This document shows, one piece after another, positions 1-64,000 of a stretch of DNA of 64,000 nt (the stretch's first letter is position 1; each line of letters opens with the position of its first letter). The stretch spans positions 448,001-512,000 of the forward strand of contig OY969585.1 of assembly GCA_963701295.1 (NCBI GenBank), written 5' to 3'. This DNA comes from Ignavibacteriota bacterium (GTDB taxonomy: Bacteria; Bacteroidota; Ignavibacteria; UBA10030). The notes below the pieces were generated by a model. The model was given only the letters and a program-made list of their open reading frames with translations, had not been told where the DNA came from and made no database searches. Position numbers and translations under genes: made by a program.

Positions 1-150
1 GATAATTGGCTTTCCAGCTTTAGTCTTGACGACGATTTTGAAAAAACACACAAGGGAGTTTATGAAACAGATGATTTCCAGGATTCATCTAAGCGTTTAA
101 CGATTCGAATGGAAGCAGGATTAGGCAGCGTACGGGTTTATAGAAAATAA
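1..150 (+). CDS. 3' end of a CDS running in from the left edge (LiaF/toast-rack-like cell-envelope protein C-terminus)
   Basis: Frame 1 is open from base 1 to TAA at 148-150: ...YETDDFQDSSKRLTIRMEAGLGSVRVYRK*. Confidence 0.6.
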   Translation, partial: DNWLSSFSLDDDFEKTHKGVYETDDFQDSSKRLTIRMEAGLGSVRVYRK

Positions 151-280
151 AAATCACATTCGTTCTTTTCACACACGCATCCCCATCGGAATTCTTCTCT
201 TCACTTGTTCTGATCTCCTACTGCTCGTTCGCTTGGATAAAATGTATCTTACTTTGAATAGCATGTTCAGTTCTACAGTA

Positions 281-2908
281 TCACCCAATCCCGAAGTGAA
301 AGAATTGCCCCCATGATCGAGGCTGACTTACTTCGCGCGTACGAATAAGATTGAGAAGCGCTTGCCTGTATGCATCACCGGGAGCAAGACCGTTGGCAAG
401 GTGTGTAAAAAAATATTCACTGAAGAATTTCGCTGCTTTCCGATCTGCCTGCCATGCATTAAAGAAAACATCGGAGGCTCCATTCAAATGAAGCAACAAA
501 GCATGTTCAGCGGAGAGCCCTAAACCTTGACCATACTGGTTGGATAAAATCATGACTGGAACGGCTGAAAGCTCTGTAAGCTTTTCAAACGGAGCGGTTG
601 TTGATTGCTCCACGATCAATCCATTGGAAAGAACTATACTGCCAAGCGGAAGTTCAGTGCTTCGTTGGCTAAACTCGGTAGAAATCTGCAAAATGTCCGC
701 CTTGATAGATTTTAAATTATCCCACGATGCTTCTAATCCCACCATGACATGGGCGTTTTTAAAGAAGCTGCGTATGTCCCGCAGTTCATAATCCACCGAC
801 CAATTCTTACCGGTTGGATTTCCAAACGCCACTACATCTTGAGTGCGAGTAAATGACGCCGTGCGATAGCGGAGCGACGCAAGCGATGGAACATAGTCCA
901 CACTGGTAAGCTCAATAACGTACTTGACATTGCCTTTCTCGTCCTGTCGTTCTATGGCGTGAAAAGGAAATCCGTCCATTTCATGATTAACTACAATAAT
1001 AAGATTTCGCCCTAAGAGGTCATCCACCGGACGGAGCAGAAGTTCATACAATTGTGTTGAAAGTATCGCAAAGCGCGTCATCGAAGCCACACTTGCCTCT
1101 CCGGCTTCGCCGGAATAGACAGTTGGATCTTGAAGAAGTCTTCGGTATTCCGCCATGAGTTGAAAAAGACTATCGCGGCGAATTGCAGAGGCACGGACAA
1201 CAAGCTGTGAACGCGTTAAGGCAAAGACATAGAGCGTATCATCGGTGGGTAAAAATTCTATTGCCAGTGATCCATTTGGGATGTAATTCCGCATTGTTGC
1301 CGCTTCCACTCGTCCCGGCAGCACCAACGCCTCGTAGTTTGGGTGCTCGCTGATAATTTCCCACGAACCTTTGCGAATCGATTGCTTAGTGGATTCGAGT
1401 TCAGCATGCAGCGTTTTCATCTCTTCGCTGTCGGACAAACGTTGTTTACCGGAAAATCGGGCAGTGTATTCCACTTCGAGCAATCTTGCTTTTTGAAGTT
1501 GTGTCTGAACATCCTTCGTCTGTTGTTTCACTTTTGGATAACGCAAGGATATATCCAATTTCTGAAAGGTATCAGCAAGTTGTTTCACACGAGCAAATTC
1601 GAGGGTTTTCAATGCTTCTTCCTGCCGATGCATCTTGATGAGTACTGCGCTGAGTAATTCATACCAATCCGTGTGCAAAGAATAAATTCCGAGTGCGGTT
1701 TGATATGGTTCATACAATTCACCATTGCAATATGCAGCAAGCGCATTTTGAGCAAGCATGACAGCTTTTCCATACCACTCCTGAGCCTTAAAAAGATCGC
1801 CGACACATTCAGCCTCTTTTCCAATTTGAGTGTACAAGTACCCCTCACCAGCGATGTGTCTGCACTCCTGAAATTTTTTTGCAATCTGTTCGTATGATTG
1901 TTGGAGTTTCTCCCTGCTCTGTAATCGTTGTTCCGGTGTCATCAAGCCGAAGTTACATCGAACAAGAAAAACGGAGAGATAATTCTCCGCAATGCGATCG
2001 CCTTGAGAACGTGCAAGTTCTATCGCTTCAGTATAATATCGCTTTGATTCGAGCAGTTTCCCATTCTGCTCATAGAGATGTCCTAGCCGGAATAGTAAAA
2101 CCGTTTCCAACTCTTTACCAGTACGCGCCTGGCGGAGCGTATTGATAGCATCGCGGAAATCTCGGAGCGCGGCATTCACGCTGTTTTGAGTCGAATGAAG
2201 AAGTCCGATCTCTATATGCACACGAGCCACAAGAAGAGGATCTCGTATTTGATCTGTTGACACCAAAGCTTGTGTCAACGAATTGGCCGCTTCCATGTAA
2301 CGTTGTTGAATACGATATATACTTCCGATTCCGCTCAACGCCGCAACGACATTGAGATTGTCATTGCTTGCTTGTGCTTCTGTGAGCATCTCTTTATAGA
2401 TGTGTTGTGCCTCATCCAGATCATTGTTTATTTTTAAGGTAGATGCAAGTTTCAGCTGTGCTTCGATAAAAGCTTTCTTATCGCCGAATGCTGTTGCGGA
2501 TGCGGATGCGTTTCGATACCAGGCTATTGCGTGATCGAACATTTGCATTTCCGTATAGAGATCCCCATCGAGGAGTGCAAGTCGCACTTCGCCATGTACA
2601 TCACCTTCTTTTCGCATCACTATTGCAGCTTCTTCCGAGACAGCAAGCGCCGCTCGGAATTCCCCAAGCTCTAGTTCGGTCTGAACCAGAAATGTAAGCG
2701 CTTCAGTCAATTGATTGGTCTTTTTGAGTTCTTTAAACGAGCCAATGGCTTGCTCGAGGAGCGGCTTTGCTTGTTTGAACGATCGCTCCTGAATGAGCAC
2801 GACTGCTTTTTCGTACATCTCGGTCGGATCTGTCAGCGGGTGTTCGCCGATATCACACGATAGTAAAAGAAAAACACCAAAGATAAGAAGAAGTAATGTG
2901 CGCTTCAC
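281..2908 (-). CDS. TPR-repeat plus CHAT-domain lipoprotein, catalytic motifs degenerate
   Basis: Probable GTG start at 2908 gives signal/lipobox MKRTLLLLIFGVFLLLSC; many TPR helices; CHAT features LYELLLRPV, FPFHAI, YVPSLASL, FGNP and WGQFFHFG. Confidence 0.8.
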   Translation of the reverse strand: MKRTLLLLIFGVFLLLSCDIGEHPLTDPTEMYEKAVVLIQERSFKQAKPLLEQAIGSFKELKKTNQLTEALTFLVQTELELGEFRAALAVSEEAAIVMRKEGDVHGEVRLALLDGDLYTEMQMFDHAIAWYRNASASATAFGDKKAFIEAQLKLASTLKINNDLDEAQHIYKEMLTEAQASNDNLNVVAALSGIGSIYRIQQRYMEAANSLTQALVSTDQIRDPLLVARVHIEIGLLHSTQNSVNAALRDFRDAINTLRQARTGKELETVLLFRLGHLYEQNGKLLESKRYYTEAIELARSQGDRIAENYLSVFLVRCNFGLMTPEQRLQSREKLQQSYEQIAKKFQECRHIAGEGYLYTQIGKEAECVGDLFKAQEWYGKAVMLAQNALAAYCNGELYEPYQTALGIYSLHTDWYELLSAVLIKMHRQEEALKTLEFARVKQLADTFQKLDISLRYPKVKQQTKDVQTQLQKARLLEVEYTARFSGKQRLSDSEEMKTLHAELESTKQSIRKGSWEIISEHPNYEALVLPGRVEAATMRNYIPNGSLAIEFLPTDDTLYVFALTRSQLVVRASAIRRDSLFQLMAEYRRLLQDPTVYSGEAGEASVASMTRFAILSTQLYELLLRPVDDLLGRNLIIVVNHEMDGFPFHAIERQDEKGNVKYVIELTSVDYVPSLASLRYRTASFTRTQDVVAFGNPTGKNWSVDYELRDIRSFFKNAHVMVGLEASWDNLKSIKADILQISTEFSQRSTELPLGSIVLSNGLIVEQSTTAPFEKLTELSAVPVMILSNQYGQGLGLSAEHALLLHLNGASDVFFNAWQADRKAAKFFSEYFFTHLANGLAPGDAYRQALLNLIRTREVSQPRSWGQFFHFGIG

Positions 2909-3013
2909 AAAGGTTTCGATTTCCGTTTGATGATGGACTGTAATTGCCGAACCAACTCGGACGCGATGAGAATATAACAAACTCCTGCTTACTCTTCAAC
3001 AAAAAGATTCAGC

Positions 3014-3799
3014 TTATGCACTGCAACTCTTTACCACGTCAAGAATATCATCTGCATTGTTGGACAAAATGCCGTCTACACCGTATGTTAACATCCGCTG
3101 GGCATCATGGATTGAATTGAGTGTATAGACATAAACCGCTATGCCATGGCTGTGTGCATCATCGACCATCCGGTTCGTGAGTTCGCGTTTGGCACAGACA
3201 AAGACCGATGCTCCAACACGTTCAGCGAGCGTTGACGGCAATCGGCTAAAATCATATGAAAAATTATAGAGTATACCCGTCACCGATGACGGTTTCATTT
3301 TCTTGATAGTTGCCAAAAGTCGGTGGTCAAACGAAGAGAACATTACGCGATCATCCATACCGCATCGGTGAACTGTATCGAGCACTTTCTCTTCTAACAA
3401 TCCCGGCGGCTCACGATGCAACCAATCTGATTTGATTTCCACATCCACCCAGAGCCGGTCGCCAACCTGCTGGAATACTTCGCAAAGCGTCGGAATACAT
3501 TGATGCGAAAATATCGGATGGAACCATGAACCTGCATCGAACCGGCGAATTTCTTCCATCGAGTAATTGCGCGCGGGACCATTACCCGTTGAAGTGCGTT
3601 GAAGTGTACGATCATGGAGAACGATAACTTCTTCATCTTTTGATAATCGGACATCGAGTTCAATCATGTCAATACCAGAAACGCTTGCAGCGCGTTCAAA
3701 AGATGCAAGCGTATTTTCCGGCGCCTTTGCTGAAACACCACGGTGTGCAATCACATATGGCGGTTTATTGTGCAAAGGTTTCGGCTGGTACGGCCTCAT
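3014..3799 (-). CDS. glycerophosphodiester phosphodiesterase (GDPD family)
   Basis: IAHRG, PENTL, ELDVRLSKD, VLHDRTL and VEIK motifs. Confidence 0.92.
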   Translation of the reverse strand: MRPYQPKPLHNKPPYVIAHRGVSAKAPENTLASFERAASVSGIDMIELDVRLSKDEEVIVLHDRTLQRTSTGNGPARNYSMEEIRRFDAGSWFHPIFSHQCIPTLCEVFQQVGDRLWVDVEIKSDWLHREPPGLLEEKVLDTVHRCGMDDRVMFSSFDHRLLATIKKMKPSSVTGILYNFSYDFSRLPSTLAERVGASVFVCAKRELTNRMVDDAHSHGIAVYVYTLNSIHDAQRMLTYGVDGILSNNADDILDVVKSCSA

Positions 3800-4449
3800 T
3801 TGATTCTGTCTTTATAGAGAGCATCGAGTACCAACTTATGCACGTAACCGATTTCATCCATTCCATTGATGGGAATGAGTCGATTGGTTTTACGATAATA
3901 CTCGATGAGAGGCTTCGTCTGTTGTTGATAGACTTCAAGACGACGACGGACAGGCTCCGGTTTATCATCATCGCGTTGGTACACTTCACCACCACATTGG
4001 GGGCACACTTTAAGATCGGCACCGATGCGAGCAATAGTATAGATGCGTCCACAACCCCGGCATAATCGTCGCTGATTAAGACGATCAATAATTTCTTCAT
4101 TATCGACTTCAAGGCTAATGACACTGTCGAGCCGGATACCAAGTTTTTCAAATAAGACATCAAGCGCACTTGCTTGCGGAAGCGTTCGCGGGAAACCATC
4201 CAAAATAAAATTTTCTCTCGCCTCGTCGGACCTGAGGACTTCTTCAATCAAACCAACAACTACATCATCAGGAACTAGATTGCCTGCATCCATAAAAGAT
4301 TTGGCTTTCAATCCAAGGATTGTCTTATTTTTCACGGCCTCGCGCAGCAAATCGCCGGTTGAGATATGCGTCGAATGGAATTCTTCAACAAGTAATTTGG
4401 CTTGAGTCCCTTTACCCACGCCTGGAGGTCCAAAAAGGATAATTTTCAT
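3796..4449 (-). CDS. adk: adenylate kinase with zinc-lid
   Basis: GPPGVGKGTQA P-loop, HISTGDLLR, ILDGFPRT, CxxC...CxxC lid. Confidence 0.97.
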   Translation of the reverse strand: MKIILFGPPGVGKGTQAKLLVEEFHSTHISTGDLLREAVKNKTILGLKAKSFMDAGNLVPDDVVVGLIEEVLRSDEARENFILDGFPRTLPQASALDVLFEKLGIRLDSVISLEVDNEEIIDRLNQRRLCRGCGRIYTIARIGADLKVCPQCGGEVYQRDDDKPEPVRRRLEVYQQQTKPLIEYYRKTNRLIPINGMDEIGYVHKLVLDALYKDRIK

Positions 4450-4741
4450 GCGTTCGTTATTCTTTATAAGTTGATAATAGTTGAATTAAAAGCGATGCCA
4501 ATGTACGGGAATAATAGTTTTAGACAAAATACAAGCTTCATCACAGTTTCGATACATAAAAGAGCAATCCATTCCCTCTGTAGAAAATGAGCTGATGATA
4601 GCACAGCAACCTATGAGTCTACCCATAAAAAGTCTTCTATTGAAGATATTAAAAAATCACATTTCCAATATCCCGCAGAACCAGAAAATGAATTTCACTA
4701 AAACAGAAAGTTGAATGATCCGTATGCCGTCTTGTGCAGTA

Positions 4742-5386
4742 TTATGATACAACACCAAATGTAAGCACAAACGTCGTCACATCTGATTGGCGCTCGATGC
4801 TGGGTGTGAGGATGAGCAAAGGCCCGCCCCTAATTCGTGATCCGATTGCAACACCACCGTGGAGTATGAACTCCCAACCGGAACTTGCCATCAATATGTC
4901 TGCACCAATCATTGGTTGGAAGAAAAGCGCTTTCCAGTATCCTGTTCTGTGATAGGCACTTACACCTAATTTTACAGCATCAACTGTTAAATCTGTTTTT
5001 ATTGTATCCATCCGGTGCTGCATGTTCGGTTCAGGAACATCCACCAACGATGTTGATTTCGATTTGTAGTGGCTGTAGCCAAGTGAAATTCCGAGAGTTG
5101 GTGCTTTCTTTGCATCCTCCTGCTTGATAGGATAGAAAGTGATACCGGGCGAAATGATTCCGTCTTGAACTTTTCCCCCGTTCGCCTTCCAATAGGCAAT
5201 ATTCGCATCTAAAAAACCTTTGTATGAGAATCCGGCATAAAGAGTTTTCTCGTTCATCTCACTATTGACGCTGAAACCTGCGCCACCTTCAATACCACTC
5301 TTGCCGCGTTTGATAAATTCACCTTGGGAAAAGGAACAGTGAACCAAACTTATTATCAGAAAGAAAAACATGGAGAGTCGTTTCAT
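4742..5386 (-). CDS. hypothetical exported protein, possibly outer-membrane beta-barrel
   Basis: Signal peptide, alternating beta-strand pattern, 3 bp downstream of rlmN. Confidence 0.6.
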   Translation of the reverse strand: MKRLSMFFFLIISLVHCSFSQGEFIKRGKSGIEGGAGFSVNSEMNEKTLYAGFSYKGFLDANIAYWKANGGKVQDGIISPGITFYPIKQEDAKKAPTLGISLGYSHYKSKSTSLVDVPEPNMQHRMDTIKTDLTVDAVKLGVSAYHRTGYWKALFFQPMIGADILMASSGWEFILHGGVAIGSRIRGGPLLILTPSIERQSDVTTFVLTFGVVS

Positions 5387-5389
5387 CTT

Positions 5390-6493
5390 TTATATGCCCT
5401 CTGTGTTTCTTGGTTTAGCTTTCGATTCGATAACAGCAAGCTGACCGCATGCAGCCTGAATATCCTGACCGGAACTGCTGCGAACCATGACAGTAATATC
5501 GGCTTCGCGCAGTGCGTCAGCAAATACTTCAATACGCGGAGCTGGTGTAGGCTTAAGCGACGCTCCGATGCCAGACAGATGCATAAACGAAATGGAATGG
5601 AACGGAATGAGATTCACTTTGCATGGAATTCGTCTGCTTAATTTGACGAACGCCTTTATATCTGCCGCCGTGTCGTTGAAACCATCGAACAAGATATACT
5701 CAAATGTCGGACGGCTGCGCTTTTTATGATAGTAATAATCCAACGCGTCAATAAGTGTGTCTACAGGAAATTTTTTTGTGATGGGCATGAGCTTTGTGCG
5801 TTTGTCGTTGTCCAGAGAATGAAGCGAGAGTGCAAGCTTCACCGGACGTTCTTCATTGGCAAGCTGGCGGATCCTGTCGGCATAACCGGCTGTAGAAACA
5901 GTGATATGCCGCGCACCGATGTTTAATCCCCGACCATCATTGATAATGTCTATGGATTTCATTACGTTTTCGTAGTTGAGGAGCGGTTCGCCCATTCCCA
6001 TATAAACGAGATTAGTAATACGCTTCGCACTATTTCGTTGTACCTGAATCACTTGATCGATGATTTCCCCAGCAGTTAAATTACGTAAGAAGCCCATCGC
6101 TCCTGTCGCGCAGAACTTACAATCAAGCGGACAACCTACTTGCGTAGAAACACAGAGAGTCAAACGCTTATCTTCTCCAAATATTTTTCTTGTCGAAGGA
6201 ATCAGTACGCTTTCGATTGCTAAACCATCCTCCAAACTGAAGAGGAATTTTGTTGTACCGTCCGTAGACACACTTTGGGCAACTGGTTGGAGATTGGAAA
6301 TTGCAGCGCCATAAGAGAGAGCAGCACGAAACTCTTTGGAAATATCTGTCATCTCATCAAAACTCTCTGCAGCTTTGGCGTAGAGCCAGCTATAAAGTTG
6401 TGCGGCACGAAATTTTTTTTCACCCAGATCCCCGACAAACGCTTGTAGCTCTATTAGGTCGAGCCCTTTCAGATTTTTTTTTTGTCTCTCCAT
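5390..6493 (-). CDS. rlmN: 23S rRNA (A2503) methyltransferase RlmN
   Basis: CVSTQVGCPLDCKFC radical-SAM motif, MGMGEPL, AACGQL. Confidence 0.97.
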   Translation of the reverse strand: MERQKKNLKGLDLIELQAFVGDLGEKKFRAAQLYSWLYAKAAESFDEMTDISKEFRAALSYGAAISNLQPVAQSVSTDGTTKFLFSLEDGLAIESVLIPSTRKIFGEDKRLTLCVSTQVGCPLDCKFCATGAMGFLRNLTAGEIIDQVIQVQRNSAKRITNLVYMGMGEPLLNYENVMKSIDIINDGRGLNIGARHITVSTAGYADRIRQLANEERPVKLALSLHSLDNDKRTKLMPITKKFPVDTLIDALDYYYHKKRSRPTFEYILFDGFNDTAADIKAFVKLSRRIPCKVNLIPFHSISFMHLSGIGASLKPTPAPRIEVFADALREADITVMVRSSSGQDIQAACGQLAVIESKAKPRNTEGI

Positions 6494-6913
6494 TGTTTAC
6501 AATGTAAGGAAAGATGTTGGCGAGAGCAAGGTCGTGTGATTTCAACACCCATAGGAATTGTGCCGCCTGAATGCCCTCATCTCTGAGAAAGCCTGACGAG
6601 GGGTTTTCCATTTATGTAAGGGAAGGTGAATAACACTCAGGCGAGAGAAAGACGACATTTGACAATCGATCCTTTGAAGTGAGCGATGACAATATAAAGA
6701 ACAGCGATTTGTGTTCTATTCGTGAGTTCGACAATTCTTCGGCCTGGAGCCGACATTATCGGGAGAAGGCGATAATCATCAATACGAAATCTTGTCCCAA
6801 CTAGAAATCCTGACAAAAACCGGTTTTCCGAATCAAAAAAGAAACTAGGATACTCACCTTGTTCCAGTGTGTATTTTGAGTTAGATTAAATCACTCTGGA
6901 ACGAGAATATCTC

Positions 6914-8455
6914 ATGGTTGGCATGAAATCGATTGTCGTACAAAATCAAATTCCTACTCTATTCATCGTGTGTCTTATTTTCATTTCGCTTCCGTTCCTT
7001 TTTGTACGATTTATTCCATCAACCGATTTACCGCAGCATCTTGCACAAATTCGACTTCTCCAGGATGTATTGAAGAATCCGACCCAGCGTGAATACGTAG
7101 TGGGATGGGCGGGTGCGAACACGCTGGTGTACTATCTCCTGGATATGAACTGGATGATATTTCCACCGATCCTTGCTGGAAAAATGATGGTCCTTGAGAT
7201 TGTCATGGCATGGATCGTCGGAATCTTTGCATTGGCACGACGAAAAAATTGTTCACCATTTTCTGCTGCACTTGCCTGCATTTTGGTATTTAATGCAAGT
7301 CTCACTTGGGGGTTCCTTAATTTCCTCATCGGACTTCCTATCTTTATTCTCTGGTTTCTTTTAATTATGGACAGAAAGAAGACGCGGCCAATTGTCACAA
7401 AGATTGTGCTCATAATATCGATCAGCTTTTTGCTATTCTTCGCCCATGCGCTGTGGCTACTGCTCGCTGTTGTGCATTTTTTTGTGGCAACACTATGCCG
7501 GCGCCCCACTCTGAAAGAAATTGGAATTCGCTGCGCAGCTTTAGCTCCCGTCGGCTTTTATAGCGCATTCTGGTTCCCTCGGCTTTCGGCGATACGAGCT
7601 ACCATCGGATTTGACACTGCGGCGCATTGGATCGTCTCACCTCTGGAAAGGATGCATCCTCGCTGGTTATTGGAATCGTTGCTCGGGGGAATACACGGGC
7701 CGACCGAGGCATTGGTTCTGGGAGGAATTGCGGTGTGGATTGGCATGAGTCTCATAACCAATTGGGGAAAACTTCGAACGCTCGTAGAAAAGGAATTTCT
7801 CTTCGTGGGAATACTTCTCACTCTTGTTGTCTTTTGTGCACCGGACAAATATATGAATACAATTTATTTCGCGTCACGGTGGGCTCCGGCTGCGATGATT
7901 TTCTTTCTGCTTGCACTTCCCCTTCCGCAGATGCAGAAATCTGTCCTCGCCTTCTACACAATTTTTCTTCTTGCAATCCTCTCATTGACTACTTGTTGGT
8001 ACTGGTGGCGGTTTGAGAAAACGGAAAACTCTGGATTGAGTGAAAGCTTGATGAGAATTCATGACAACTCCAGAGTGTTGGGACTGGATTTCGTGCAAGA
8101 GAGCGAATTCATCTGCGGTCGTCCCTTCCTGCAGACATTCGCCTATGCACAGGTTCTTCATGGCGGGAAACTGAATTTTTCATTTGCCGAGCATTATAGC
8201 GAACTCGTATCATTTGCGCAGATCAAAAGAGTGCGAATATGGACACCCGGATTAGAGTGGTACCCTCAACGTGTAAGCCCTAGCGATATTAATTGCTTTG
8301 ATTATGCGCTCATCAACGGCCTTGATAATGCGCACAATTTCTTTGCTTCATACTCCATGCTCATGCCCCTTACGACGACTGGTCGGTGGAGGCTGTACCA
8401 GTGTGTGAGAGACACACTCGCCCTACAGCATGGCAGTCAAACGATTGCACGTTGA
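6914..8455 (+). CDS. polytopic membrane protein, GT-C-fold glycosyltransferase-like
   Basis: PSTDLPQH loop after the first TM segment, WGFLNFLIG, about 11 TM segments, periplasmic C-terminus. Confidence 0.6.
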   Translation: MVGMKSIVVQNQIPTLFIVCLIFISLPFLFVRFIPSTDLPQHLAQIRLLQDVLKNPTQREYVVGWAGANTLVYYLLDMNWMIFPPILAGKMMVLEIVMAWIVGIFALARRKNCSPFSAALACILVFNASLTWGFLNFLIGLPIFILWFLLIMDRKKTRPIVTKIVLIISISFLLFFAHALWLLLAVVHFFVATLCRRPTLKEIGIRCAALAPVGFYSAFWFPRLSAIRATIGFDTAAHWIVSPLERMHPRWLLESLLGGIHGPTEALVLGGIAVWIGMSLITNWGKLRTLVEKEFLFVGILLTLVVFCAPDKYMNTIYFASRWAPAAMIFFLLALPLPQMQKSVLAFYTIFLLAILSLTTCWYWWRFEKTENSGLSESLMRIHDNSRVLGLDFVQESEFICGRPFLQTFAYAQVLHGGKLNFSFAEHYSELVSFAQIKRVRIWTPGLEWYPQRVSPSDINCFDYALINGLDNAHNFFASYSMLMPLTTTGRWRLYQCVRDTLALQHGSQTIAR

Positions 8456-8504
8456 GACGAGGAGAGAGTCACTAAAGTGTGCTGCGACACGCCTGCAGCT
8501 ATAC

Positions 8505-8575
8505 AAAGAAAACCCCAAGCAACTTTCGTCACTTGGGGTTTTAATTTAAATCTGGCATCGACCCACTCTCCCATG
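8505..8575 (-). repeat. displaced copy of the 5S rRNA 3' end plus rrn terminator
   Basis: 71-bp direct repeat of 9271-9341 with 3 mismatches. Confidence 0.92.
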
Positions 8576-8678
8576 TGGAGAGTTATGTGCGACATCCCGG
8601 GGTTGTTTGGCGAAACAGCTATCATCATCAATTGATTAACTGAATAATTCTTTATGATTGTATAAACATAGTTCTAAA

Positions 8679-9123
8679 CTATTCCTCAATATTTTTCAAT
8701 CTGTAATTTTCGACATGGAATGGTCTTTTTTCATTTTGTTTCTCAACGAGAAAATGATATCCGCGACCAGGAAAAATATTAGCTTTATAGGAATGATAGT
8801 CTTGCTTTGGAATATAAACTGGACAACCAGTATTAAGATATTCACAAAGACTTCGATATGGAATAAAATAGCATCGTTGCAATTCTCCATTACCAATAAG
8901 TAAGAGCGCGTCGGTATATTTATGTATTGTTTGAACATCACAAGGAGTAAAACCAAAAAAGTATCTATCTCCATTCGAAAGATTTGCATATTTAGTCAAC
9001 ACACGCCTGTCATTTCCAATTTTAACAGCCTTGATGAATCCTCTTTCATGCTCAATTGCTTTTATGGGTATTTTATTATCTAACAAACGTCTGAATAAAA
9101 TTCAGACTCAAATCCGGTCCCAT
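8679..9123 (-). pseudogene. AT-rich hypothetical gene, probably frameshifted near its 5' end
   Basis: GGAG-N7-ATG at 9123 opens a 15-codon frame; the 135-aa ORF 8679-9086 is in the neighbouring frame; lies between the 5S repeats. Confidence 0.5.
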
Positions 9124-9272
9124 GATTTATCTCCAAATTAGTCATATTCATCAGTTTCACATTTCAGTGGATGTATTTCATATATTAGTACACATATTCA
9201 TTGTACAATTTACAAGGGTTTGATAATGAATGAAGTACGATAATCGAAGTACTTGTGGAAAGGCTCACAAAA

Positions 9273-9308
9273 AGAAAACCCCGAGCAACTTTCGTTACTT
9301 GGGGTTTT
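9273..9308 (-). terminator. rRNA operon intrinsic terminator
   Basis: AAAACCCCGAG...CTTGGGGTTTT hairpin just downstream of 5S, followed by a T-tract on the minus strand. Confidence 0.8.
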
Positions 9309-9316
9309 AATTTAAA

Positions 9317-9432
<116 letters not shown>

Positions 9433-9534
9433 AAAACACAATTGAGAAGTAATGCATAAAGCTAAACTCTGTTTCGAATTTCTAATGATGACCTCCATCT
9501 TCGAGATAATCATATCGATGGATCAACAAAAATT

Positions 9535-12552
<3,018 letters not shown>

Positions 12553-12802
12553 AAAAATCTTTGTTGATACACAGACAGATCATCTCAATTACGAGATGAA
12601 GGTGCATCATTAGAATTTCGGACAGAAAAACTTGAAAATTATATTAGGTTATGCATTTGGAATAATCGTTCGCGTCGTTTGCTCGTCAAGCAATTTTCAT
12701 TACTTGACAGCTACTAGTCGTTACTAAAATTATTCACACTTCCCAATTGTCAAAGAACAATCTAAACTTGAATTTCGAAATTTCAATTTCGAAATTCTTT
12801 TG

Positions 12803-12876
12803 TGGAGCTGGTCGGGATCGAACCGGCGACCTCCTGGTTGCAAACCAGGCGCTCTCCCAAGCTGAGCTACAGCCCC
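12803..12876 (-). tRNA. tRNA-Ala(TGC), CCA not encoded
   Basis: GGGGCTGTAGCTCAGCTTGGGAGAGCGCCTGGTTTGCAACCAGGAGGTCGCCGGTTCGATCCCGACCAGCTCCA. Confidence 0.96.
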
Positions 12877-12906
12877 GTAGCTGGCGTCCAGACACATACC
12901 ACAGTG

Positions 12907-12980
<74 letters not shown>

Positions 12981-13095
12981 AGCGTGTTAAACTAACACAG
13001 GACGATAAAGAAAATAAAAAGTGTGCACGTCTTTTGCCAACATAGTTGGGCAGAATTGTAATGAGATGTTCGTTCCGATTGCTCGGACGAGATCT

Positions 13096-14640
<1,545 letters not shown>

Positions 14641-14735
14641 GAATTTTTATATTCTCAATTTCAAGTCTGATGACCTAATCTCTGAGTCGTTAGACTTTTC
14701 GAATAGGGTTGAAACCCAGCTAAATTGACATTTGT

Positions 14736-14758
14736 CGTGCACACTTTTTCAAAGAACA
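14736..14758 (-). promoter_or_regulatory. rrn leader boxA and 16S processing-stem arm
   Basis: TGTTCTTTGAAA boxA-like sequence (second copy in the spacer at ~12748-12759); 14736-14749 CGTGCACACTTTTT is perfectly complementary to 13016-13029. Confidence 0.75.
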
Positions 14759-14841
14759 TCCTTACGATAAAAATGCCCATCTTCAATGGGCATTCAAAAT
14801 TTTTCTCTAAGGAACCTTCCGCCTTTATCGTGCGGGTTGTT

Positions 14842-14870
14842 AATATAGTATTTCATTTCTTAAATGTCAA
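14842..14870 (-). promoter_or_regulatory. sigma70-type rRNA promoter
   Basis: TTGACA-17 bp-TATATT on the minus strand upstream of 16S. Confidence 0.8.
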
Positions 14871-14898
14871 CACCTATTTCTCAGGAAATGAAAATAGT

Positions 14899-15576
14899 TC
14901 ATCGTTGACGTAAGATTTCTTGTCGGACTTGCTTTTCTAATCGAAGGTGTTCTTCAGCAGATATTTTAAACCGGTCTCGAAGGATATCCAACCGATCCAA
15001 ATCTTGGGGAGTTATAGATCCACTTTTCCAACTATCAACAATCGCTTGCAGATAGATCTCGAGTTGGACTTCTTGTTCCAAATCCATATTCTCTTGATCA
15101 CTAATTCCCATCGCTTTTCGAAGCGTCACTAAGATGGCATTTTCATCCTTGCTTAACGCGCCATCTGACCATGCGTGCTTAAGTGCCTGAGCGTATGCCT
15201 GAATAGAAACAACAGGTACTGTCGATGGGGCCTGTGTTCCTTTTTGTATGTCAGTCCGTTTTTTTTCTTCTTCCTGTTGCTGGCGAGACTTTTCTTCTTC
15301 CTGTTGCCGACGAGACTTCTCTTCTTCGCGTTGCCGACGAGATTTTTCTTCAACCTGGCGCCGTGTTTCTTCCACCAGACGCTTGCTCGCTAACTCCGTT
15401 TGCCGTTGGACTTCTAATGCTTGGCGTTCAGCCATTCCCGCACGGTTTTTCTCTTCTTCAACAAACTTATCGATGACAGGAGAAGATAAGGCAACCGCCG
15501 CATCTTTCTTTTTCTGCTCAAGAATCTTGCGCTTGAGTTCCTCAACTTTCCGTCGTTGTTCGTCCAGATCCGGCAT
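14899..15576 (-). CDS. hypothetical protein: charged coiled coil plus two TerB-like helical repeats
   Basis: E/K/R/Q-rich N-half; C-half repeats YxxAL..AWxDG.I...E..IL..LR; own TTGACA-17-TATATT promoter at 15645-15673. Confidence 0.7.
   Translation of the reverse strand: MPDLDEQRRKVEELKRKILEQKKKDAAVALSSPVIDKFVEEEKNRAGMAERQALEVQRQTELASKRLVEETRRQVEEKSRRQREEEKSRRQQEEEKSRQQQEEEKKRTDIQKGTQAPSTVPVVSIQAYAQALKHAWSDGALSKDENAILVTLRKAMGISDQENMDLEQEVQLEIYLQAIVDSWKSGSITPQDLDRLDILRDRFKISAEEHLRLEKQVRQEILRQR
15264..15351. repeat. 3.3 copies of an in-frame 27-bp tandem repeat
   Basis: Units of TTTCTTCTTCCTGTTGCCGACGAGACT encoding EEEKSRRQQ-like nonapeptides. Confidence 0.85.
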
Positions 15577-15716
15577 AGTTTAGAAGCAATTCACTTTATT
15601 TATAATTAAAACAATTTTGATACCTAATAATTCCATGTTACTTGAATATATTCAAATCGTCCCCGAATGTCAACGAATCAGACATCATCTTCACTTTCGC
15701 ACTATAAACAGCCAAA

Positions 15717-15890
15717 TCACAGTTTATCCGGTAACTCGCTGAAAGCGCTTCCGAACAAGTCGTCGGCGATCTCAGAGGAATCTACGAAATCGTGAAATTC
15801 GAGTCCCACCTGTTTCTTTTGCTTCAGGTAAAACAGAACCAAAGAAATTGCTGCTCCGGCCAATAATCCAATCAGAACATATTTCTTCAT
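15717..15890 (-). CDS. 57-aa single-TM small protein (not in the ORF track)
   Basis: MKKYVLIGLLAGAAISLVLFYLKQKKQVGLEFHDFVDSSEIADDLFGSAFSELPDKL*; purine-rich sequence upstream of the ATG. Confidence 0.7.
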   Translation of the reverse strand: MKKYVLIGLLAGAAISLVLFYLKQKKQVGLEFHDFVDSSEIADDLFGSAFSELPDKL

Positions 15891-15994
15891 CGACTCTCTT
15901 TGTCTGTGGAAGTGAAATTAAACCATCACTGACTTTCTCTGAGTATGGAATGCTGATCTTTTAGCCACCACCCATACGAAGAAGTCGAATCGGG

Positions 15995-16210
15995 TTATGC
16001 CGCAGGTGGCGGTGTTGGCTGTGTTTCTCCTTCGGCCATCTTTGCTTTCACGTCCTGAACTTCGTTGCGAATCTCCTGCGCTTTCTTTTTCAGGTTTGCC
16101 ATGTGCTTCCGAAGACGCACACCTGCCGATTTATTTTCTTTTATATAAAATTTCTCAAAGTCCGCTTTGAATGTTGCTACGAGTTCCAGCAATTCTTGAT
16201 ACCGATCCAT
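15995..16210 (-). CDS. histone H1-like (Hc1 family) small DNA-binding protein
   Basis: DFEKFYIKENKSAGVRLRK motif typical of the Bacteroidota histone-H1-like family; GGAG SD. Confidence 0.82.
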   Translation of the reverse strand: MDRYQELLELVATFKADFEKFYIKENKSAGVRLRKHMANLKKKAQEIRNEVQDVKAKMAEGETQPTPPPAA

Positions 16211-16535
16211 CTTGTTGCTCCTATCGATTATTTACGCTTGTTAGTTATAAGCTTTTGCTTAAATTTGGAATAATCAAATTACTCATTTATCTGAATGCGA
16301 ATTTCTCTATTGAATGAAATATTAAAAAATGGAATTTTAACGCAAGCATTGTTTTAATGTGTTGATTACATTAAAATTTCGCCAGTAAGATACGCATTTG
16401 ATTCGGAGAAGTCAAAGAGAATTGGCGAATTTTTTGTAAAATCGCAATCACCCTCAAAACGTGTAAAAAAGAAACCTTTTTTATTAATATCCAGTGTGGC
16501 AGCTATAACCATTGAATACGAACAAGGTCCCCCTT

Positions 16536-16934
16536 TTAACGTTTTGTACCAGACTGTGGAAAAATCACTGAGAGGCGCTTCACTACATAATCAGTCGAAA
16601 GAGGTTTTACGAGATATGCTGATACTTTGTACGAAAGAAGTTCCCTGACAAGATCTGTTTCACTATGTGAAGTGACCATGACTACCGGTAAGTCCTGATA
16701 GTCAGAAATGGCGCGGATGGACTTGAGCGTCTCTTTTCCATTCATGATGGGCATTTCGTAATCGAGAAAAACAACATCCGGTTTTTCTGTGGAGAGTTTT
16801 CTGAGTGCGTCTTTTCCGTGTACCGCTTCGATAATCTGTGCGTCAAATACTTTAGTTAAAATTTTCCCCAGGAGCATTCTGCTTTCAATACTATCATCTA
16901 CGATAAGTGCTTTCATCAACATCTTGACCCCCAA
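16536..16934 (-). CDS. single-domain response regulator (CheY-like)
   Basis: LIVDDS, FLDYEMPIMNG, VMVTS, YLVKP. Confidence 0.9.
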   Translation of the reverse strand: MGVKMLMKALIVDDSIESRMLLGKILTKVFDAQIIEAVHGKDALRKLSTEKPDVVFLDYEMPIMNGKETLKSIRAISDYQDLPVVMVTSHSETDLVRELLSYKVSAYLVKPLSTDYVVKRLSVIFPQSGTKR

Positions 16935-17019
16935 AATGTGATACTGTTCCTTTCAATATAGCAACCTGTACTGTTAATCGCAATCTATTGTTGTAAGATT
17001 CCTATATCATTGGCTCATT

Positions 17020-17120
17020 AGCTTATTGGGTGAAGTGACTTCACCCTACGTATTCTTCTTCTACTCTGCGTCAATAGCACATCATAAAAGTTTGATGCTC
17101 ACTTCCATTGGTCGCTCGAT
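17020..17120 (+). repeat. diverged direct repeat with REP-like palindrome, copy 1
   Basis: AGCTTATTGGGTGAAGTGACTTCACCCTACGTATT...CTCTGCG...AGTTTG..GCTCACTTCCAT, similar to 25504-25610. Confidence 0.7.
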
Positions 17121-17363
17121 TGGAGTCTATACTGGTCGGCCCCTCTCGTGCTGAGCGGCGGAAGCAACCGCTGCAGTTTAACAAATTGCTGTGTGATTGT
17201 TGCAATTATATTGGATTTCATATATAATATTAACAGTTCAATAAGTTATAACAAGGCAACTTCGTTTATCGGCAAGCGTTGTATGCAATTGTCGGCTGTG
17301 CTGATATAAAACAGGAAGAGAAAGACGGTACCCTAACATAAGGCAGAAAGGAAAAATGTTTTC

Positions 17364-18596
17364 ATGAGTTTCTTTGATGATAAAATTGCAGAAAGGCTTG
17401 GAGGAATCAATTTTGGCAAATCTACAAAGATTTACAAATTCGAACTGATCAAACGAGCCAAGGCAGCAGCAAAAATTGCACACCCTGAATTAACTATCAT
17501 TGACATGGGTGTTGGAGAGCCTGACTGGCCAGCAGATCCACTTGTTGTAGAAACCCTATCGCAAGAAGCAGGAAAACCTGAAAATCGTTGGTATGCTGAT
17601 AATGGCATCCCTGAATTTCAACATGCTGCCGCTCAATATTTACACAATGTTTTCGGAGTGCAGATTAAAAATCCGACAGAGCATATTGTCCATGGAATAG
17701 GATCAAAACCGGTTCTTGCAATGCTTCCAATCTGTTTGATCAATCCGGGAGACATTTTTCTCACAACAGTACCCGGATATCCGATATCAGCGACCTATAC
17801 AAAATATCTTGGAGGCGAAGTATTCAACCTTCCTCTCCTTGAGTCCAACTCATTTCTACCGGATTTAGGATCTATTCCGCCTTCCATTTTGAAAAAATCA
17901 AAAGCCCTCTACCTGAATTATCCAAATAATCCTACCGGAGCTACGGCAACGCCGGAATTTTTCAAGCATGCAGTTGACTTCGCACAGCGCAATGGAATCG
18001 TTATTATTCACGATGCCCCCTATAGTGCGCTGATCTATGACGATTATAAGCCGTTAAGCTTTTTGTCTGTTGATGGAGCTATGGATGTTGGTGTCGAAGT
18101 CCATTCATTATCGAAAGCGTTCAACATGACGGGTTGGAGAATAGGTTTCTTATGCGGGAATTCCAAAGCTGTCAAGGCCTATGCAACGGTGAAAGACAAC
18201 ACTGATTCAGGGCAGTTCCGGGCAATTCAGAAAGCAGCGATACAGGCCTTCCATCATTTGGAGATCACACAGGCAACCGTAGACAAATACTCGAGAAGAT
18301 TTGAATTGCTCATCCAAGCACTTTGCGAAGTAGGATTCAAGGCAAAAAAGCCCAAAGGATCATTCTATTGTTATGTACCTGCGCCAATCGGTACGGAAAA
18401 AGGAGACGTATTTAAAACAGCATCGGAGTTTTCGGATTTTCTCATTCGATCAGCTTTGATTTCAACGGTTCCATGGGATGATGCCGGGAAATACATTCGA
18501 TTCTCAGTAACATTTGAAGCCGATTCCATCGAACATGAAAAAGAAGTACTTGATGAAATGAAAAATCGGATGAAAAAATTGAAGTTGAAATTCTAA
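17364..18596 (+). CDS. dapL: LL-diaminopimelate aminotransferase
   Basis: Class I PLP aminotransferase (LNYPNNPTG, HSLSKAFNMTGWRIGF) with the YKFELIKRAK N-terminus and VKDNTDSGQF; adjacent to dapF. Confidence 0.85.
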   Translation: MSFFDDKIAERLGGINFGKSTKIYKFELIKRAKAAAKIAHPELTIIDMGVGEPDWPADPLVVETLSQEAGKPENRWYADNGIPEFQHAAAQYLHNVFGVQIKNPTEHIVHGIGSKPVLAMLPICLINPGDIFLTTVPGYPISATYTKYLGGEVFNLPLLESNSFLPDLGSIPPSILKKSKALYLNYPNNPTGATATPEFFKHAVDFAQRNGIVIIHDAPYSALIYDDYKPLSFLSVDGAMDVGVEVHSLSKAFNMTGWRIGFLCGNSKAVKAYATVKDNTDSGQFRAIQKAAIQAFHHLEITQATVDKYSRRFELLIQALCEVGFKAKKPKGSFYCYVPAPIGTEKGDVFKTASEFSDFLIRSALISTVPWDDAGKYIRFSVTFEADSIEHEKEVLDEMKNRMKKLKLKF

Positions 18597-18740
18597 AACG
18601 GACGCCGGAAGACTAACAAGTGCCAACCAGCAACAAACAACAGCCTAAGTGCGAGGCACCGTTACACTCCGAATCGTACATTAAGCAAAATATGTTGGCG
18701 CATGAAGAACTGCAGCGGGAAAAAGAAAGAAGAACATGCT

Positions 18741-19586
18741 ATGAAATTCCATAAATACCACGGGCTTGGCAACGACTACATCGTCATCGATCCAAGGGAA
18801 ACGAACCTAACGTTAGACGAGCCAACAATAAGACTCATCTGCAATCGAAATTATGGAATTGGATCTGACGGAATATTGTATGGCCCTGAGATAAAAGATA
18901 ATATTTTCAAATTGAGAATATTCAATCCTGATGGGAGCGAAGCTGAAAAAAGCGGCAACGGGTTAAGAATATTTTCTCGTTACTTATGGGACATCGGTTT
19001 AGTGAAAACAAATCCGTTTATCATCAATACCATCGGCGGAAATGTCCAATCGGAAATCCTCAACAACGGCGATTTAATCAAAATTGAGATGGGAAAAGTT
19101 TCATTTCTTGCTGCAGACATTCCTTATACGGGCGAAGGAGGAGAAGTTCTCAACAGGAATTTCACCATACGAGGAAAAACCTTCCGGTACTGTGCTGCAA
19201 ATATCGGAAATCCTCATTGCGTCGTTCTATGCGATGAGATATCTCCTGAACTTGCTCAAGAGTACGGGCCACATATTGAGAAGAACGCACTATTTCCCAG
19301 AAAAACCAATGTTCAGTTCATGAAAGTTATTGACAAAAAACATATCCAGATTGAAATTTGGGAAAGAGGTGCCGGGTATACATTGGCATCGGGAAGCAGC
19401 AGCATCGCTTCAGCAGCAGTTGCTTTTAAATTAAGTTTGTGTGAAAACAACATAACTGTGAACATGCAAGGCGGGAAACTCAATATTGAATTCACCAACG
19501 ATTTTAGGGCGACCATGACCGGCCCTGTGATAGCAGTCTGTGAAGGAATAATACAAGAAGACTTCTTTAAAAAAAGCAAAAGGTAA
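18741..19586 (+). CDS. dapF: diaminopimelate epimerase-family protein with Ser/Ser active site
   Basis: KYHGLGNDY, GIGSDG, NPDGSEAEKSGNG, GNPH, ERGAGYTLASGS; start placed at MKFHKY. Confidence 0.85.
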   Translation: MKFHKYHGLGNDYIVIDPRETNLTLDEPTIRLICNRNYGIGSDGILYGPEIKDNIFKLRIFNPDGSEAEKSGNGLRIFSRYLWDIGLVKTNPFIINTIGGNVQSEILNNGDLIKIEMGKVSFLAADIPYTGEGGEVLNRNFTIRGKTFRYCAANIGNPHCVVLCDEISPELAQEYGPHIEKNALFPRKTNVQFMKVIDKKHIQIEIWERGAGYTLASGSSSIASAAVAFKLSLCENNITVNMQGGKLNIEFTNDFRATMTGPVIAVCEGIIQEDFFKKSKR

Positions 19587-19712
19587 AACCGCCACCCCCT
19601 TGCATTAGGAGTGAAAAACGACATGTGTTATAATTGACATAGTCATATACCATGCAACTTCATTATGAGCTAGGGCACCTCATCCTTTGAAATACTTTGA
19701 AAGGTTAACTTA

Positions 19713-20591
19713 TTGATGTCAAGCATAATATCGGGTCTTCTTGCAACATGGAGAATCCTTTGGAGATCAGGATTGTTCCTTGTCATTTGGGGATTTTTGT
19801 TAGCACCGTTCATTATACCATTTAGTTCGGGACTTGTAAAGTGGACACATACATCTCCGATGGAAGCACGATTATATTCCGACATTGCATGTGCAGTAAC
19901 AATATTGGTAGCCACATGGTTCATAACACGATTCATTGACCATCGTCCCTTTCTAACAATTGGATTCGCTTCCGGCCACATCTTAAAAGATAGTCTCGTT
20001 GGATTAGCGGTGGGAAGCATTTGGTTGGGAGCGTCTATCGGTACTGCTTGGCTCTTAGGCTGGGCATCACCCGTAGCACCAGTTGGTTTTGTCTGGCCGG
20101 TATTGGCGGGATCTGCGATCGCCATGCTTTTTAATGTCCTCACACAGGAACTTCTCCTCTGTGGATTTATTTTTCAAACGATCCGACGCCAATCCAATGC
20201 TGCCATCGCAATGGTAGTATCGGCAATATTATTTGCAAGCCTCCATGCCGGCGCATTTAAAGGTGAGTGGTTGCCCGTGGTCAATGTATTTGCCGCAGGA
20301 CTGCTCTTTTGTCTTGCGTATATCATCACCGGCAATTTGTGGTTTCCCATCTCCATTCATTTTGCATGGGATGTATTATTGGGGCCGGTACTTGGGTTAA
20401 CTGAAAGCGGCATAAGTAATTTAGGGGGCGGTTGGAAAATATTTGTGATCAATGGTCCGCAATTGTTTACCGGCGGTACATTTGGTTTAGAAGGCGGTTT
20501 CATAGTGACTTTCACAGTTTTTTTCAGTATTGTTTTGATGTATCTTTTTCAACGTCAGAAAATCCGAACACTTTTTTGCAAGGTGCGCTAA
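19713..20591 (+). CDS. CPBP (Abi/CAAX) intramembrane metalloprotease-like protein, degenerate EE motif
   Basis: TQELLLCG, FASLH, HFAWD, TGGTFGLEG; true start uncertain. Confidence 0.8.
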   Translation: MMSSIISGLLATWRILWRSGLFLVIWGFLLAPFIIPFSSGLVKWTHTSPMEARLYSDIACAVTILVATWFITRFIDHRPFLTIGFASGHILKDSLVGLAVGSIWLGASIGTAWLLGWASPVAPVGFVWPVLAGSAIAMLFNVLTQELLLCGFIFQTIRRQSNAAIAMVVSAILFASLHAGAFKGEWLPVVNVFAAGLLFCLAYIITGNLWFPISIHFAWDVLLGPVLGLTESGISNLGGGWKIFVINGPQLFTGGTFGLEGGFIVTFTVFFSIVLMYLFQRQKIRTLFCKVR

Positions 20592-20826
20592 CCAGCCATC
20601 CAAGCTGACGAGCATTTTAACGGCTGGAAAGCACATAGCATTCTGCTCACATCGCTTATATATTTGAAATAAAGTTTTATCAGTATTCGCCCCGTTGTTT
20701 TTCCGCTGTGGACGAATTATCCGCACCTCGCAAAACAGCAGGATAAACACTTAAATATTACACGATAGAACTACAAGAAATTTACCTTAAATAATTAAGT
20801 ACAGAACAATTAAAAGGAATACCCAT

Positions 20827-21481
20827 ATGAAGTTTTCGACATTACAACGATTAGGCGGAATTGCAATAATATTTGGTTCAGTAACTTTTTACTGCGTGGG
20901 CAATCTGCTGGACAATGCTTTTGCCGGTGCATGAACGAGTCCGAGACGTATCTCTCATGATTTTACATCCTCATTGGATATGGATCGCTTCATTAGCTTT
21001 TCCAGGTATTGTTTTCATGATTTTTGGTTATACGGCGGTCTATTCAAGATTGTACCATAAAGCCGGTATTCTAGGTTTCGTTGGATATGTATTTATAACT
21101 TTAGCGTATATTTTTCAAGCCGCAAAAGTAACCTGGGAAATTTTTGTATATCCCATTATCGTGAGTTATGCACCTTCTCTTCCACTCTTTTCGGAAAAAA
21201 TTTTAATGCAGCACCCTCAATTCATTTTATTCCGATGGCTGGCAAGTGCAACCATTTTTATCGGTGTTATTCTTTTTTGTATCACATTAATACGAAGCCG
21301 TGAATTTCCCAAAAGCGCAGGAATCCTGATTTTATGCGGCGCAGTGATTTATGCTGTCGGCCCGATCCTTAACGTTTATGTAGCAATCGCAGGAGTTCTG
21401 ATACTTTCTATTGGGTGTTTTATTCTGGGATATACAATGTTTTCCGATGTGAAAGAAGAGTCAAGGAGTGTTAAACTATAA
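20827..21481 (+). pseudogene. membrane protein, frameshifted near 20884
   Basis: ATG at 20827 (MKFSTLQRLGGIAIIFGSV) continues in another frame as LFTAWAICWTMLLPV into ORF 20915-21481. Confidence 0.7.
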
Positions 21482-21506
21482 GAGATAATATATTTGGAGG
21501 CTGTGC

Positions 21507-21961
21507 ATGATTTGTACCACCGGTAAATTTAGTTTACTTGAACAATTATGGATGCAAATAACATTTGATGGAATATGGATACTAGGTTTAATATCAATTT
21601 CAATTATCAATCCGTTTATTTCAATAGTGTATTTTCTTTTTTGCTTTTTTGGAATATTTTTTCTAATCATGCATTTATGGATTTGTCCAAGATGTCCGCA
21701 TATCAAAGAGTATTCGGCATGTTCTCAATTCCTTCCGTTTCTTACAAAAAAATAATTAAAGAAAATGTTTCCGGTAATTTAAAGCTATATGAAAAAATTG
21801 GGTTCTGGATAATATTGTCTGGAATATTTATTTTTCCATTATTTTGGGTACTCAAGAATCGATATTTCATTCTTCCGTACTTCATACTTGGTTTCATGCA
21901 TTATTCAACATACTATGTTCACTTTTGTAAGAAATGCATCAATATATACAACACCATATAA
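21507..21961 (+). pseudogene. Cys-motif membrane protein split by a frameshift in an A-tract (~21746)
   Basis: GGAGG SD; ORF 21507-21755 (CPRCPH) continues in ORF 21575-21961 (FCKKCIN). Confidence 0.65.
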
Positions 21962-22206
21962 GTCTCCGATTCTCTTCGTCAAAGGCGCAGCCGTCTCTTG
22001 GGGAAAACTGCTCATAGATTCAAAATTTAATGATACAACGACAAACAATGGGAACAAAATAAACGAAATAGACGTTCATTTATTTATCGAGTATATACAA
22101 GAAAACCGTTGGCAAGAAAAAGGAGCTTGGCTATCCCTGCACTCCCCTCAAAATTGTTTTTAAAGAATTCAACTAAAATCATTTTAAGCCGAGAAGGAGA
22201 CAAACG

Positions 22207-23664
22207 ATGAAAAGCAAGAAAAAGCTCACCACCAATGCCGGGGCACCTGTCGTAGACAACCAGAACATCATGACCGCAGGCAAACGCGGCCCGGCACTGC
22301 TGCAGGATGTATGGTTTCAGGAAAAACTGGCTCACTTTGATAGGGAAGTAATTCCCGAACGGCGCATGCATGCGAAGGGTTCCGGTGCTTATGGTACATT
22401 TACCGTTACACATGACATAACCAAATACACAAAGGCAAAGGTATTTTCAAAAAAAGGGAAAAAGACGGATTTGTTTGTCAGGTTTTCTACTGTAGCAGGA
22501 GAACGAGGGGCGGCAGATGCGGAACGGGATATACGAGGATTTGCAATAAAGTTTTATACCGAGGAAGGTAACTGGGATTTGGTTGGCAATAATACACCGG
22601 TATTTTTTCTTCGCGACCCGCTCAAGTTTCCCGACCTCAACCACGCAGTCAAACGCGACCCTCACACCAATTTGCGAAGTGCAAAAAATAACTGGGATTT
22701 CTGGACATCTCTACCCGAAGCACTTCATCAGATTACCATAACAATGAGTGAGCGGGGTATTCCATATTCGTATCGTCATATGCATGGTTTTGGCAGCCAT
22801 ACCTTCAGTCTGATAAATGAAAAGAATGAACGCTGCTGGGTTAAATTTCACTTTCAGACCCAGCAGGGAATTAGGAACCTGACCGATGCAGAAGCCGAAG
22901 CTCTTATTGCAAAGGATCGGGAAAGTCACCAACGCGATTTATTCAAGAGTATTGATAAAGGCGATTTCCCTCGTTGGAAATTATTCATTCAGGTGATGCC
23001 GGAAAAAGATGCAGCAAAATGTAGATATAATCCTTTTGATCTCACCAAAGTGTGGTTTCATAAAGACTACCCTCTCATCGAAGTAGGTGTTATGGAATTG
23101 AACCGCAATCCTGATAACTATTTTGCCGAAGTTGAACAGGCTGCTTTCAATCCTGCCAATATTGTACCAGGCATCGGTTTCTCACCCGACAAAATGCTGC
23201 AAGGTCGATTATTTTCCTATGGTGATGCACAGCGATATCGTTTAGGCGTCAATCATCACTTGATTCCTGTGAATGCTTCCCGTTGTCCGTTCCATAGCTA
23301 TCATCGCGATGGTGCTATGCGCGTCGATGGTAACTATGGCGCCGCTCTTGGGTACGAGCCGAACAGTTATGGCGAGTGGAATGAACAGCCCGATTTTAAA
23401 GAGCCTCCTGTATCGCTGGAAGGTACCGCTGATCATTGGAATCACAGGGAAGACACAGACTATTATTCTCAACCCGGGTTATTGTTTCGATTGATGAATG
23501 GACAACAACAAAAAGTACTTTTTGAAAACACTGCACGAGCTATGGGTGATGCACCTCATGAGATCAAGATACGACACATTAGCAACTGCATGAAAGCTGA
23601 TCGAGCTTATGGAAAAGGCGTGGCTGATGCTCTGGGAATTCCGATCAAGGAAGTGCCCAAGTAA
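22207..23664 (+). CDS. katA: monofunctional heme catalase (small-subunit clade)
   Basis: [44 protein letters not shown]. Confidence 0.97.
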
Positions 23665-23759
23665 AGATACATGTGGTGCTAGTAAAACATTGTTACTTGA
23701 AGGTTAACTGCAAAGCTGCTAAGTGAAACGCCTATGTTTCGCTTGAAAGAAAAGAGAGA

Positions 23760-23786
23760 GCGCCAGACCGCTTTGCGGTCTGGCGC
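23760..23786. terminator. perfect 12-bp hairpin between convergent genes
   Basis: GCGCCAGACCGC-TTT-GCGGTCTGGCGC followed by a pyrimidine tract on the minus strand. Confidence 0.75.
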
Positions 23787-23827
23787 ATCCGCCTCAGGAA
23801 GAATCGGCTTATCTGCATTCAAAGTAT

Positions 23828-25405
23828 TTAACGGATGAGAAGCATTTTCTTCTGGAGGCTCGCATGATCTGTTTGAAGCCTGTAGACGTACATCCCCGAA
23901 GCGGCCGGGCGGTGACATTCATCTGTCCCATCCCAGACGATGATATAAGTTCCCATACCTTCAGTACGTTGTGCAAGTGTCTTCACTTTCTGCCCCAGCA
24001 GGTTGTAAATGATTAAGCTTATGTGAGACGGTGATTTTAGGGAGAACTGGATCGCGGTTGCAGGATTGAACGGGTTTGGATAATTCTGTTCCAGAGAAAA
24101 GTTATAAATAATATTAGGTCGTTCAGCAAATCCTCCACTGTCTCTCATGCCCGTCATCAGTAAAGAGTATTTTTTCAGGATGCTGATGGTAGAGGAGTCA
24201 GTATCAAAGACCGAATTTAATCCTTGTGCTTCCATGGGCGGGTCGCACATGAAAGGATTTCCCACACGCCAGGTGAAATCACTGTTTGGTGAGCGGGCTT
24301 CTCCGCCCCAGCCCCAAAAATTTGAACCCGCAATCGGTGCTCCCGTTGCAGCACTATTATAGACCAATTGGAGCAAGGCGTCATAGTATTGATCGCGAAA
24401 TGTTACCGCGCTACTGGGGCTGTATTCTTCGTTATCTCTCGGCAACCCGAATTCTTCCATCGTAAGAGGCTTGTTGAGTTGGCGGGCGTAACCGATATGA
24501 TCGCTGATGTAAGTACTCGCTTGTAAGAGAGCACTGGAGTATGTTCCGCTCATATTAGAAGAGTTAATCCATCCCCAGTTCAGCGCCCAGACATGAATTG
24601 TCGCGTAGTCTATAGAAGGACTTTGATGGGCGGAGAGAAAAACATCCGATCTCTCAAGACAACCCATCGTCCCTTCATTTCCCGTTGTCACGAGATGATT
24701 TGTGTCGATAGAATGAATATAGTGTGCAGTCGAATCTATCCATTCATAAAAAGCATTCAAATAAGCAGCGGTATTTCCCGGACGGGGTTCATTGGCAAGC
24801 TCCCATGCCATGATAACCGGGTCTTCGTAATAATATAATCCGCTTACTGTATTCTGCCGATGAATCAAATCGTTAATGTATTGTTTATAGGTGGCATTTG
24901 CTGAAACATTACGATAAAATGGCGAAGCATCATACAAGCTTCCGCCGCCGCCAAACCAGGAAAGATACTGAGGCATGCCGCCGGACCAATTCCAATAGTT
25001 ATTTAAGAAAATGACAGCTTTCATATCTCTCTTCCCCATTTCAGAAAGCAGAAAATCTAATCCGATAAGAAGAGAATCGTCATATACTCCCGGCGATGTC
25101 TGAATGGCCGGTTGTACGACAGCTTGATTGGTGGAAGCCTCCGAAGCGCCGAGGATTCTGAGGTTATCGATTCCGTTGGATTTCAACCGGTCGAGTTCCC
25201 GGAGAAGTCTCAACGTATCGCCTGTCTGCCCCGTTGAGCCGATATAGCAGCCGTACCAAAAATTTGTGCCAACAAAATAGTACGGTTTGCCTTCCAATAT
25301 AAAGTGAGTATCCTGCACCTGCACATAGTGATATTGAGAGATCGCGGTTGTTGTGCAGAGTAATGTGAGAATAAACGAAATAGTGTATGTAGTAATTTTG
25401 GTCAT
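23828..25405 (-). CDS. GH5 beta-mannanase/mannosidase-like enzyme with T9SS C-terminal domain
   Basis: GTNFWYG, WELANEPR (acid/base), EEFGLPRD (nucleophile), NFWGWGG; QNYPNPFNP...SGMYVYRL...KKMLLIR CTD. Confidence 0.88.
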   Translation of the reverse strand: MTKITTYTISFILTLLCTTTAISQYHYVQVQDTHFILEGKPYYFVGTNFWYGCYIGSTGQTGDTLRLLRELDRLKSNGIDNLRILGASEASTNQAVVQPAIQTSPGVYDDSLLIGLDFLLSEMGKRDMKAVIFLNNYWNWSGGMPQYLSWFGGGGSLYDASPFYRNVSANATYKQYINDLIHRQNTVSGLYYYEDPVIMAWELANEPRPGNTAAYLNAFYEWIDSTAHYIHSIDTNHLVTTGNEGTMGCLERSDVFLSAHQSPSIDYATIHVWALNWGWINSSNMSGTYSSALLQASTYISDHIGYARQLNKPLTMEEFGLPRDNEEYSPSSAVTFRDQYYDALLQLVYNSAATGAPIAGSNFWGWGGEARSPNSDFTWRVGNPFMCDPPMEAQGLNSVFDTDSSTISILKKYSLLMTGMRDSGGFAERPNIIYNFSLEQNYPNPFNPATAIQFSLKSPSHISLIIYNLLGQKVKTLAQRTEGMGTYIIVWDGTDECHRPAASGMYVYRLQTDHASLQKKMLLIR

Positions 25406-25503
25406 ATCTGCTTCAATACGTTTTTCTACACTATTGAATTCTATCAGATTGTTTCATCTAAATATAGACATTTATTGGAATAATTATAAGAGACGATCAC
25501 TAA

Positions 25504-25610
25504 AGCTTATCGGGTGAAGTGACTTCACCCATACGTATTTTTATGCTCTGCGATGGAACACGCACCAGCACGCTATGCAGTTTGGCGTGTTCACCTTCAT
25601 CAATCCGCCC
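25504..25610 (+). repeat. diverged direct repeat with REP-like palindrome, copy 2
   Basis: AGCTTATCGGGTGAAGTGACTTCACCCATACGTATT...CTCTGCG. Confidence 0.7.
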
Positions 25611-25907
25611 AAAATATGGCGGATGCCCGCCAGGATACATGTTGGGTAAACACAAAACGCGAAAAACGGTAGACAAGCCACTTCATTTACAGAAACAAAG
25701 AAACTTGTTTTGCTGAAGTAACAGGCAAATGTAAATAACGTCAAGTAGCATGGTGCTTATTACCGTTTTCTTAGAATACACCAAGCACCTTTTTTTCTGA
25801 ACCTCCGATTTGTGAGTTACTCGTTTTTCTACTACATTCATGCCGTTCTATTCTGGATTATTGTCATCCCGCAAAAATGAACCGAACAATCATTACTGGA
25901 GGTCTCT

Positions 25908-27932
25908 ATGAGATGGTTTTTTTTCGGTTTACTCGCCGTTCTGTTTATTGTAACATGTTTCGCACAATCCAAACGGGCAATCGTATTCGACGATCTCATT
26001 GGTTTCGGGCGTGTCTCCGATCCGCAGATCTCTCCGGATGGAAAAACTGTTGCGTTTATCATTACCCGTCAGCTGAAAGAAGAAAACAAGTCTAACAGCA
26101 ATATCTACCTGGTTCCTATCGAAGGCGGAGAAGTCCGGCAATTGACAAATGCCAAAGATATCAATAACAATCCGTGCTGGCTTCCGGATGGGAAGGCGAT
26201 TGCTTTCATATCGACAAGGGACGGGACATCGCAAATATGGAAAATTCCCGTCAATGGCGGTGAAGCACTGAAAGTTTCACAGATAGCCACGGAGGCATCT
26301 AAGCTAATCGTTTCTCCGGACGGCAAGTGGTTTGCATTTGCGTCTGATGTGTATCCAGATTGCCCGGACGAAAATTGCAACAAACAGCGGCTCGAGTCGA
26401 TCGAGAAAAGTAAAGTGAAGGCAAAAATTTTCACGACGCTTCCATTTCGTGTGTGGAATTATTGGAAGGATGGAAAACGGAGCCACTTGTTTGTTATGCC
26501 GTCGGGCGGAGGGAAAGCAGTTGACGTGACGCCCGGTGACTACGACACTCCCCCTATCGACCTTGGCGGCAATTGGGATTATGCCTTCTCTCCGGACAGC
26601 AAGGAAATTGCTTTCACGAGAAATCCCGATACACTCGTGGCAATCAGCACCAATAATGAAATTTACGTCGTTCCTGTTGAAGGAGGTGTGATAAAGAAAA
26701 TTACAGATAATCCCGCGAATGACAGTCAGCCTCTCTATTCACCTGACGGGAAATACATCGCCTTCGAAATGATGCATCGGCCCGGATTTGAAGCAGACCG
26801 GCGGGAACTTGTTCTCTACGAACGGGCTTCTGGAAAATTCATCAATCTCACCGGCACATTCGATTACAGTGTTAGCGATGTTGTATGGTCTCCGGATTCG
26901 AAGTCGCTCTTTTTTAATTCAGACGATAAAGGGAATGTCACGATTTTTAATGTCCGCGTGAAAAATAAAAAGATCACTGCAATCCTCAACAAGGGCTTCA
27001 ATGAATCAATCCGGTTGACGCCCGATGGAAAGTCAATAATCTTCGCAAAGGAATCGATTAAACTGCCAGCAGAACTTTTCAAGATGGATATCAATGGAGA
27101 CAATCTGAAGCAAATAACATACACCAATGCAGGAAAATTATCCGAATTAGAGATGAATACCCTTGAAGATTTTTGGTTCGAAGGTGCCGCCGGAACACGC
27201 GTGCAGGGCTTTGTACTCAAACCGCCGTTGTTCAAAGAAGGGAAAAAATATCCGATGATTTTCCTGGTGCATGGAGGTCCGCAGGGGCAATGGGGCGATG
27301 AATTCCATTACCGGTGGAACGCACAGATGTTCGCTTCGCGCGGTTATATTGTTGTGATGATCAACCCGCGAGGCAGCACGGGCTACGGGCAAAAGTTCAC
27401 CGATGAAATCAGTAAAGATTGGGGTGGTAAGGTGTACGAAGATTTGATGAAGGGGCTTGACTATGTTGTCAGGTCTTATTCCTATATTGACAGCAATCGT
27501 GTCGCCGGCGCCGGTGCTTCATACGGAGGGTATATGATGAACTGGATACTCGGACATACTGATCGTTTTCGATGCATTGTATCGCATGACGGAGTATTCA
27601 ATCCTGCAAGTGCGTACGGTACTACAGAAGAGCTCTGGTTTGACGAATGGGAATTTAACGGAACGCCGTATAAAAACCCCGAGTTGTACAAGAAATGGTC
27701 GCCGATGGAATTCGCGAAAAACTTTAAGACACCGACACTGGTCATCCATGGCCAGCAGGATTATCGTCTCGACGTGAGTGAAGGATTTCAACTTTTTACA
27801 GCACTTCAGCGGCAGGGAGTGAAATCGAAAATGCTTTACTTCCCGGATGAATTCCACTTTGTTGTAAAGCCGCAAAACGCAGAACTGTGGTATAAAACAG
27901 TTTTGGATTGGATCGATGAGAATACAAAATGA
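25908..27932 (+). CDS. S9 family (dipeptidyl/acylaminoacyl) peptidase
   Basis: PD40 repeats (SPDGK), HGGPQG, GASYGG nucleophile, D-YR, FPDEFH. Confidence 0.93.
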   Translation: MRWFFFGLLAVLFIVTCFAQSKRAIVFDDLIGFGRVSDPQISPDGKTVAFIITRQLKEENKSNSNIYLVPIEGGEVRQLTNAKDINNNPCWLPDGKAIAFISTRDGTSQIWKIPVNGGEALKVSQIATEASKLIVSPDGKWFAFASDVYPDCPDENCNKQRLESIEKSKVKAKIFTTLPFRVWNYWKDGKRSHLFVMPSGGGKAVDVTPGDYDTPPIDLGGNWDYAFSPDSKEIAFTRNPDTLVAISTNNEIYVVPVEGGVIKKITDNPANDSQPLYSPDGKYIAFEMMHRPGFEADRRELVLYERASGKFINLTGTFDYSVSDVVWSPDSKSLFFNSDDKGNVTIFNVRVKNKKITAILNKGFNESIRLTPDGKSIIFAKESIKLPAELFKMDINGDNLKQITYTNAGKLSELEMNTLEDFWFEGAAGTRVQGFVLKPPLFKEGKKYPMIFLVHGGPQGQWGDEFHYRWNAQMFASRGYIVVMINPRGSTGYGQKFTDEISKDWGGKVYEDLMKGLDYVVRSYSYIDSNRVAGAGASYGGYMMNWILGHTDRFRCIVSHDGVFNPASAYGTTEELWFDEWEFNGTPYKNPELYKKWSPMEFAKNFKTPTLVIHGQQDYRLDVSEGFQLFTALQRQGVKSKMLYFPDEFHFVVKPQNAELWYKTVLDWIDENTK

Positions 27933-28096
27933 TACACGCTTTATATTTGGTCATAACTCCTCTACGTTAGGAGTAAAAACACATATATTACAATTTACTT
28001 TATTGTATGACGCACAACTTGACGGGAGTTGAGTTGCCCCCAGAAGAATCAGTCGGCATGCTTAGATAAACCGTCTGGTAGAACACGGAGGACAAA

Positions 28097-28792
28097 ATGA
28101 CAACCAAGAGCCGCTTGGCAGATTTCGATCACCCGATTATTAAAAAGAAAGCCGCGGAACTAATGCTTGGGAAGCAAACCATTGTGGATAAACTTGAGAG
28201 CATCTTTTCGTTCGTTCGTGACGGAATTAGGTTTGGATTCCCGCCCAAGTGGGATGAAGTGAAAGCGTCTCAGGTCATCAGTTACGGTTTAGGTTACTGC
28301 AATACGAAGGCAACTCTCTTCCATGCTCTCAGTCAAGCTTGTGACATACCTACACGCGTCCATTTCGGCCTGATCGACATCAGGATTATGCGAGGAATAC
28401 TCCCTTCATTTGCTTTTCCCTTCATGCCAAAAGCCGGCGGACACTCTTGGATTGAGGTGCAGCTGGATGGCCAATGGAAACCCATTGACTCCTATATCAA
28501 CGACAAGGTGTTTTATGAAAGAGCTCTCAAGCGGCTAAGTGCCGCTGGAAAGGCAATCGGCTATTCAATTTCCTTCGTTGAAGGGAAATCCAGCTGTGAA
28601 TTCAACTTCGGTGAGAAAGGTTTTGTACACATGGGAGCGGTTGTGGAAGATCACGGCGTCTGGGAAGATCCGGCAGAATACTTTGCTTCACTTAAGTACC
28701 GTCGGTTGAATACGATCCAATCAATGTTCTATCCCGTTCTTGCTTTGTTGGTAAATCGCAATGTTGAAGGTATTCGCGCGAGCGCAGTTTGA
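28097..28792 (+). CDS. transglutaminase-like domain protein
   Basis: GYCNTKA...HSWIEV...W..ID Cys-His-Asp triad. Confidence 0.85.
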   Translation: MTTKSRLADFDHPIIKKKAAELMLGKQTIVDKLESIFSFVRDGIRFGFPPKWDEVKASQVISYGLGYCNTKATLFHALSQACDIPTRVHFGLIDIRIMRGILPSFAFPFMPKAGGHSWIEVQLDGQWKPIDSYINDKVFYERALKRLSAAGKAIGYSISFVEGKSSCEFNFGEKGFVHMGAVVEDHGVWEDPAEYFASLKYRRLNTIQSMFYPVLALLVNRNVEGIRASAV

Positions 28793-28804
28793 TCTCAGCC
28801 CATC

Positions 28805-28865
28805 AAGCTTATCGGGCGAAGGCACTTCGTCCCTGCTCACGGGCTTGATAAATCAAGCCCCTACG
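28805..28865. repeat. two adjacent REP-like palindromes
   Basis: AAGCTTATCGGGCGAAGGCACTTCGTCCC and GGGCTTGATAAATCAAGCCCCTAC (GTAG foot on the minus strand). Confidence 0.7.
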
Positions 28866-29223
28866 ACCGACAATTCCCATCCTCTTACAATCTCAAATTC
28901 TCAATTCTTCACTCTCCACCGTTTATCACTCACCGTTCTCTCTCCACTGTTTACTATTCGCTGTTTACTATTCACTGTTCACCACTTCCTCACTCCCCAA
29001 CTTTTCAACTACACACTAACCAACTACGAACTAGTTACACAGTTTCTCTCTTGCTTCTCTCCTGCTATTCTCTTGCATCTCATACAACAACTGTTTAAAT
29101 TTTCTTTTTAACTGACAGTATCGAAAATCAAATCAAGATTGAAACAGCGCCGGTAGATTTCGTAATCCGGCATCTTTGAAAATGTAGTTTATATAACATG
29201 GCAAAGAAAGGAACGATCGCACT

Positions 29224-31173
29224 ATGTCAACAGACTTGCAGACTTCCGGCACCATTTTAAAAAAAGTTTTATTTTCTATATTATTATTGTTGAGTACTAT
29301 TGGTATATCTTACTCACAGCAGTGCGGTCAATGCTCATACCCGAGAATTATTTTTTATGACTGTACTATACAAGTCCCTCGCCCAACGATACAGGATTCA
29401 TTATCGAGCTGGTGGGCTTTGGCGTGGCCGGCGTTTTGGGCACACACTTCAATTGTCAATGACGATGAAACTGGCGGTTGTATCTCTTACATTGATAGAG
29501 GGAGCACTTTTTCATTATTATCGCATGGAGATACTTATCTAAGTGATGTAGATTACGCGAATTTGCCCCCCTCTGGCGCAATTAATTCAGCTGACTATAT
29601 CTTTGTCAGTTATGTCTCTGGCTCAAACGGAAATTATACGTTGACCTTACAGCTCCAGACGGCTGTATCGCGGGAGGTTGTAAAAAGCATTAGTGAAAAC
29701 TTTACCGGTGACCCTGCAAGCAGAGAGCCTGCCGGCGAAGCGGCCGCGTCTGCATTTCTGCCGCTCATCCAAACTATCTGGAACTATGAAGTGAATAAAC
29801 GGAATACTGACGTTACTGTTGCAATGTGTGATGTGAAATATCAAATGCCAAATATAGTGACGGTGACGCCGGAGAAAACAAAGGTAGATACGGGGGAGAC
29901 CATCAACGTTAACGTTGAAATGTATGATTGTGACGGTGCCCCTTTAGGGAATCGGACAATTTATTTCACAGATACCACTGTCAATGGTTTATCGCTCAAA
30001 GGTACAACCGGCGGTAAAATGAATCCATCTGTTGTCACTACTGATTCTCACGGAAAAGCATCCGTTCAATTCACAACAACTCAGAACATGGGTTATTCGC
30101 ATATTGTCGCTTGGTATCCACATAAGAAGCCTTGCGGAAGAGCAGGTTCATTTATGGGTACGGCAGATGTTTTGACCAAGATGGCGGGTAAGAATATCTG
30201 GGTCGTCCAGGGATCGATATCATCACAGACTATTACCACCGGTGACACTAATGTCACATATGTAGCAGGATACAGCACGTATCAAAGGGACTATCAGGAT
30301 AATGCCTCGGCATCTTTTATTGCATTCTTCTATGTAGACAACGGCAGCGATACAACAATAAGCCTCGCTGATTATCAAGAAGATGATCCAGAATTCAAGA
30401 TAACCATTTCCGGGTCCGAGCAACAGGATTTGTTCTACAAAACTGATGTTGAAGCGGAAGGCGTCACTCCTGACGTTTATATCAAGACGGAACACACAGT
30501 CGGACAGTTATTCGACTACAGCGATACCGGCTTCGAGTTCTATTACCCGGCTGATCCTAGTAGTACGGCAGTCGGTTTTATATGCGGAGGACAAGGGCAA
30601 TGCACAGGGAATATAAAAAAAACGGATACCAATCCCCAATTTCATTGGGATGATGACAGTTATAGCGTCGAGAGCGATTGCAGCATTTCGGGCTATTTCA
30701 ATGGGAACGAATGTACAATGACCAGAAACGGAAACTCATATTCGGTTACAGGCGACCAAACTCACGTGGAGCATGAGTACGAAGGTGCAGACCAAGGCAC
30801 ACAGATTACAAAAGTGTATAACCACATTACTGCCAAGATCTGGCTTTATGATTCAACAGCAACTGCGATACATCAATTAAAAGGATTACTGCCTTTCACA
30901 AACAAGTTGCTCCAGAACTTTCCAAACCCATTCAACCCGGAAACAAATATCGGATATCAACTGGCTTCGAACAGTTTCGTTACTCTTAAAGTATATGACA
31001 TTCTTGGAAGAGAAGTAGCGACATTGGTAAATCAACGCCAAAATGCCGGAGACCATAGTATAATGTTCAATACTTCAAAATATTCGAGTGGAGTCTATTT
31101 CTATCGCATCCAAGCAATTGAAAATAGCAGCAAGAATTTTACATCGATAAAGAAGCTCATGGTGTTGAAATAG
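29224..31173 (+). CDS. Cys-rich exported protein with Ig-like domain and T9SS C-terminal domain
   Basis: Signal peptide; VVTTDSHGKASVQF Ig-like motif; QNFPNPFNPET...SGVYFYRI...KKLMVLK. Confidence 0.8.
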   Translation: MSTDLQTSGTILKKVLFSILLLLSTIGISYSQQCGQCSYPRIIFYDCTIQVPRPTIQDSLSSWWALAWPAFWAHTSIVNDDETGGCISYIDRGSTFSLLSHGDTYLSDVDYANLPPSGAINSADYIFVSYVSGSNGNYTLTLQLQTAVSREVVKSISENFTGDPASREPAGEAAASAFLPLIQTIWNYEVNKRNTDVTVAMCDVKYQMPNIVTVTPEKTKVDTGETINVNVEMYDCDGAPLGNRTIYFTDTTVNGLSLKGTTGGKMNPSVVTTDSHGKASVQFTTTQNMGYSHIVAWYPHKKPCGRAGSFMGTADVLTKMAGKNIWVVQGSISSQTITTGDTNVTYVAGYSTYQRDYQDNASASFIAFFYVDNGSDTTISLADYQEDDPEFKITISGSEQQDLFYKTDVEAEGVTPDVYIKTEHTVGQLFDYSDTGFEFYYPADPSSTAVGFICGGQGQCTGNIKKTDTNPQFHWDDDSYSVESDCSISGYFNGNECTMTRNGNSYSVTGDQTHVEHEYEGADQGTQITKVYNHITAKIWLYDSTATAIHQLKGLLPFTNKLLQNFPNPFNPETNIGYQLASNSFVTLKVYDILGREVATLVNQRQNAGDHSIMFNTSKYSSGVYFYRIQAIENSSKNFTSIKKLMVLK

Positions 31174-31576
31174 CAGTCCGCGTCAGGCAAGGAATTCTTT
31201 TGAGGAGTTGGGAATAAAGGGGCCCTCGACAAAAAAAGACATGGAGTTAAACTCCGGCATTCTATCTTGCCTCAGGAGTGGATTAATCTGCCGAAATCAC
31301 GTTCTCTGTGACGCAGGGGGAACTCCTTCGGAACAACGAGGAAATTTCCTGCTATTCGTTCATAGACTCCACTGCTCTTTTACTCATCTACTCATAGACG
31401 GCTTACTCTTTACCATTTACTCTTCACTCTTTACTGTCTTTCCCTCCCCTTGCTTCTCTTCCTAAAACTTACTACACTTTACCCAAGTAGTTTCCATTCC
31501 TAGCCATTTTGCAGGATTCGCTTCAACGCTGCACTGCAATCGCAACTGCTGAGAACTTTGTTCAGGAGGAATTAGC

Positions 31577-31999
31577 ATGGATCAGCCGGTACTTTCCGAT
31601 AAAACACAATTTCCCACGGAAGAAATAATCTCTTTGCATCTCGGGAAAACAAAAAACATCTGGGATTCCTTTTTTGAATATCTTCACGAGAACCATCCCG
31701 ATATGAGTTCGGAGTGGCGGTATTACAATGACGGGAAAAGTTGGCTGATGAAGAATACACGGAAGAAAAAGACGGTCTTCTGGTTATCCATTCTCAAAGG
31801 GACTTTCAGAATTACTTTTTACTTTACCGACAGAGCAGCTAAGGCAATTGCGGATAGTAATATTCCCGCGGAAATGAAAAAGCAGTTCAAAGATGGAAAA
31901 CATTATGGCAAAATCCGGGGACTGACGGTTTTATTTAAATATAAAAAGGATATCGAGACTGCAAAAACACTCTTAGCGATTAAATTGAGCATTAAATAA
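31577..31999 (+). CDS. DUF3788-like protein
   Basis: EWRYYNDGKSWL..KKKTVFW pattern; strong AGGAGG SD. Confidence 0.75.
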   Translation: MDQPVLSDKTQFPTEEIISLHLGKTKNIWDSFFEYLHENHPDMSSEWRYYNDGKSWLMKNTRKKKTVFWLSILKGTFRITFYFTDRAAKAIADSNIPAEMKKQFKDGKHYGKIRGLTVLFKYKKDIETAKTLLAIKLSIK

Positions 32000-32318
32000 A
32001 ACAGCAAGAACCGACTGCGCGGTGGGAGAGCCATTCAGAGAGGCGGATATATGTATCAATACTTAATGAAGTTAATTCGACCCCTGTGACACATCTGTTA
32101 ATCGACTCAAAGACTCATAGGCTCTTAGACTCGACTTGCATTTTCTTGCTTTTCAAACCAAAAAATACCACACTAAAAAGAGAAGCAACTCAAATGCATA
32201 AACCAACGCATGTTGCTTCACATTCTTTTTTTCCCAAAAACGCTTGAAACATTCTGTGTTTTAAGAGTGAATTAGCAAAGTATTTTCACTACTTTTAAAA
32301 TATAGATGAAGAATACTT

Positions 32319-33806
32319 ATGAATAAATTTGAATTCAGTAATAAAGTCGTTGAGAACATTCTGCAGGAGTTGCGGAGGGCAAGGAAATACATAAGAATTG
32401 CTGTATTTCAAATTCACCAAGAAGATGTTTTTGCTCTTTTAATCGAAAAACTTAAGCAAGGCGTAAGAGTTGAAATCATCACTCTTCCTTACGATTCAAT
32501 TAATCTTGATGTACAGTTAAATGTTACTGCACACTTTGAGAAACTTAAATCCAATGGAGCTCGATTACATTTTTGTGGATGGAACGTTGGTGATCCTGAA
32601 AGAACATCAACCGCAATCGGAAGATGGTATTCATTCCACGGAAAATTCATCGTTACTGACAAATCAGCAATTTCACTTTCAGCAAATTTTACAACTAAGA
32701 ACGAACTTGATTGCAGTCTGATTTCAAATGACGCGAAAATGATTTCGCATTACAACTTCAAATTTGATGAGTTGTATAATCTTTTCGTAAAAGAAACAGA
32801 TGGTTATTCAGGTTCAATCCGAAAAAAGGTTTTAGAGGCGAATCCAAATGCAAGCGAACTTTTCAAGTTGCCAAAAGTCATTGAAACCAAAACACACGAA
32901 AGGCATTGGATTCATCACTACCCTTCTTCTCTTTGTCCTCAATTAGTACCAGCGGAAGACGGACTATTCATTGTTCCGTTTGATATTCGCGGAAGAAGCT
33001 TTTATGAGGAGAAAATTAAGAGCGCTAAGAAATTTGTTTTCATTTCAACCGAAAGTTTTACAGATACAGATTTTGCAGATTTCCTGATTAAAACTTCTCT
33101 TAAAGATTTACAGATAAATATTCTCACAGGAGCAACGAGCATGGACTTTGCAGACAGAATGCAAGCCATGCTTCGTGATTTACTTGCAAATAATATCAAA
33201 GTAAAAACTATCAATGACGATTTGCATGGCAAACTTTTACTCACCGACAAACATCTTGTTATAAGTTCAATCAACTTGAATAAGATGAATCTTGGCTTTA
33301 ATAAGACTAGTCAATTTTGGAGAGAAAACACGGAAACAATTACTGTATGCTCCGATAAAGCAGTAATCGTCGAAGCTAAGAAACAGTTCTCTACAACCTT
33401 TAAGAAAGCAATAGATATTGAAGATATATTGGTAAAGAAATTATTATCAAAAGTTGGAAATGTTTTTTCAAAATACTACGGAATCAAATCAGACAAAGAA
33501 GCGAAGAACTTGTTTGCAAAGTTTCTTTTAAGGCAGGAAATTTATGTAAAGAAATTAGCGACAACAGTTGCTAAAATTAGTGGGAGAATTATTACAAAGT
33601 TGAAAAAGAAAAAAGTATGTAAGAATGAATTTATTATGTCGTTAATCCTATATTTCCTTACAGAAAGGAAATTATCAAAGAATGAGATAAAGGATAAAAT
33701 TGATGTGCTGGATACTACTTATGATTTATCCTCATTAATAAAAATTCTTGTAGCAGAAAAATTTATTGAAAAAGATGGCGATTATTATAAAATTAAGATA
33801 ACCTGA
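32319..33806 (+). CDS. tandem phospholipase-D-domain protein with C-terminal winged helix; putative nuclease
   Basis: Two HxKxxxxD motifs (FHGKFIVTD...SANF; LHGKLLLTD...SINL); AT-rich; 12 bp upstream of a DNA methyltransferase. Confidence 0.8.
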   Translation: MNKFEFSNKVVENILQELRRARKYIRIAVFQIHQEDVFALLIEKLKQGVRVEIITLPYDSINLDVQLNVTAHFEKLKSNGARLHFCGWNVGDPERTSTAIGRWYSFHGKFIVTDKSAISLSANFTTKNELDCSLISNDAKMISHYNFKFDELYNLFVKETDGYSGSIRKKVLEANPNASELFKLPKVIETKTHERHWIHHYPSSLCPQLVPAEDGLFIVPFDIRGRSFYEEKIKSAKKFVFISTESFTDTDFADFLIKTSLKDLQINILTGATSMDFADRMQAMLRDLLANNIKVKTINDDLHGKLLLTDKHLVISSINLNKMNLGFNKTSQFWRENTETITVCSDKAVIVEAKKQFSTTFKKAIDIEDILVKKLLSKVGNVFSKYYGIKSDKEAKNLFAKFLLRQEIYVKKLATTVAKISGRIITKLKKKKVCKNEFIMSLILYFLTERKLSKNEIKDKIDVLDTTYDLSSLIKILVAEKFIEKDGDYYKIKIT

Positions 33807-33818
33807 GAATAAATTTAA

Positions 33819-34703
33819 ATGAATAGTGAACTAATAAAAGGAAATTGTTTAGCGTTTCTAAAAGGCAAATTAGAGCGATATTTTGATTTGACATTTCTGG
33901 ACCCACCTTTTAATCAAGGTAAATATTATGAAGGGCATGACGACAATATGGATGCAAACGAATATTGGAAATGGATGAAAGAAATATGTTATCATATATT
34001 CCAACACACAGAAGAAGGTGGTTGCATCTATTTTATGCAACGAGAAAAAAACACTCAATATGTTTTAGATACATTATCGACAACTGGTTGGCATTTCCAG
34101 AATATCATTATTTGGAAAAAGAAATCTTCGGCTGTTCCTCAAAACAACAGGTTCGGGAAGCAATATCAAGTGATTGCCTTTGCGACAAAAGGAAATCCAC
34201 CCCGGGTATTTAACAAACTTAGAATTGACCCGCCGCTCTTGGTAACAGAAAAATATGCAAGGGAGAACGGAATGTATGTAACTGATGTTTGGGATGACAT
34301 CCGAGAATTAACCTCTGGTTACTTTGCAGGGGACGAACCATTAAGAGTTGAAGACGGTTCACGTCTCCATAAACAACAAGCACCAGTTCAATTATTGGCT
34401 AGAATAATTTTAAGTTCCTCTAAAGTTGGTGATTTAATCTTTGATCCGTTTGCAGGAACAGCAACTACTCTAGTTGTTGCAAAACAATTGTTGAGAAATT
34501 CAATTGGGATTGAATTGAATCCATTAAACATAGAGAGCGCAGAAAAAAGATTGTCTGAATTAAGGAACAGCGATAATATTTTAAAATTCCGCAACGATTA
34601 TCGATACACGGAAGGACTCGATGATATTTGGAGAGTAACCGACAAACCATCTATTCCATTGCCTGTTAAATCAAAAGATGGAACACTTGCATTTAAGTTT
34701 TAA
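33819..34703 (+). CDS. beta-class N6-adenine/N4-cytosine DNA methyltransferase
   Basis: Motif IV DPPF precedes motif I DPFAGTATT; TDVW, HKQQAP. Confidence 0.92.
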   Translation: MNSELIKGNCLAFLKGKLERYFDLTFLDPPFNQGKYYEGHDDNMDANEYWKWMKEICYHIFQHTEEGGCIYFMQREKNTQYVLDTLSTTGWHFQNIIIWKKKSSAVPQNNRFGKQYQVIAFATKGNPPRVFNKLRIDPPLLVTEKYARENGMYVTDVWDDIRELTSGYFAGDEPLRVEDGSRLHKQQAPVQLLARIILSSSKVGDLIFDPFAGTATTLVVAKQLLRNSIGIELNPLNIESAEKRLSELRNSDNILKFRNDYRYTEGLDDIWRVTDKPSIPLPVKSKDGTLAFKF

Positions 34704-34807
34704 AGTCTCACACCTCTTAACCTCAGCGAGTTCGTCACCACACTCACGGAACTCAGCGCCATTGCCCCTGCAGCAAACATAGAGTTGAGTAAACCCATCG
34801 CCGCCAA
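34700..34807 (-). repeat. displaced copA 3' end, copy A
   Basis: 108 bp with 7 differences from 37863-37970; reads [35 protein letters not shown]. Confidence 0.95.
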
Positions 34808-34825
34808 CTAAGGGAGCTCAAAAAA

Positions 34826-36010
34826 CTACATGATTAAAGATCTCTCCATTGCATCTCCAACTTTTCTGGAAGAGCCGGCGCGAAGCTCATTTATAATTCC
34901 GGGTATTATATCTGTTACAGTATTCACTTCTTCTTCTGTTGTGTAACGGCTCAATGAAAACCGTATCGATCCGTGAATAGCATCATCCGGCACTCCCATT
35001 GCCCGCAAAACATGACTCGGCTCGGAAGAACCTGATGAACATGCCGATCCGGCTGAAGCGCAAATGCCGTATGTATCAAGTCGATGTAAAAGAGCCTCGC
35101 TGTCAACATGAGAAAAACTTATACTTGACGTATTCGCCAAACGCTCTGAATCACAGCCATTGATAAATATGCCTGAACATGTACTCTTCAACTTTAATTC
35201 TAAAAGGTCCCTGAGCCCGGCAACACCCGTCTGTTCGCATGCAATATTTTCCAGGGCAAGCTCGCATGCTTTTCCGAGGGCAGCAATCGATGCCAGGTTC
35301 TCGGTGCCGGCTCTCTTTCCGCATTCCTGATGGCCGCCTAATAAATAGGGAAAAAACTTGCAGCCTTTTCTTACATACAGTACACCGATACCTTTCGGCG
35401 CATGCAGTTTGTGGCCCGACATTGAGAGCATATCCACACCAAGCTTTTTCACATCTATTGGGACCTTCCCGACAGCCTGAACCGCATCGGTATGAAAGAG
35501 TATTCCGCGTTCACGGCACATCGCACCAATTTCTGCGATCGGAAAAATTACACCGGTCTCATTGTTCGCATACATGATTGAAACTATTACAGGTTCGTCA
35601 TCAATTGCATTCATGAATGCATCGATATCAAGCCTTCCCGCTCTATCGACCGGCAAATAGGTGGCTTTATATCCTTTCTGTTCCAAATGCTTTACAAGAT
35701 TAAGAACTGCAGGATGTTCTACTTGAGATGTGATTATATGCCGTTTATTTTCACCTAACTGAATCGCGCTTGAAATCGCTGTATTATCACTTTCCGTTCC
35801 GCAGCTTGTAAAAATTATTTCCTCCGGCTCTGCGCCTATCAGTAATGCGACATTTTCTCTGGCCTGCTCTATTTTGTAATAAAGATTTCTGCCAAAGGAA
35901 TGACTGCTCGAAGGATTGCCGTATGATTCTTTTAAGTAAGGGAGCATTTCGTTCAAAACCTCGGGCGAAATAGCAGTAGTAGCGTTATTGTCCAGATATA
36001 TGGTTTTCAT
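34826..36010 (-). CDS. nifS: cysteine desulfurase NifS/IscS type
   Basis: YLDNNATT, FTSCGTESDN, HTDAVQAVGK, SGHKLHAPKG, SAGSACSSG. Confidence 0.9.
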   Translation of the reverse strand: MKTIYLDNNATTAISPEVLNEMLPYLKESYGNPSSSHSFGRNLYYKIEQARENVALLIGAEPEEIIFTSCGTESDNTAISSAIQLGENKRHIITSQVEHPAVLNLVKHLEQKGYKATYLPVDRAGRLDIDAFMNAIDDEPVIVSIMYANNETGVIFPIAEIGAMCRERGILFHTDAVQAVGKVPIDVKKLGVDMLSMSGHKLHAPKGIGVLYVRKGCKFFPYLLGGHQECGKRAGTENLASIAALGKACELALENIACEQTGVAGLRDLLELKLKSTCSGIFINGCDSERLANTSSISFSHVDSEALLHRLDTYGICASAGSACSSGSSEPSHVLRAMGVPDDAIHGSIRFSLSRYTTEEEVNTVTDIIPGIINELRAGSSRKVGDAMERSLIM

Positions 36011-36029
36011 TTTTTCTCTCTTTGAGTTT

Positions 36030-36464
36030 TCATGAACATCTTACATTTTCTTTCTGAAGAATCTCATATAATATGCCGGCCGCCTCGGCGGTTAATTTTT
36101 TGCAATCCAGTTTGATTTTCTGTTTCTCCATCAAATCCAGAATTTTTTGACAATTTGTGGAACTAAAATTTTTTAAAAACTGATTCCTGAATTCAGCTGA
36201 CAATGAATACACCTTTTGTTTATCATCACTTGGATCCTCCCGTCCAAACAAGCAGCCCAGGGCTATAATGCCGCCGGTCAAAGCTCCGCAGGTCTCGCAA
36301 TGGGATCTGCCGATTCCCCCGCCAAAACCGGAGGCAAATTTTGTAATACCTGGATCCGGTTCTTTATTATACAATTCCACAAACGATTTTAGAATTGCCT
36401 CAGCACAGTTGAATCCTGAGTGGAGAAACGTAAAGGTCTTCTGTTCAATATCTACCTTTGTCAT
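36030..36464 (-). CDS. C-GCAxxG-C-C family putative redox protein
   Basis: FNCAE, GFGGG, TCGALTGG, TNC, LDC. Confidence 0.88.
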   Translation of the reverse strand: MTKVDIEQKTFTFLHSGFNCAEAILKSFVELYNKEPDPGITKFASGFGGGIGRSHCETCGALTGGIIALGCLFGREDPSDDKQKVYSLSAEFRNQFLKNFSSTNCQKILDLMEKQKIKLDCKKLTAEAAGILYEILQKENVRCS

Positions 36465-36529
36465 GATTTTTCTCCTTAAATTATTGCGTATTTAGAAAGT
36501 TGAATTTTTACGATTATAAGTCTATATTT

Positions 36530-36595
36530 ATATTAATCAATCGGAAACGTTGTGTCAATAGTCCAATATTGATACTGTAAATCGGATAAATCGAT
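36530..36595 (-). promoter_or_regulatory. promoter of the redox/nifS operon and LysR-type operator
   Basis: TTGACA-17-TAATAT on the minus strand (36530-36558); ATCG-N7-CGAT T-N11-A dyad at 36581-36595. Confidence 0.6.
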
Positions 36596-36616
36596 AGATA
36601 AAGGGCTATTAAAATT

Positions 36617-37519
36617 TTGGATATAAAGCAATTATTCACTTTTAGAACAATAGCAGCGCTTGGCAGTTTCAACAAGGCCGCAGATGCGCTTAACTATGCA
36701 CAATCGACGGTATCCGAGCAAATCAAAGCGCTTGAAGGAGAATTGAGTGTAAAGCTATTCAATAGAGATGGAAAATATATATCGCTCACTCCGGCGGGTG
36801 AACTTTTTCTACAATACGCTCAAAAGATGATAAACCTTGAAGAAGAGATTCGAACGGAAATAAAAGGAAGCGAAGAAGTTCATGGTTCTTTATCAATTAG
36901 AATTCCAGAAACCATCAGTACCTATTACCTGCCTCCGGTTTTAAAAATATTTAAGAGCCGTTTTCCCCATGTTGATTTTCATTTTAATTCCTGCTCTTCT
37001 TATGGGTTACATGAAGAATTGCGTTCCGGAATAATTAATCTCGCATTTTTGATAACCAAGGACTTCCGGGATGTTGATTTAGAAACACATACTTTAATGG
37101 AAGTTCCGTTAATGATGGTTACATACCCGAAAAATCCAATTGCAGCAAAATCCATTGTGCAGCTAACCGATATAAAAAATGAACCCATATTTGTGACGTC
37201 CAGTGATTGCAGCTATTTCAAAATATTGGAAGAACTTTTTATCAATAAGAAAATCAAGATGTCAACATTATACCGTATCAACAGCATTGAAGCAATAAAG
37301 CAAAATATTGCTGCAGGTACCGGAATCGCCCTTCTTTCAAAGATAGCCGTGCATGAAGAAATATCGAAAGGTTCACTTGTTGAATTGCCTTTGGAAAAAG
37401 GACCTTCGAGCGCCAACATGCTCATGATCCGCTTAAAAAATAAATGGCATCCGCCTATTTTGGAAGCATTTATGGAAATAATGAAAGAAACTTTATCCCT
37501 ACAGCTTCACCCCTCGTAG
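36617..37519 (+). CDS. LysR-family transcriptional regulator
   Basis: GSFNKAADALNYAQSTVSEQIKALE..LF.R..LTPAG helix-turn-helix; divergent from the redox/nifS operon. Confidence 0.93.
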   Translation: MDIKQLFTFRTIAALGSFNKAADALNYAQSTVSEQIKALEGELSVKLFNRDGKYISLTPAGELFLQYAQKMINLEEEIRTEIKGSEEVHGSLSIRIPETISTYYLPPVLKIFKSRFPHVDFHFNSCSSYGLHEELRSGIINLAFLITKDFRDVDLETHTLMEVPLMMVTYPKNPIAAKSIVQLTDIKNEPIFVTSSDCSYFKILEELFINKKIKMSTLYRINSIEAIKQNIAAGTGIALLSKIAVHEEISKGSLVELPLEKGPSSANMLMIRLKNKWHPPILEAFMEIMKETLSLQLHPS

Positions 37520-37592
37520 CCTCAGCGAATTCGTTACTACACTTACAGAACTCAACGCCATTGCTCCTGCGGCAAACATCGGGTTAAGTAAA
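37499..37592 (-). repeat. displaced copA 3' end, copy B
   Basis: 94 bp with 11 differences from 37863-37956, all synonymous in the copA frame. Confidence 0.95.
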
Positions 37593-37754
37593 ATTCTTTT
37601 ACTTGCGCCTGCGAAATCGATAGAAGTATACTGGGCTAAGGCGCGAGAGTACTTATTATATCCGATTGATACGTTCTAAACATATTACTCATTGTATCCT
37701 GAATCCGAACTCCACCTTGAGATAACACATTTCGATTTCGCATGCGTTTCTTTC

Positions 37755-37786
37755 TGCTGCTTTCTTTTCGCCAAAAGAAAGCAGCA
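37755..37786. terminator. 14-bp hairpin downstream of copA
   Basis: TGCTGCTTTCTTTT-CGCC-AAAAGAAAGCAGCA. Confidence 0.65.
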
Positions 37787-37862
37787 TTAAGCACAATTCA
37801 CATATCAGTTTTAAGTTACATGTTTCCTGGATTCCCGCCTTCGCAGAAGAGAAAGTAACACC

Positions 37863-40121
37863 CTACAGTTTCACCCCTCGTAACCTCAGCGAGTTCGTCA
37901 CCACACTCACGGAACTCAGCGCCATTGCCCCTGCAGCAAACATCGGGTTGAGTAAACCCATCGCCGCCAAGGGAATGCCGATACTATTATAGACAAATGC
38001 CCAGAAAAGATTCTGCTTGATCGTGCGCATTGTCTGTCGGGAAAGCCGGATTGCCCGGAGAACTCCTCTGAGATCGGATTTCATCAAGGTAATATCCGCC
38101 GTTTCCATGGCTATATCCGTGCCGGTTCCTACGGCAATGCCTACATCTGCCTGCGCCAGCGAAGGCGCATCATTCATCCCGTCGCCCACCATTGCCACGA
38201 TCTTCCCCGCCGACTGAAGTTCTTTTATTTTCGCGGCTTTATCCTGTGGCAAAATTTCCGCAAACACTTTTTCGATACCGGCTTGTGCGGCAATTGCGCG
38301 CGCTGTGCGGGAGTTATCGCCCGTGAGCAGAACGAGTTCGAATCCCATTTCTTTCAATTCCGCTGCCGCTTTTTCCGATGCAGGATGAAGCGTATCCGCA
38401 ACGGCAATGATACCGAGAAGTTTGCCATCGGCGGCAACTAAAATTGACGTTTTGCCTTGCTCCGAGAATCGGAGGATTGCGCTCGATGCAATCGCGGTAT
38501 CGATGGATGCATCCCGCATCATCTTCTCGCTCCCCACCGCCGCCTTTCTGCCGATCACAGTTCCCTCGACTCCAAATCCCGTGAGAGAGCGGAAGGAATC
38601 CGTTTCAACCAACACAAGAGAACGATTTGTTGCTTCCCGCACAATGGCTGTACCCAGCGGATGCTCGGATTTTTTTTCCAGCGAAGCCGCCAAACGCAGG
38701 ACTATCTGTTCATCGATACCATCAAAGCCTTGAATGTCCGTTACGGAAGGCGTGCCGGAAGTGATAGTACCGGTCTTATCAAACACAATCGTATTTATTT
38801 TATGCGCCCGCTCTAGACTTTCGGCATTTTTGATCAGCACACCGAGCGTCGCACCTCTGCCGGTACCGACCATAATCGCCGTGGGGGTTGCAAGTCCGAG
38901 TGTGCACGGGCACGCAATAACAAGAACCGCAATGGCATTCATCAAAGCTGATGCAAGACCAATTCCAAGAACGATATACCAAACGCAAAACGCCGCGAGA
39001 GCAATCACCATTACAACAGGCACAAAGACAGAAGCAATTTTGTCGGCAAGATGCTGAATGGGAGCTTTGGAGCCCTGCGCTTCTTCGACAAGCTTTGCAA
39101 TGTGCGCAACAACCGTATCCGCGCCGACAGCAGAGGCACGGAATTCAAAACTTCCGTTTCGGTTAATCGTACCGCCGATTACCTTATCGCCGATGCTTTT
39201 TTCAACGGGAATACTTTCGCCGCTCACCATCGACTCATCGACGGAAGAAGAACCTTTGAGGATCAAGCCGTCGACCGGAATGCGTTCGCCGGGCCGCATG
39301 ATTAAGACATCACCGACAGTAACATACGCAATCGGAATTTCAAACTCTGTATAGTCTTTCATGATCCGTGCAGTCTTCGGCTGAAGTCCCAATAATAGTT
39401 TTATGGAATCGGATGCCTTGTGTTTTGCGCGGGCTTCGAGCATCCTTCCCATCAAAATGAGCGTAATAATGACAGCCGCTGAATCGAAATAGACATTATA
39501 GAGATTCGTGCCCGCTGGAAACCATTGCGGGAAAAGCACAACAGCGGCGCTGCAGAGAAATGCCGCTCCGGTGCCGACAGCAACCAGGGTATTCATATCC
39601 GCCGCAAAATGTTTTGCCAGTTTCCATGCAGGTTTGAAAAAACGTTTTCCGGAAATAAACATCACCGGTATCGTGAGAATAAGCAAAAGTCTATTGACTT
39701 CATCCATCGATAAAAGAACGAGGGTCATAAACCACACGGTCATGCTCAGCATATTGATCAGCACGATGGGAACGGTAAATATGAGGCTGAGGAAAAATTC
39801 ACTCTTGAGCTGGCGGTAGGATTTTTCTTGATGAGAATCTTCCGAAGACTGCCCTCGTACTTGACTAAGAGAATCTTCGGAAGATTTCCGAGGCAGGACT
39901 AATTGATATCCTGCACCATCAACAGCTTTTGCGAGTTCTTCGAGAGACGTTTTTTCCGGATCGAATGAGAGCGCAACTGCTTCCGTTGCAAGATTGACAC
40001 TGGCGGTTTCAACGCCGTCGATTTTCTTCAGTGTTTTTTCGACCCGTGCAACACAGCTTGCGCACGTCATTCCTTCCACGGGCAGCGTCAATGTTTCTAT
40101 ATGATGAGCAGGCTCATTCAT
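37863..40121 (-). CDS. copA: Cu(I)-translocating P1B-type ATPase
   Basis: GMTCASC HMA domain, CPC, DKTGT, SEHP, GDGMND, YN and MALSS motifs. Confidence 0.93.
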
Positions 40122-40324
40122 TGAATCGAAATAACTTTGTATCCGGCTTCTTCTATTTTCTCGGAAAGAACTTTGATGACATTTTGATCGTCATACCAGA
40201 CTCGCGCTTTGCCGACCTGCACATCTTCGACTTCCAATCCATCGACTGAGTCGAGTGCTTGCTTCACATGCGACACACAGTGACTGCAGCTCATTCCCTG
40301 TATCGTTAATTCGTGAGATTTCAT
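40118..40324 (-). CDS. copZ: CopZ-like heavy-metal chaperone
   Basis: GMSCSHC HMA motif; stop overlaps the copA start. Confidence 0.88.
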
Positions 40325-40411
40325 ACATTTTCCTTTTTCTTCTATGAGATGCTCTATGTTTACAAAACGGCTCTTTTCATCATGAACAATGGAACCATGA
40401 AGATGGTTTCA

Positions 40412-40440
40412 GTAGTGGCGATTCATGAATCGCCACTACA
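40412..40440. repeat. GTAG-type REP element
   Basis: GTAGTGGCGATTCATGAATCGCCACTAC perfect palindrome next to the RAYT gene. Confidence 0.88.
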
Positions 40441-40487
40441 ATTTAAAAACGGCACCGGATATTTTCAACATTTCCCGGCAATAAACC

Positions 40488-41057
40488 TTATATCTTTCCC
40501 TTCAACGGATTTTCATTATCATATAACCATTTCACCGGATTATTCATAATATAATCCCGGATGTTGTTTAGATCTTTATCGCTGCGGATGATGTGCTCGT
40601 GATAATTGCGTTGCCATACGGAATTTCCCGATGTATTCCGGAAAAGATTTATTCCTTTTGCCGAAGTCATCTTGAACCGTCCGATGATTTTGGATAATGT
40701 CATTTTCCTTCGCTGTTGTTGTGTCGTTGGTAGGGGCGATTCATGAATCGCCCCTACAGGTTCGGTTAAAGCAATGATGCCATGGATATGATTCGGCATT
40801 ATGACAAATCCGTCTAATTCCACATTCTGATAATACGCTGATATCTCCTCCCAACATTTCTTTACTATTTCTCCTTCCGGAGATAATCGCATCATCTCTT
40901 CCTCAATTTCACCGAAAATACATCCATGATTATGTGTACATATCGTGACAAAATATTCTCCAGGAGATGAATAATCATACTCTTTTAACCGAATAGAACG
41001 GCGCTTGTATCTGTTGATACTGTCCAACGATTGACGTACCGGTAGTAATTCTTTCAT
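40488..41057 (-). mobile_element. REP-associated tyrosine transposase (RAYT, Y1 HUH)
   Basis: RRSIRL..YDY, YFVTICT, MPNHIHGI (HUH), WQRNYHEHIIR, YI..NP. Confidence 0.92.
40730..40758. repeat. REP element in frame inside the RAYT gene
   Basis: GTAGGGGCGATTCATGAATCGCCCCTAC, translated as VGAIHESPL. Confidence 0.88.
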
Positions 41058-41144
41058 TATCTATTTAATCTAAAGGAACAAATAAGATGGTTTTAGAGTT
41101 CATATATATAGACAAAGAGTATAGGCGATCATTTTCAATGTTTC

Positions 41145-41173
41145 TTGACAATCACGTGAACTTATAATACTTT
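41145..41173 (+). promoter_or_regulatory. sigma70-type promoter of the metal-uptake operon
   Basis: TTGACA-17-TACTTT ending 9 bp before the leader ORF. Confidence 0.55.
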
Positions 41174-41182
41174 AATATTGAG

Positions 41183-41488
41183 ATGAAAATCAAGATTTAC
41201 AAGCCTATTCTTCGAGCAAAAAAATACTTGCCGCTTTTATTGCTTGTCGTGCTGCTTTCAAGCATGGCTATCGCATCTTTTCATAATCACCATTGTACTG
41301 AAAATTCCGATAATTGCATCGCTTGCAGTTTACAGTATTCATTCTCTACTATGACGATTGAATCGGCAGCCCACAGCACTGTGCTCCCGCGGCCGCTTTC
41401 TGAATCTCTCGTCACCCTGAACGAGAAAATTACAGATCCATCTCAAAAAATTGTTTGTTCTTCTCACGCCCCTCCTCAATTCAGCTAA
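41183..41488 (+). CDS. DUF2946-like leader protein (signal/TM, His, CxxC, C-terminal HAPP)
   Basis: ...FHNHHC...CIACS...SSHAPPQFS*. Confidence 0.75.
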   Translation: MKIKIYKPILRAKKYLPLLLLVVLLSSMAIASFHNHHCTENSDNCIACSLQYSFSTMTIESAAHSTVLPRPLSESLVTLNEKITDPSQKIVCSSHAPPQFS

Positions 41489-41626
41489 TCCCTTAATAAA
41501 GAATTTTATCGCTTTCTCTTGCTGCCGTGAAGAGCAGCGGGATTCGGTTTATGTGATATTGCACGATGCGCAATCATATTCTTGTCATTGCCCATAGTGG
41601 TATTACAATAATTTTAAGGAGTTCCT

Positions 41627-42910
41627 ATGAAGTTGAAAAAAACATGCATTTCAGTATTGCTTCTATTATTATTTCTTTTGCCGGGCGGATTGATTTGGGC
41701 ACAATCGAGAGAAGGATCTGCCTTCGATCAGTCCAAATTTGTCCCGGATATTGCGCTCATTCTCGATGTTTCCGGTGTTGCACGGGACATGGCGGATCAA
41801 AAATATTATTCTCTGACCATTCCCGGTTTCAGCTATCCATTCCTGAATCAGCCAAGTTCTTCCGGATTGAATGCGCACCGCGGAATGAATTTTAATTACG
41901 GTGAATTGTCGCTGTATTCCGTCGTCGATCCGTATTTCGACCTCTTTGCCGTTATCGACCTTGCGCCGGAAAGTGCTGGCCTGGAAGAAGCGTATTTTAC
42001 AACAAGGAAACTGCCGTATGGCTTTAAGATAAAGGCAGGAAAATTTCTCGCAAGCTTCGGCAAGGTCAACGAGCAGCATGAACATTACTGGGACTTTGCC
42101 AACCGACCGCTCATTGCAACAGCATTGTTCGGCGAGGATGGGCTGAATGAAATTGGCGCGCAAGCTACCTGGGTTGCGCCAGCCTCGTTTTTTCTTGTGT
42201 TCGGTGCAGAAGTGTTGAACGGCGATAACAAACAAAGTTTCGGTACCACGGGATTCGGCGATCCAAGTGGCAGCGTTGCCGTTGATGCTGTGCAGGGACC
42301 GAATCTTTATATCGGATTTGTCCGCTCGTCATTTGATATCGAGGAGGCTTCGATCTTGTTCGGTATTTCCAATGCAATGGGAACGACAAGAACCGATCAG
42401 GGCTTTTCTTCTATGGTAGGCACGGGAGAAGCCGTCAATGCGAGTACCGATATTGTTGACGGCGACCTGACCGTTAAATATTCTCTCGACGCCATCCGCT
42501 TTGTTTCACTCCAGGGCGAATATATGTATCGGGTGATGAACGGAACGGAATACACACGCGATTCGTTGAATGTTATTTCAACACCGAGTCTGGACAAGCA
42601 TAATTCCGGCTTTTATGCGCAGGTTGCCGCCAAGCTCGATCAGCTCTGGGAAATTGGCGTGCGGTATGACCTGCTGATGCAGAACGATGTCTCGCTCGGT
42701 GGAACGGATCAACACATGCCGTCGAATCTTCCACGGTATTCTGCGATGATCGAATATAGCCCGACCGAATTCTCACGGCTTCGCCTTCAGATCGACAGGG
42801 ACGAGAGCCGTTACGTGCAGGCATCCGGAGGATGGTCCCGGCAGCCGTATACACAAATTATTTTACAAGCGAACCTGACCATCGGCGCTCACGGCGCTCA
42901 TGCATTCTAA
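41627..42910 (+). CDS. outer-membrane beta-barrel protein associated with Zn/Mn uptake
   Basis: Signal peptide; PDIALILD, VDPYF, LEEAY, GKVNEQHEH, EFSRLRLQ, C-terminal GAHGAHAF. Confidence 0.75.
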   Translation: MKLKKTCISVLLLLLFLLPGGLIWAQSREGSAFDQSKFVPDIALILDVSGVARDMADQKYYSLTIPGFSYPFLNQPSSSGLNAHRGMNFNYGELSLYSVVDPYFDLFAVIDLAPESAGLEEAYFTTRKLPYGFKIKAGKFLASFGKVNEQHEHYWDFANRPLIATALFGEDGLNEIGAQATWVAPASFFLVFGAEVLNGDNKQSFGTTGFGDPSGSVAVDAVQGPNLYIGFVRSSFDIEEASILFGISNAMGTTRTDQGFSSMVGTGEAVNASTDIVDGDLTVKYSLDAIRFVSLQGEYMYRVMNGTEYTRDSLNVISTPSLDKHNSGFYAQVAAKLDQLWEIGVRYDLLMQNDVSLGGTDQHMPSNLPRYSAMIEYSPTEFSRLRLQIDRDESRYVQASGGWSRQPYTQIILQANLTIGAHGAHAF

Positions 42911-42947
42911 TAGAAAAAAAATTTCTCATTTATTTATGGAGCATGGT

Positions 42948-43838
42948 ATGAAATTATTTAAAATTATTTCGCTGGTGCTGCTGTGCGTGCAGACAGCATT
43001 CACAGGCCAGCTGCAGGTTGTGGCAACCTACGGTTATATCGGCGACATCGTTCAGCGCATCGGCAAGGATCGTGTAGAAGTGGTAGTTCTTGCACGGGGA
43101 GATTATAATCCGCATGTGATTATTCCCAAACCATCCTACATTGCCAAATTGCGAAGAGCCGATCTTCTCGTCATCAACGGAGGACAATTGGAGATCGGAT
43201 GGTTGCCGCAAATCATAAAACAGGCAAACAACGGCGCTGTGCAGCCGGGGGAACGGGGATTTCTCGATCTCTCCATGCATGTGCATTTGACCGACGTCCC
43301 GACGAGCGTTTCCCGTGAACTCGGCGATGTGCACCCGGAAGGGAACCCGCACTTCTTTATGGATCCCGATAATATCCCGATCGTTGCAAAAGCAATCACT
43401 GAACGGTTGAGCGAACTCGATCCCGATAATCTAGATTACTATGAAGCGAACAATAAAGAATTGTACGCATTGTGGCAGCAAAATATGAAAGTGTGGGAAG
43501 AAAAATTGAAACCGTTCAAAGGAGAAAAGGTCATCGAATATCACAAGATCTTCGATTACTTCTTAAACCGGTTCGGATTTGTTATCGCGGGCACCATCGA
43601 GCCGCTTCCCGGAATTCCACCGACAACAAAACACATCGCCGATGTCGAGAAATTGATCGAGCGGGAACAGGTGAAGTTTATATTTCAGGATGTCTACAAT
43701 CCGCAGGATGCATCGTTATACTTATCGAAACGGCTCAATGTAAAACTTATTGTTCTGCCGCATGATGTCGGAGCGGTAAAAGAAGCCGACAATGTGTTCA
43801 GCGTGTTTGATGAGATCGTGAGGAGGTTGACGCAATGA
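42948..43838 (+). CDS. metal ABC transporter substrate-binding protein (ZnuA/TroA family)
   Basis: NPH, NGGQLEIGW, GDVHPEGNPH, YHKIFDY, EPLPGIPPT; start at MKLFK after GGAG. Confidence 0.88.
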   Translation: MKLFKIISLVLLCVQTAFTGQLQVVATYGYIGDIVQRIGKDRVEVVVLARGDYNPHVIIPKPSYIAKLRRADLLVINGGQLEIGWLPQIIKQANNGAVQPGERGFLDLSMHVHLTDVPTSVSRELGDVHPEGNPHFFMDPDNIPIVAKAITERLSELDPDNLDYYEANNKELYALWQQNMKVWEEKLKPFKGEKVIEYHKIFDYFLNRFGFVIAGTIEPLPGIPPTTKHIADVEKLIEREQVKFIFQDVYNPQDASLYLSKRLNVKLIVLPHDVGAVKEADNVFSVFDEIVRRLTQ

Positions 43839-44596
43839 CCGACATACTTCTCTCAGCATTTCTTCTTTCGGTGGTATTGCTTGGTATACATTCTTATTTT
43901 GGTCTCGAGATTATTAAGAGAGGAATCATCTTCACCGATCTTGCCATCGGCCAGATGTCGGCATTGGGCGCCGCGCTTTCGATTCTTTTTTTTGACGGTC
44001 TCTTCATTTATCCGCTTTCACTTGTTTTTGCTTTACTTGCAGGTCTTGCCATTGCGATCGCATCCAAGCGGACTGTATCGCACGAAGCATTCATCGGACT
44101 TCTTTATGCGTTTGGAATTTCAGGCGTGTTTATCATCCTTTCCAAGTCGGCACACGGAATGGAGATGTTCGACAAGTTGATGGCATCCGATATTCTCTTT
44201 ACGCCATGGCCGGATATTATCGAGACGGCGATCATTTATGCCCTGCTCGGACTGATACTCGTCTTCGTGTATCCCCGCATGAAGGGATTCTGGAAAGACA
44301 CGCTCTTCTTCGTTTCGTTTGCGGCTACGGTCACAAGCTCCGTGCGATTGGCTGGAGTGCTCATCGTTTTCGCGCTCCTCGTCGCGCCTGCATATGTTGC
44401 ACTGAGGATCAATAAAGGAAAATTGCTTCTCACTGCCTGGATTATTGGGACGTGTGTAAATTTAGTGTCAATTCTTGTTTCCTATAATCTGGATCTGCCT
44501 ACAGGATATACGCTTGTGTTTTTTCATGCACTGCTTGCATTGAGCGTATCGATTTTATTTCCGATGACGAAAAAGAAGGAACAAGAGGTGGAGTAG
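43835..44596 (+). CDS. metal ABC transporter permease (ZnuB-like)
   Basis: RGIIFTDLAIGQ, EAFIG, GVLIVFALLVAPA, DLPTG. Confidence 0.85.
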   Translation: MTDILLSAFLLSVVLLGIHSYFGLEIIKRGIIFTDLAIGQMSALGAALSILFFDGLFIYPLSLVFALLAGLAIAIASKRTVSHEAFIGLLYAFGISGVFIILSKSAHGMEMFDKLMASDILFTPWPDIIETAIIYALLGLILVFVYPRMKGFWKDTLFFVSFAATVTSSVRLAGVLIVFALLVAPAYVALRINKGKLLLTAWIIGTCVNLVSILVSYNLDLPTGYTLVFFHALLALSVSILFPMTKKKEQEVE

Positions 44597-44665
44597 CTGT
44601 TTCTATTCCTATGGAACTTTTCTATAGCATTATCGTTACCATATAAGAAGTTCATCATTAAGATA

Positions 44666-45019
44666 ATGGTTCAAACAAGAAGTAAAATATTCGCACTTTT
44701 CCTTATTCTAAGCCATTTACTTGGGTTCGGACTTCACTCCGTATTTCACAATGATTTCATTGTTTTCCCCGGTTCACTGGAACACCAGGTTTTTCCGCAC
44801 GAAGATACAGATCATTGCAAGCATATTCCATTGTCGGAACATTCTGACTGCCCAATCTGTCTTTCTCATCAGAGCGTAACCGCTCCTGATCAAGACTCGT
44901 TTGATAACGGCCAACTTCAGATTGTCGGTAAGACGGGAATTGTTCCAACGGTTCCATCTCTTCAAACCCATCTCTTCGGATCGTTCTCTCGTCGCGGCCC
45001 TCCTTTTCTTCTCGGTTAA
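44666..45019 (+). CDS. DUF2946-like leader protein (signal/TM, His-rich, CxxC, C-terminal RGPP)
   Basis: ...HEDTDHCKH...HSDCPICLSH...FSRRGPPFLLG*. Confidence 0.8.
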   Translation: MVQTRSKIFALFLILSHLLGFGLHSVFHNDFIVFPGSLEHQVFPHEDTDHCKHIPLSEHSDCPICLSHQSVTAPDQDSFDNGQLQIVGKTGIVPTVPSLQTHLFGSFSRRGPPFLLG

Positions 45020-45106
45020 ATATTCTTTTTACAATTTAAAAAACAGAACACTGGAAAGTTTTCTTTTCGGCGTTCTCATCTATTCTTATATCGAGGAGAA
45101 GGAAAT

Positions 45107-47539
45107 ATGCGTTTCATTTTTATTCTTACAACCTTGCTTGTGCTCTCTAAATTTTCTTTTGCACAAAATTCATCGGAGCGAATAACGCGCAATAGTAGTA
45201 GTATCTTGGAAACATCCTCCGAAGGGCCAGATAAATCAAATTTAAACCCAAGTGGAAATGAACGCGGCATTCAATGGAAAGTTACCGTCAACGACTCTAG
45301 CGGAAATGCACCTGTTGAACTCGCACGTGTCGTACTAAAACGAAATGGAAAATTTATTTCGGAAGAAGTTACTACTCCTGCCGGACAAGCGCGATTTCGC
45401 GATATTGCACCGGGCAAGTATGTTGTGCAAGCATGGTTTGTCGGTTACAGGACATTTACAGACACTGTTATAATCGACAATAATCATTCTACGTATCAGA
45501 TATTTCTTCGCTCACAAGGAAACTCTGAAAAAGACGTGGAAGTTTTCGGACAACGGGAGCTTACCGTTACAAGCATCAATCTCAATACGGGAAATCAAGT
45601 GTTCGAGTCTGAAACATTTCATCCTGCGCCAACTGCTCAGATGACGAACCTGGTACAGGAAAACATTTTGGGCGCGGCACGCGCTCCGACAGGCGAGGTG
45701 CATATTAGAGGCCAGCATGGAGAATTCACATACTATGTCGACGGCCTTCCTGTCCCGCTTGGCGTATTCGGCGGACTCAATGACGTCGTCGATCAAAAAG
45801 TTATCGATCATGCTACATTCATCACGGGAGGATTTACGGCGGAATACGGTGGGCAAAATGCCGCAATTATTGACCTGAAAAATCGAGTTCCAACCGGAGA
45901 GTTCCATTTTGATGCGTCGACATTTGTAGGAAGCTATTTAGTGTCTGGTGACGCATCCAAAGAATCAGAACGAGTTGGGCCGTTTCGTGCATTGAATTCC
46001 AACGGTCAGGCATTATCGATGAGCGATCATGTTGGTGATCTCGGTCTCTTTATTTCAGGTTCGCGACAGGAATCCGACCGCCGCATCGATCAACCAGTCG
46101 AGCAACTTTTTCATGACCACGGGCAGGATTATTTTCTCTATGGCAAAGCCGATTATGTCTTGAGCGATGTTGACTATGTAACGGCAAATTTAAATTTCGG
46201 AAAAACGAACACGCAAATCCCGTTTGATTCTTTAGAGCAAATTGCGAACGATATGCAGACCACGACAAATTCGTTTCAGACTCTTTCATATTTTCGTACT
46301 ATCAACTCAGAAGCCGACCATGAAGCAAACTTTTTTGCTGGTGTTTATGCGCGGGAAGGCGGTTTGATATACTCTCCGGGCAGCAACGATCCGGCTCTGT
46401 CTCAATTTGCAGGAGACACGACGCACAGCTATCTGATTGCAGAGAATCGGAGTTTCACAACATTTGGTATACGGTCGACATACGACAAGAGGATTTCTCA
46501 CGAGTTTATGTACAAAGCTGGCTTTAACTTCAGTGCAACGACTGGAACAGAAAATTTTACTTCACATGATTCTGCCGGCAATGCAGGCCCTTTTTTGGTA
46601 ACTGATTTTAACGGATCGGATTTTGGCATATTTCTGCAAGCAGAATGGCATCCCATGGAATGGACATCGTTCGAGTTCGGTGCTCGATATGACCAACACA
46701 TTGCTCCGGATATGCCTCTTCAAAGTCAAATAAGTCCACGCATCCGTTGGAATTTTTTGATTGATGAAGACAATACGGCATATTTATATTATGGACGCAT
46801 GTTTATGCCGAATAATATCGAGGGGTTGAAATCTATTGCGGTGAATTTCAATGGCTCGGACGTTACGCTGGTGCCAACGTTGCCCGAACGGGATGATTTT
46901 TATGAAGCAGTATTCACGCATCTATTCCCATTCGGTTTACGCAGTAAGGCCGATGTGTTCTACAAATATGCCACGCCAGGGGTAGATGATCAAACCATTG
47001 GATCGTCTGCAATCAAAACTCCCGTGAACATTGCACAAGTAAGGACAACAGGTATTGAGCTCGGACTTTCGTACAGCGATCCCGTGATTCCTTTCTCCGG
47101 TTATCTCAACACATCGATCATTCATGCTTATGGAACCGGTCTCATTAGTGGTGGTTTTCTTCCACTCGATGATGACGGGCCTGCAACAGATCTCGATCAC
47201 GACCAGAGACTATCCGTCGTTGCAGGAATTAATTATCAACCTCAGAACTGGTTTGCCAATCTTGTTGCTATTTATGGATCAGGCCTTACGAACGGGAATG
47301 CAATCTCATTTGGAACAGGGTTATTCGATTTTAATCAAGCTGCGCATACTACTCCATCTTGGATTATCAATATTGGCGGCGGATATACATTCCATTTAGA
47401 AGGAAGTGCTACACTTGAGCCTTCCATTTATATCACCAATTTACTCGACAACGAACATTTGATTAAAGGTGCGTACTTCAGTGCAGCAAGTTGGGAAGAA
47501 CCGCGAAACGTTGTATTGAAGGTCGCTGTTCATATTTAA
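45107..47539 (+). CDS. TonB-dependent receptor with N-terminal carboxypeptidase-regulatory-like domain
   Basis: VHIRGQHG..YYVDG plug, TGGFTAEYG, GARYD, DHDQR, NLLD, PRN terminal strand. Confidence 0.88.
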   Translation: MRFIFILTTLLVLSKFSFAQNSSERITRNSSSILETSSEGPDKSNLNPSGNERGIQWKVTVNDSSGNAPVELARVVLKRNGKFISEEVTTPAGQARFRDIAPGKYVVQAWFVGYRTFTDTVIIDNNHSTYQIFLRSQGNSEKDVEVFGQRELTVTSINLNTGNQVFESETFHPAPTAQMTNLVQENILGAARAPTGEVHIRGQHGEFTYYVDGLPVPLGVFGGLNDVVDQKVIDHATFITGGFTAEYGGQNAAIIDLKNRVPTGEFHFDASTFVGSYLVSGDASKESERVGPFRALNSNGQALSMSDHVGDLGLFISGSRQESDRRIDQPVEQLFHDHGQDYFLYGKADYVLSDVDYVTANLNFGKTNTQIPFDSLEQIANDMQTTTNSFQTLSYFRTINSEADHEANFFAGVYAREGGLIYSPGSNDPALSQFAGDTTHSYLIAENRSFTTFGIRSTYDKRISHEFMYKAGFNFSATTGTENFTSHDSAGNAGPFLVTDFNGSDFGIFLQAEWHPMEWTSFEFGARYDQHIAPDMPLQSQISPRIRWNFLIDEDNTAYLYYGRMFMPNNIEGLKSIAVNFNGSDVTLVPTLPERDDFYEAVFTHLFPFGLRSKADVFYKYATPGVDDQTIGSSAIKTPVNIAQVRTTGIELGLSYSDPVIPFSGYLNTSIIHAYGTGLISGGFLPLDDDGPATDLDHDQRLSVVAGINYQPQNWFANLVAIYGSGLTNGNAISFGTGLFDFNQAAHTTPSWIINIGGGYTFHLEGSATLEPSIYITNLLDNEHLIKGAYFSAASWEEPRNVVLKVAVHI

Positions 47540-47563
47540 GAAACATTTCTTTCGATGTATTTT

Positions 47564-47591
47564 GGGGAGTGAGCACATAGGCTCACTCCTC
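47564..47591 (+). terminator. hairpin terminator after the TonB receptor
   Basis: GGGGAGTGAGC-ACATAG-GCTCACTCCTC. Confidence 0.6.
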
Positions 47592-49273
47592 TTGAACTTT
47601 AATTTGATTCTCTTATATGAGAGCAGTAAAAGTACATAGGTACATAATAGCAATTGCAATATTGTTAGTGCATTGGTTTAACGGAAATGCACAAGAATTC
47701 TCCCACCAGAAGAAATCTTTCCAAACTGTTCTTTCAATTCTGAATCCAAATCAAAGTCCGGCCGCTGAAATCAAGACTTTGAAAAGTGGCACACCTCTCG
47801 TTGCACTCTCGCATCTGCACTGGAACCAACTTTCACTACAATCCAAAACATTGATTGCTCAATCGTTGCAAGCAACTGAAACTCAAAAGAGCCGCCTTAG
47901 TCCTTCCGGCAGGTTCAGAGTTCATTACGACACAACAGGGAACAATACTCCTGCATTGTTAAATGCCGACCAAACTCAGGCATTACCCAATACATACGAA
48001 GCATACGTCGATTCAGTTGGAGCGGTATTTGATTATTGCTGGACGTTTCAAATTGATTCTCTTGGGTACAATCCTCCTGCTCCACACCTTGGACCAAGCG
48101 GGAATCCGGAATATGACATCTATATTGAAAACATCGGGCCGGATACATTCGGTTACACAAACTGGGATGATTCTACGCAAGTTGCCTCGCCGCCCAATAG
48201 TGCACCACACTACTGGACATACACAGTCGTCGATAATGATTTTCTTGAATTTCGTACAAAAGGAATAGATGCCCTCCGTGCGACTGCGGCACATGAATTT
48301 CAACATGCCATTCATCTGGGCGGCTATGGCTTATGGGATCTAAGAGATGAATTCTTTTTTGAACTGAGCGCAGGTTGGATGGAAGGAGTTACGTTTCCTT
48401 TTGTTCATGATTACTTCTACGATGTTGCTGAATACTTTACAGGTTTTCGAGATGCAAACGGATCGCTCCCTTTTTTTAATAATTCTCAGTATGGATCGGA
48501 AAGGGGCATCTGGGGGCAATTTATTGCGAAGCGATTTGGCCGCGATATGATGAGAAAAATCTGGGAGTTTGAGATTAAGGAAGATGTCATGCATGCCATC
48601 AATGATGCTCTAATGACTCAAGGATCGGATATGCGAACTGAATTTTATCTATTTTCGTATTGGAATTATTTTACTGCTGATAGAGCCGATACTATTCTGT
48701 ATTATCCGGAAGGAAAAAACTATCCGCGGTTTATACCAAATTCCACAACAGCTTATACTGGAACTACAACATTGATATCTAGCCAAGCCCACACTCTTTC
48801 GACAAGTTTCTATGAATTCAATTTAAGCGCAGATACACTCACAGCAATTGTCACGAATGCGGACATCCCAATTGCACAACAATATGATGACACTATCTAT
48901 TCATTGCAGATGGAGTTGGGGGCATCTTTCAGCGGTTTGCCAACTCAAACCCTATCGAATGGGTTGAAAGTAGGATTTGGTGTCTCAGATCAAACGAAAT
49001 GGACTGAACGATACTTACTAGCGTCCACCAAAACGGATATTCCAAAATCCATCGTCTATGCTTCACCCAATCCATTTTTACTTTCCAAGGCCACTCGTCT
49101 TGCGCTGCCTGTAAACGATCCAATAAACTCTCTTGTGCACGTCTTTTGTTTCACAATTTCTATGTCTTTGGCGTTTTCAGGTGACTATTCAGTTTCCAAT
49201 TATTCCGGCGGAAGTTTTATTTTTATTCCTTCTACAGATTTACGTTCCCACCTTTCTTCGGGTATTTATTTTA

Positions 49274-50102
49274 GGTAATTAGGTAGAAACGTAACCGAAA
49301 TAGATTAGAGTAAAGAGTTTCAACAAATTGTCATCGCGATGGTTAAAACGATATTCAACTTCTTTAAGATACATAGGAAAATGATATTTTGAAACACCGC
49401 GATAATTATATAAGACATGTTTAGCAAAAGACCAAAATCCTTCAATACCATTAATATGATTCTTTGTTTTCGGAAATTTCTTTCCATGACTAATGGTATG
49501 ATGTTTTCCAAAGCGTTTCAAGGAGCGATAACTACGAAAGGTGTCCGTGAAGTAGACCGATCCTTTCTTGGTATGTTGTCGAATATGATCCATCAATTCA
49601 TTGGCCGAGACAGAATCAACAACCTTAGTATAGACCCGTCCATTGCGCTCCAGAAGCCCAAAAACGATACTTTTTCCGCCTGCACCGCGTCCTCGTTTGC
49701 CTTTGCGACGACCACCAAAATACGCTTCGTCCAATTCTATTTCTCCTTTGAGCTTGCCAGCTTCAAGTTCGCTCACATGATAAATCGCTTCTCGAATGCG
49801 CTGATAGACTCTGGTAACAGTTTTATAATTTATTCCAAGATCATTTGCCAATCGATACGCCGGTTGCTGTTGATAAAAACCAAGAATGATTTTCAACTCT
49901 CGCCGAAGAAGATGACTTCCTTTTTGTCTTTGACACTTGTTGCATTTTACGTAGCCGCGTTTCGTTCGACAGACGTTGAACGATCCACAATACACACACT
50001 TCTTTCCACTCAAAAAGTTGTCATGGTAACTGATTTTACTGGAACTTGCCATAAAATAATATACTTACAATTATTCTATGGTTACATTCTTACCTAATTA
50101 CC
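49274..50102 (-). mobile_element. IS1595-family insertion sequence, 829 bp
   Basis: 23-bp imperfect TIRs (GGTAATTAGGTAGAAACGTAACC / GGTAATTAGGTAAGAATGTAACC); 8-bp TSD TTATTTTA at 49266-49273 and 50103-50110. Confidence 0.95.
49279..50052 (-). CDS. IS1595-family DDE transposase
   Basis: CxxC...CxxC zinc finger, EIELDEAYFGG, FTD..RSY, HINGIEGFWS, YLKEVEYRFN. Confidence 0.95.
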   Translation of the reverse strand: MASSSKISYHDNFLSGKKCVYCGSFNVCRTKRGYVKCNKCQRQKGSHLLRRELKIILGFYQQQPAYRLANDLGINYKTVTRVYQRIREAIYHVSELEAGKLKGEIELDEAYFGGRRKGKRGRGAGGKSIVFGLLERNGRVYTKVVDSVSANELMDHIRQHTKKGSVYFTDTFRSYRSLKRFGKHHTISHGKKFPKTKNHINGIEGFWSFAKHVLYNYRGVSKYHFPMYLKEVEYRFNHRDDNLLKLFTLIYFGYVST

Positions 50103-50175
50103 TTATTTTATTATTGCCCGTACAGACAATGCTGATTATCGATGGAAAGTTGCGGTCATTCGATAAATTTTCCAT

Positions 50176-50894
50176 TTACCCTGCGATTTGTATAACAGCA
50201 TAGAGTATTCCCATTCCAAGAAGTGTCATAATCGTTGTAAGTGTTTTAGGGTGGGCATGATGACTTTCCGGAAGAAGGTCACTCGCACCGATATAAATAA
50301 AACATCCGCAGAAAACACTAAGGACGATACCTAATGCTTCCTTTGGGATTGAATAGAAGAATGTACTGCAAACCCCTAGAACCGGAGCGAGTGCATCTAC
50401 AACAAGCCACCACAATGCTTGTCTGCGTTCTCCACCACTTCGTAGGATCATCGTTACCGTATTGATGCCATTGGAAAAATCGTGTAAGGACTGCAACCGT
50501 TACGATTGTTCCTACTGAATTGGATATTTGAAATGCGAGGCCGATACTTACACCATCCAGGAAGCTGTGTAATGAGAGACTTCCTGCTCCAAGAATGCCG
50601 CGGTGCCGGGTATTTTCGCAGCCGCTCTCCTGGTGGGAATGCAGAACTATCATCCTTTCCAGAATCATATACACAATGAATCCGATATCGATCAAGAGCG
50701 ATACCTGCGAAATACCTTGAGTTTCATTTTTTAGTACGACGGCTTCTGGAAGAAGATCGAAGAATGCGACGCCAATGATTGCTCCCACACTGAATCCTGT
50801 AATAAGGTGCAGCTTGTCTTTAAATCTGAGCACAAATAGCCCTCCAAGAAAAGTTACGATAAATGCAGCCGGCTCCGATGCCTAGCACAATCAT
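50176..50894 (-). pseudogene. ZIP-family metal transporter with two frameshifts
   Basis: ATG at 50894 after GAGGAG; pieces FDLLPEA, HSFLDG, HDFS.G and DLLPESHH lie in different frames (shifts near 50870 and 50485). Confidence 0.85.
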
Positions 50895-51175
50895 ATTTGA
50901 TCTCCTCTATTTCTCAGCATTGCTGTAAATAACGGCAAGCTTTTTTCTGTATCTGATCAAATGAATGCAACTGTGATAAAGTTTATCTCGATAAAACTAC
51001 CCTTTATATTTGTTTGGTCATTTTAAAGCATGATTACTTAATCGTCAATTTTATCATACTACTTTCCACACATCGGACCACCTCTTTCTCTTTCTGATTG
51101 AAGCCAATTTTCATGCCACCAAATTCTTATGTACATTGTTAAAAGCTGAAAAATTGAACACCGAGTTCTATCGGT

Positions 51176-52261
51176 ATGAAACTTCTGACTTCAAATATGA
51201 AAATGGCGGATGTTGTGCACAGCAACTATCTCCTCATGCCAGTCATCAGCCGTTTTGGAATTCCACTGGGATTCGGCGAGAAAACTGTTACGGCAGTCTG
51301 CCGGAAACACAGAATTGATGTTGATTTTTTTCTAGCCATTGCAAACGCATTCAGCAATGAGAATTATTTTCCAGAGAAGAAACTTCAGACATTCAATGTG
51401 TTGATGATCGTCGATTACTTGCAGAAGACGCATGCGTATTATATCGAAACACAGGTTCCGATTATCGAAAAACTACTCAATAATTTGCTCCGCAGCCGCC
51501 CGTCTGATGTGAAGAATTTGAAGCTCATCAAAAAATTCTTTCTAGACTACAAAGAAGAATTATTCAATCATCTGGAGCGAGAAGAAACAACAACCTTTCC
51601 CTATGTGAATAAAGTGTATCGGTTATTCCATTCACCCGATCCATCAACGAGGGAAAAGCGAGCGCTCTCGAAATATTCCATGCATGTCTATGAAGAAGAG
51701 CATACCGATGTGGATGAAAAACTTTACGATCTTAAAAATATCCTCATCAAGTACGTTCCCGGTGATTCGATGAATGAGGTGTATCAAGAAATGATTTTTG
51801 AATTGTTCCGCCTGGAAAAGGATATCCAGGACCACACACGCATCGAAAATAATATTTTGCTCCCTCTTGTGGAGGAAATGGAAGACGCATTGTTTTATCC
51901 GGCGGAGCATTCCAGACGCACTGCAGGCAAGGATGCTCTTGCACAGGCGGAAATAAAATCTTCCCCGCGAACAGAAACTCATCGGACTGAGCCTGCAAAA
52001 GGAATCTATCAAGTACCTCAAGGCATACCGAAACCAGGTAAACAGAAATTAGAAGGGCTCACATCACGCGAGCTGGAAGTGCTTCAACTGGTTGCTTGCG
52101 GCTTCCTCAACAAACAAATCGCAGACAAACTTTCTATTAGTCTCCACACAGTTATTTCCCATAGAAAAAATATCACGCGCAAGCTGCAAATAAAAACTGT
52201 CGCCGGATTGACGATCTATGCATTACTCAATGGGTTGATCTCGTCGAAGAACATCAGCTGA
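51176..52261 (+). CDS. hemerythrin/RIC-like sensor fused to a LuxR HTH regulator
   Basis: RFGIPLGFGEKTV..VC N-domain; H..Y, HLEREE...FP, EH, H..IENNIL.P; LTSRELEVL...IADKL.IS..TV..HRKNI..KL. Confidence 0.88.
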   Translation: MKLLTSNMKMADVVHSNYLLMPVISRFGIPLGFGEKTVTAVCRKHRIDVDFFLAIANAFSNENYFPEKKLQTFNVLMIVDYLQKTHAYYIETQVPIIEKLLNNLLRSRPSDVKNLKLIKKFFLDYKEELFNHLEREETTTFPYVNKVYRLFHSPDPSTREKRALSKYSMHVYEEEHTDVDEKLYDLKNILIKYVPGDSMNEVYQEMIFELFRLEKDIQDHTRIENNILLPLVEEMEDALFYPAEHSRRTAGKDALAQAEIKSSPRTETHRTEPAKGIYQVPQGIPKPGKQKLEGLTSRELEVLQLVACGFLNKQIADKLSISLHTVISHRKNITRKLQIKTVAGLTIYALLNGLISSKNIS

Positions 52262-52463
52262 ACCTGCATTCACATCCTTCGTCTTCTCATCTCTTTCATA
52301 AGCAGAAATGGTGCAGTGCCTCTATCCCAACAAATGGGGATTGTGTACAACATCGTTGCTTGTTAATTTAAAGAGAGGATGATACCATCCCTTAAAGATT
52401 TCAATGTATATGCAACCATATTCTTGCGTGCAGTATTGATGCAGAGAGAGAAGAAATGATTCA

Positions 52464-52709
52464 ATGACAGAAAACAAGTTAGTACCCCTCCATAAAATAT
52501 TCAAAGGAAGCCGTGTTTGGATTGTACAAGTGCCTGAAGGCAAACGAAGGAGCCAGTTAATTCGATTGGGAATTTCAAAGGGAGAGTTTATCCGATGTCT
52601 TGAACGCCTTCCAGGAGGAACGGTGGTGATCGAAAAGAATCGCCGCGAAATTGCTATCGGCATGTCGCTGGCAAAATCTATTTTTGTTACTTATGCCAAT
52701 ACCGAATAG
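52464..52709 (+). CDS. feoA: ferrous iron transport protein A
   Basis: LIRLGI..G SH3-like FeoA pattern directly upstream of feoB. Confidence 0.85.
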   Translation: MTENKLVPLHKIFKGSRVWIVQVPEGKRRSQLIRLGISKGEFIRCLERLPGGTVVIEKNRREIAIGMSLAKSIFVTYANTE

Positions 52710-52734
52710 GCCGAGGGAAAAGTGAGAAAGAAAT

Positions 52735-54636
52735 ATGTCTGAGCATTTAACGACGATAAGTGAAGTAAATTTACATCCTGAACATATCGACCATCATAAA
52801 CATTTCAAAGCCACGCCGGTCGCAGGTGACACGCCCCATCTGAAAATAGCGCTGGTCGGGAATCCGAATGTGGGCAAATCGGTCATATTCAATTATCTCT
52901 CTGGATTGTATATGGATGTTTCGAATTACCCCGGAACGACGGTAGAGTTTTCGAAAGGCAAGTATAAGAATTATGTAGTATATGATACGCCGGGTGTGTA
53001 CGGAATTTCTTCCTTCAGTGCAGAAGAAAATGTCACGCGGGATGTCGTCCTTGAATCAGATGCGGTTCTCAACATTGTCGACTCCGTGCACCTCGAACGT
53101 GATCTCTTTCTTACCCAACAATTGATCGATATGGGTAAATGTGTCTCTGTCATTCTTAACTTCAAAGATGAGCTGGAACGCGAAGGCATTACCATCGATA
53201 CGATACAGCTTTCGGCTTCACTGGGTGTACCGGTGTTTCAAACATCGGCTGTGCAAAAAACAGGATTTGAACAACTGGACGATGCCATTATTGGCGCACA
53301 GCATGGGAAAATCGATCAGGAGCTTCACACGAAACTGCACACCATGCTGATCGAAGTTGGTTCGCAAGCAGAAGCATTGCTCGTTCTAGAAGGAGACGAA
53401 TCGTTAGCGCAGAAACATGGCATACACGCCGGGAATGAACGTGAAGATATCTACATTAAGAGACGTAATCGTGTCAACCTCATCGTCAACGATGTGCTGA
53501 AGGAGACAAAAACACGGACCAGGATTTCCACACTGTTCGGACGCTGGGCGGTCAATATTTGGACCGGTATCCCGATGCTGCTTGCCGCTCTCTATCTTAT
53601 TTATCTCTTTGTTGGAAAACTCGTTGCGAGCGACTTAGTCAATGTCACAGAAAAGCATCTCGGGAATGAAATATGGGAACCGTGGATTCGAAGCGTTGTA
53701 ACACATTTCATCCCGCTCAACTCTTGGCTCGGCACCCTGCTTGTCGGTGAGTTCGGTGTCATTTCCATGACCGTCACCTATCTTTTCTTTTTGCTGCTGC
53801 CGCTTGTCATTGCATTTTATCTTGCACTCTCATTGATGGAAGACAGCGGTTATTTGCCGCGGTTAGCAACGCTGGTAGACAGGAGCCTGAATGCGATTGG
53901 GTTGAATGGCGGCGCTGTCATTCCCCTCATACTGGGCTTCGGATGTGTCACGATGGCAACCATCACAACACGTCTTCTTGGCAGCGAACGGGAAAAAACT
54001 ATTGCAACAACCATTCTTCAGTTTGCGATTCCATGTTCGGCACAAATTGCAGTCGTCGCCGCATTATTGGCAGGAGCCGGGTTCGGCGCGATGATCATTT
54101 ATTCCGTTACAATTTTTGCTGTGTTCATCGCCATCGGTACAATTCTGCATCGTTTGTTGCCGGGGGAATCAAGTCCTTTGCTTCTCGATTTACCGCCTAT
54201 GCGGCTGCCGCGGCTCGACAACATTGTTCGGAAGACAACGTTTCGATCCTATGCCTTTATGAAAGAAGCGACACCATGGTTTTTTGCCGGCGCACTTGGC
54301 ATAGGCATTATGCAAATAACCGGACTCCTCGTCATTTGGCAAAACTTATTGGCACCGATTGATACAGGATGGTTGCAACTGCCGCGTGCAGCATCAACTG
54401 CATTTGTAATGGGGCTTGTGCGACGAGACTTTGGTGCTGCCGGATTATATGAGTTAGCTTTAACACCGCATCAAGTTGTTGTTGCTCTCGTGACCATTAC
54501 TCTCTTTGTTCCGTGTATCGCTTCATTGATGGTGATGCTGAAAGAACGCGGAATTAAGGAGGCACTCATTATCTGGTTCGCAACATGGATTGGCGCGTTC
54601 GTCATCGGCGGATTTGTTTCCCAAATACTTATCTAG
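52735..54636 (+). CDS. feoB: ferrous iron transport protein B
   Basis: GNPNVGKS, NYPGTTVE, DTPG, EDSGYLPR, GFGC, PCSAQ, PCIA. Confidence 0.95.
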   Translation: MSEHLTTISEVNLHPEHIDHHKHFKATPVAGDTPHLKIALVGNPNVGKSVIFNYLSGLYMDVSNYPGTTVEFSKGKYKNYVVYDTPGVYGISSFSAEENVTRDVVLESDAVLNIVDSVHLERDLFLTQQLIDMGKCVSVILNFKDELEREGITIDTIQLSASLGVPVFQTSAVQKTGFEQLDDAIIGAQHGKIDQELHTKLHTMLIEVGSQAEALLVLEGDESLAQKHGIHAGNEREDIYIKRRNRVNLIVNDVLKETKTRTRISTLFGRWAVNIWTGIPMLLAALYLIYLFVGKLVASDLVNVTEKHLGNEIWEPWIRSVVTHFIPLNSWLGTLLVGEFGVISMTVTYLFFLLLPLVIAFYLALSLMEDSGYLPRLATLVDRSLNAIGLNGGAVIPLILGFGCVTMATITTRLLGSEREKTIATTILQFAIPCSAQIAVVAALLAGAGFGAMIIYSVTIFAVFIAIGTILHRLLPGESSPLLLDLPPMRLPRLDNIVRKTTFRSYAFMKEATPWFFAGALGIGIMQITGLLVIWQNLLAPIDTGWLQLPRAASTAFVMGLVRRDFGAAGLYELALTPHQVVVALVTITLFVPCIASLMVMLKERGIKEALIIWFATWIGAFVIGGFVSQILI

Positions 54637-54782
54637 AGAAATTGCAAACATCGATATTCAAATGACAAACAAATCACACCTATCAAATTTCGAACCGTTC
54701 TATTCTTGGAATTTGTCCCGCTTTTTGGGATCCCGTGCAACGGGATTTGCTATTTGTGATTTGATTATTGGGATTTAGAAAA

Positions 54783-54980
54783 GTGCTTTTTACACTCGAA
54801 GAACAATTAAAGCTTGAAGTTCGTCTCTGTCCGCAGTGCCAATGTAAAATCGCCAGTCCGTTCATCACACGGTGCCCGCGATGTTTGGCATCTATCCCCG
54901 TACAGAAACTTGGGTGTTCTTCTTGTATGCACAGAACGAGCTGCCCTGTTATACCTGCTTCAACGGCAAAATCGCTGTAA
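54783..54980 (+). CDS. small Cys-rich protein (zinc ribbon or Fe-S; FeoC-like position)
   Basis: CPQCQC...CPRC...CSSC....SC; start uncertain. Confidence 0.5.
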   Translation: MLFTLEEQLKLEVRLCPQCQCKIASPFITRCPRCLASIPVQKLGCSSCMHRTSCPVIPASTAKSL

Positions 54981-55126
54981 ATCGCCATAGTAACCGTTTC
55001 TTCCCAAGTCTCTTATCGAGACAATAATTTTAACAATATTTATTGATATTTGCTTTCTCAAGAATATTCAGTATCATTTTACAAATCCACTAAATTTCAA
55101 TTTTTCAACAATTGCTGGGAGTTACT

Positions 55127-55873
55127 ATGGATGATCGATCACCATTACCTTCTGCCCCTTCATTGGGAAAAGTACTGCCTGATGTGTTTGCTTCACCATC
55201 AGAAGTTTATCAGAATTTGAAGAATACTGCTCCTTCTCCAACATTGTGGGTTATACCGCTTATTGCTACACTTCTCATTGTCGTCGTTTCAGTTATTATG
55301 ATCTTCACGAATGAGACACTGAAGAGCGAGATGAAAGAAATCCAGAGCAAAGCTATTCAAAAAATGGTTGATGAAAAGAAGCTTACGCAAGAAGATGCTG
55401 ATAAGGCAGAAGCCCGAACCGAATCCATGGGTGGCATGATGATTGCTTTTGGAATTATTGGTGGAGTTATTTTTATGGCTGCCTTCTATTTCGGTGGTGC
55501 GCTTTTCTTATGGTTAGCCAACAAGACTATTCTTAAATCGGCTGTCGGCTATGGAAAACACCTTGAGTTATACGGCATTGCATCGTGGATTGGAGTACTT
55601 GGCGGTGTCATTACAATCTTGATGATGGTAGGATTCGGTTCTATGTCGGCAACTCCCAGCGCTGCACTTGCACTCATGGGCAGTTTTGATCCCACGAATA
55701 AACTTCACATGCTGCTCGCATCACTCAACATTTTTTCTATTTGGCAGACAGCGGTCATAGGCATTGGGTTGAGCAAATTTTCAGATAAGCATACGAGTGC
55801 AGGTATAGGTGTTGCGTTTGCGCTGTGGATTGTCTGGGTTGCACTGTCGATCCTCATCGGCATTGCCCGATAA
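55127..55873 (+). CDS. YIP1-family membrane protein
   Basis: VF.SPSEVY..L...P...WVIP start, periplasmic helical insert, five TM segments, N.FSIW. Confidence 0.8.
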   Translation: MDDRSPLPSAPSLGKVLPDVFASPSEVYQNLKNTAPSPTLWVIPLIATLLIVVVSVIMIFTNETLKSEMKEIQSKAIQKMVDEKKLTQEDADKAEARTESMGGMMIAFGIIGGVIFMAAFYFGGALFLWLANKTILKSAVGYGKHLELYGIASWIGVLGGVITILMMVGFGSMSATPSAALALMGSFDPTNKLHMLLASLNIFSIWQTAVIGIGLSKFSDKHTSAGIGVAFALWIVWVALSILIGIAR

Positions 55874-55891
55874 TCCAAAAGAAAATTACAC

Positions 55892-55930
55892 AGAAAGCCT
55901 TCCTCTCAGAACACAGGGGAAGGCTTTTCT
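55892..55930. terminator. bidirectional terminator
   Basis: AGAAAGCCTTCCTCT...AGGGGAAGGCTTTTCT between convergent genes. Confidence 0.7.
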
Positions 55931-55931
55931 C

Positions 55932-56330
55932 TTATTCTTTACTCTCTCGTATTAGTTGTCGCAATTCCGCAAGCTGCCGTTCCACGCGGTCCATCTGGTC
56001 ATTGTGATGGTGCCAGACTTCACTGCGCCGTACCGATTGACGCTCTGCCATCTGTCCGGCACGGACAATTTTATCCATAAAGAATCCAAATAGCCACACG
56101 CCAAGAAAACCTATAGGTATGATAACGATCATCAGTTCTCGCAAGCGCGGGATGCCGAAGAAGATCATAAGCTTATCACTCGCTGTGATGATAAGAAGCG
56201 TGAAGTTGAGAATGACGAGAAATGATTGGCCGAGATCGAATCGATATTTTTGTGAAAAGAATATTTCGCGCCAGCGTGCTAAACGTATACGTAATCGAGC
56301 GGATGCTTGTTCGGGTTGGTGTTTCATCAT
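55932..56330 (-). CDS. hypothetical two-TM protein with C-terminal coiled coil
   Basis: GGAG SD before MMKHQ; ORF directly downstream of the kinase. Confidence 0.6.
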   Translation of the reverse strand: MMKHQPEQASARLRIRLARWREIFFSQKYRFDLGQSFLVILNFTLLIITASDKLMIFFGIPRLRELMIVIIPIGFLGVWLFGFFMDKIVRAGQMAERQSVRRSEVWHHHNDQMDRVERQLAELRQLIRESKE

Positions 56331-56413
56331 TGATACTCCTGAGGTCGATGGATGGAAAAAAGAAACGGCGCACAAGGCGCCGAAGTTATTCAAATTGGCG
56401 ATACACTGTTCAC

Positions 56414-58051
56414 TCAGTTTTTCGTAATGGGAAGATAGATACTGATGGTCGTCCCCTTCCCCATCATGCTGTCGATCTCTATCTTTCCGTTGTGATCATC
56501 GATTACCTTCTTGACAATGGCCATACCAAGTCCTGTGCCATGCTTCTTACCATACGACATAAACGGTTCAAAGATACGGTTCTTCACTTCTTCCGGCATG
56601 CCGGTGCCTGTGTCCGTAAAATCGATACGCACATATCTGTTATGCTCAACCGTTGCAACAGTAAGTGAACCGCCTTCAGACATTGCATCGCGCGCGTTGC
56701 TGGCAATATTATAGAACACGCGCACCATTTTATCCTGATCCAACCGCACGATGCCTTTGAACTGTGCATTCTTTACCAGTGTAATTTTATTCTTCTCTAA
56801 ATCTTTTTCGATGAAATTCAACACCTCGTTCATCACATCGGAGAATTCGAGTTCTTTGAAATTCGATGCGCTCACACCGCGTGTAAAATCCAATATTTCC
56901 TGTGTCATATTCACAAAGCGATCTACCTGACGGATCATCTCATCAGCAAGTTTGTTCGCTTCCTCGTTGCCCGATTTCTTTTTCATTACCTGGGCGTACA
57001 CTCGGAGCGTTCCCATCGGATTTTTTATATCATGGATGATGACACTCGCCATTCGTCCGACAGCAGACAAACGTTCATTCTGCACCATTTCTTGTGCCAT
57101 GCGAGCATTCTCGATTGCAACAGAAGCGTGAGCAGAAAAGGCATCAATGAATGAAATATCCTCGCTATCAAAAGACCCTTGATTCTTATTTAAGAGTTGA
57201 AACACACCGATGATTTTGCCATCTTTGTTCTTCAACGGCATGCAGAGCATATTATATGTATGATACCCGCTACGTTTGTCAATGTCAGGATTAAAACGAG
57301 GATCGGCATACGTATCCGCGATGTTGATCGTCTCGCCCGTCTCCGCAACATATCCGGATAAACCTTTACCGATGGGCAAACGGATCTCAACCATGTTTGT
57401 ACCTTGCAGGACTTTTGACCACAATTCTTTCTTGATGTTATCGACAAGGTACAGCGTACCACGGTCGGCATTGATGCTTTTTGCCGCTGAGTCAAGAATT
57501 AATCCAAGTAATTTATCGAGGTCAAGTGTAGAGTTAATGATTTTGCTTGCTTCAATGAGCCGTTGAAGTTTGTTGAAACGTATTTCATTGGCCTGACGCT
57601 GCTCTTCGAGCCTCTTGACGATATTATCGTCTGCCTTGCGGATGCGTGCGCTCAGTTCGCGGAGAAGATTGAATGCCGCTTTGTGGCTTGAACGGAGTAA
57701 TTCTTCAAATTCAATTTTTGTCATCGAGAGAAGAATCGAGTCCTCGATGCACGAAGCGCGTGCAGAACGTGTACGACCATCGAGCGATACAAGCTCTCCA
57801 ACAATTTCTCCACACTCCAATACATCGAGTGTCGTCTCCTCGCCAAAAGTTGTCACGCGGGAGATCCGGATTTTCCCTTTTTCGATAATAAATACTTTAT
57901 CGCCTGATGTATCCGCATCAAAGAGCATCGCACCTGCTGGGTGATGTTCCTCATGGAATTTATTGATTACTTGCAGCACTTCATCGCGCGACAGCTGATA
58001 GAATAAAACGGTAGACTGAAGACTGCGTATGCGTTCATCCTGCGTAGGCAT
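56414..58051 (-). CDS. cNMP-binding plus GAF sensor histidine kinase
   Basis: GEL...RSA cNMP domain, GAF (IADTYADPRFN), IIHDIKNP H-box, N, DTGTG and GTGLG boxes. Confidence 0.92.
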   Translation of the reverse strand: MPTQDERIRSLQSTVLFYQLSRDEVLQVINKFHEEHHPAGAMLFDADTSGDKVFIIEKGKIRISRVTTFGEETTLDVLECGEIVGELVSLDGRTRSARASCIEDSILLSMTKIEFEELLRSSHKAAFNLLRELSARIRKADDNIVKRLEEQRQANEIRFNKLQRLIEASKIINSTLDLDKLLGLILDSAAKSINADRGTLYLVDNIKKELWSKVLQGTNMVEIRLPIGKGLSGYVAETGETINIADTYADPRFNPDIDKRSGYHTYNMLCMPLKNKDGKIIGVFQLLNKNQGSFDSEDISFIDAFSAHASVAIENARMAQEMVQNERLSAVGRMASVIIHDIKNPMGTLRVYAQVMKKKSGNEEANKLADEMIRQVDRFVNMTQEILDFTRGVSASNFKELEFSDVMNEVLNFIEKDLEKNKITLVKNAQFKGIVRLDQDKMVRVFYNIASNARDAMSEGGSLTVATVEHNRYVRIDFTDTGTGMPEEVKNRIFEPFMSYGKKHGTGLGMAIVKKVIDDHNGKIEIDSMMGKGTTISIYLPITKN

Positions 58052-58108
58052 TCAAAGTACTTTCATACTGGGAAACACACTAACTGCGTGAATAATAACA
58101 AGAATCAG

Positions 58109-58714
58109 TCACTTAGTCAAGAAATGGAGCTTTACTTTCAGAACTTCTTTCATTTTTGCTAATGATCGGGCACGGTGACTGATGAGATTCTTTTCTTCGG
58201 CTGTGAGTTCCGCATATGTTTTGGCAAACCCAGTAGGGATAAATATTGGATCATACCCAAATCCATTGGTGCCACGAGGTGTTTCGCCAAGCATACCGGT
58301 ACAGATTCCTTCCGTCATTTCTTCCACACCATTACCGACAAGTGCGAGTATTGAACGGAATTGCGCTCTCCGGCGCCGCGGCGCCACGGCGCGCATCTCT
58401 GTCAGCAGCTTCTGATTATTCATCTTATCCGTCGCTTCTTCACCGGCATAGCGTGCAGAGAACACTCCGGGTCTGCTGTTAAGATAAAATACTTCCAAAC
58501 CAGAATCATCTGCCAATGCAAGTAATTTCGTGTGATGATACACTGTACGCGCCTTTTGAAATGCATTCGCCTCGAATGTAGTCCCATCTTCTCTCAATAG
58601 AAGTTCAGTGGAGACATCGTTAAGTGTGAGCACATCGACATCGAGATCGCCGAGCAGCGTCTGCAACTCTTGCGCTTTGTGAATATTTCGCGTGGCAAGA
58701 ATGAGCTTGGTCAT
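58109..58714 (-). CDS. rdgB: non-canonical purine NTP pyrophosphatase (HAM1/RdgB)
   Basis: LATRNIHK, ADDSGL, PGVFSARY, GFGYDPIF, SHR. Confidence 0.95.
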   Translation of the reverse strand: MTKLILATRNIHKAQELQTLLGDLDVDVLTLNDVSTELLLREDGTTFEANAFQKARTVYHHTKLLALADDSGLEVFYLNSRPGVFSARYAGEEATDKMNNQKLLTEMRAVAPRRRRAQFRSILALVGNGVEEMTEGICTGMLGETPRGTNGFGYDPIFIPTGFAKTYAELTAEEKNLISHRARSLAKMKEVLKVKLHFLTK

Positions 58715-58883
58715 TGGAGGTTTGAGATGAGTGAATTGAAAAATTAGAATTTTATGACGTATGATGTAGCGATTTTTGCGATTTAAATATGTACTCTCTA
58801 CTCAAGATTGAGATGATATATGTGCAATCTTCATTTTCTTCTCTTTTTCATTTTCCATCTCACCTCTCAATACTCAAATGGTA

Positions 58884-60242
58884 TCACCCAATCAATGCTT
58901 CGATGGCTTTTTCAATGCGATCGACTCCGATAATCTCAATTTCGCCATTGGGCTTGAACGTTTTCAAATTATGTTGAGGAACAATAATGCGTTTGAAACC
59001 AAGTTTTGCCGCTTCATGTACACGTTTTTCAATTTGTCCGATGGTGCGAATCTCTCCACCCAATCCGATTTCACCCACTGCAACGGATGATGAATCAACA
59101 GGAATATCGCGAAGACTCAATGCGATGGAAGCGGCAATTCCTAAATCTACTGCCGGCTCATCGATGCGGATACCGCCGGCAACATTCACAAATACATCTT
59201 GCTGGCCAAGATTCATTCCAACACGCTTTTCCAACACGGCAAGCAACAATGCCAAACGTCGATAGTCAAAACCAGTGCTTGTACGCTGCGGCATTCCATA
59301 GTTCGTCGGTGTCACCAGCGCTTGCACTTCAACAAGGATGGGGCGCGAGCCTTCAATGCTCGCAACGACAGTGGAACCGGATGTGCCATAGTGACGCTCT
59401 GAGAGAAATATTTCTGATGGATTAAGCACCTCTCGCAAACCAGTCTCGTGCATTTCAAAAATGCCGATTTCATTCGTCGAACCGAATCGGTTTTTTAACG
59501 CACGCAGAATTCGATAGGCGTAATGTGCCTCGCCCTCAAATTGCAGAACCGTGTCCACCATATGCTCTATCACCTTTGGACCAGCAATAACACCTTCTTT
59601 TGTTACATGACCAACGAGGAAGATCGGAATGCCGCGCATCTTGGCAAGACGCAGCAGTAAGGCGGCAGATTCCCGCACCTGACTTACACTACCCGGTGCG
59701 CTCTCAAGTCCAGGACGAAACATGGTCTGAATGGAATCCACGATCACGATATCGGGAGTGCCGGAAGCAATCACATCCAGAATGAGATCAAGATTGGTTT
59801 CAGCAAGAAGTAAAATATTTTTTGCCGAGAGGACATTCAACCGTTCAGCACGAAGCTTGATTTGGCGGACGGATTCTTCACCGGTCACATACAAGACCGC
59901 TTGATCCTTCAATGCAATCGCTAGTTGCATCATGAGCGTGGATTTACCAATACCTGGGTCGCCGCCAAGCAGAACGAGCGAACCCGGTACAAGTCCGCCG
60001 CCAAGTACACGATCAAATTCATTCAACGTTGTTTTAATGCGCGGAACATCTTCCTTCTCAATTTGATCGAAAGAAACCGGTTCAATCTTTGAGGTAACTC
60101 CTGTTTTGCGCGATGCTCTTACCGGCGCCGAAACTTCTTCGACAAATGTATTCCACTCGGAACAATTCGGACACCTGCCAATCCACCTCGGTGAAACATA
60201 ACCACACGATTGGCAGACATATTTTGTGATGTTTTTGGACAT
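58884..60242 (-). CDS. radA: DNA repair protein RadA/Sms
   Basis: C4 zinc finger, GGDPGIGKST, KNRFG, Lon-like C-domain GEIGLGGEIR. Confidence 0.97.
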   Translation of the reverse strand: MSKNITKYVCQSCGYVSPRWIGRCPNCSEWNTFVEEVSAPVRASRKTGVTSKIEPVSFDQIEKEDVPRIKTTLNEFDRVLGGGLVPGSLVLLGGDPGIGKSTLMMQLAIALKDQAVLYVTGEESVRQIKLRAERLNVLSAKNILLLAETNLDLILDVIASGTPDIVIVDSIQTMFRPGLESAPGSVSQVRESAALLLRLAKMRGIPIFLVGHVTKEGVIAGPKVIEHMVDTVLQFEGEAHYAYRILRALKNRFGSTNEIGIFEMHETGLREVLNPSEIFLSERHYGTSGSTVVASIEGSRPILVEVQALVTPTNYGMPQRTSTGFDYRRLALLLAVLEKRVGMNLGQQDVFVNVAGGIRIDEPAVDLGIAASIALSLRDIPVDSSSVAVGEIGLGGEIRTIGQIEKRVHEAAKLGFKRIIVPQHNLKTFKPNGEIEIIGVDRIEKAIEALIG

Positions 60243-60391
60243 ATATTCAATATAGCGATGGAAGAAGATGAATTCAATGATAGATGGGGCCGAAAAGGAA
60301 CAAGACAGAAAGTGGGGTTCACCTTGACCTTTCCAACGGAAGATGGTATATTTTCCTCAATTTCATTATCCACGAAAGGAAAGGGCTAAGT

Positions 60392-61222
60392 ATGAAACGC
60401 GTCATGCTGCTATTCCTCACGATGAGTGCGACGATTTCATTTCTTGCTTACAGGATGGTCGATGATACAGCAACCGGTATCCTGAAACAACTGGGGATCA
60501 ATAATGATGATGCGAAAGAGTACATATGGTCGAATATTGTCAGAACTTCATTTTCTCATCCGACTACGAATGAAATGAGGACTCTAACTGCCGGTAACCG
60601 TCCTGCCATTGTTCGACAACTGGTCGCTTATGCACAACAATATATTACAAGCGAGGAGTTCAATAAGAAGTACCTAGAATACCGTCTTGGCATGAAACCC
60701 GAACCTCCCGAAAAACCGAAATCTATGGACGAACTTCGGCTGGAACAGAAAGCCCAACTTCAACATAGCATCGAGGAAATGGAAAAGACCAAAAAGTCTT
60801 TTGCTGCCGACCAGCAGAAACAATTTGACGACTATATTCATCAGATGCATGAACAACTTGCATCGGTTGATAACCCGAAAAATCCGATGTTCAATAAAGA
60901 GATGGAGGAGTATTTCAAACAGTCGTACGATGCCCAGATGAAGGAACACGAAACCAAAGTGAGCGAATGGCAAAACGAATGGCCAGAGAACCCTGCGCCT
61001 GTTATTATTCGGTCTCTCCAGAAATTTTTAGATGTGTCAAAGGATATCGACTATCGTGCAGAAGTTTTTAAGGACGCGTATGGTAAACTCTTATTCTCCA
61101 AAACTGTATATGAAAACAAGCCGGCGGAATGGAAGCTTTGCTATCGTGCAGGCAAAGAAACTGTAGAAGCGGCCCGGGCTGCTTCTAGTCAGTGGTTGGA
61201 CGAATTGAAGCGTGCTAAGTGA
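60392..61222 (+). CDS. hypothetical exported helical protein
   Basis: Signal peptide MKRVMLLF; C-terminal YENKPAEWKLCYRAGK. Confidence 0.65.
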   Translation: MKRVMLLFLTMSATISFLAYRMVDDTATGILKQLGINNDDAKEYIWSNIVRTSFSHPTTNEMRTLTAGNRPAIVRQLVAYAQQYITSEEFNKKYLEYRLGMKPEPPEKPKSMDELRLEQKAQLQHSIEEMEKTKKSFAADQQKQFDDYIHQMHEQLASVDNPKNPMFNKEMEEYFKQSYDAQMKEHETKVSEWQNEWPENPAPVIIRSLQKFLDVSKDIDYRAEVFKDAYGKLLFSKTVYENKPAEWKLCYRAGKETVEAARAASSQWLDELKRAK

Positions 61223-61281
61223 CACATGGAATGTGGCACATCGCTCCCGCGGTACCTAAATTTCGATGAAGTGTTAAAAAT

Positions 61282-61318
61282 AAAAAAACCCGTCGCATTG
61301 CAGCCAGCGGGTTTTTTT
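61282..61318. terminator. bidirectional intrinsic terminator
   Basis: AAAAAAACCCG...CGGGTTTTTTT between convergent genes. Confidence 0.8.
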
Positions 61319-61338
61319 CACTCTTGTTGAAAAATGAA

Positions 61339-62214
61339 TTATAATTTTGCCCAATGTGCCTTTGCTGCTTTTACGTTCTTGCTCATCGGATAATTCTTTA
61401 CGACTTTTTCATAAGCTGCTTTTGCCTTTGCCTTGCTGCCAAGGTTTTCATACGATCGCGCGATCATGTATTGAGCATCTGCTTTCTTTTCGGAATTTTT
61501 CATTTTAAGCACTTCCTGAAACAACGGCAATGCTTCTTTATACTTCTTCTGTGCAAAGTAGGTTTCACCCAACCAGTATTTTGATCGATTAGCGACCTCA
61601 TCATCCGTTCCGCCATTAACAATCGCTTTGAAACCCTTTAGAGCACTATCATACTTACGTGCTTTAAATGCTTTCATTGCATTATCATAAGTCGCCTGGG
61701 AAACCGGAAGAGTCTTCTCTTCTGCGGGACGTGCTTCAACGCCTTTTGACGCTAAATCAGAAGTCTTGCTCAGTACTTCTACCGAGTCAGCACGGTGCTT
61801 TTCTATTGCATATTTTGTATCGATTTCGGTCATGCGTGCATTAATGCTTCTATTCTCTTGTTCAAGCTTTACAATGTTTTGTTTCAAACTTGTATTCTCA
61901 GTGCGAAGACCTTCAATTTGCTTTTCATATTGCGCTAATTGAGCCGGTGAGGCAGCAGGAGCCGGAGGTGGCGCTTCCGATTGACTGGTATCAGCTCCAA
62001 TGAAGTTCGTTAATGCTTGATCCGACGGATTCTCCTCCTTCGGTTTTTCTTTTTCAACTTTTACTGCCGGCTTTACTCCTTGAGCTTGAGACTCTTCCTT
62101 CGTAGCTTCTTCGCTTTCACCGCAGCCAATCAGCAAAAATGTGAATAGGACGAGAATGATAAACCAAGAATGTCTTTGTAAAGAACTACTGTCAATCAAG
62201 TTTTTGAGACCCAT
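61339..62214 (-). CDS. lipoprotein with coiled coil and TPR (CpoB/YbgF-like)
   Basis: GGAGG SD, lipobox LLIGC, YWLGETYF and VVKNYP TPR pattern. Confidence 0.75.
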   Translation of the reverse strand: MGLKNLIDSSSLQRHSWFIILVLFTFLLIGCGESEEATKEESQAQGVKPAVKVEKEKPKEENPSDQALTNFIGADTSQSEAPPPAPAASPAQLAQYEKQIEGLRTENTSLKQNIVKLEQENRSINARMTEIDTKYAIEKHRADSVEVLSKTSDLASKGVEARPAEEKTLPVSQATYDNAMKAFKARKYDSALKGFKAIVNGGTDDEVANRSKYWLGETYFAQKKYKEALPLFQEVLKMKNSEKKADAQYMIARSYENLGSKAKAKAAYEKVVKNYPMSKNVKAAKAHWAKL

Positions 62215-62349
62215 AAAGCCTCCAAACAATAGCGAATGAATAGTGGATTTCACACAGCCTGTGCTAATTTATCAATACACTCGTTGAAAGTCAAGTGGTT
62301 TTCCCAAAATCATCGACGAATTTTGTTCTGACCAACCCCAGAAATTCTT

Positions 62350-63273
62350 TCACTTCACATACTTTGTCATTCGGGCAACGATCTGTTGTATAATGATATC
62401 CGGCACACCGTCAGGAAACTGCGATTGAAGCCGCATATCACACATTTCATTCACGTAATCTACCGCAACACATCTTCCATCGATCGTGAAAGATAATTCC
62501 GTTGAAAAGAATTCAAGTTGACAAATGGTGTGAATACGCTCCGTGATTGTTCGGAGTTGTTCAAGACCTAATCGCCGTTCTTCTTCTTCAGGTATCGGAG
62601 AATAGATATGAGTGATGTCATTCCACCAAGAAGGGATGATATCACCAAAAGCGTAGAATACGCGAAACCATGCACGATGCTCAGCAAGAATGGTCGGCGT
62701 GATCGTCTCCTGCAATAGATATTTATCATTCTTATGGGATTGACGTGCATCGATGACTTCTTTCAAGGTTTCGGCACCGATCACCACACCGATACCGCCC
62801 CCGGTTGTATTTGCTGGTTTGATGATAAACGGTCGACCGAGCTTTGCCAACTCGCTCAACGAAAGTTCAATCTCATGTTTATGGTTGTACGGGGAGATAA
62901 TGATGGTATAAGGAACCTCAATGTTGTGCGCAAGAAATTCGAGATGCATCGTCGCTTTATCGGCAGCAATGATTCGGAGATCATACGGGTTGATGGGATG
63001 CGGTGCATACCTTTCACGAGAATGAAATTGGCGTAGTACATACCATGCCAAAGGTTGAAACATTTCGTCTTCATCAGAGGCACGGTCGAGAAAGTATCGA
63101 AAGCGAATTTTTCCTTTTCTCAACAAATTGAAAATTTCTTCTACGGTTTCATTGCGAATTTCTAATACTTTAATATCATTCCGGCAGGCAACTTCGTACA
63201 CATGATCAATAAACCCGTAGTCATATTCCCAGTTCCAAGCGATGGCAAGATCGTATATCTGAGCCGTTTCCAT
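62350..63273 (-). CDS. ATP-grasp-fold hypothetical protein
   Basis: DKATMH, PFIIKP...GGG.GV, YLLQE, WFRVFY, DYVNE.CD. Confidence 0.7.
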   Translation of the reverse strand: METAQIYDLAIAWNWEYDYGFIDHVYEVACRNDIKVLEIRNETVEEIFNLLRKGKIRFRYFLDRASDEDEMFQPLAWYVLRQFHSRERYAPHPINPYDLRIIAADKATMHLEFLAHNIEVPYTIIISPYNHKHEIELSLSELAKLGRPFIIKPANTTGGGIGVVIGAETLKEVIDARQSHKNDKYLLQETITPTILAEHRAWFRVFYAFGDIIPSWWNDITHIYSPIPEEEERRLGLEQLRTITERIHTICQLEFFSTELSFTIDGRCVAVDYVNEMCDMRLQSQFPDGVPDIIIQQIVARMTKYVK

Positions 63274-63373
63274 TTATAAGTAAAAGTACATGCTTTCCGT
63301 TTACGAAACAAGCACCTACAATACTTGTAAGTGGTGTGCTGTTTCAATATATTTATATGTGATGAATAACACC

Positions 63374-64000
63374 ATGAAGTCATTTTCATTCCTCACCTCC
63401 ATTGTGGGGATTTTTTTTCTATCCGGTTGTGGTAGTTCACAGCAATTATCTCAACCAACACGTTCTGAACGTACGAACATGCTGCAAAACGATAAAATCC
63501 AAGAGATGCGGCATGATCACGCACTCGAGCATTTTATCGAGGGCACAGCGCTGGATGCAAAAGGTTCATATGCCGAAGCAATTCTTGAATATCAAGAAGC
63601 GCTTCAAGCAGAACCGAATGCCGCAATTTTCTTTGCTATTTCTAGAGATTATTTGCTACTGAATAAATTTAATCGTGCCGCCGAAACAGCAGGTGAAGCT
63701 GTTCGGATGGAGCCACAGAACATCTCCTACCGCGAAAATCTTGGAACTATTTATTTTCAAGCATCACGAGCAGATTTAGCTATCCACGAGTACGAAGAGA
63801 TCATAAAGATCGATTCAAATTATACGGCCGGTTGGTTCGCACTGGCACGTCTCTACCAACCGTTGCAACTTCAGAAAGCAGTTGAGATCTACGAGAAGAT
63901 GCTGAGCCGAGATGACGGGCAATTGGAAGTTCTTTTTCAATGTGCGCAGCTTTATTCCTCACTCGGACGTTATGATGAAGCTGCAACAAAATATAAGCGG
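63374..64000 (+). CDS. TPR lipoprotein, truncated by the window end
   Basis: MKSFSFLTSIVGIFFLSGC lipobox, then an open frame with TPR repeats to base 64000. Confidence 0.8.
   Translation, partial: MKSFSFLTSIVGIFFLSGCGSSQQLSQPTRSERTNMLQNDKIQEMRHDHALEHFIEGTALDAKGSYAEAILEYQEALQAEPNAAIFFAISRDYLLLNKFNRAAETAGEAVRMEPQNISYRENLGTIYFQASRADLAIHEYEEIIKIDSNYTAGWFALARLYQPLQLQKAVEIYEKMLSRDDGQLEVLFQCAQLYSSLGRYDEAATKYKR

What the first reader, a model, noticed from the sequence alone, without database searches (positions are those of the whole stretch)
34700..37970. Stack of displaced copA 3' ends, each bordering different cargo: integrase-free gene accretion at a protein-coding gene
Seen: the last 30-35 codons of copA, including the stop, occur three times in the same orientation. 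These are the live gene (37863-37970), copy B (37499-37592) and copy A (34700-34807). Copy B differs at 11 positions and every change is synonymous in the copA frame. Copy A has 7 changes, mostly in the last six codons, and keeps frame and stop. Different cargo follows each end: a ~270-bp remnant, the LysR/C-GCAxxG-C-C/NifS module, then the PLD-nuclease/MTase pair. No integrase or recombinase is present in the window, and the two copies differ in length (94 vs 108 bp). Inference: purely synonymous divergence means these were once functional copA ends from related alleles. Incoming DNA would repeatedly replace the copA tail and push the old tail plus its cargo downstream. This fits either an undescribed copA-targeting integrative element mobilised in trans or homology-anchored illegitimate recombination during transformation, making copA an expandable landing pad for defence and stress genes.
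Basis: partly seen in the sequence, partly recalled or inferred. Interest (0 to 1): 0.85.

Follow-up and report, generated by a model that had tools for sequence, protein, structure and literature searches.

The report
Stacked copA gene-tail recombination scars
Behind this bacterium's copper-pump gene, and in most species of its genus, lie leftover copies of the gene's own end between blocks of extra genes; they likely mark repeated additions of DNA from related species by ordinary recombination, with old leftovers likely reused as joining points and no integrase seen nearby.

Summary
Observation confirmed: copy B (94 nt, 11 silent changes) and copy A (108 nt, 7 changes) lie behind live copA. 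It is genus-wide: 12 of 16 genus genomes carry displaced tail pieces (up to 8 each). Their left ends run from 38 to 143 nt before the stop, so there is no fixed att core, and no integrase was found among 110 island-region proteins. copA is scrambled between species along its whole length (rho -0.11 to 0.30 against topA; control gene 0.79-0.91). The same left junction is followed by unrelated cargo in different species, and copy B is fresher than its old spacer, so crossovers fell inside the tail copies. Best reading: host recombination anchored in copA, with the second joint in the tail, adds a module and displaces the old end; old tails likely serve as reusable sockets. This is the rhs 'C-terminal displacement' / HFIR pattern moved to a housekeeping gene with an invariant tip. 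Cargo is mostly ordinary accessory genes, not defence. The scan noted the same pattern earlier at other genes (AACS, thiN, ppsA, fdhF, aspS; unchecked notes).

The parts
37863..40121 (-). live copA, 752-aa copper-translocating P1B ATPase; the recombination anchor; inter-species mosaic
   Evidence: TIGR01511 607 bits over cut-off 397; mosaic
37863..37970 (-). live 3' end of copA (the duplicated segment)
37593..37862 (.). non-coding spacer with a ~190-bp dispersed inverted-repeat element and palindrome remnants; 86% identical to spacers of G001, G004, G010
   Evidence: (z -2.4 for 37605-37750)
37499..37592 (-). copy B: displaced copA end, 94 nt, 11 silent changes, fresher than its spacer
36617..37519 (+). 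LysR regulator, convergent on copA; its last codons and stop lie in the antisense of copy B
36030..36464 (-). C-GCAxxG-C-C protein (module shared with G004 at 87-88%)
34826..36010 (-). NifS cysteine desulfurase; ends 18 nt before copy A
   Evidence: TIGR03402 over cut-off
34700..34807 (-). copy A: displaced copA end, 108 nt, near-identical to the live allele except one codon and the last six
33819..34703 (+). N6/N4 DNA methyltransferase, convergent, stop overlapping the copy A stop; not found in the relatives' loci held
32319..33806 (+). PLD-domain protein (two PLD stretches), likely the nuclease partner of the methyltransferase
   Evidence: only weak DrmC/DpdK hits
16935..32318 (.). older part of the variable island (DUF3788, secreted proteins, peptidase, catalase, dapF, aminotransferase), mostly on +, no tail copies
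16536..16934 (-). response regulator: far core flank; follows copA directly in G002 (empty site); no displaced 5' pieces found
40118..40324 (-). copZ-like chaperone, also discordant with topA (rho 0.18)
40488..41057 (-). REP-associated tyrosine transposase-like gene with REP palindromes; link to the stack not shown

Best explanation
Displaced copA 3' ends lie stacked between cargo blocks across this genus, and they are likely scars of additive insertion by the host's own recombination machinery, anchored in copA, without a dedicated integrase. Likely steps: (1) DNA from a related species carrying its copA end plus downstream genes pairs with resident copA (shown: copA is an inter-species mosaic); (2) the far end of the incoming DNA is joined inside the last ~40-300 nt of the resident copA, first by micro-homology (HFIR-like, inferred), so the gene is completed by the donor allele and the old end with its cargo is pushed downstream; (3) once such copies exist they provide the second homology arm, or let modules loop out and re-enter as circles, so crossovers fall inside the copies (shown by reassorted flanks and refreshed tails; linear versus circular donor not resolved); (4) copies then decay, are invaded by REP-like repeats, and are duplicated, deleted or carried to other loci with their modules.
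For: Genus-wide copies: 38 pieces at E<0.01 in 11 genomes plus one in G014; 3 of 4 new metagenome lineages with a live or displaced end beyond known ones plus L054 carry copies. Variable left ends. No integrase or recombinase among 110 island-region proteins; only one Y1 transposase. copA windows vs topA distances rho -0.11 to 0.30, topA self 0.69-0.92, control gene 0.79-0.91; sharp breakpoint in G011 copA ~300 nt before the stop. 5 of 19 left-junction classes precede more than one downstream context and 6 of 33 downstream classes follow more than one left class; one near-identical left flank leads to three unrelated cargoes in G001, G004, G010. Copy B has 0 amino-acid changes though its spacer is 14% diverged from kin (P 0.01-0.04 at 5-7% per-lineage drift). 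Copies are often nearer to other species' live alleles than to their own. Single displaced tails at about 4 other genes and 5S rRNA in G000, none of this kind upstream, point to a generic process. ComEC, DprA and a ComEA-like gene are present. Published models predict this anatomy (Jackson 2009 PMC2935791; Kirchberger 2017 PMC5361080).
Against: No junction was caught forming; no circle or strain-level before/after pair was available (one genome per species). copA scrambling is also expected from whole-island replacement by double crossover (Oliveira 2017 PMC5635113; the far flank is discordant too, rho 0.29-0.34, n=6), so it does not by itself prove additive events. Reassorted flanks could come from deletions between copies inside one chromosome. 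The L0 left class is partly low-complexity, which inflates its count. 45-140 nt at 80-90% identity is a poor RecA substrate (own knowledge). Competence genes are common (10-11 of 14 control genomes) and do not show competence. The model does not explain why only the copA side leaves pieces or why 30 of 35 next genes are convergent.
Confidence: 0.7

Rival explanations
1. An undescribed site-specific integrase, acting in trans or lost from these islands, targets the copA 3' end, as tycheposons and IME/CIME arrays do at tRNA or gene ends.
For: Strong focus on one gene end; nearly all full copies keep the last ~40 nt and a weakly conserved ~15-nt flank past the stop; some left ends recur (-94, -71, -46/-48, -125); in Prochlorococcus most islands hold no element at a given time (10.1101/2020.12.28.424599, passages); the genome has 14 PF00589 matches elsewhere.
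Against: Left ends spread over 38-143 nt (longer pieces to ~300); recurring ends share their flank by descent; no integrase in 110 proteins from 13 genomes' islands; no viral match, only distant copA genes in plasmids; whole-gene mosaicism; other genes show single tails.
Confidence: 0.08
2. REP-associated HUH transposases (RAYT) cut single-stranded DNA near REP hairpins and join it to the copA tail, producing the variable junctions and the repeat patchwork.
For: Many junctions abut GTAG- or CGTC-type palindromes; in L057 two 142-bp units of REP doublet plus tail follow the live stop, and REPs attach at GTAG sites inside copA pieces; Y1 genes in 16 of 16 genus genomes, and the only G000 match lies next to copZ; TnpA-REP cleaves at CT at variable distance and does strand transfer in vitro (PMC3479197, passages).
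Against: Repeat enrichment at left flanks is weak (14 of 43 vs 83 of 400 control windows, not independent); copy A's junction has no repeat; G002 has 6 Y1 matches and an empty site; REP ends commonly supply TAG stops anyway (PMC3733652); does not explain allele replacement in copA.
Confidence: 0.1
3. Local duplication, slippage and deletion inside one chromosome make the copies; no foreign copA alleles are involved.
For: Tandem units in L057 and G006, duplicated spacers in G004 and G011; copy A is nearest to its own live allele.
Against: Copy B differs only at silent sites, which neutral drift after duplication would not give (P about 5e-5); most long copies are nearer to other species' alleles. 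It explains some copies, not the founding ones.
Confidence: 0.08
4. The copies are strain-chimera assembly artefacts.
For: All sources are metagenome assemblies; no read or contig bridged the junctions.
Against: Seen in 12 of 16 separately assembled genus genomes and in further metagenome contigs; copies are decayed and share junctions across species; G000 is one contig.
Confidence: 0.02

Closest known systems
rhs C-terminal displacement (Jackson et al. 2009, PMC2935791; passages read)
   Same: Strings of 3' gene fragments of variable length behind one intact gene, incumbent end shunted downstream, no integrase, limited to related sequences; homologous recombination proposed.
   Different: Here the gene is a housekeeping copper pump whose tip is invariant in amino acids, so the tail itself gains nothing; cargo is unrelated and mostly convergent; fragments are only 40-300 nt and 80-94% identical.
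Sequential displacement of T6SS effector-immunity modules by homology-facilitated illegitimate recombination (Kirchberger et al. 2017, PMC5361080; passages read)
   Same: Conserved upstream anchor, additive insertion, older material and a 3' end shifted back, no integrase evidence.
   Different: No effector or immunity logic; the second joint lies inside the anchor gene itself and old tails appear to be reused.
MGE-free HGT hotspots with recombining flanking core genes (Oliveira et al. 2017, PMC5635113; passages read)
   Same: Variable island without integrase, flanking core genes phylogenetically discordant.
   Different: That model is replacement by double crossover at both flanks and leaves no duplicated gene ends.
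Tycheposon and IME/CIME tandem accretion at tRNA or gene 3' ends (10.1101/2020.12.28.424599, passages; PMC5704250 search listing only)
   Same: Modules separated by partial copies of the target gene, newer ones pushing older ones outward.
   Different: Those use an integrase and a short fixed attachment site; here left ends vary and no integrase was found.
Integron cassette arrays
   Same: One-direction arrays of accessory genes separated by a repeated recombination element.
   Different: The tail is not a hairpin (z -0.6 to 0.3); the genome's attC family (107 hits) has none in the window and its IntI lies about 0.56 Mb away round the origin of numbering.

Membership tests
Site-specific integrative element array (IME/CIME/tycheposon type) | Integrase encoded next to the att site in at least some members | tested here: not met
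   None among 110 proteins from the islands of 13 genomes or near the locus in G000
Site-specific integrative element array (IME/CIME/tycheposon type) | Fixed crossover core shared by all displaced ends | tested here: not met
   Left ends from 38 to 143 nt before the stop
Site-specific integrative element array (IME/CIME/tycheposon type) | Excised circles or attP on phage or plasmid | tested here: inconclusive
   No viral match; plasmids only distant copA genes; the one run laid gave no joints and little cover
Integron | attC hairpins between cassettes | tested here: not met
   Tail folds no better than shuffles; attC family absent from window
Integron | IntI at the head of the array | tested here: not met
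   IntI-like gene (recognised by eye from its sequence and PF00589) at C1:3566706-3567665, far away
C-terminal displacement arrays (rhs/CDI/T6SS) | Variable-length 3' fragments stacked behind an intact gene, no integrase | tested here: met
C-terminal displacement arrays (rhs/CDI/T6SS) | Variable toxic tip with cognate immunity gene | tested here: not met
   Tip is the conserved copA end; cargo unrelated
C-terminal displacement arrays (rhs/CDI/T6SS) | Circular intermediate | not testable with these tools
   No bridging reads
Homology-facilitated illegitimate recombination | Homologous anchor on one side showing donor alleles | tested here: met
   copA mosaic
Homology-facilitated illegitimate recombination | Micro-homology at the far joint | tested here: inconclusive
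   A few matching bases at copy A's left end by eye; donor sequences unknown, no count made
Homology-facilitated illegitimate recombination | RecA dependence and natural transformation | not testable with these tools
   ComEC, DprA, ComEA-like genes present only
REP/BIME arrays moved by RAYT | Junctions at REP feet or CT sites | tested here: inconclusive
   Examples; weak enrichment

The most novel reading that the evidence does not exclude
Displaced copA tails are self-propagating homology sockets: after one founding duplication, any module closed by a tail copy can be added in front of a recipient's array by two crossovers in the same gene, so the genus runs an integrase-free, integron-like cassette array on a housekeeping gene, refreshed across species borders.
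Probability: 0.45. Interest if true: 0.72.

Novelty: new variant of a known kind. Interest (0 to 1): 0.52.

Why it matters
Many gene-transfer hotspots lack integrases, and the standard explanation (double crossover at both flanks) replaces rather than adds genes. Here additive growth leaves datable scars at one core gene across a genus, with direct signs that old scars are reused as crossover sites. That gives a simple, testable route by which such islands expand, and a sequence signature (orphan 3' ends) that can be mined genome-wide.

Tried and rejected
attC or integron reading (GTT-type core seen by eye): tail not structured, attC family absent. Fixed att core near the short inverted repeat at -94: left ends vary. 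Conserved post-stop flank as copA terminator: folds inconsistent among 14 live ends, no terminator call there; left unexplained. mRNA/cDNA origin: modules include divergent genes with shared promoters. 'copA is the only gene affected' was revised after a more sensitive scan. Mirror stack at the far flank: none. Repeat enrichment at junctions: weak. Outside the genus: 1 of 19 loci self-searched had a displaced tail (G057); in a 161-genome order search (93 weaker matches not listed) four short-frame hits checked were a frameshifted gene or contig ends or a truncated gene, not stacks. Reads: no RNA holder listed; one DNA run gave small identical pieces in LysR, the spacer and copA, none bridging. 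The dN/dS-like tally includes one misframed row (41 of 158 non-synonymous); without it 128 silent vs 117 non-silent in copies, 167 vs 36 in live ends. Literature searches listed no paper on copA as such a site; most hits were seen as listings only, and subscription papers are not covered. Viral, genome and plasmid scans gave no element.
Full report
Observation. Copy B has 11 changes, all silent; copy A has 7, two of them changing residues; both keep a stop. Nothing else in the single-contig 3.64-Mb genome matches. The gene is a copper-translocating P-type ATPase. LysR and the methyltransferase face copA and end in or on the copies. The 270-bp spacer holds a dispersed inverted-repeat element, not a gene remnant.

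Distribution. A search of 61 relatives showed extra short matches in the genus. I fetched 20 regions and found, with a profile of 12 live ends, 38 displaced pieces at E<0.01 in 11 genomes including G000, up to 8 in G004 and 7 in G006; G014 adds one: 12 of 16 genus genomes. G002 has the empty site (copA then the response regulator), G007 has a short island without a copy, G013's contig ends 2 kb on, and G003 gave no copA match. A metagenome scan returned 8 loci, 3 identical to genus genomes; of the other 5, four hold copies. A genome scan with a genus-type pattern returned only records titled Ignavibacteriae or Bacteroidota MAG. Outside the genus, 1 of 19 loci had a displaced tail. In G008 and G014 tail pieces sit with their modules at loci away from live copA.

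No dedicated machinery. Pfam on 110 of the 128 cluster representatives and extra ORFs from these regions (the rest being copA, window genes scanned and core genes beyond the island) gave no integrase or recombinase; one Y1 transposase lies in the G008 array. The tail is not a hairpin, the genome's attC family avoids the window, and viral and plasmid collections gave no attP. Of 50 pieces placed, 34 reach the stop; dropping three poorly placed rows (16, 19, 59) their left ends run from 38 to 143 nt.

Recombination in copA. Distance matrices of 200-nt copA windows in 12 species do not follow topA (rho -0.11 to 0.30), while topA windows follow the rest of topA (0.69-0.92) and a control gene 35 kb away follows topA (0.79-0.91). 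copZ (0.18) and the far response regulator (0.29-0.34, six species) are discordant too, as Oliveira 2017 describes for hotspot flanks; so scrambling alone does not prove additive events. Long copies are mostly nearer to other species' live ends than to their own; copy A is the exception.

Crossovers inside the copies. Clustering left and right flanks of 51 ends, 5 of 19 left classes precede several downstream contexts and 6 of 33 downstream classes follow several left classes. One near-identical left flank leads to an RND pump, an 801-aa gene and a 276-aa gene in G001, G004 and G010; LysR follows different left flanks in G000 and G004. The G000 spacer is 86% identical to those of G001, G004, G010, where the tail behind it is decayed, yet copy B has no amino-acid change (P 0.01-0.04 at 5-7% drift, 0.14 at 3%). 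The simplest reading is that an old junction was joined to a then-live tail. Internal deletion could give some of this reassortment. Copies otherwise decay (128 silent vs 117 non-silent codons after removing one misframed row; live ends 167 vs 36) and are broken by REP-like and tandem repeats; L057 shows two tandem REP-plus-tail units.

Specificity. Among 2768 ORFs of G000, copA is the only one with two orphan ends; a more sensitive scan, prompted by earlier notes of this scan, found single downstream tails at about four other genes and none of that kind upstream, and the 5S rRNA end is duplicated around a 135-aa ORF. The process looks generic, with runaway stacking at copA.

Mechanism. Shown: stacked ends, variable left ends, no integrase nearby, mosaic anchor, reassorted flanks, a refreshed tail. 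Inferred: host recombination with DNA from relatives, founding joints by micro-homology, reuse of old tails as second arm or for loop-out circles. Jackson 2009 proposes circles for rhs; Kirchberger 2017 proposes HFIR for T6SS arrays; my data do not choose between them. Unexplained: 30 of 35 next genes are convergent against 480 of 2768 genome-wide (modules repeat among species, so not independent), the one-sidedness, and the weakly conserved 15-nt flank. copA lies on the leading strand by GC skew, cargo mostly opposite.

Known and new. It works like C-terminal displacement but is not a toxin array, an integron or an integrase island. Papers: passages of PMC2935791, PMC5361080, PMC5635113, PMC3733652, PMC3479197 and 10.1101/2020.12.28.424599 were read; others only as listings; no supplements were opened. 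Eight searches listed no report of copA as such a site. Earlier unchecked notes of this scan describe the same pattern at other genes, so it is recurrent; what this locus adds is genus-wide depth and evidence for reuse of the scars. Verdict: real, new variant of a known kind, interest 0.52.

Noticed in passing
window 8505-8575 and 9271-9341: The last ~26 nt of 5S rRNA plus its downstream hairpin are duplicated (96%) around a 135-aa ORF (8679-9086, -) with no PADLOC or NCBIfam hit: a displaced RNA-gene end of the same style.
   Followed up: partly
G000 C1:54061-55503, 1498517-1501066, 3255949-3256689, 1462206-1463219: Single short displaced 3' ends 1-2.4 kb downstream of a histidine kinase, a permease-like gene and two others.
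   Followed up: partly
G000 C1:3566706-3567665 and clusters near 228-246 kb, 1.16, 1.80, 2.39-2.50, 2.82, 3.13-3.17, 3.44, 3.53-3.56 Mb: An IntI-like gene and about 107 attC-family hits in many separate clusters: a large, dispersed integron system.
   Followed up: partly
window 37605-37750: A ~140-190-bp element with inverted ends, 5 more copies in the genome (two beside the IntI-like gene) and shared among relatives; family unknown, no Rfam match in the window scan.
   Followed up: partly
L057 (oriented 754-1037): Two tandem 142-bp units of a REP doublet plus the last 71 nt of copA directly behind the live stop, whose final bases form the REP's GTAG foot.
   Followed up: partly
L067 (G057), 1.6 kb behind copA: An independent displaced copA end in another family, with a 9-nt internal deletion, behind a 209-aa ORF.
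   Followed up: partly
L047 (G008:C15) and L117 (G014:C341): Array modules with tail pieces sit beside carbohydrate-metabolism genes, away from live copA.
   Followed up: partly
L040 (G005:C84) vs window 34826-37519: A second, unrelated LysR / C-GCAxxG-C-C / NifS trio in the opposite orientation was captured at the same site in another species.
   Followed up: no
window 17020, 25504, 28806: A 27-nt palindromic repeat occurs three times in intergenic gaps of the island.
   Followed up: no
G000 C1:529284-531000: Two convergent tyrosine integrase matches just past a tRNA cluster, about 18 kb beyond the window's right end.
   Followed up: no
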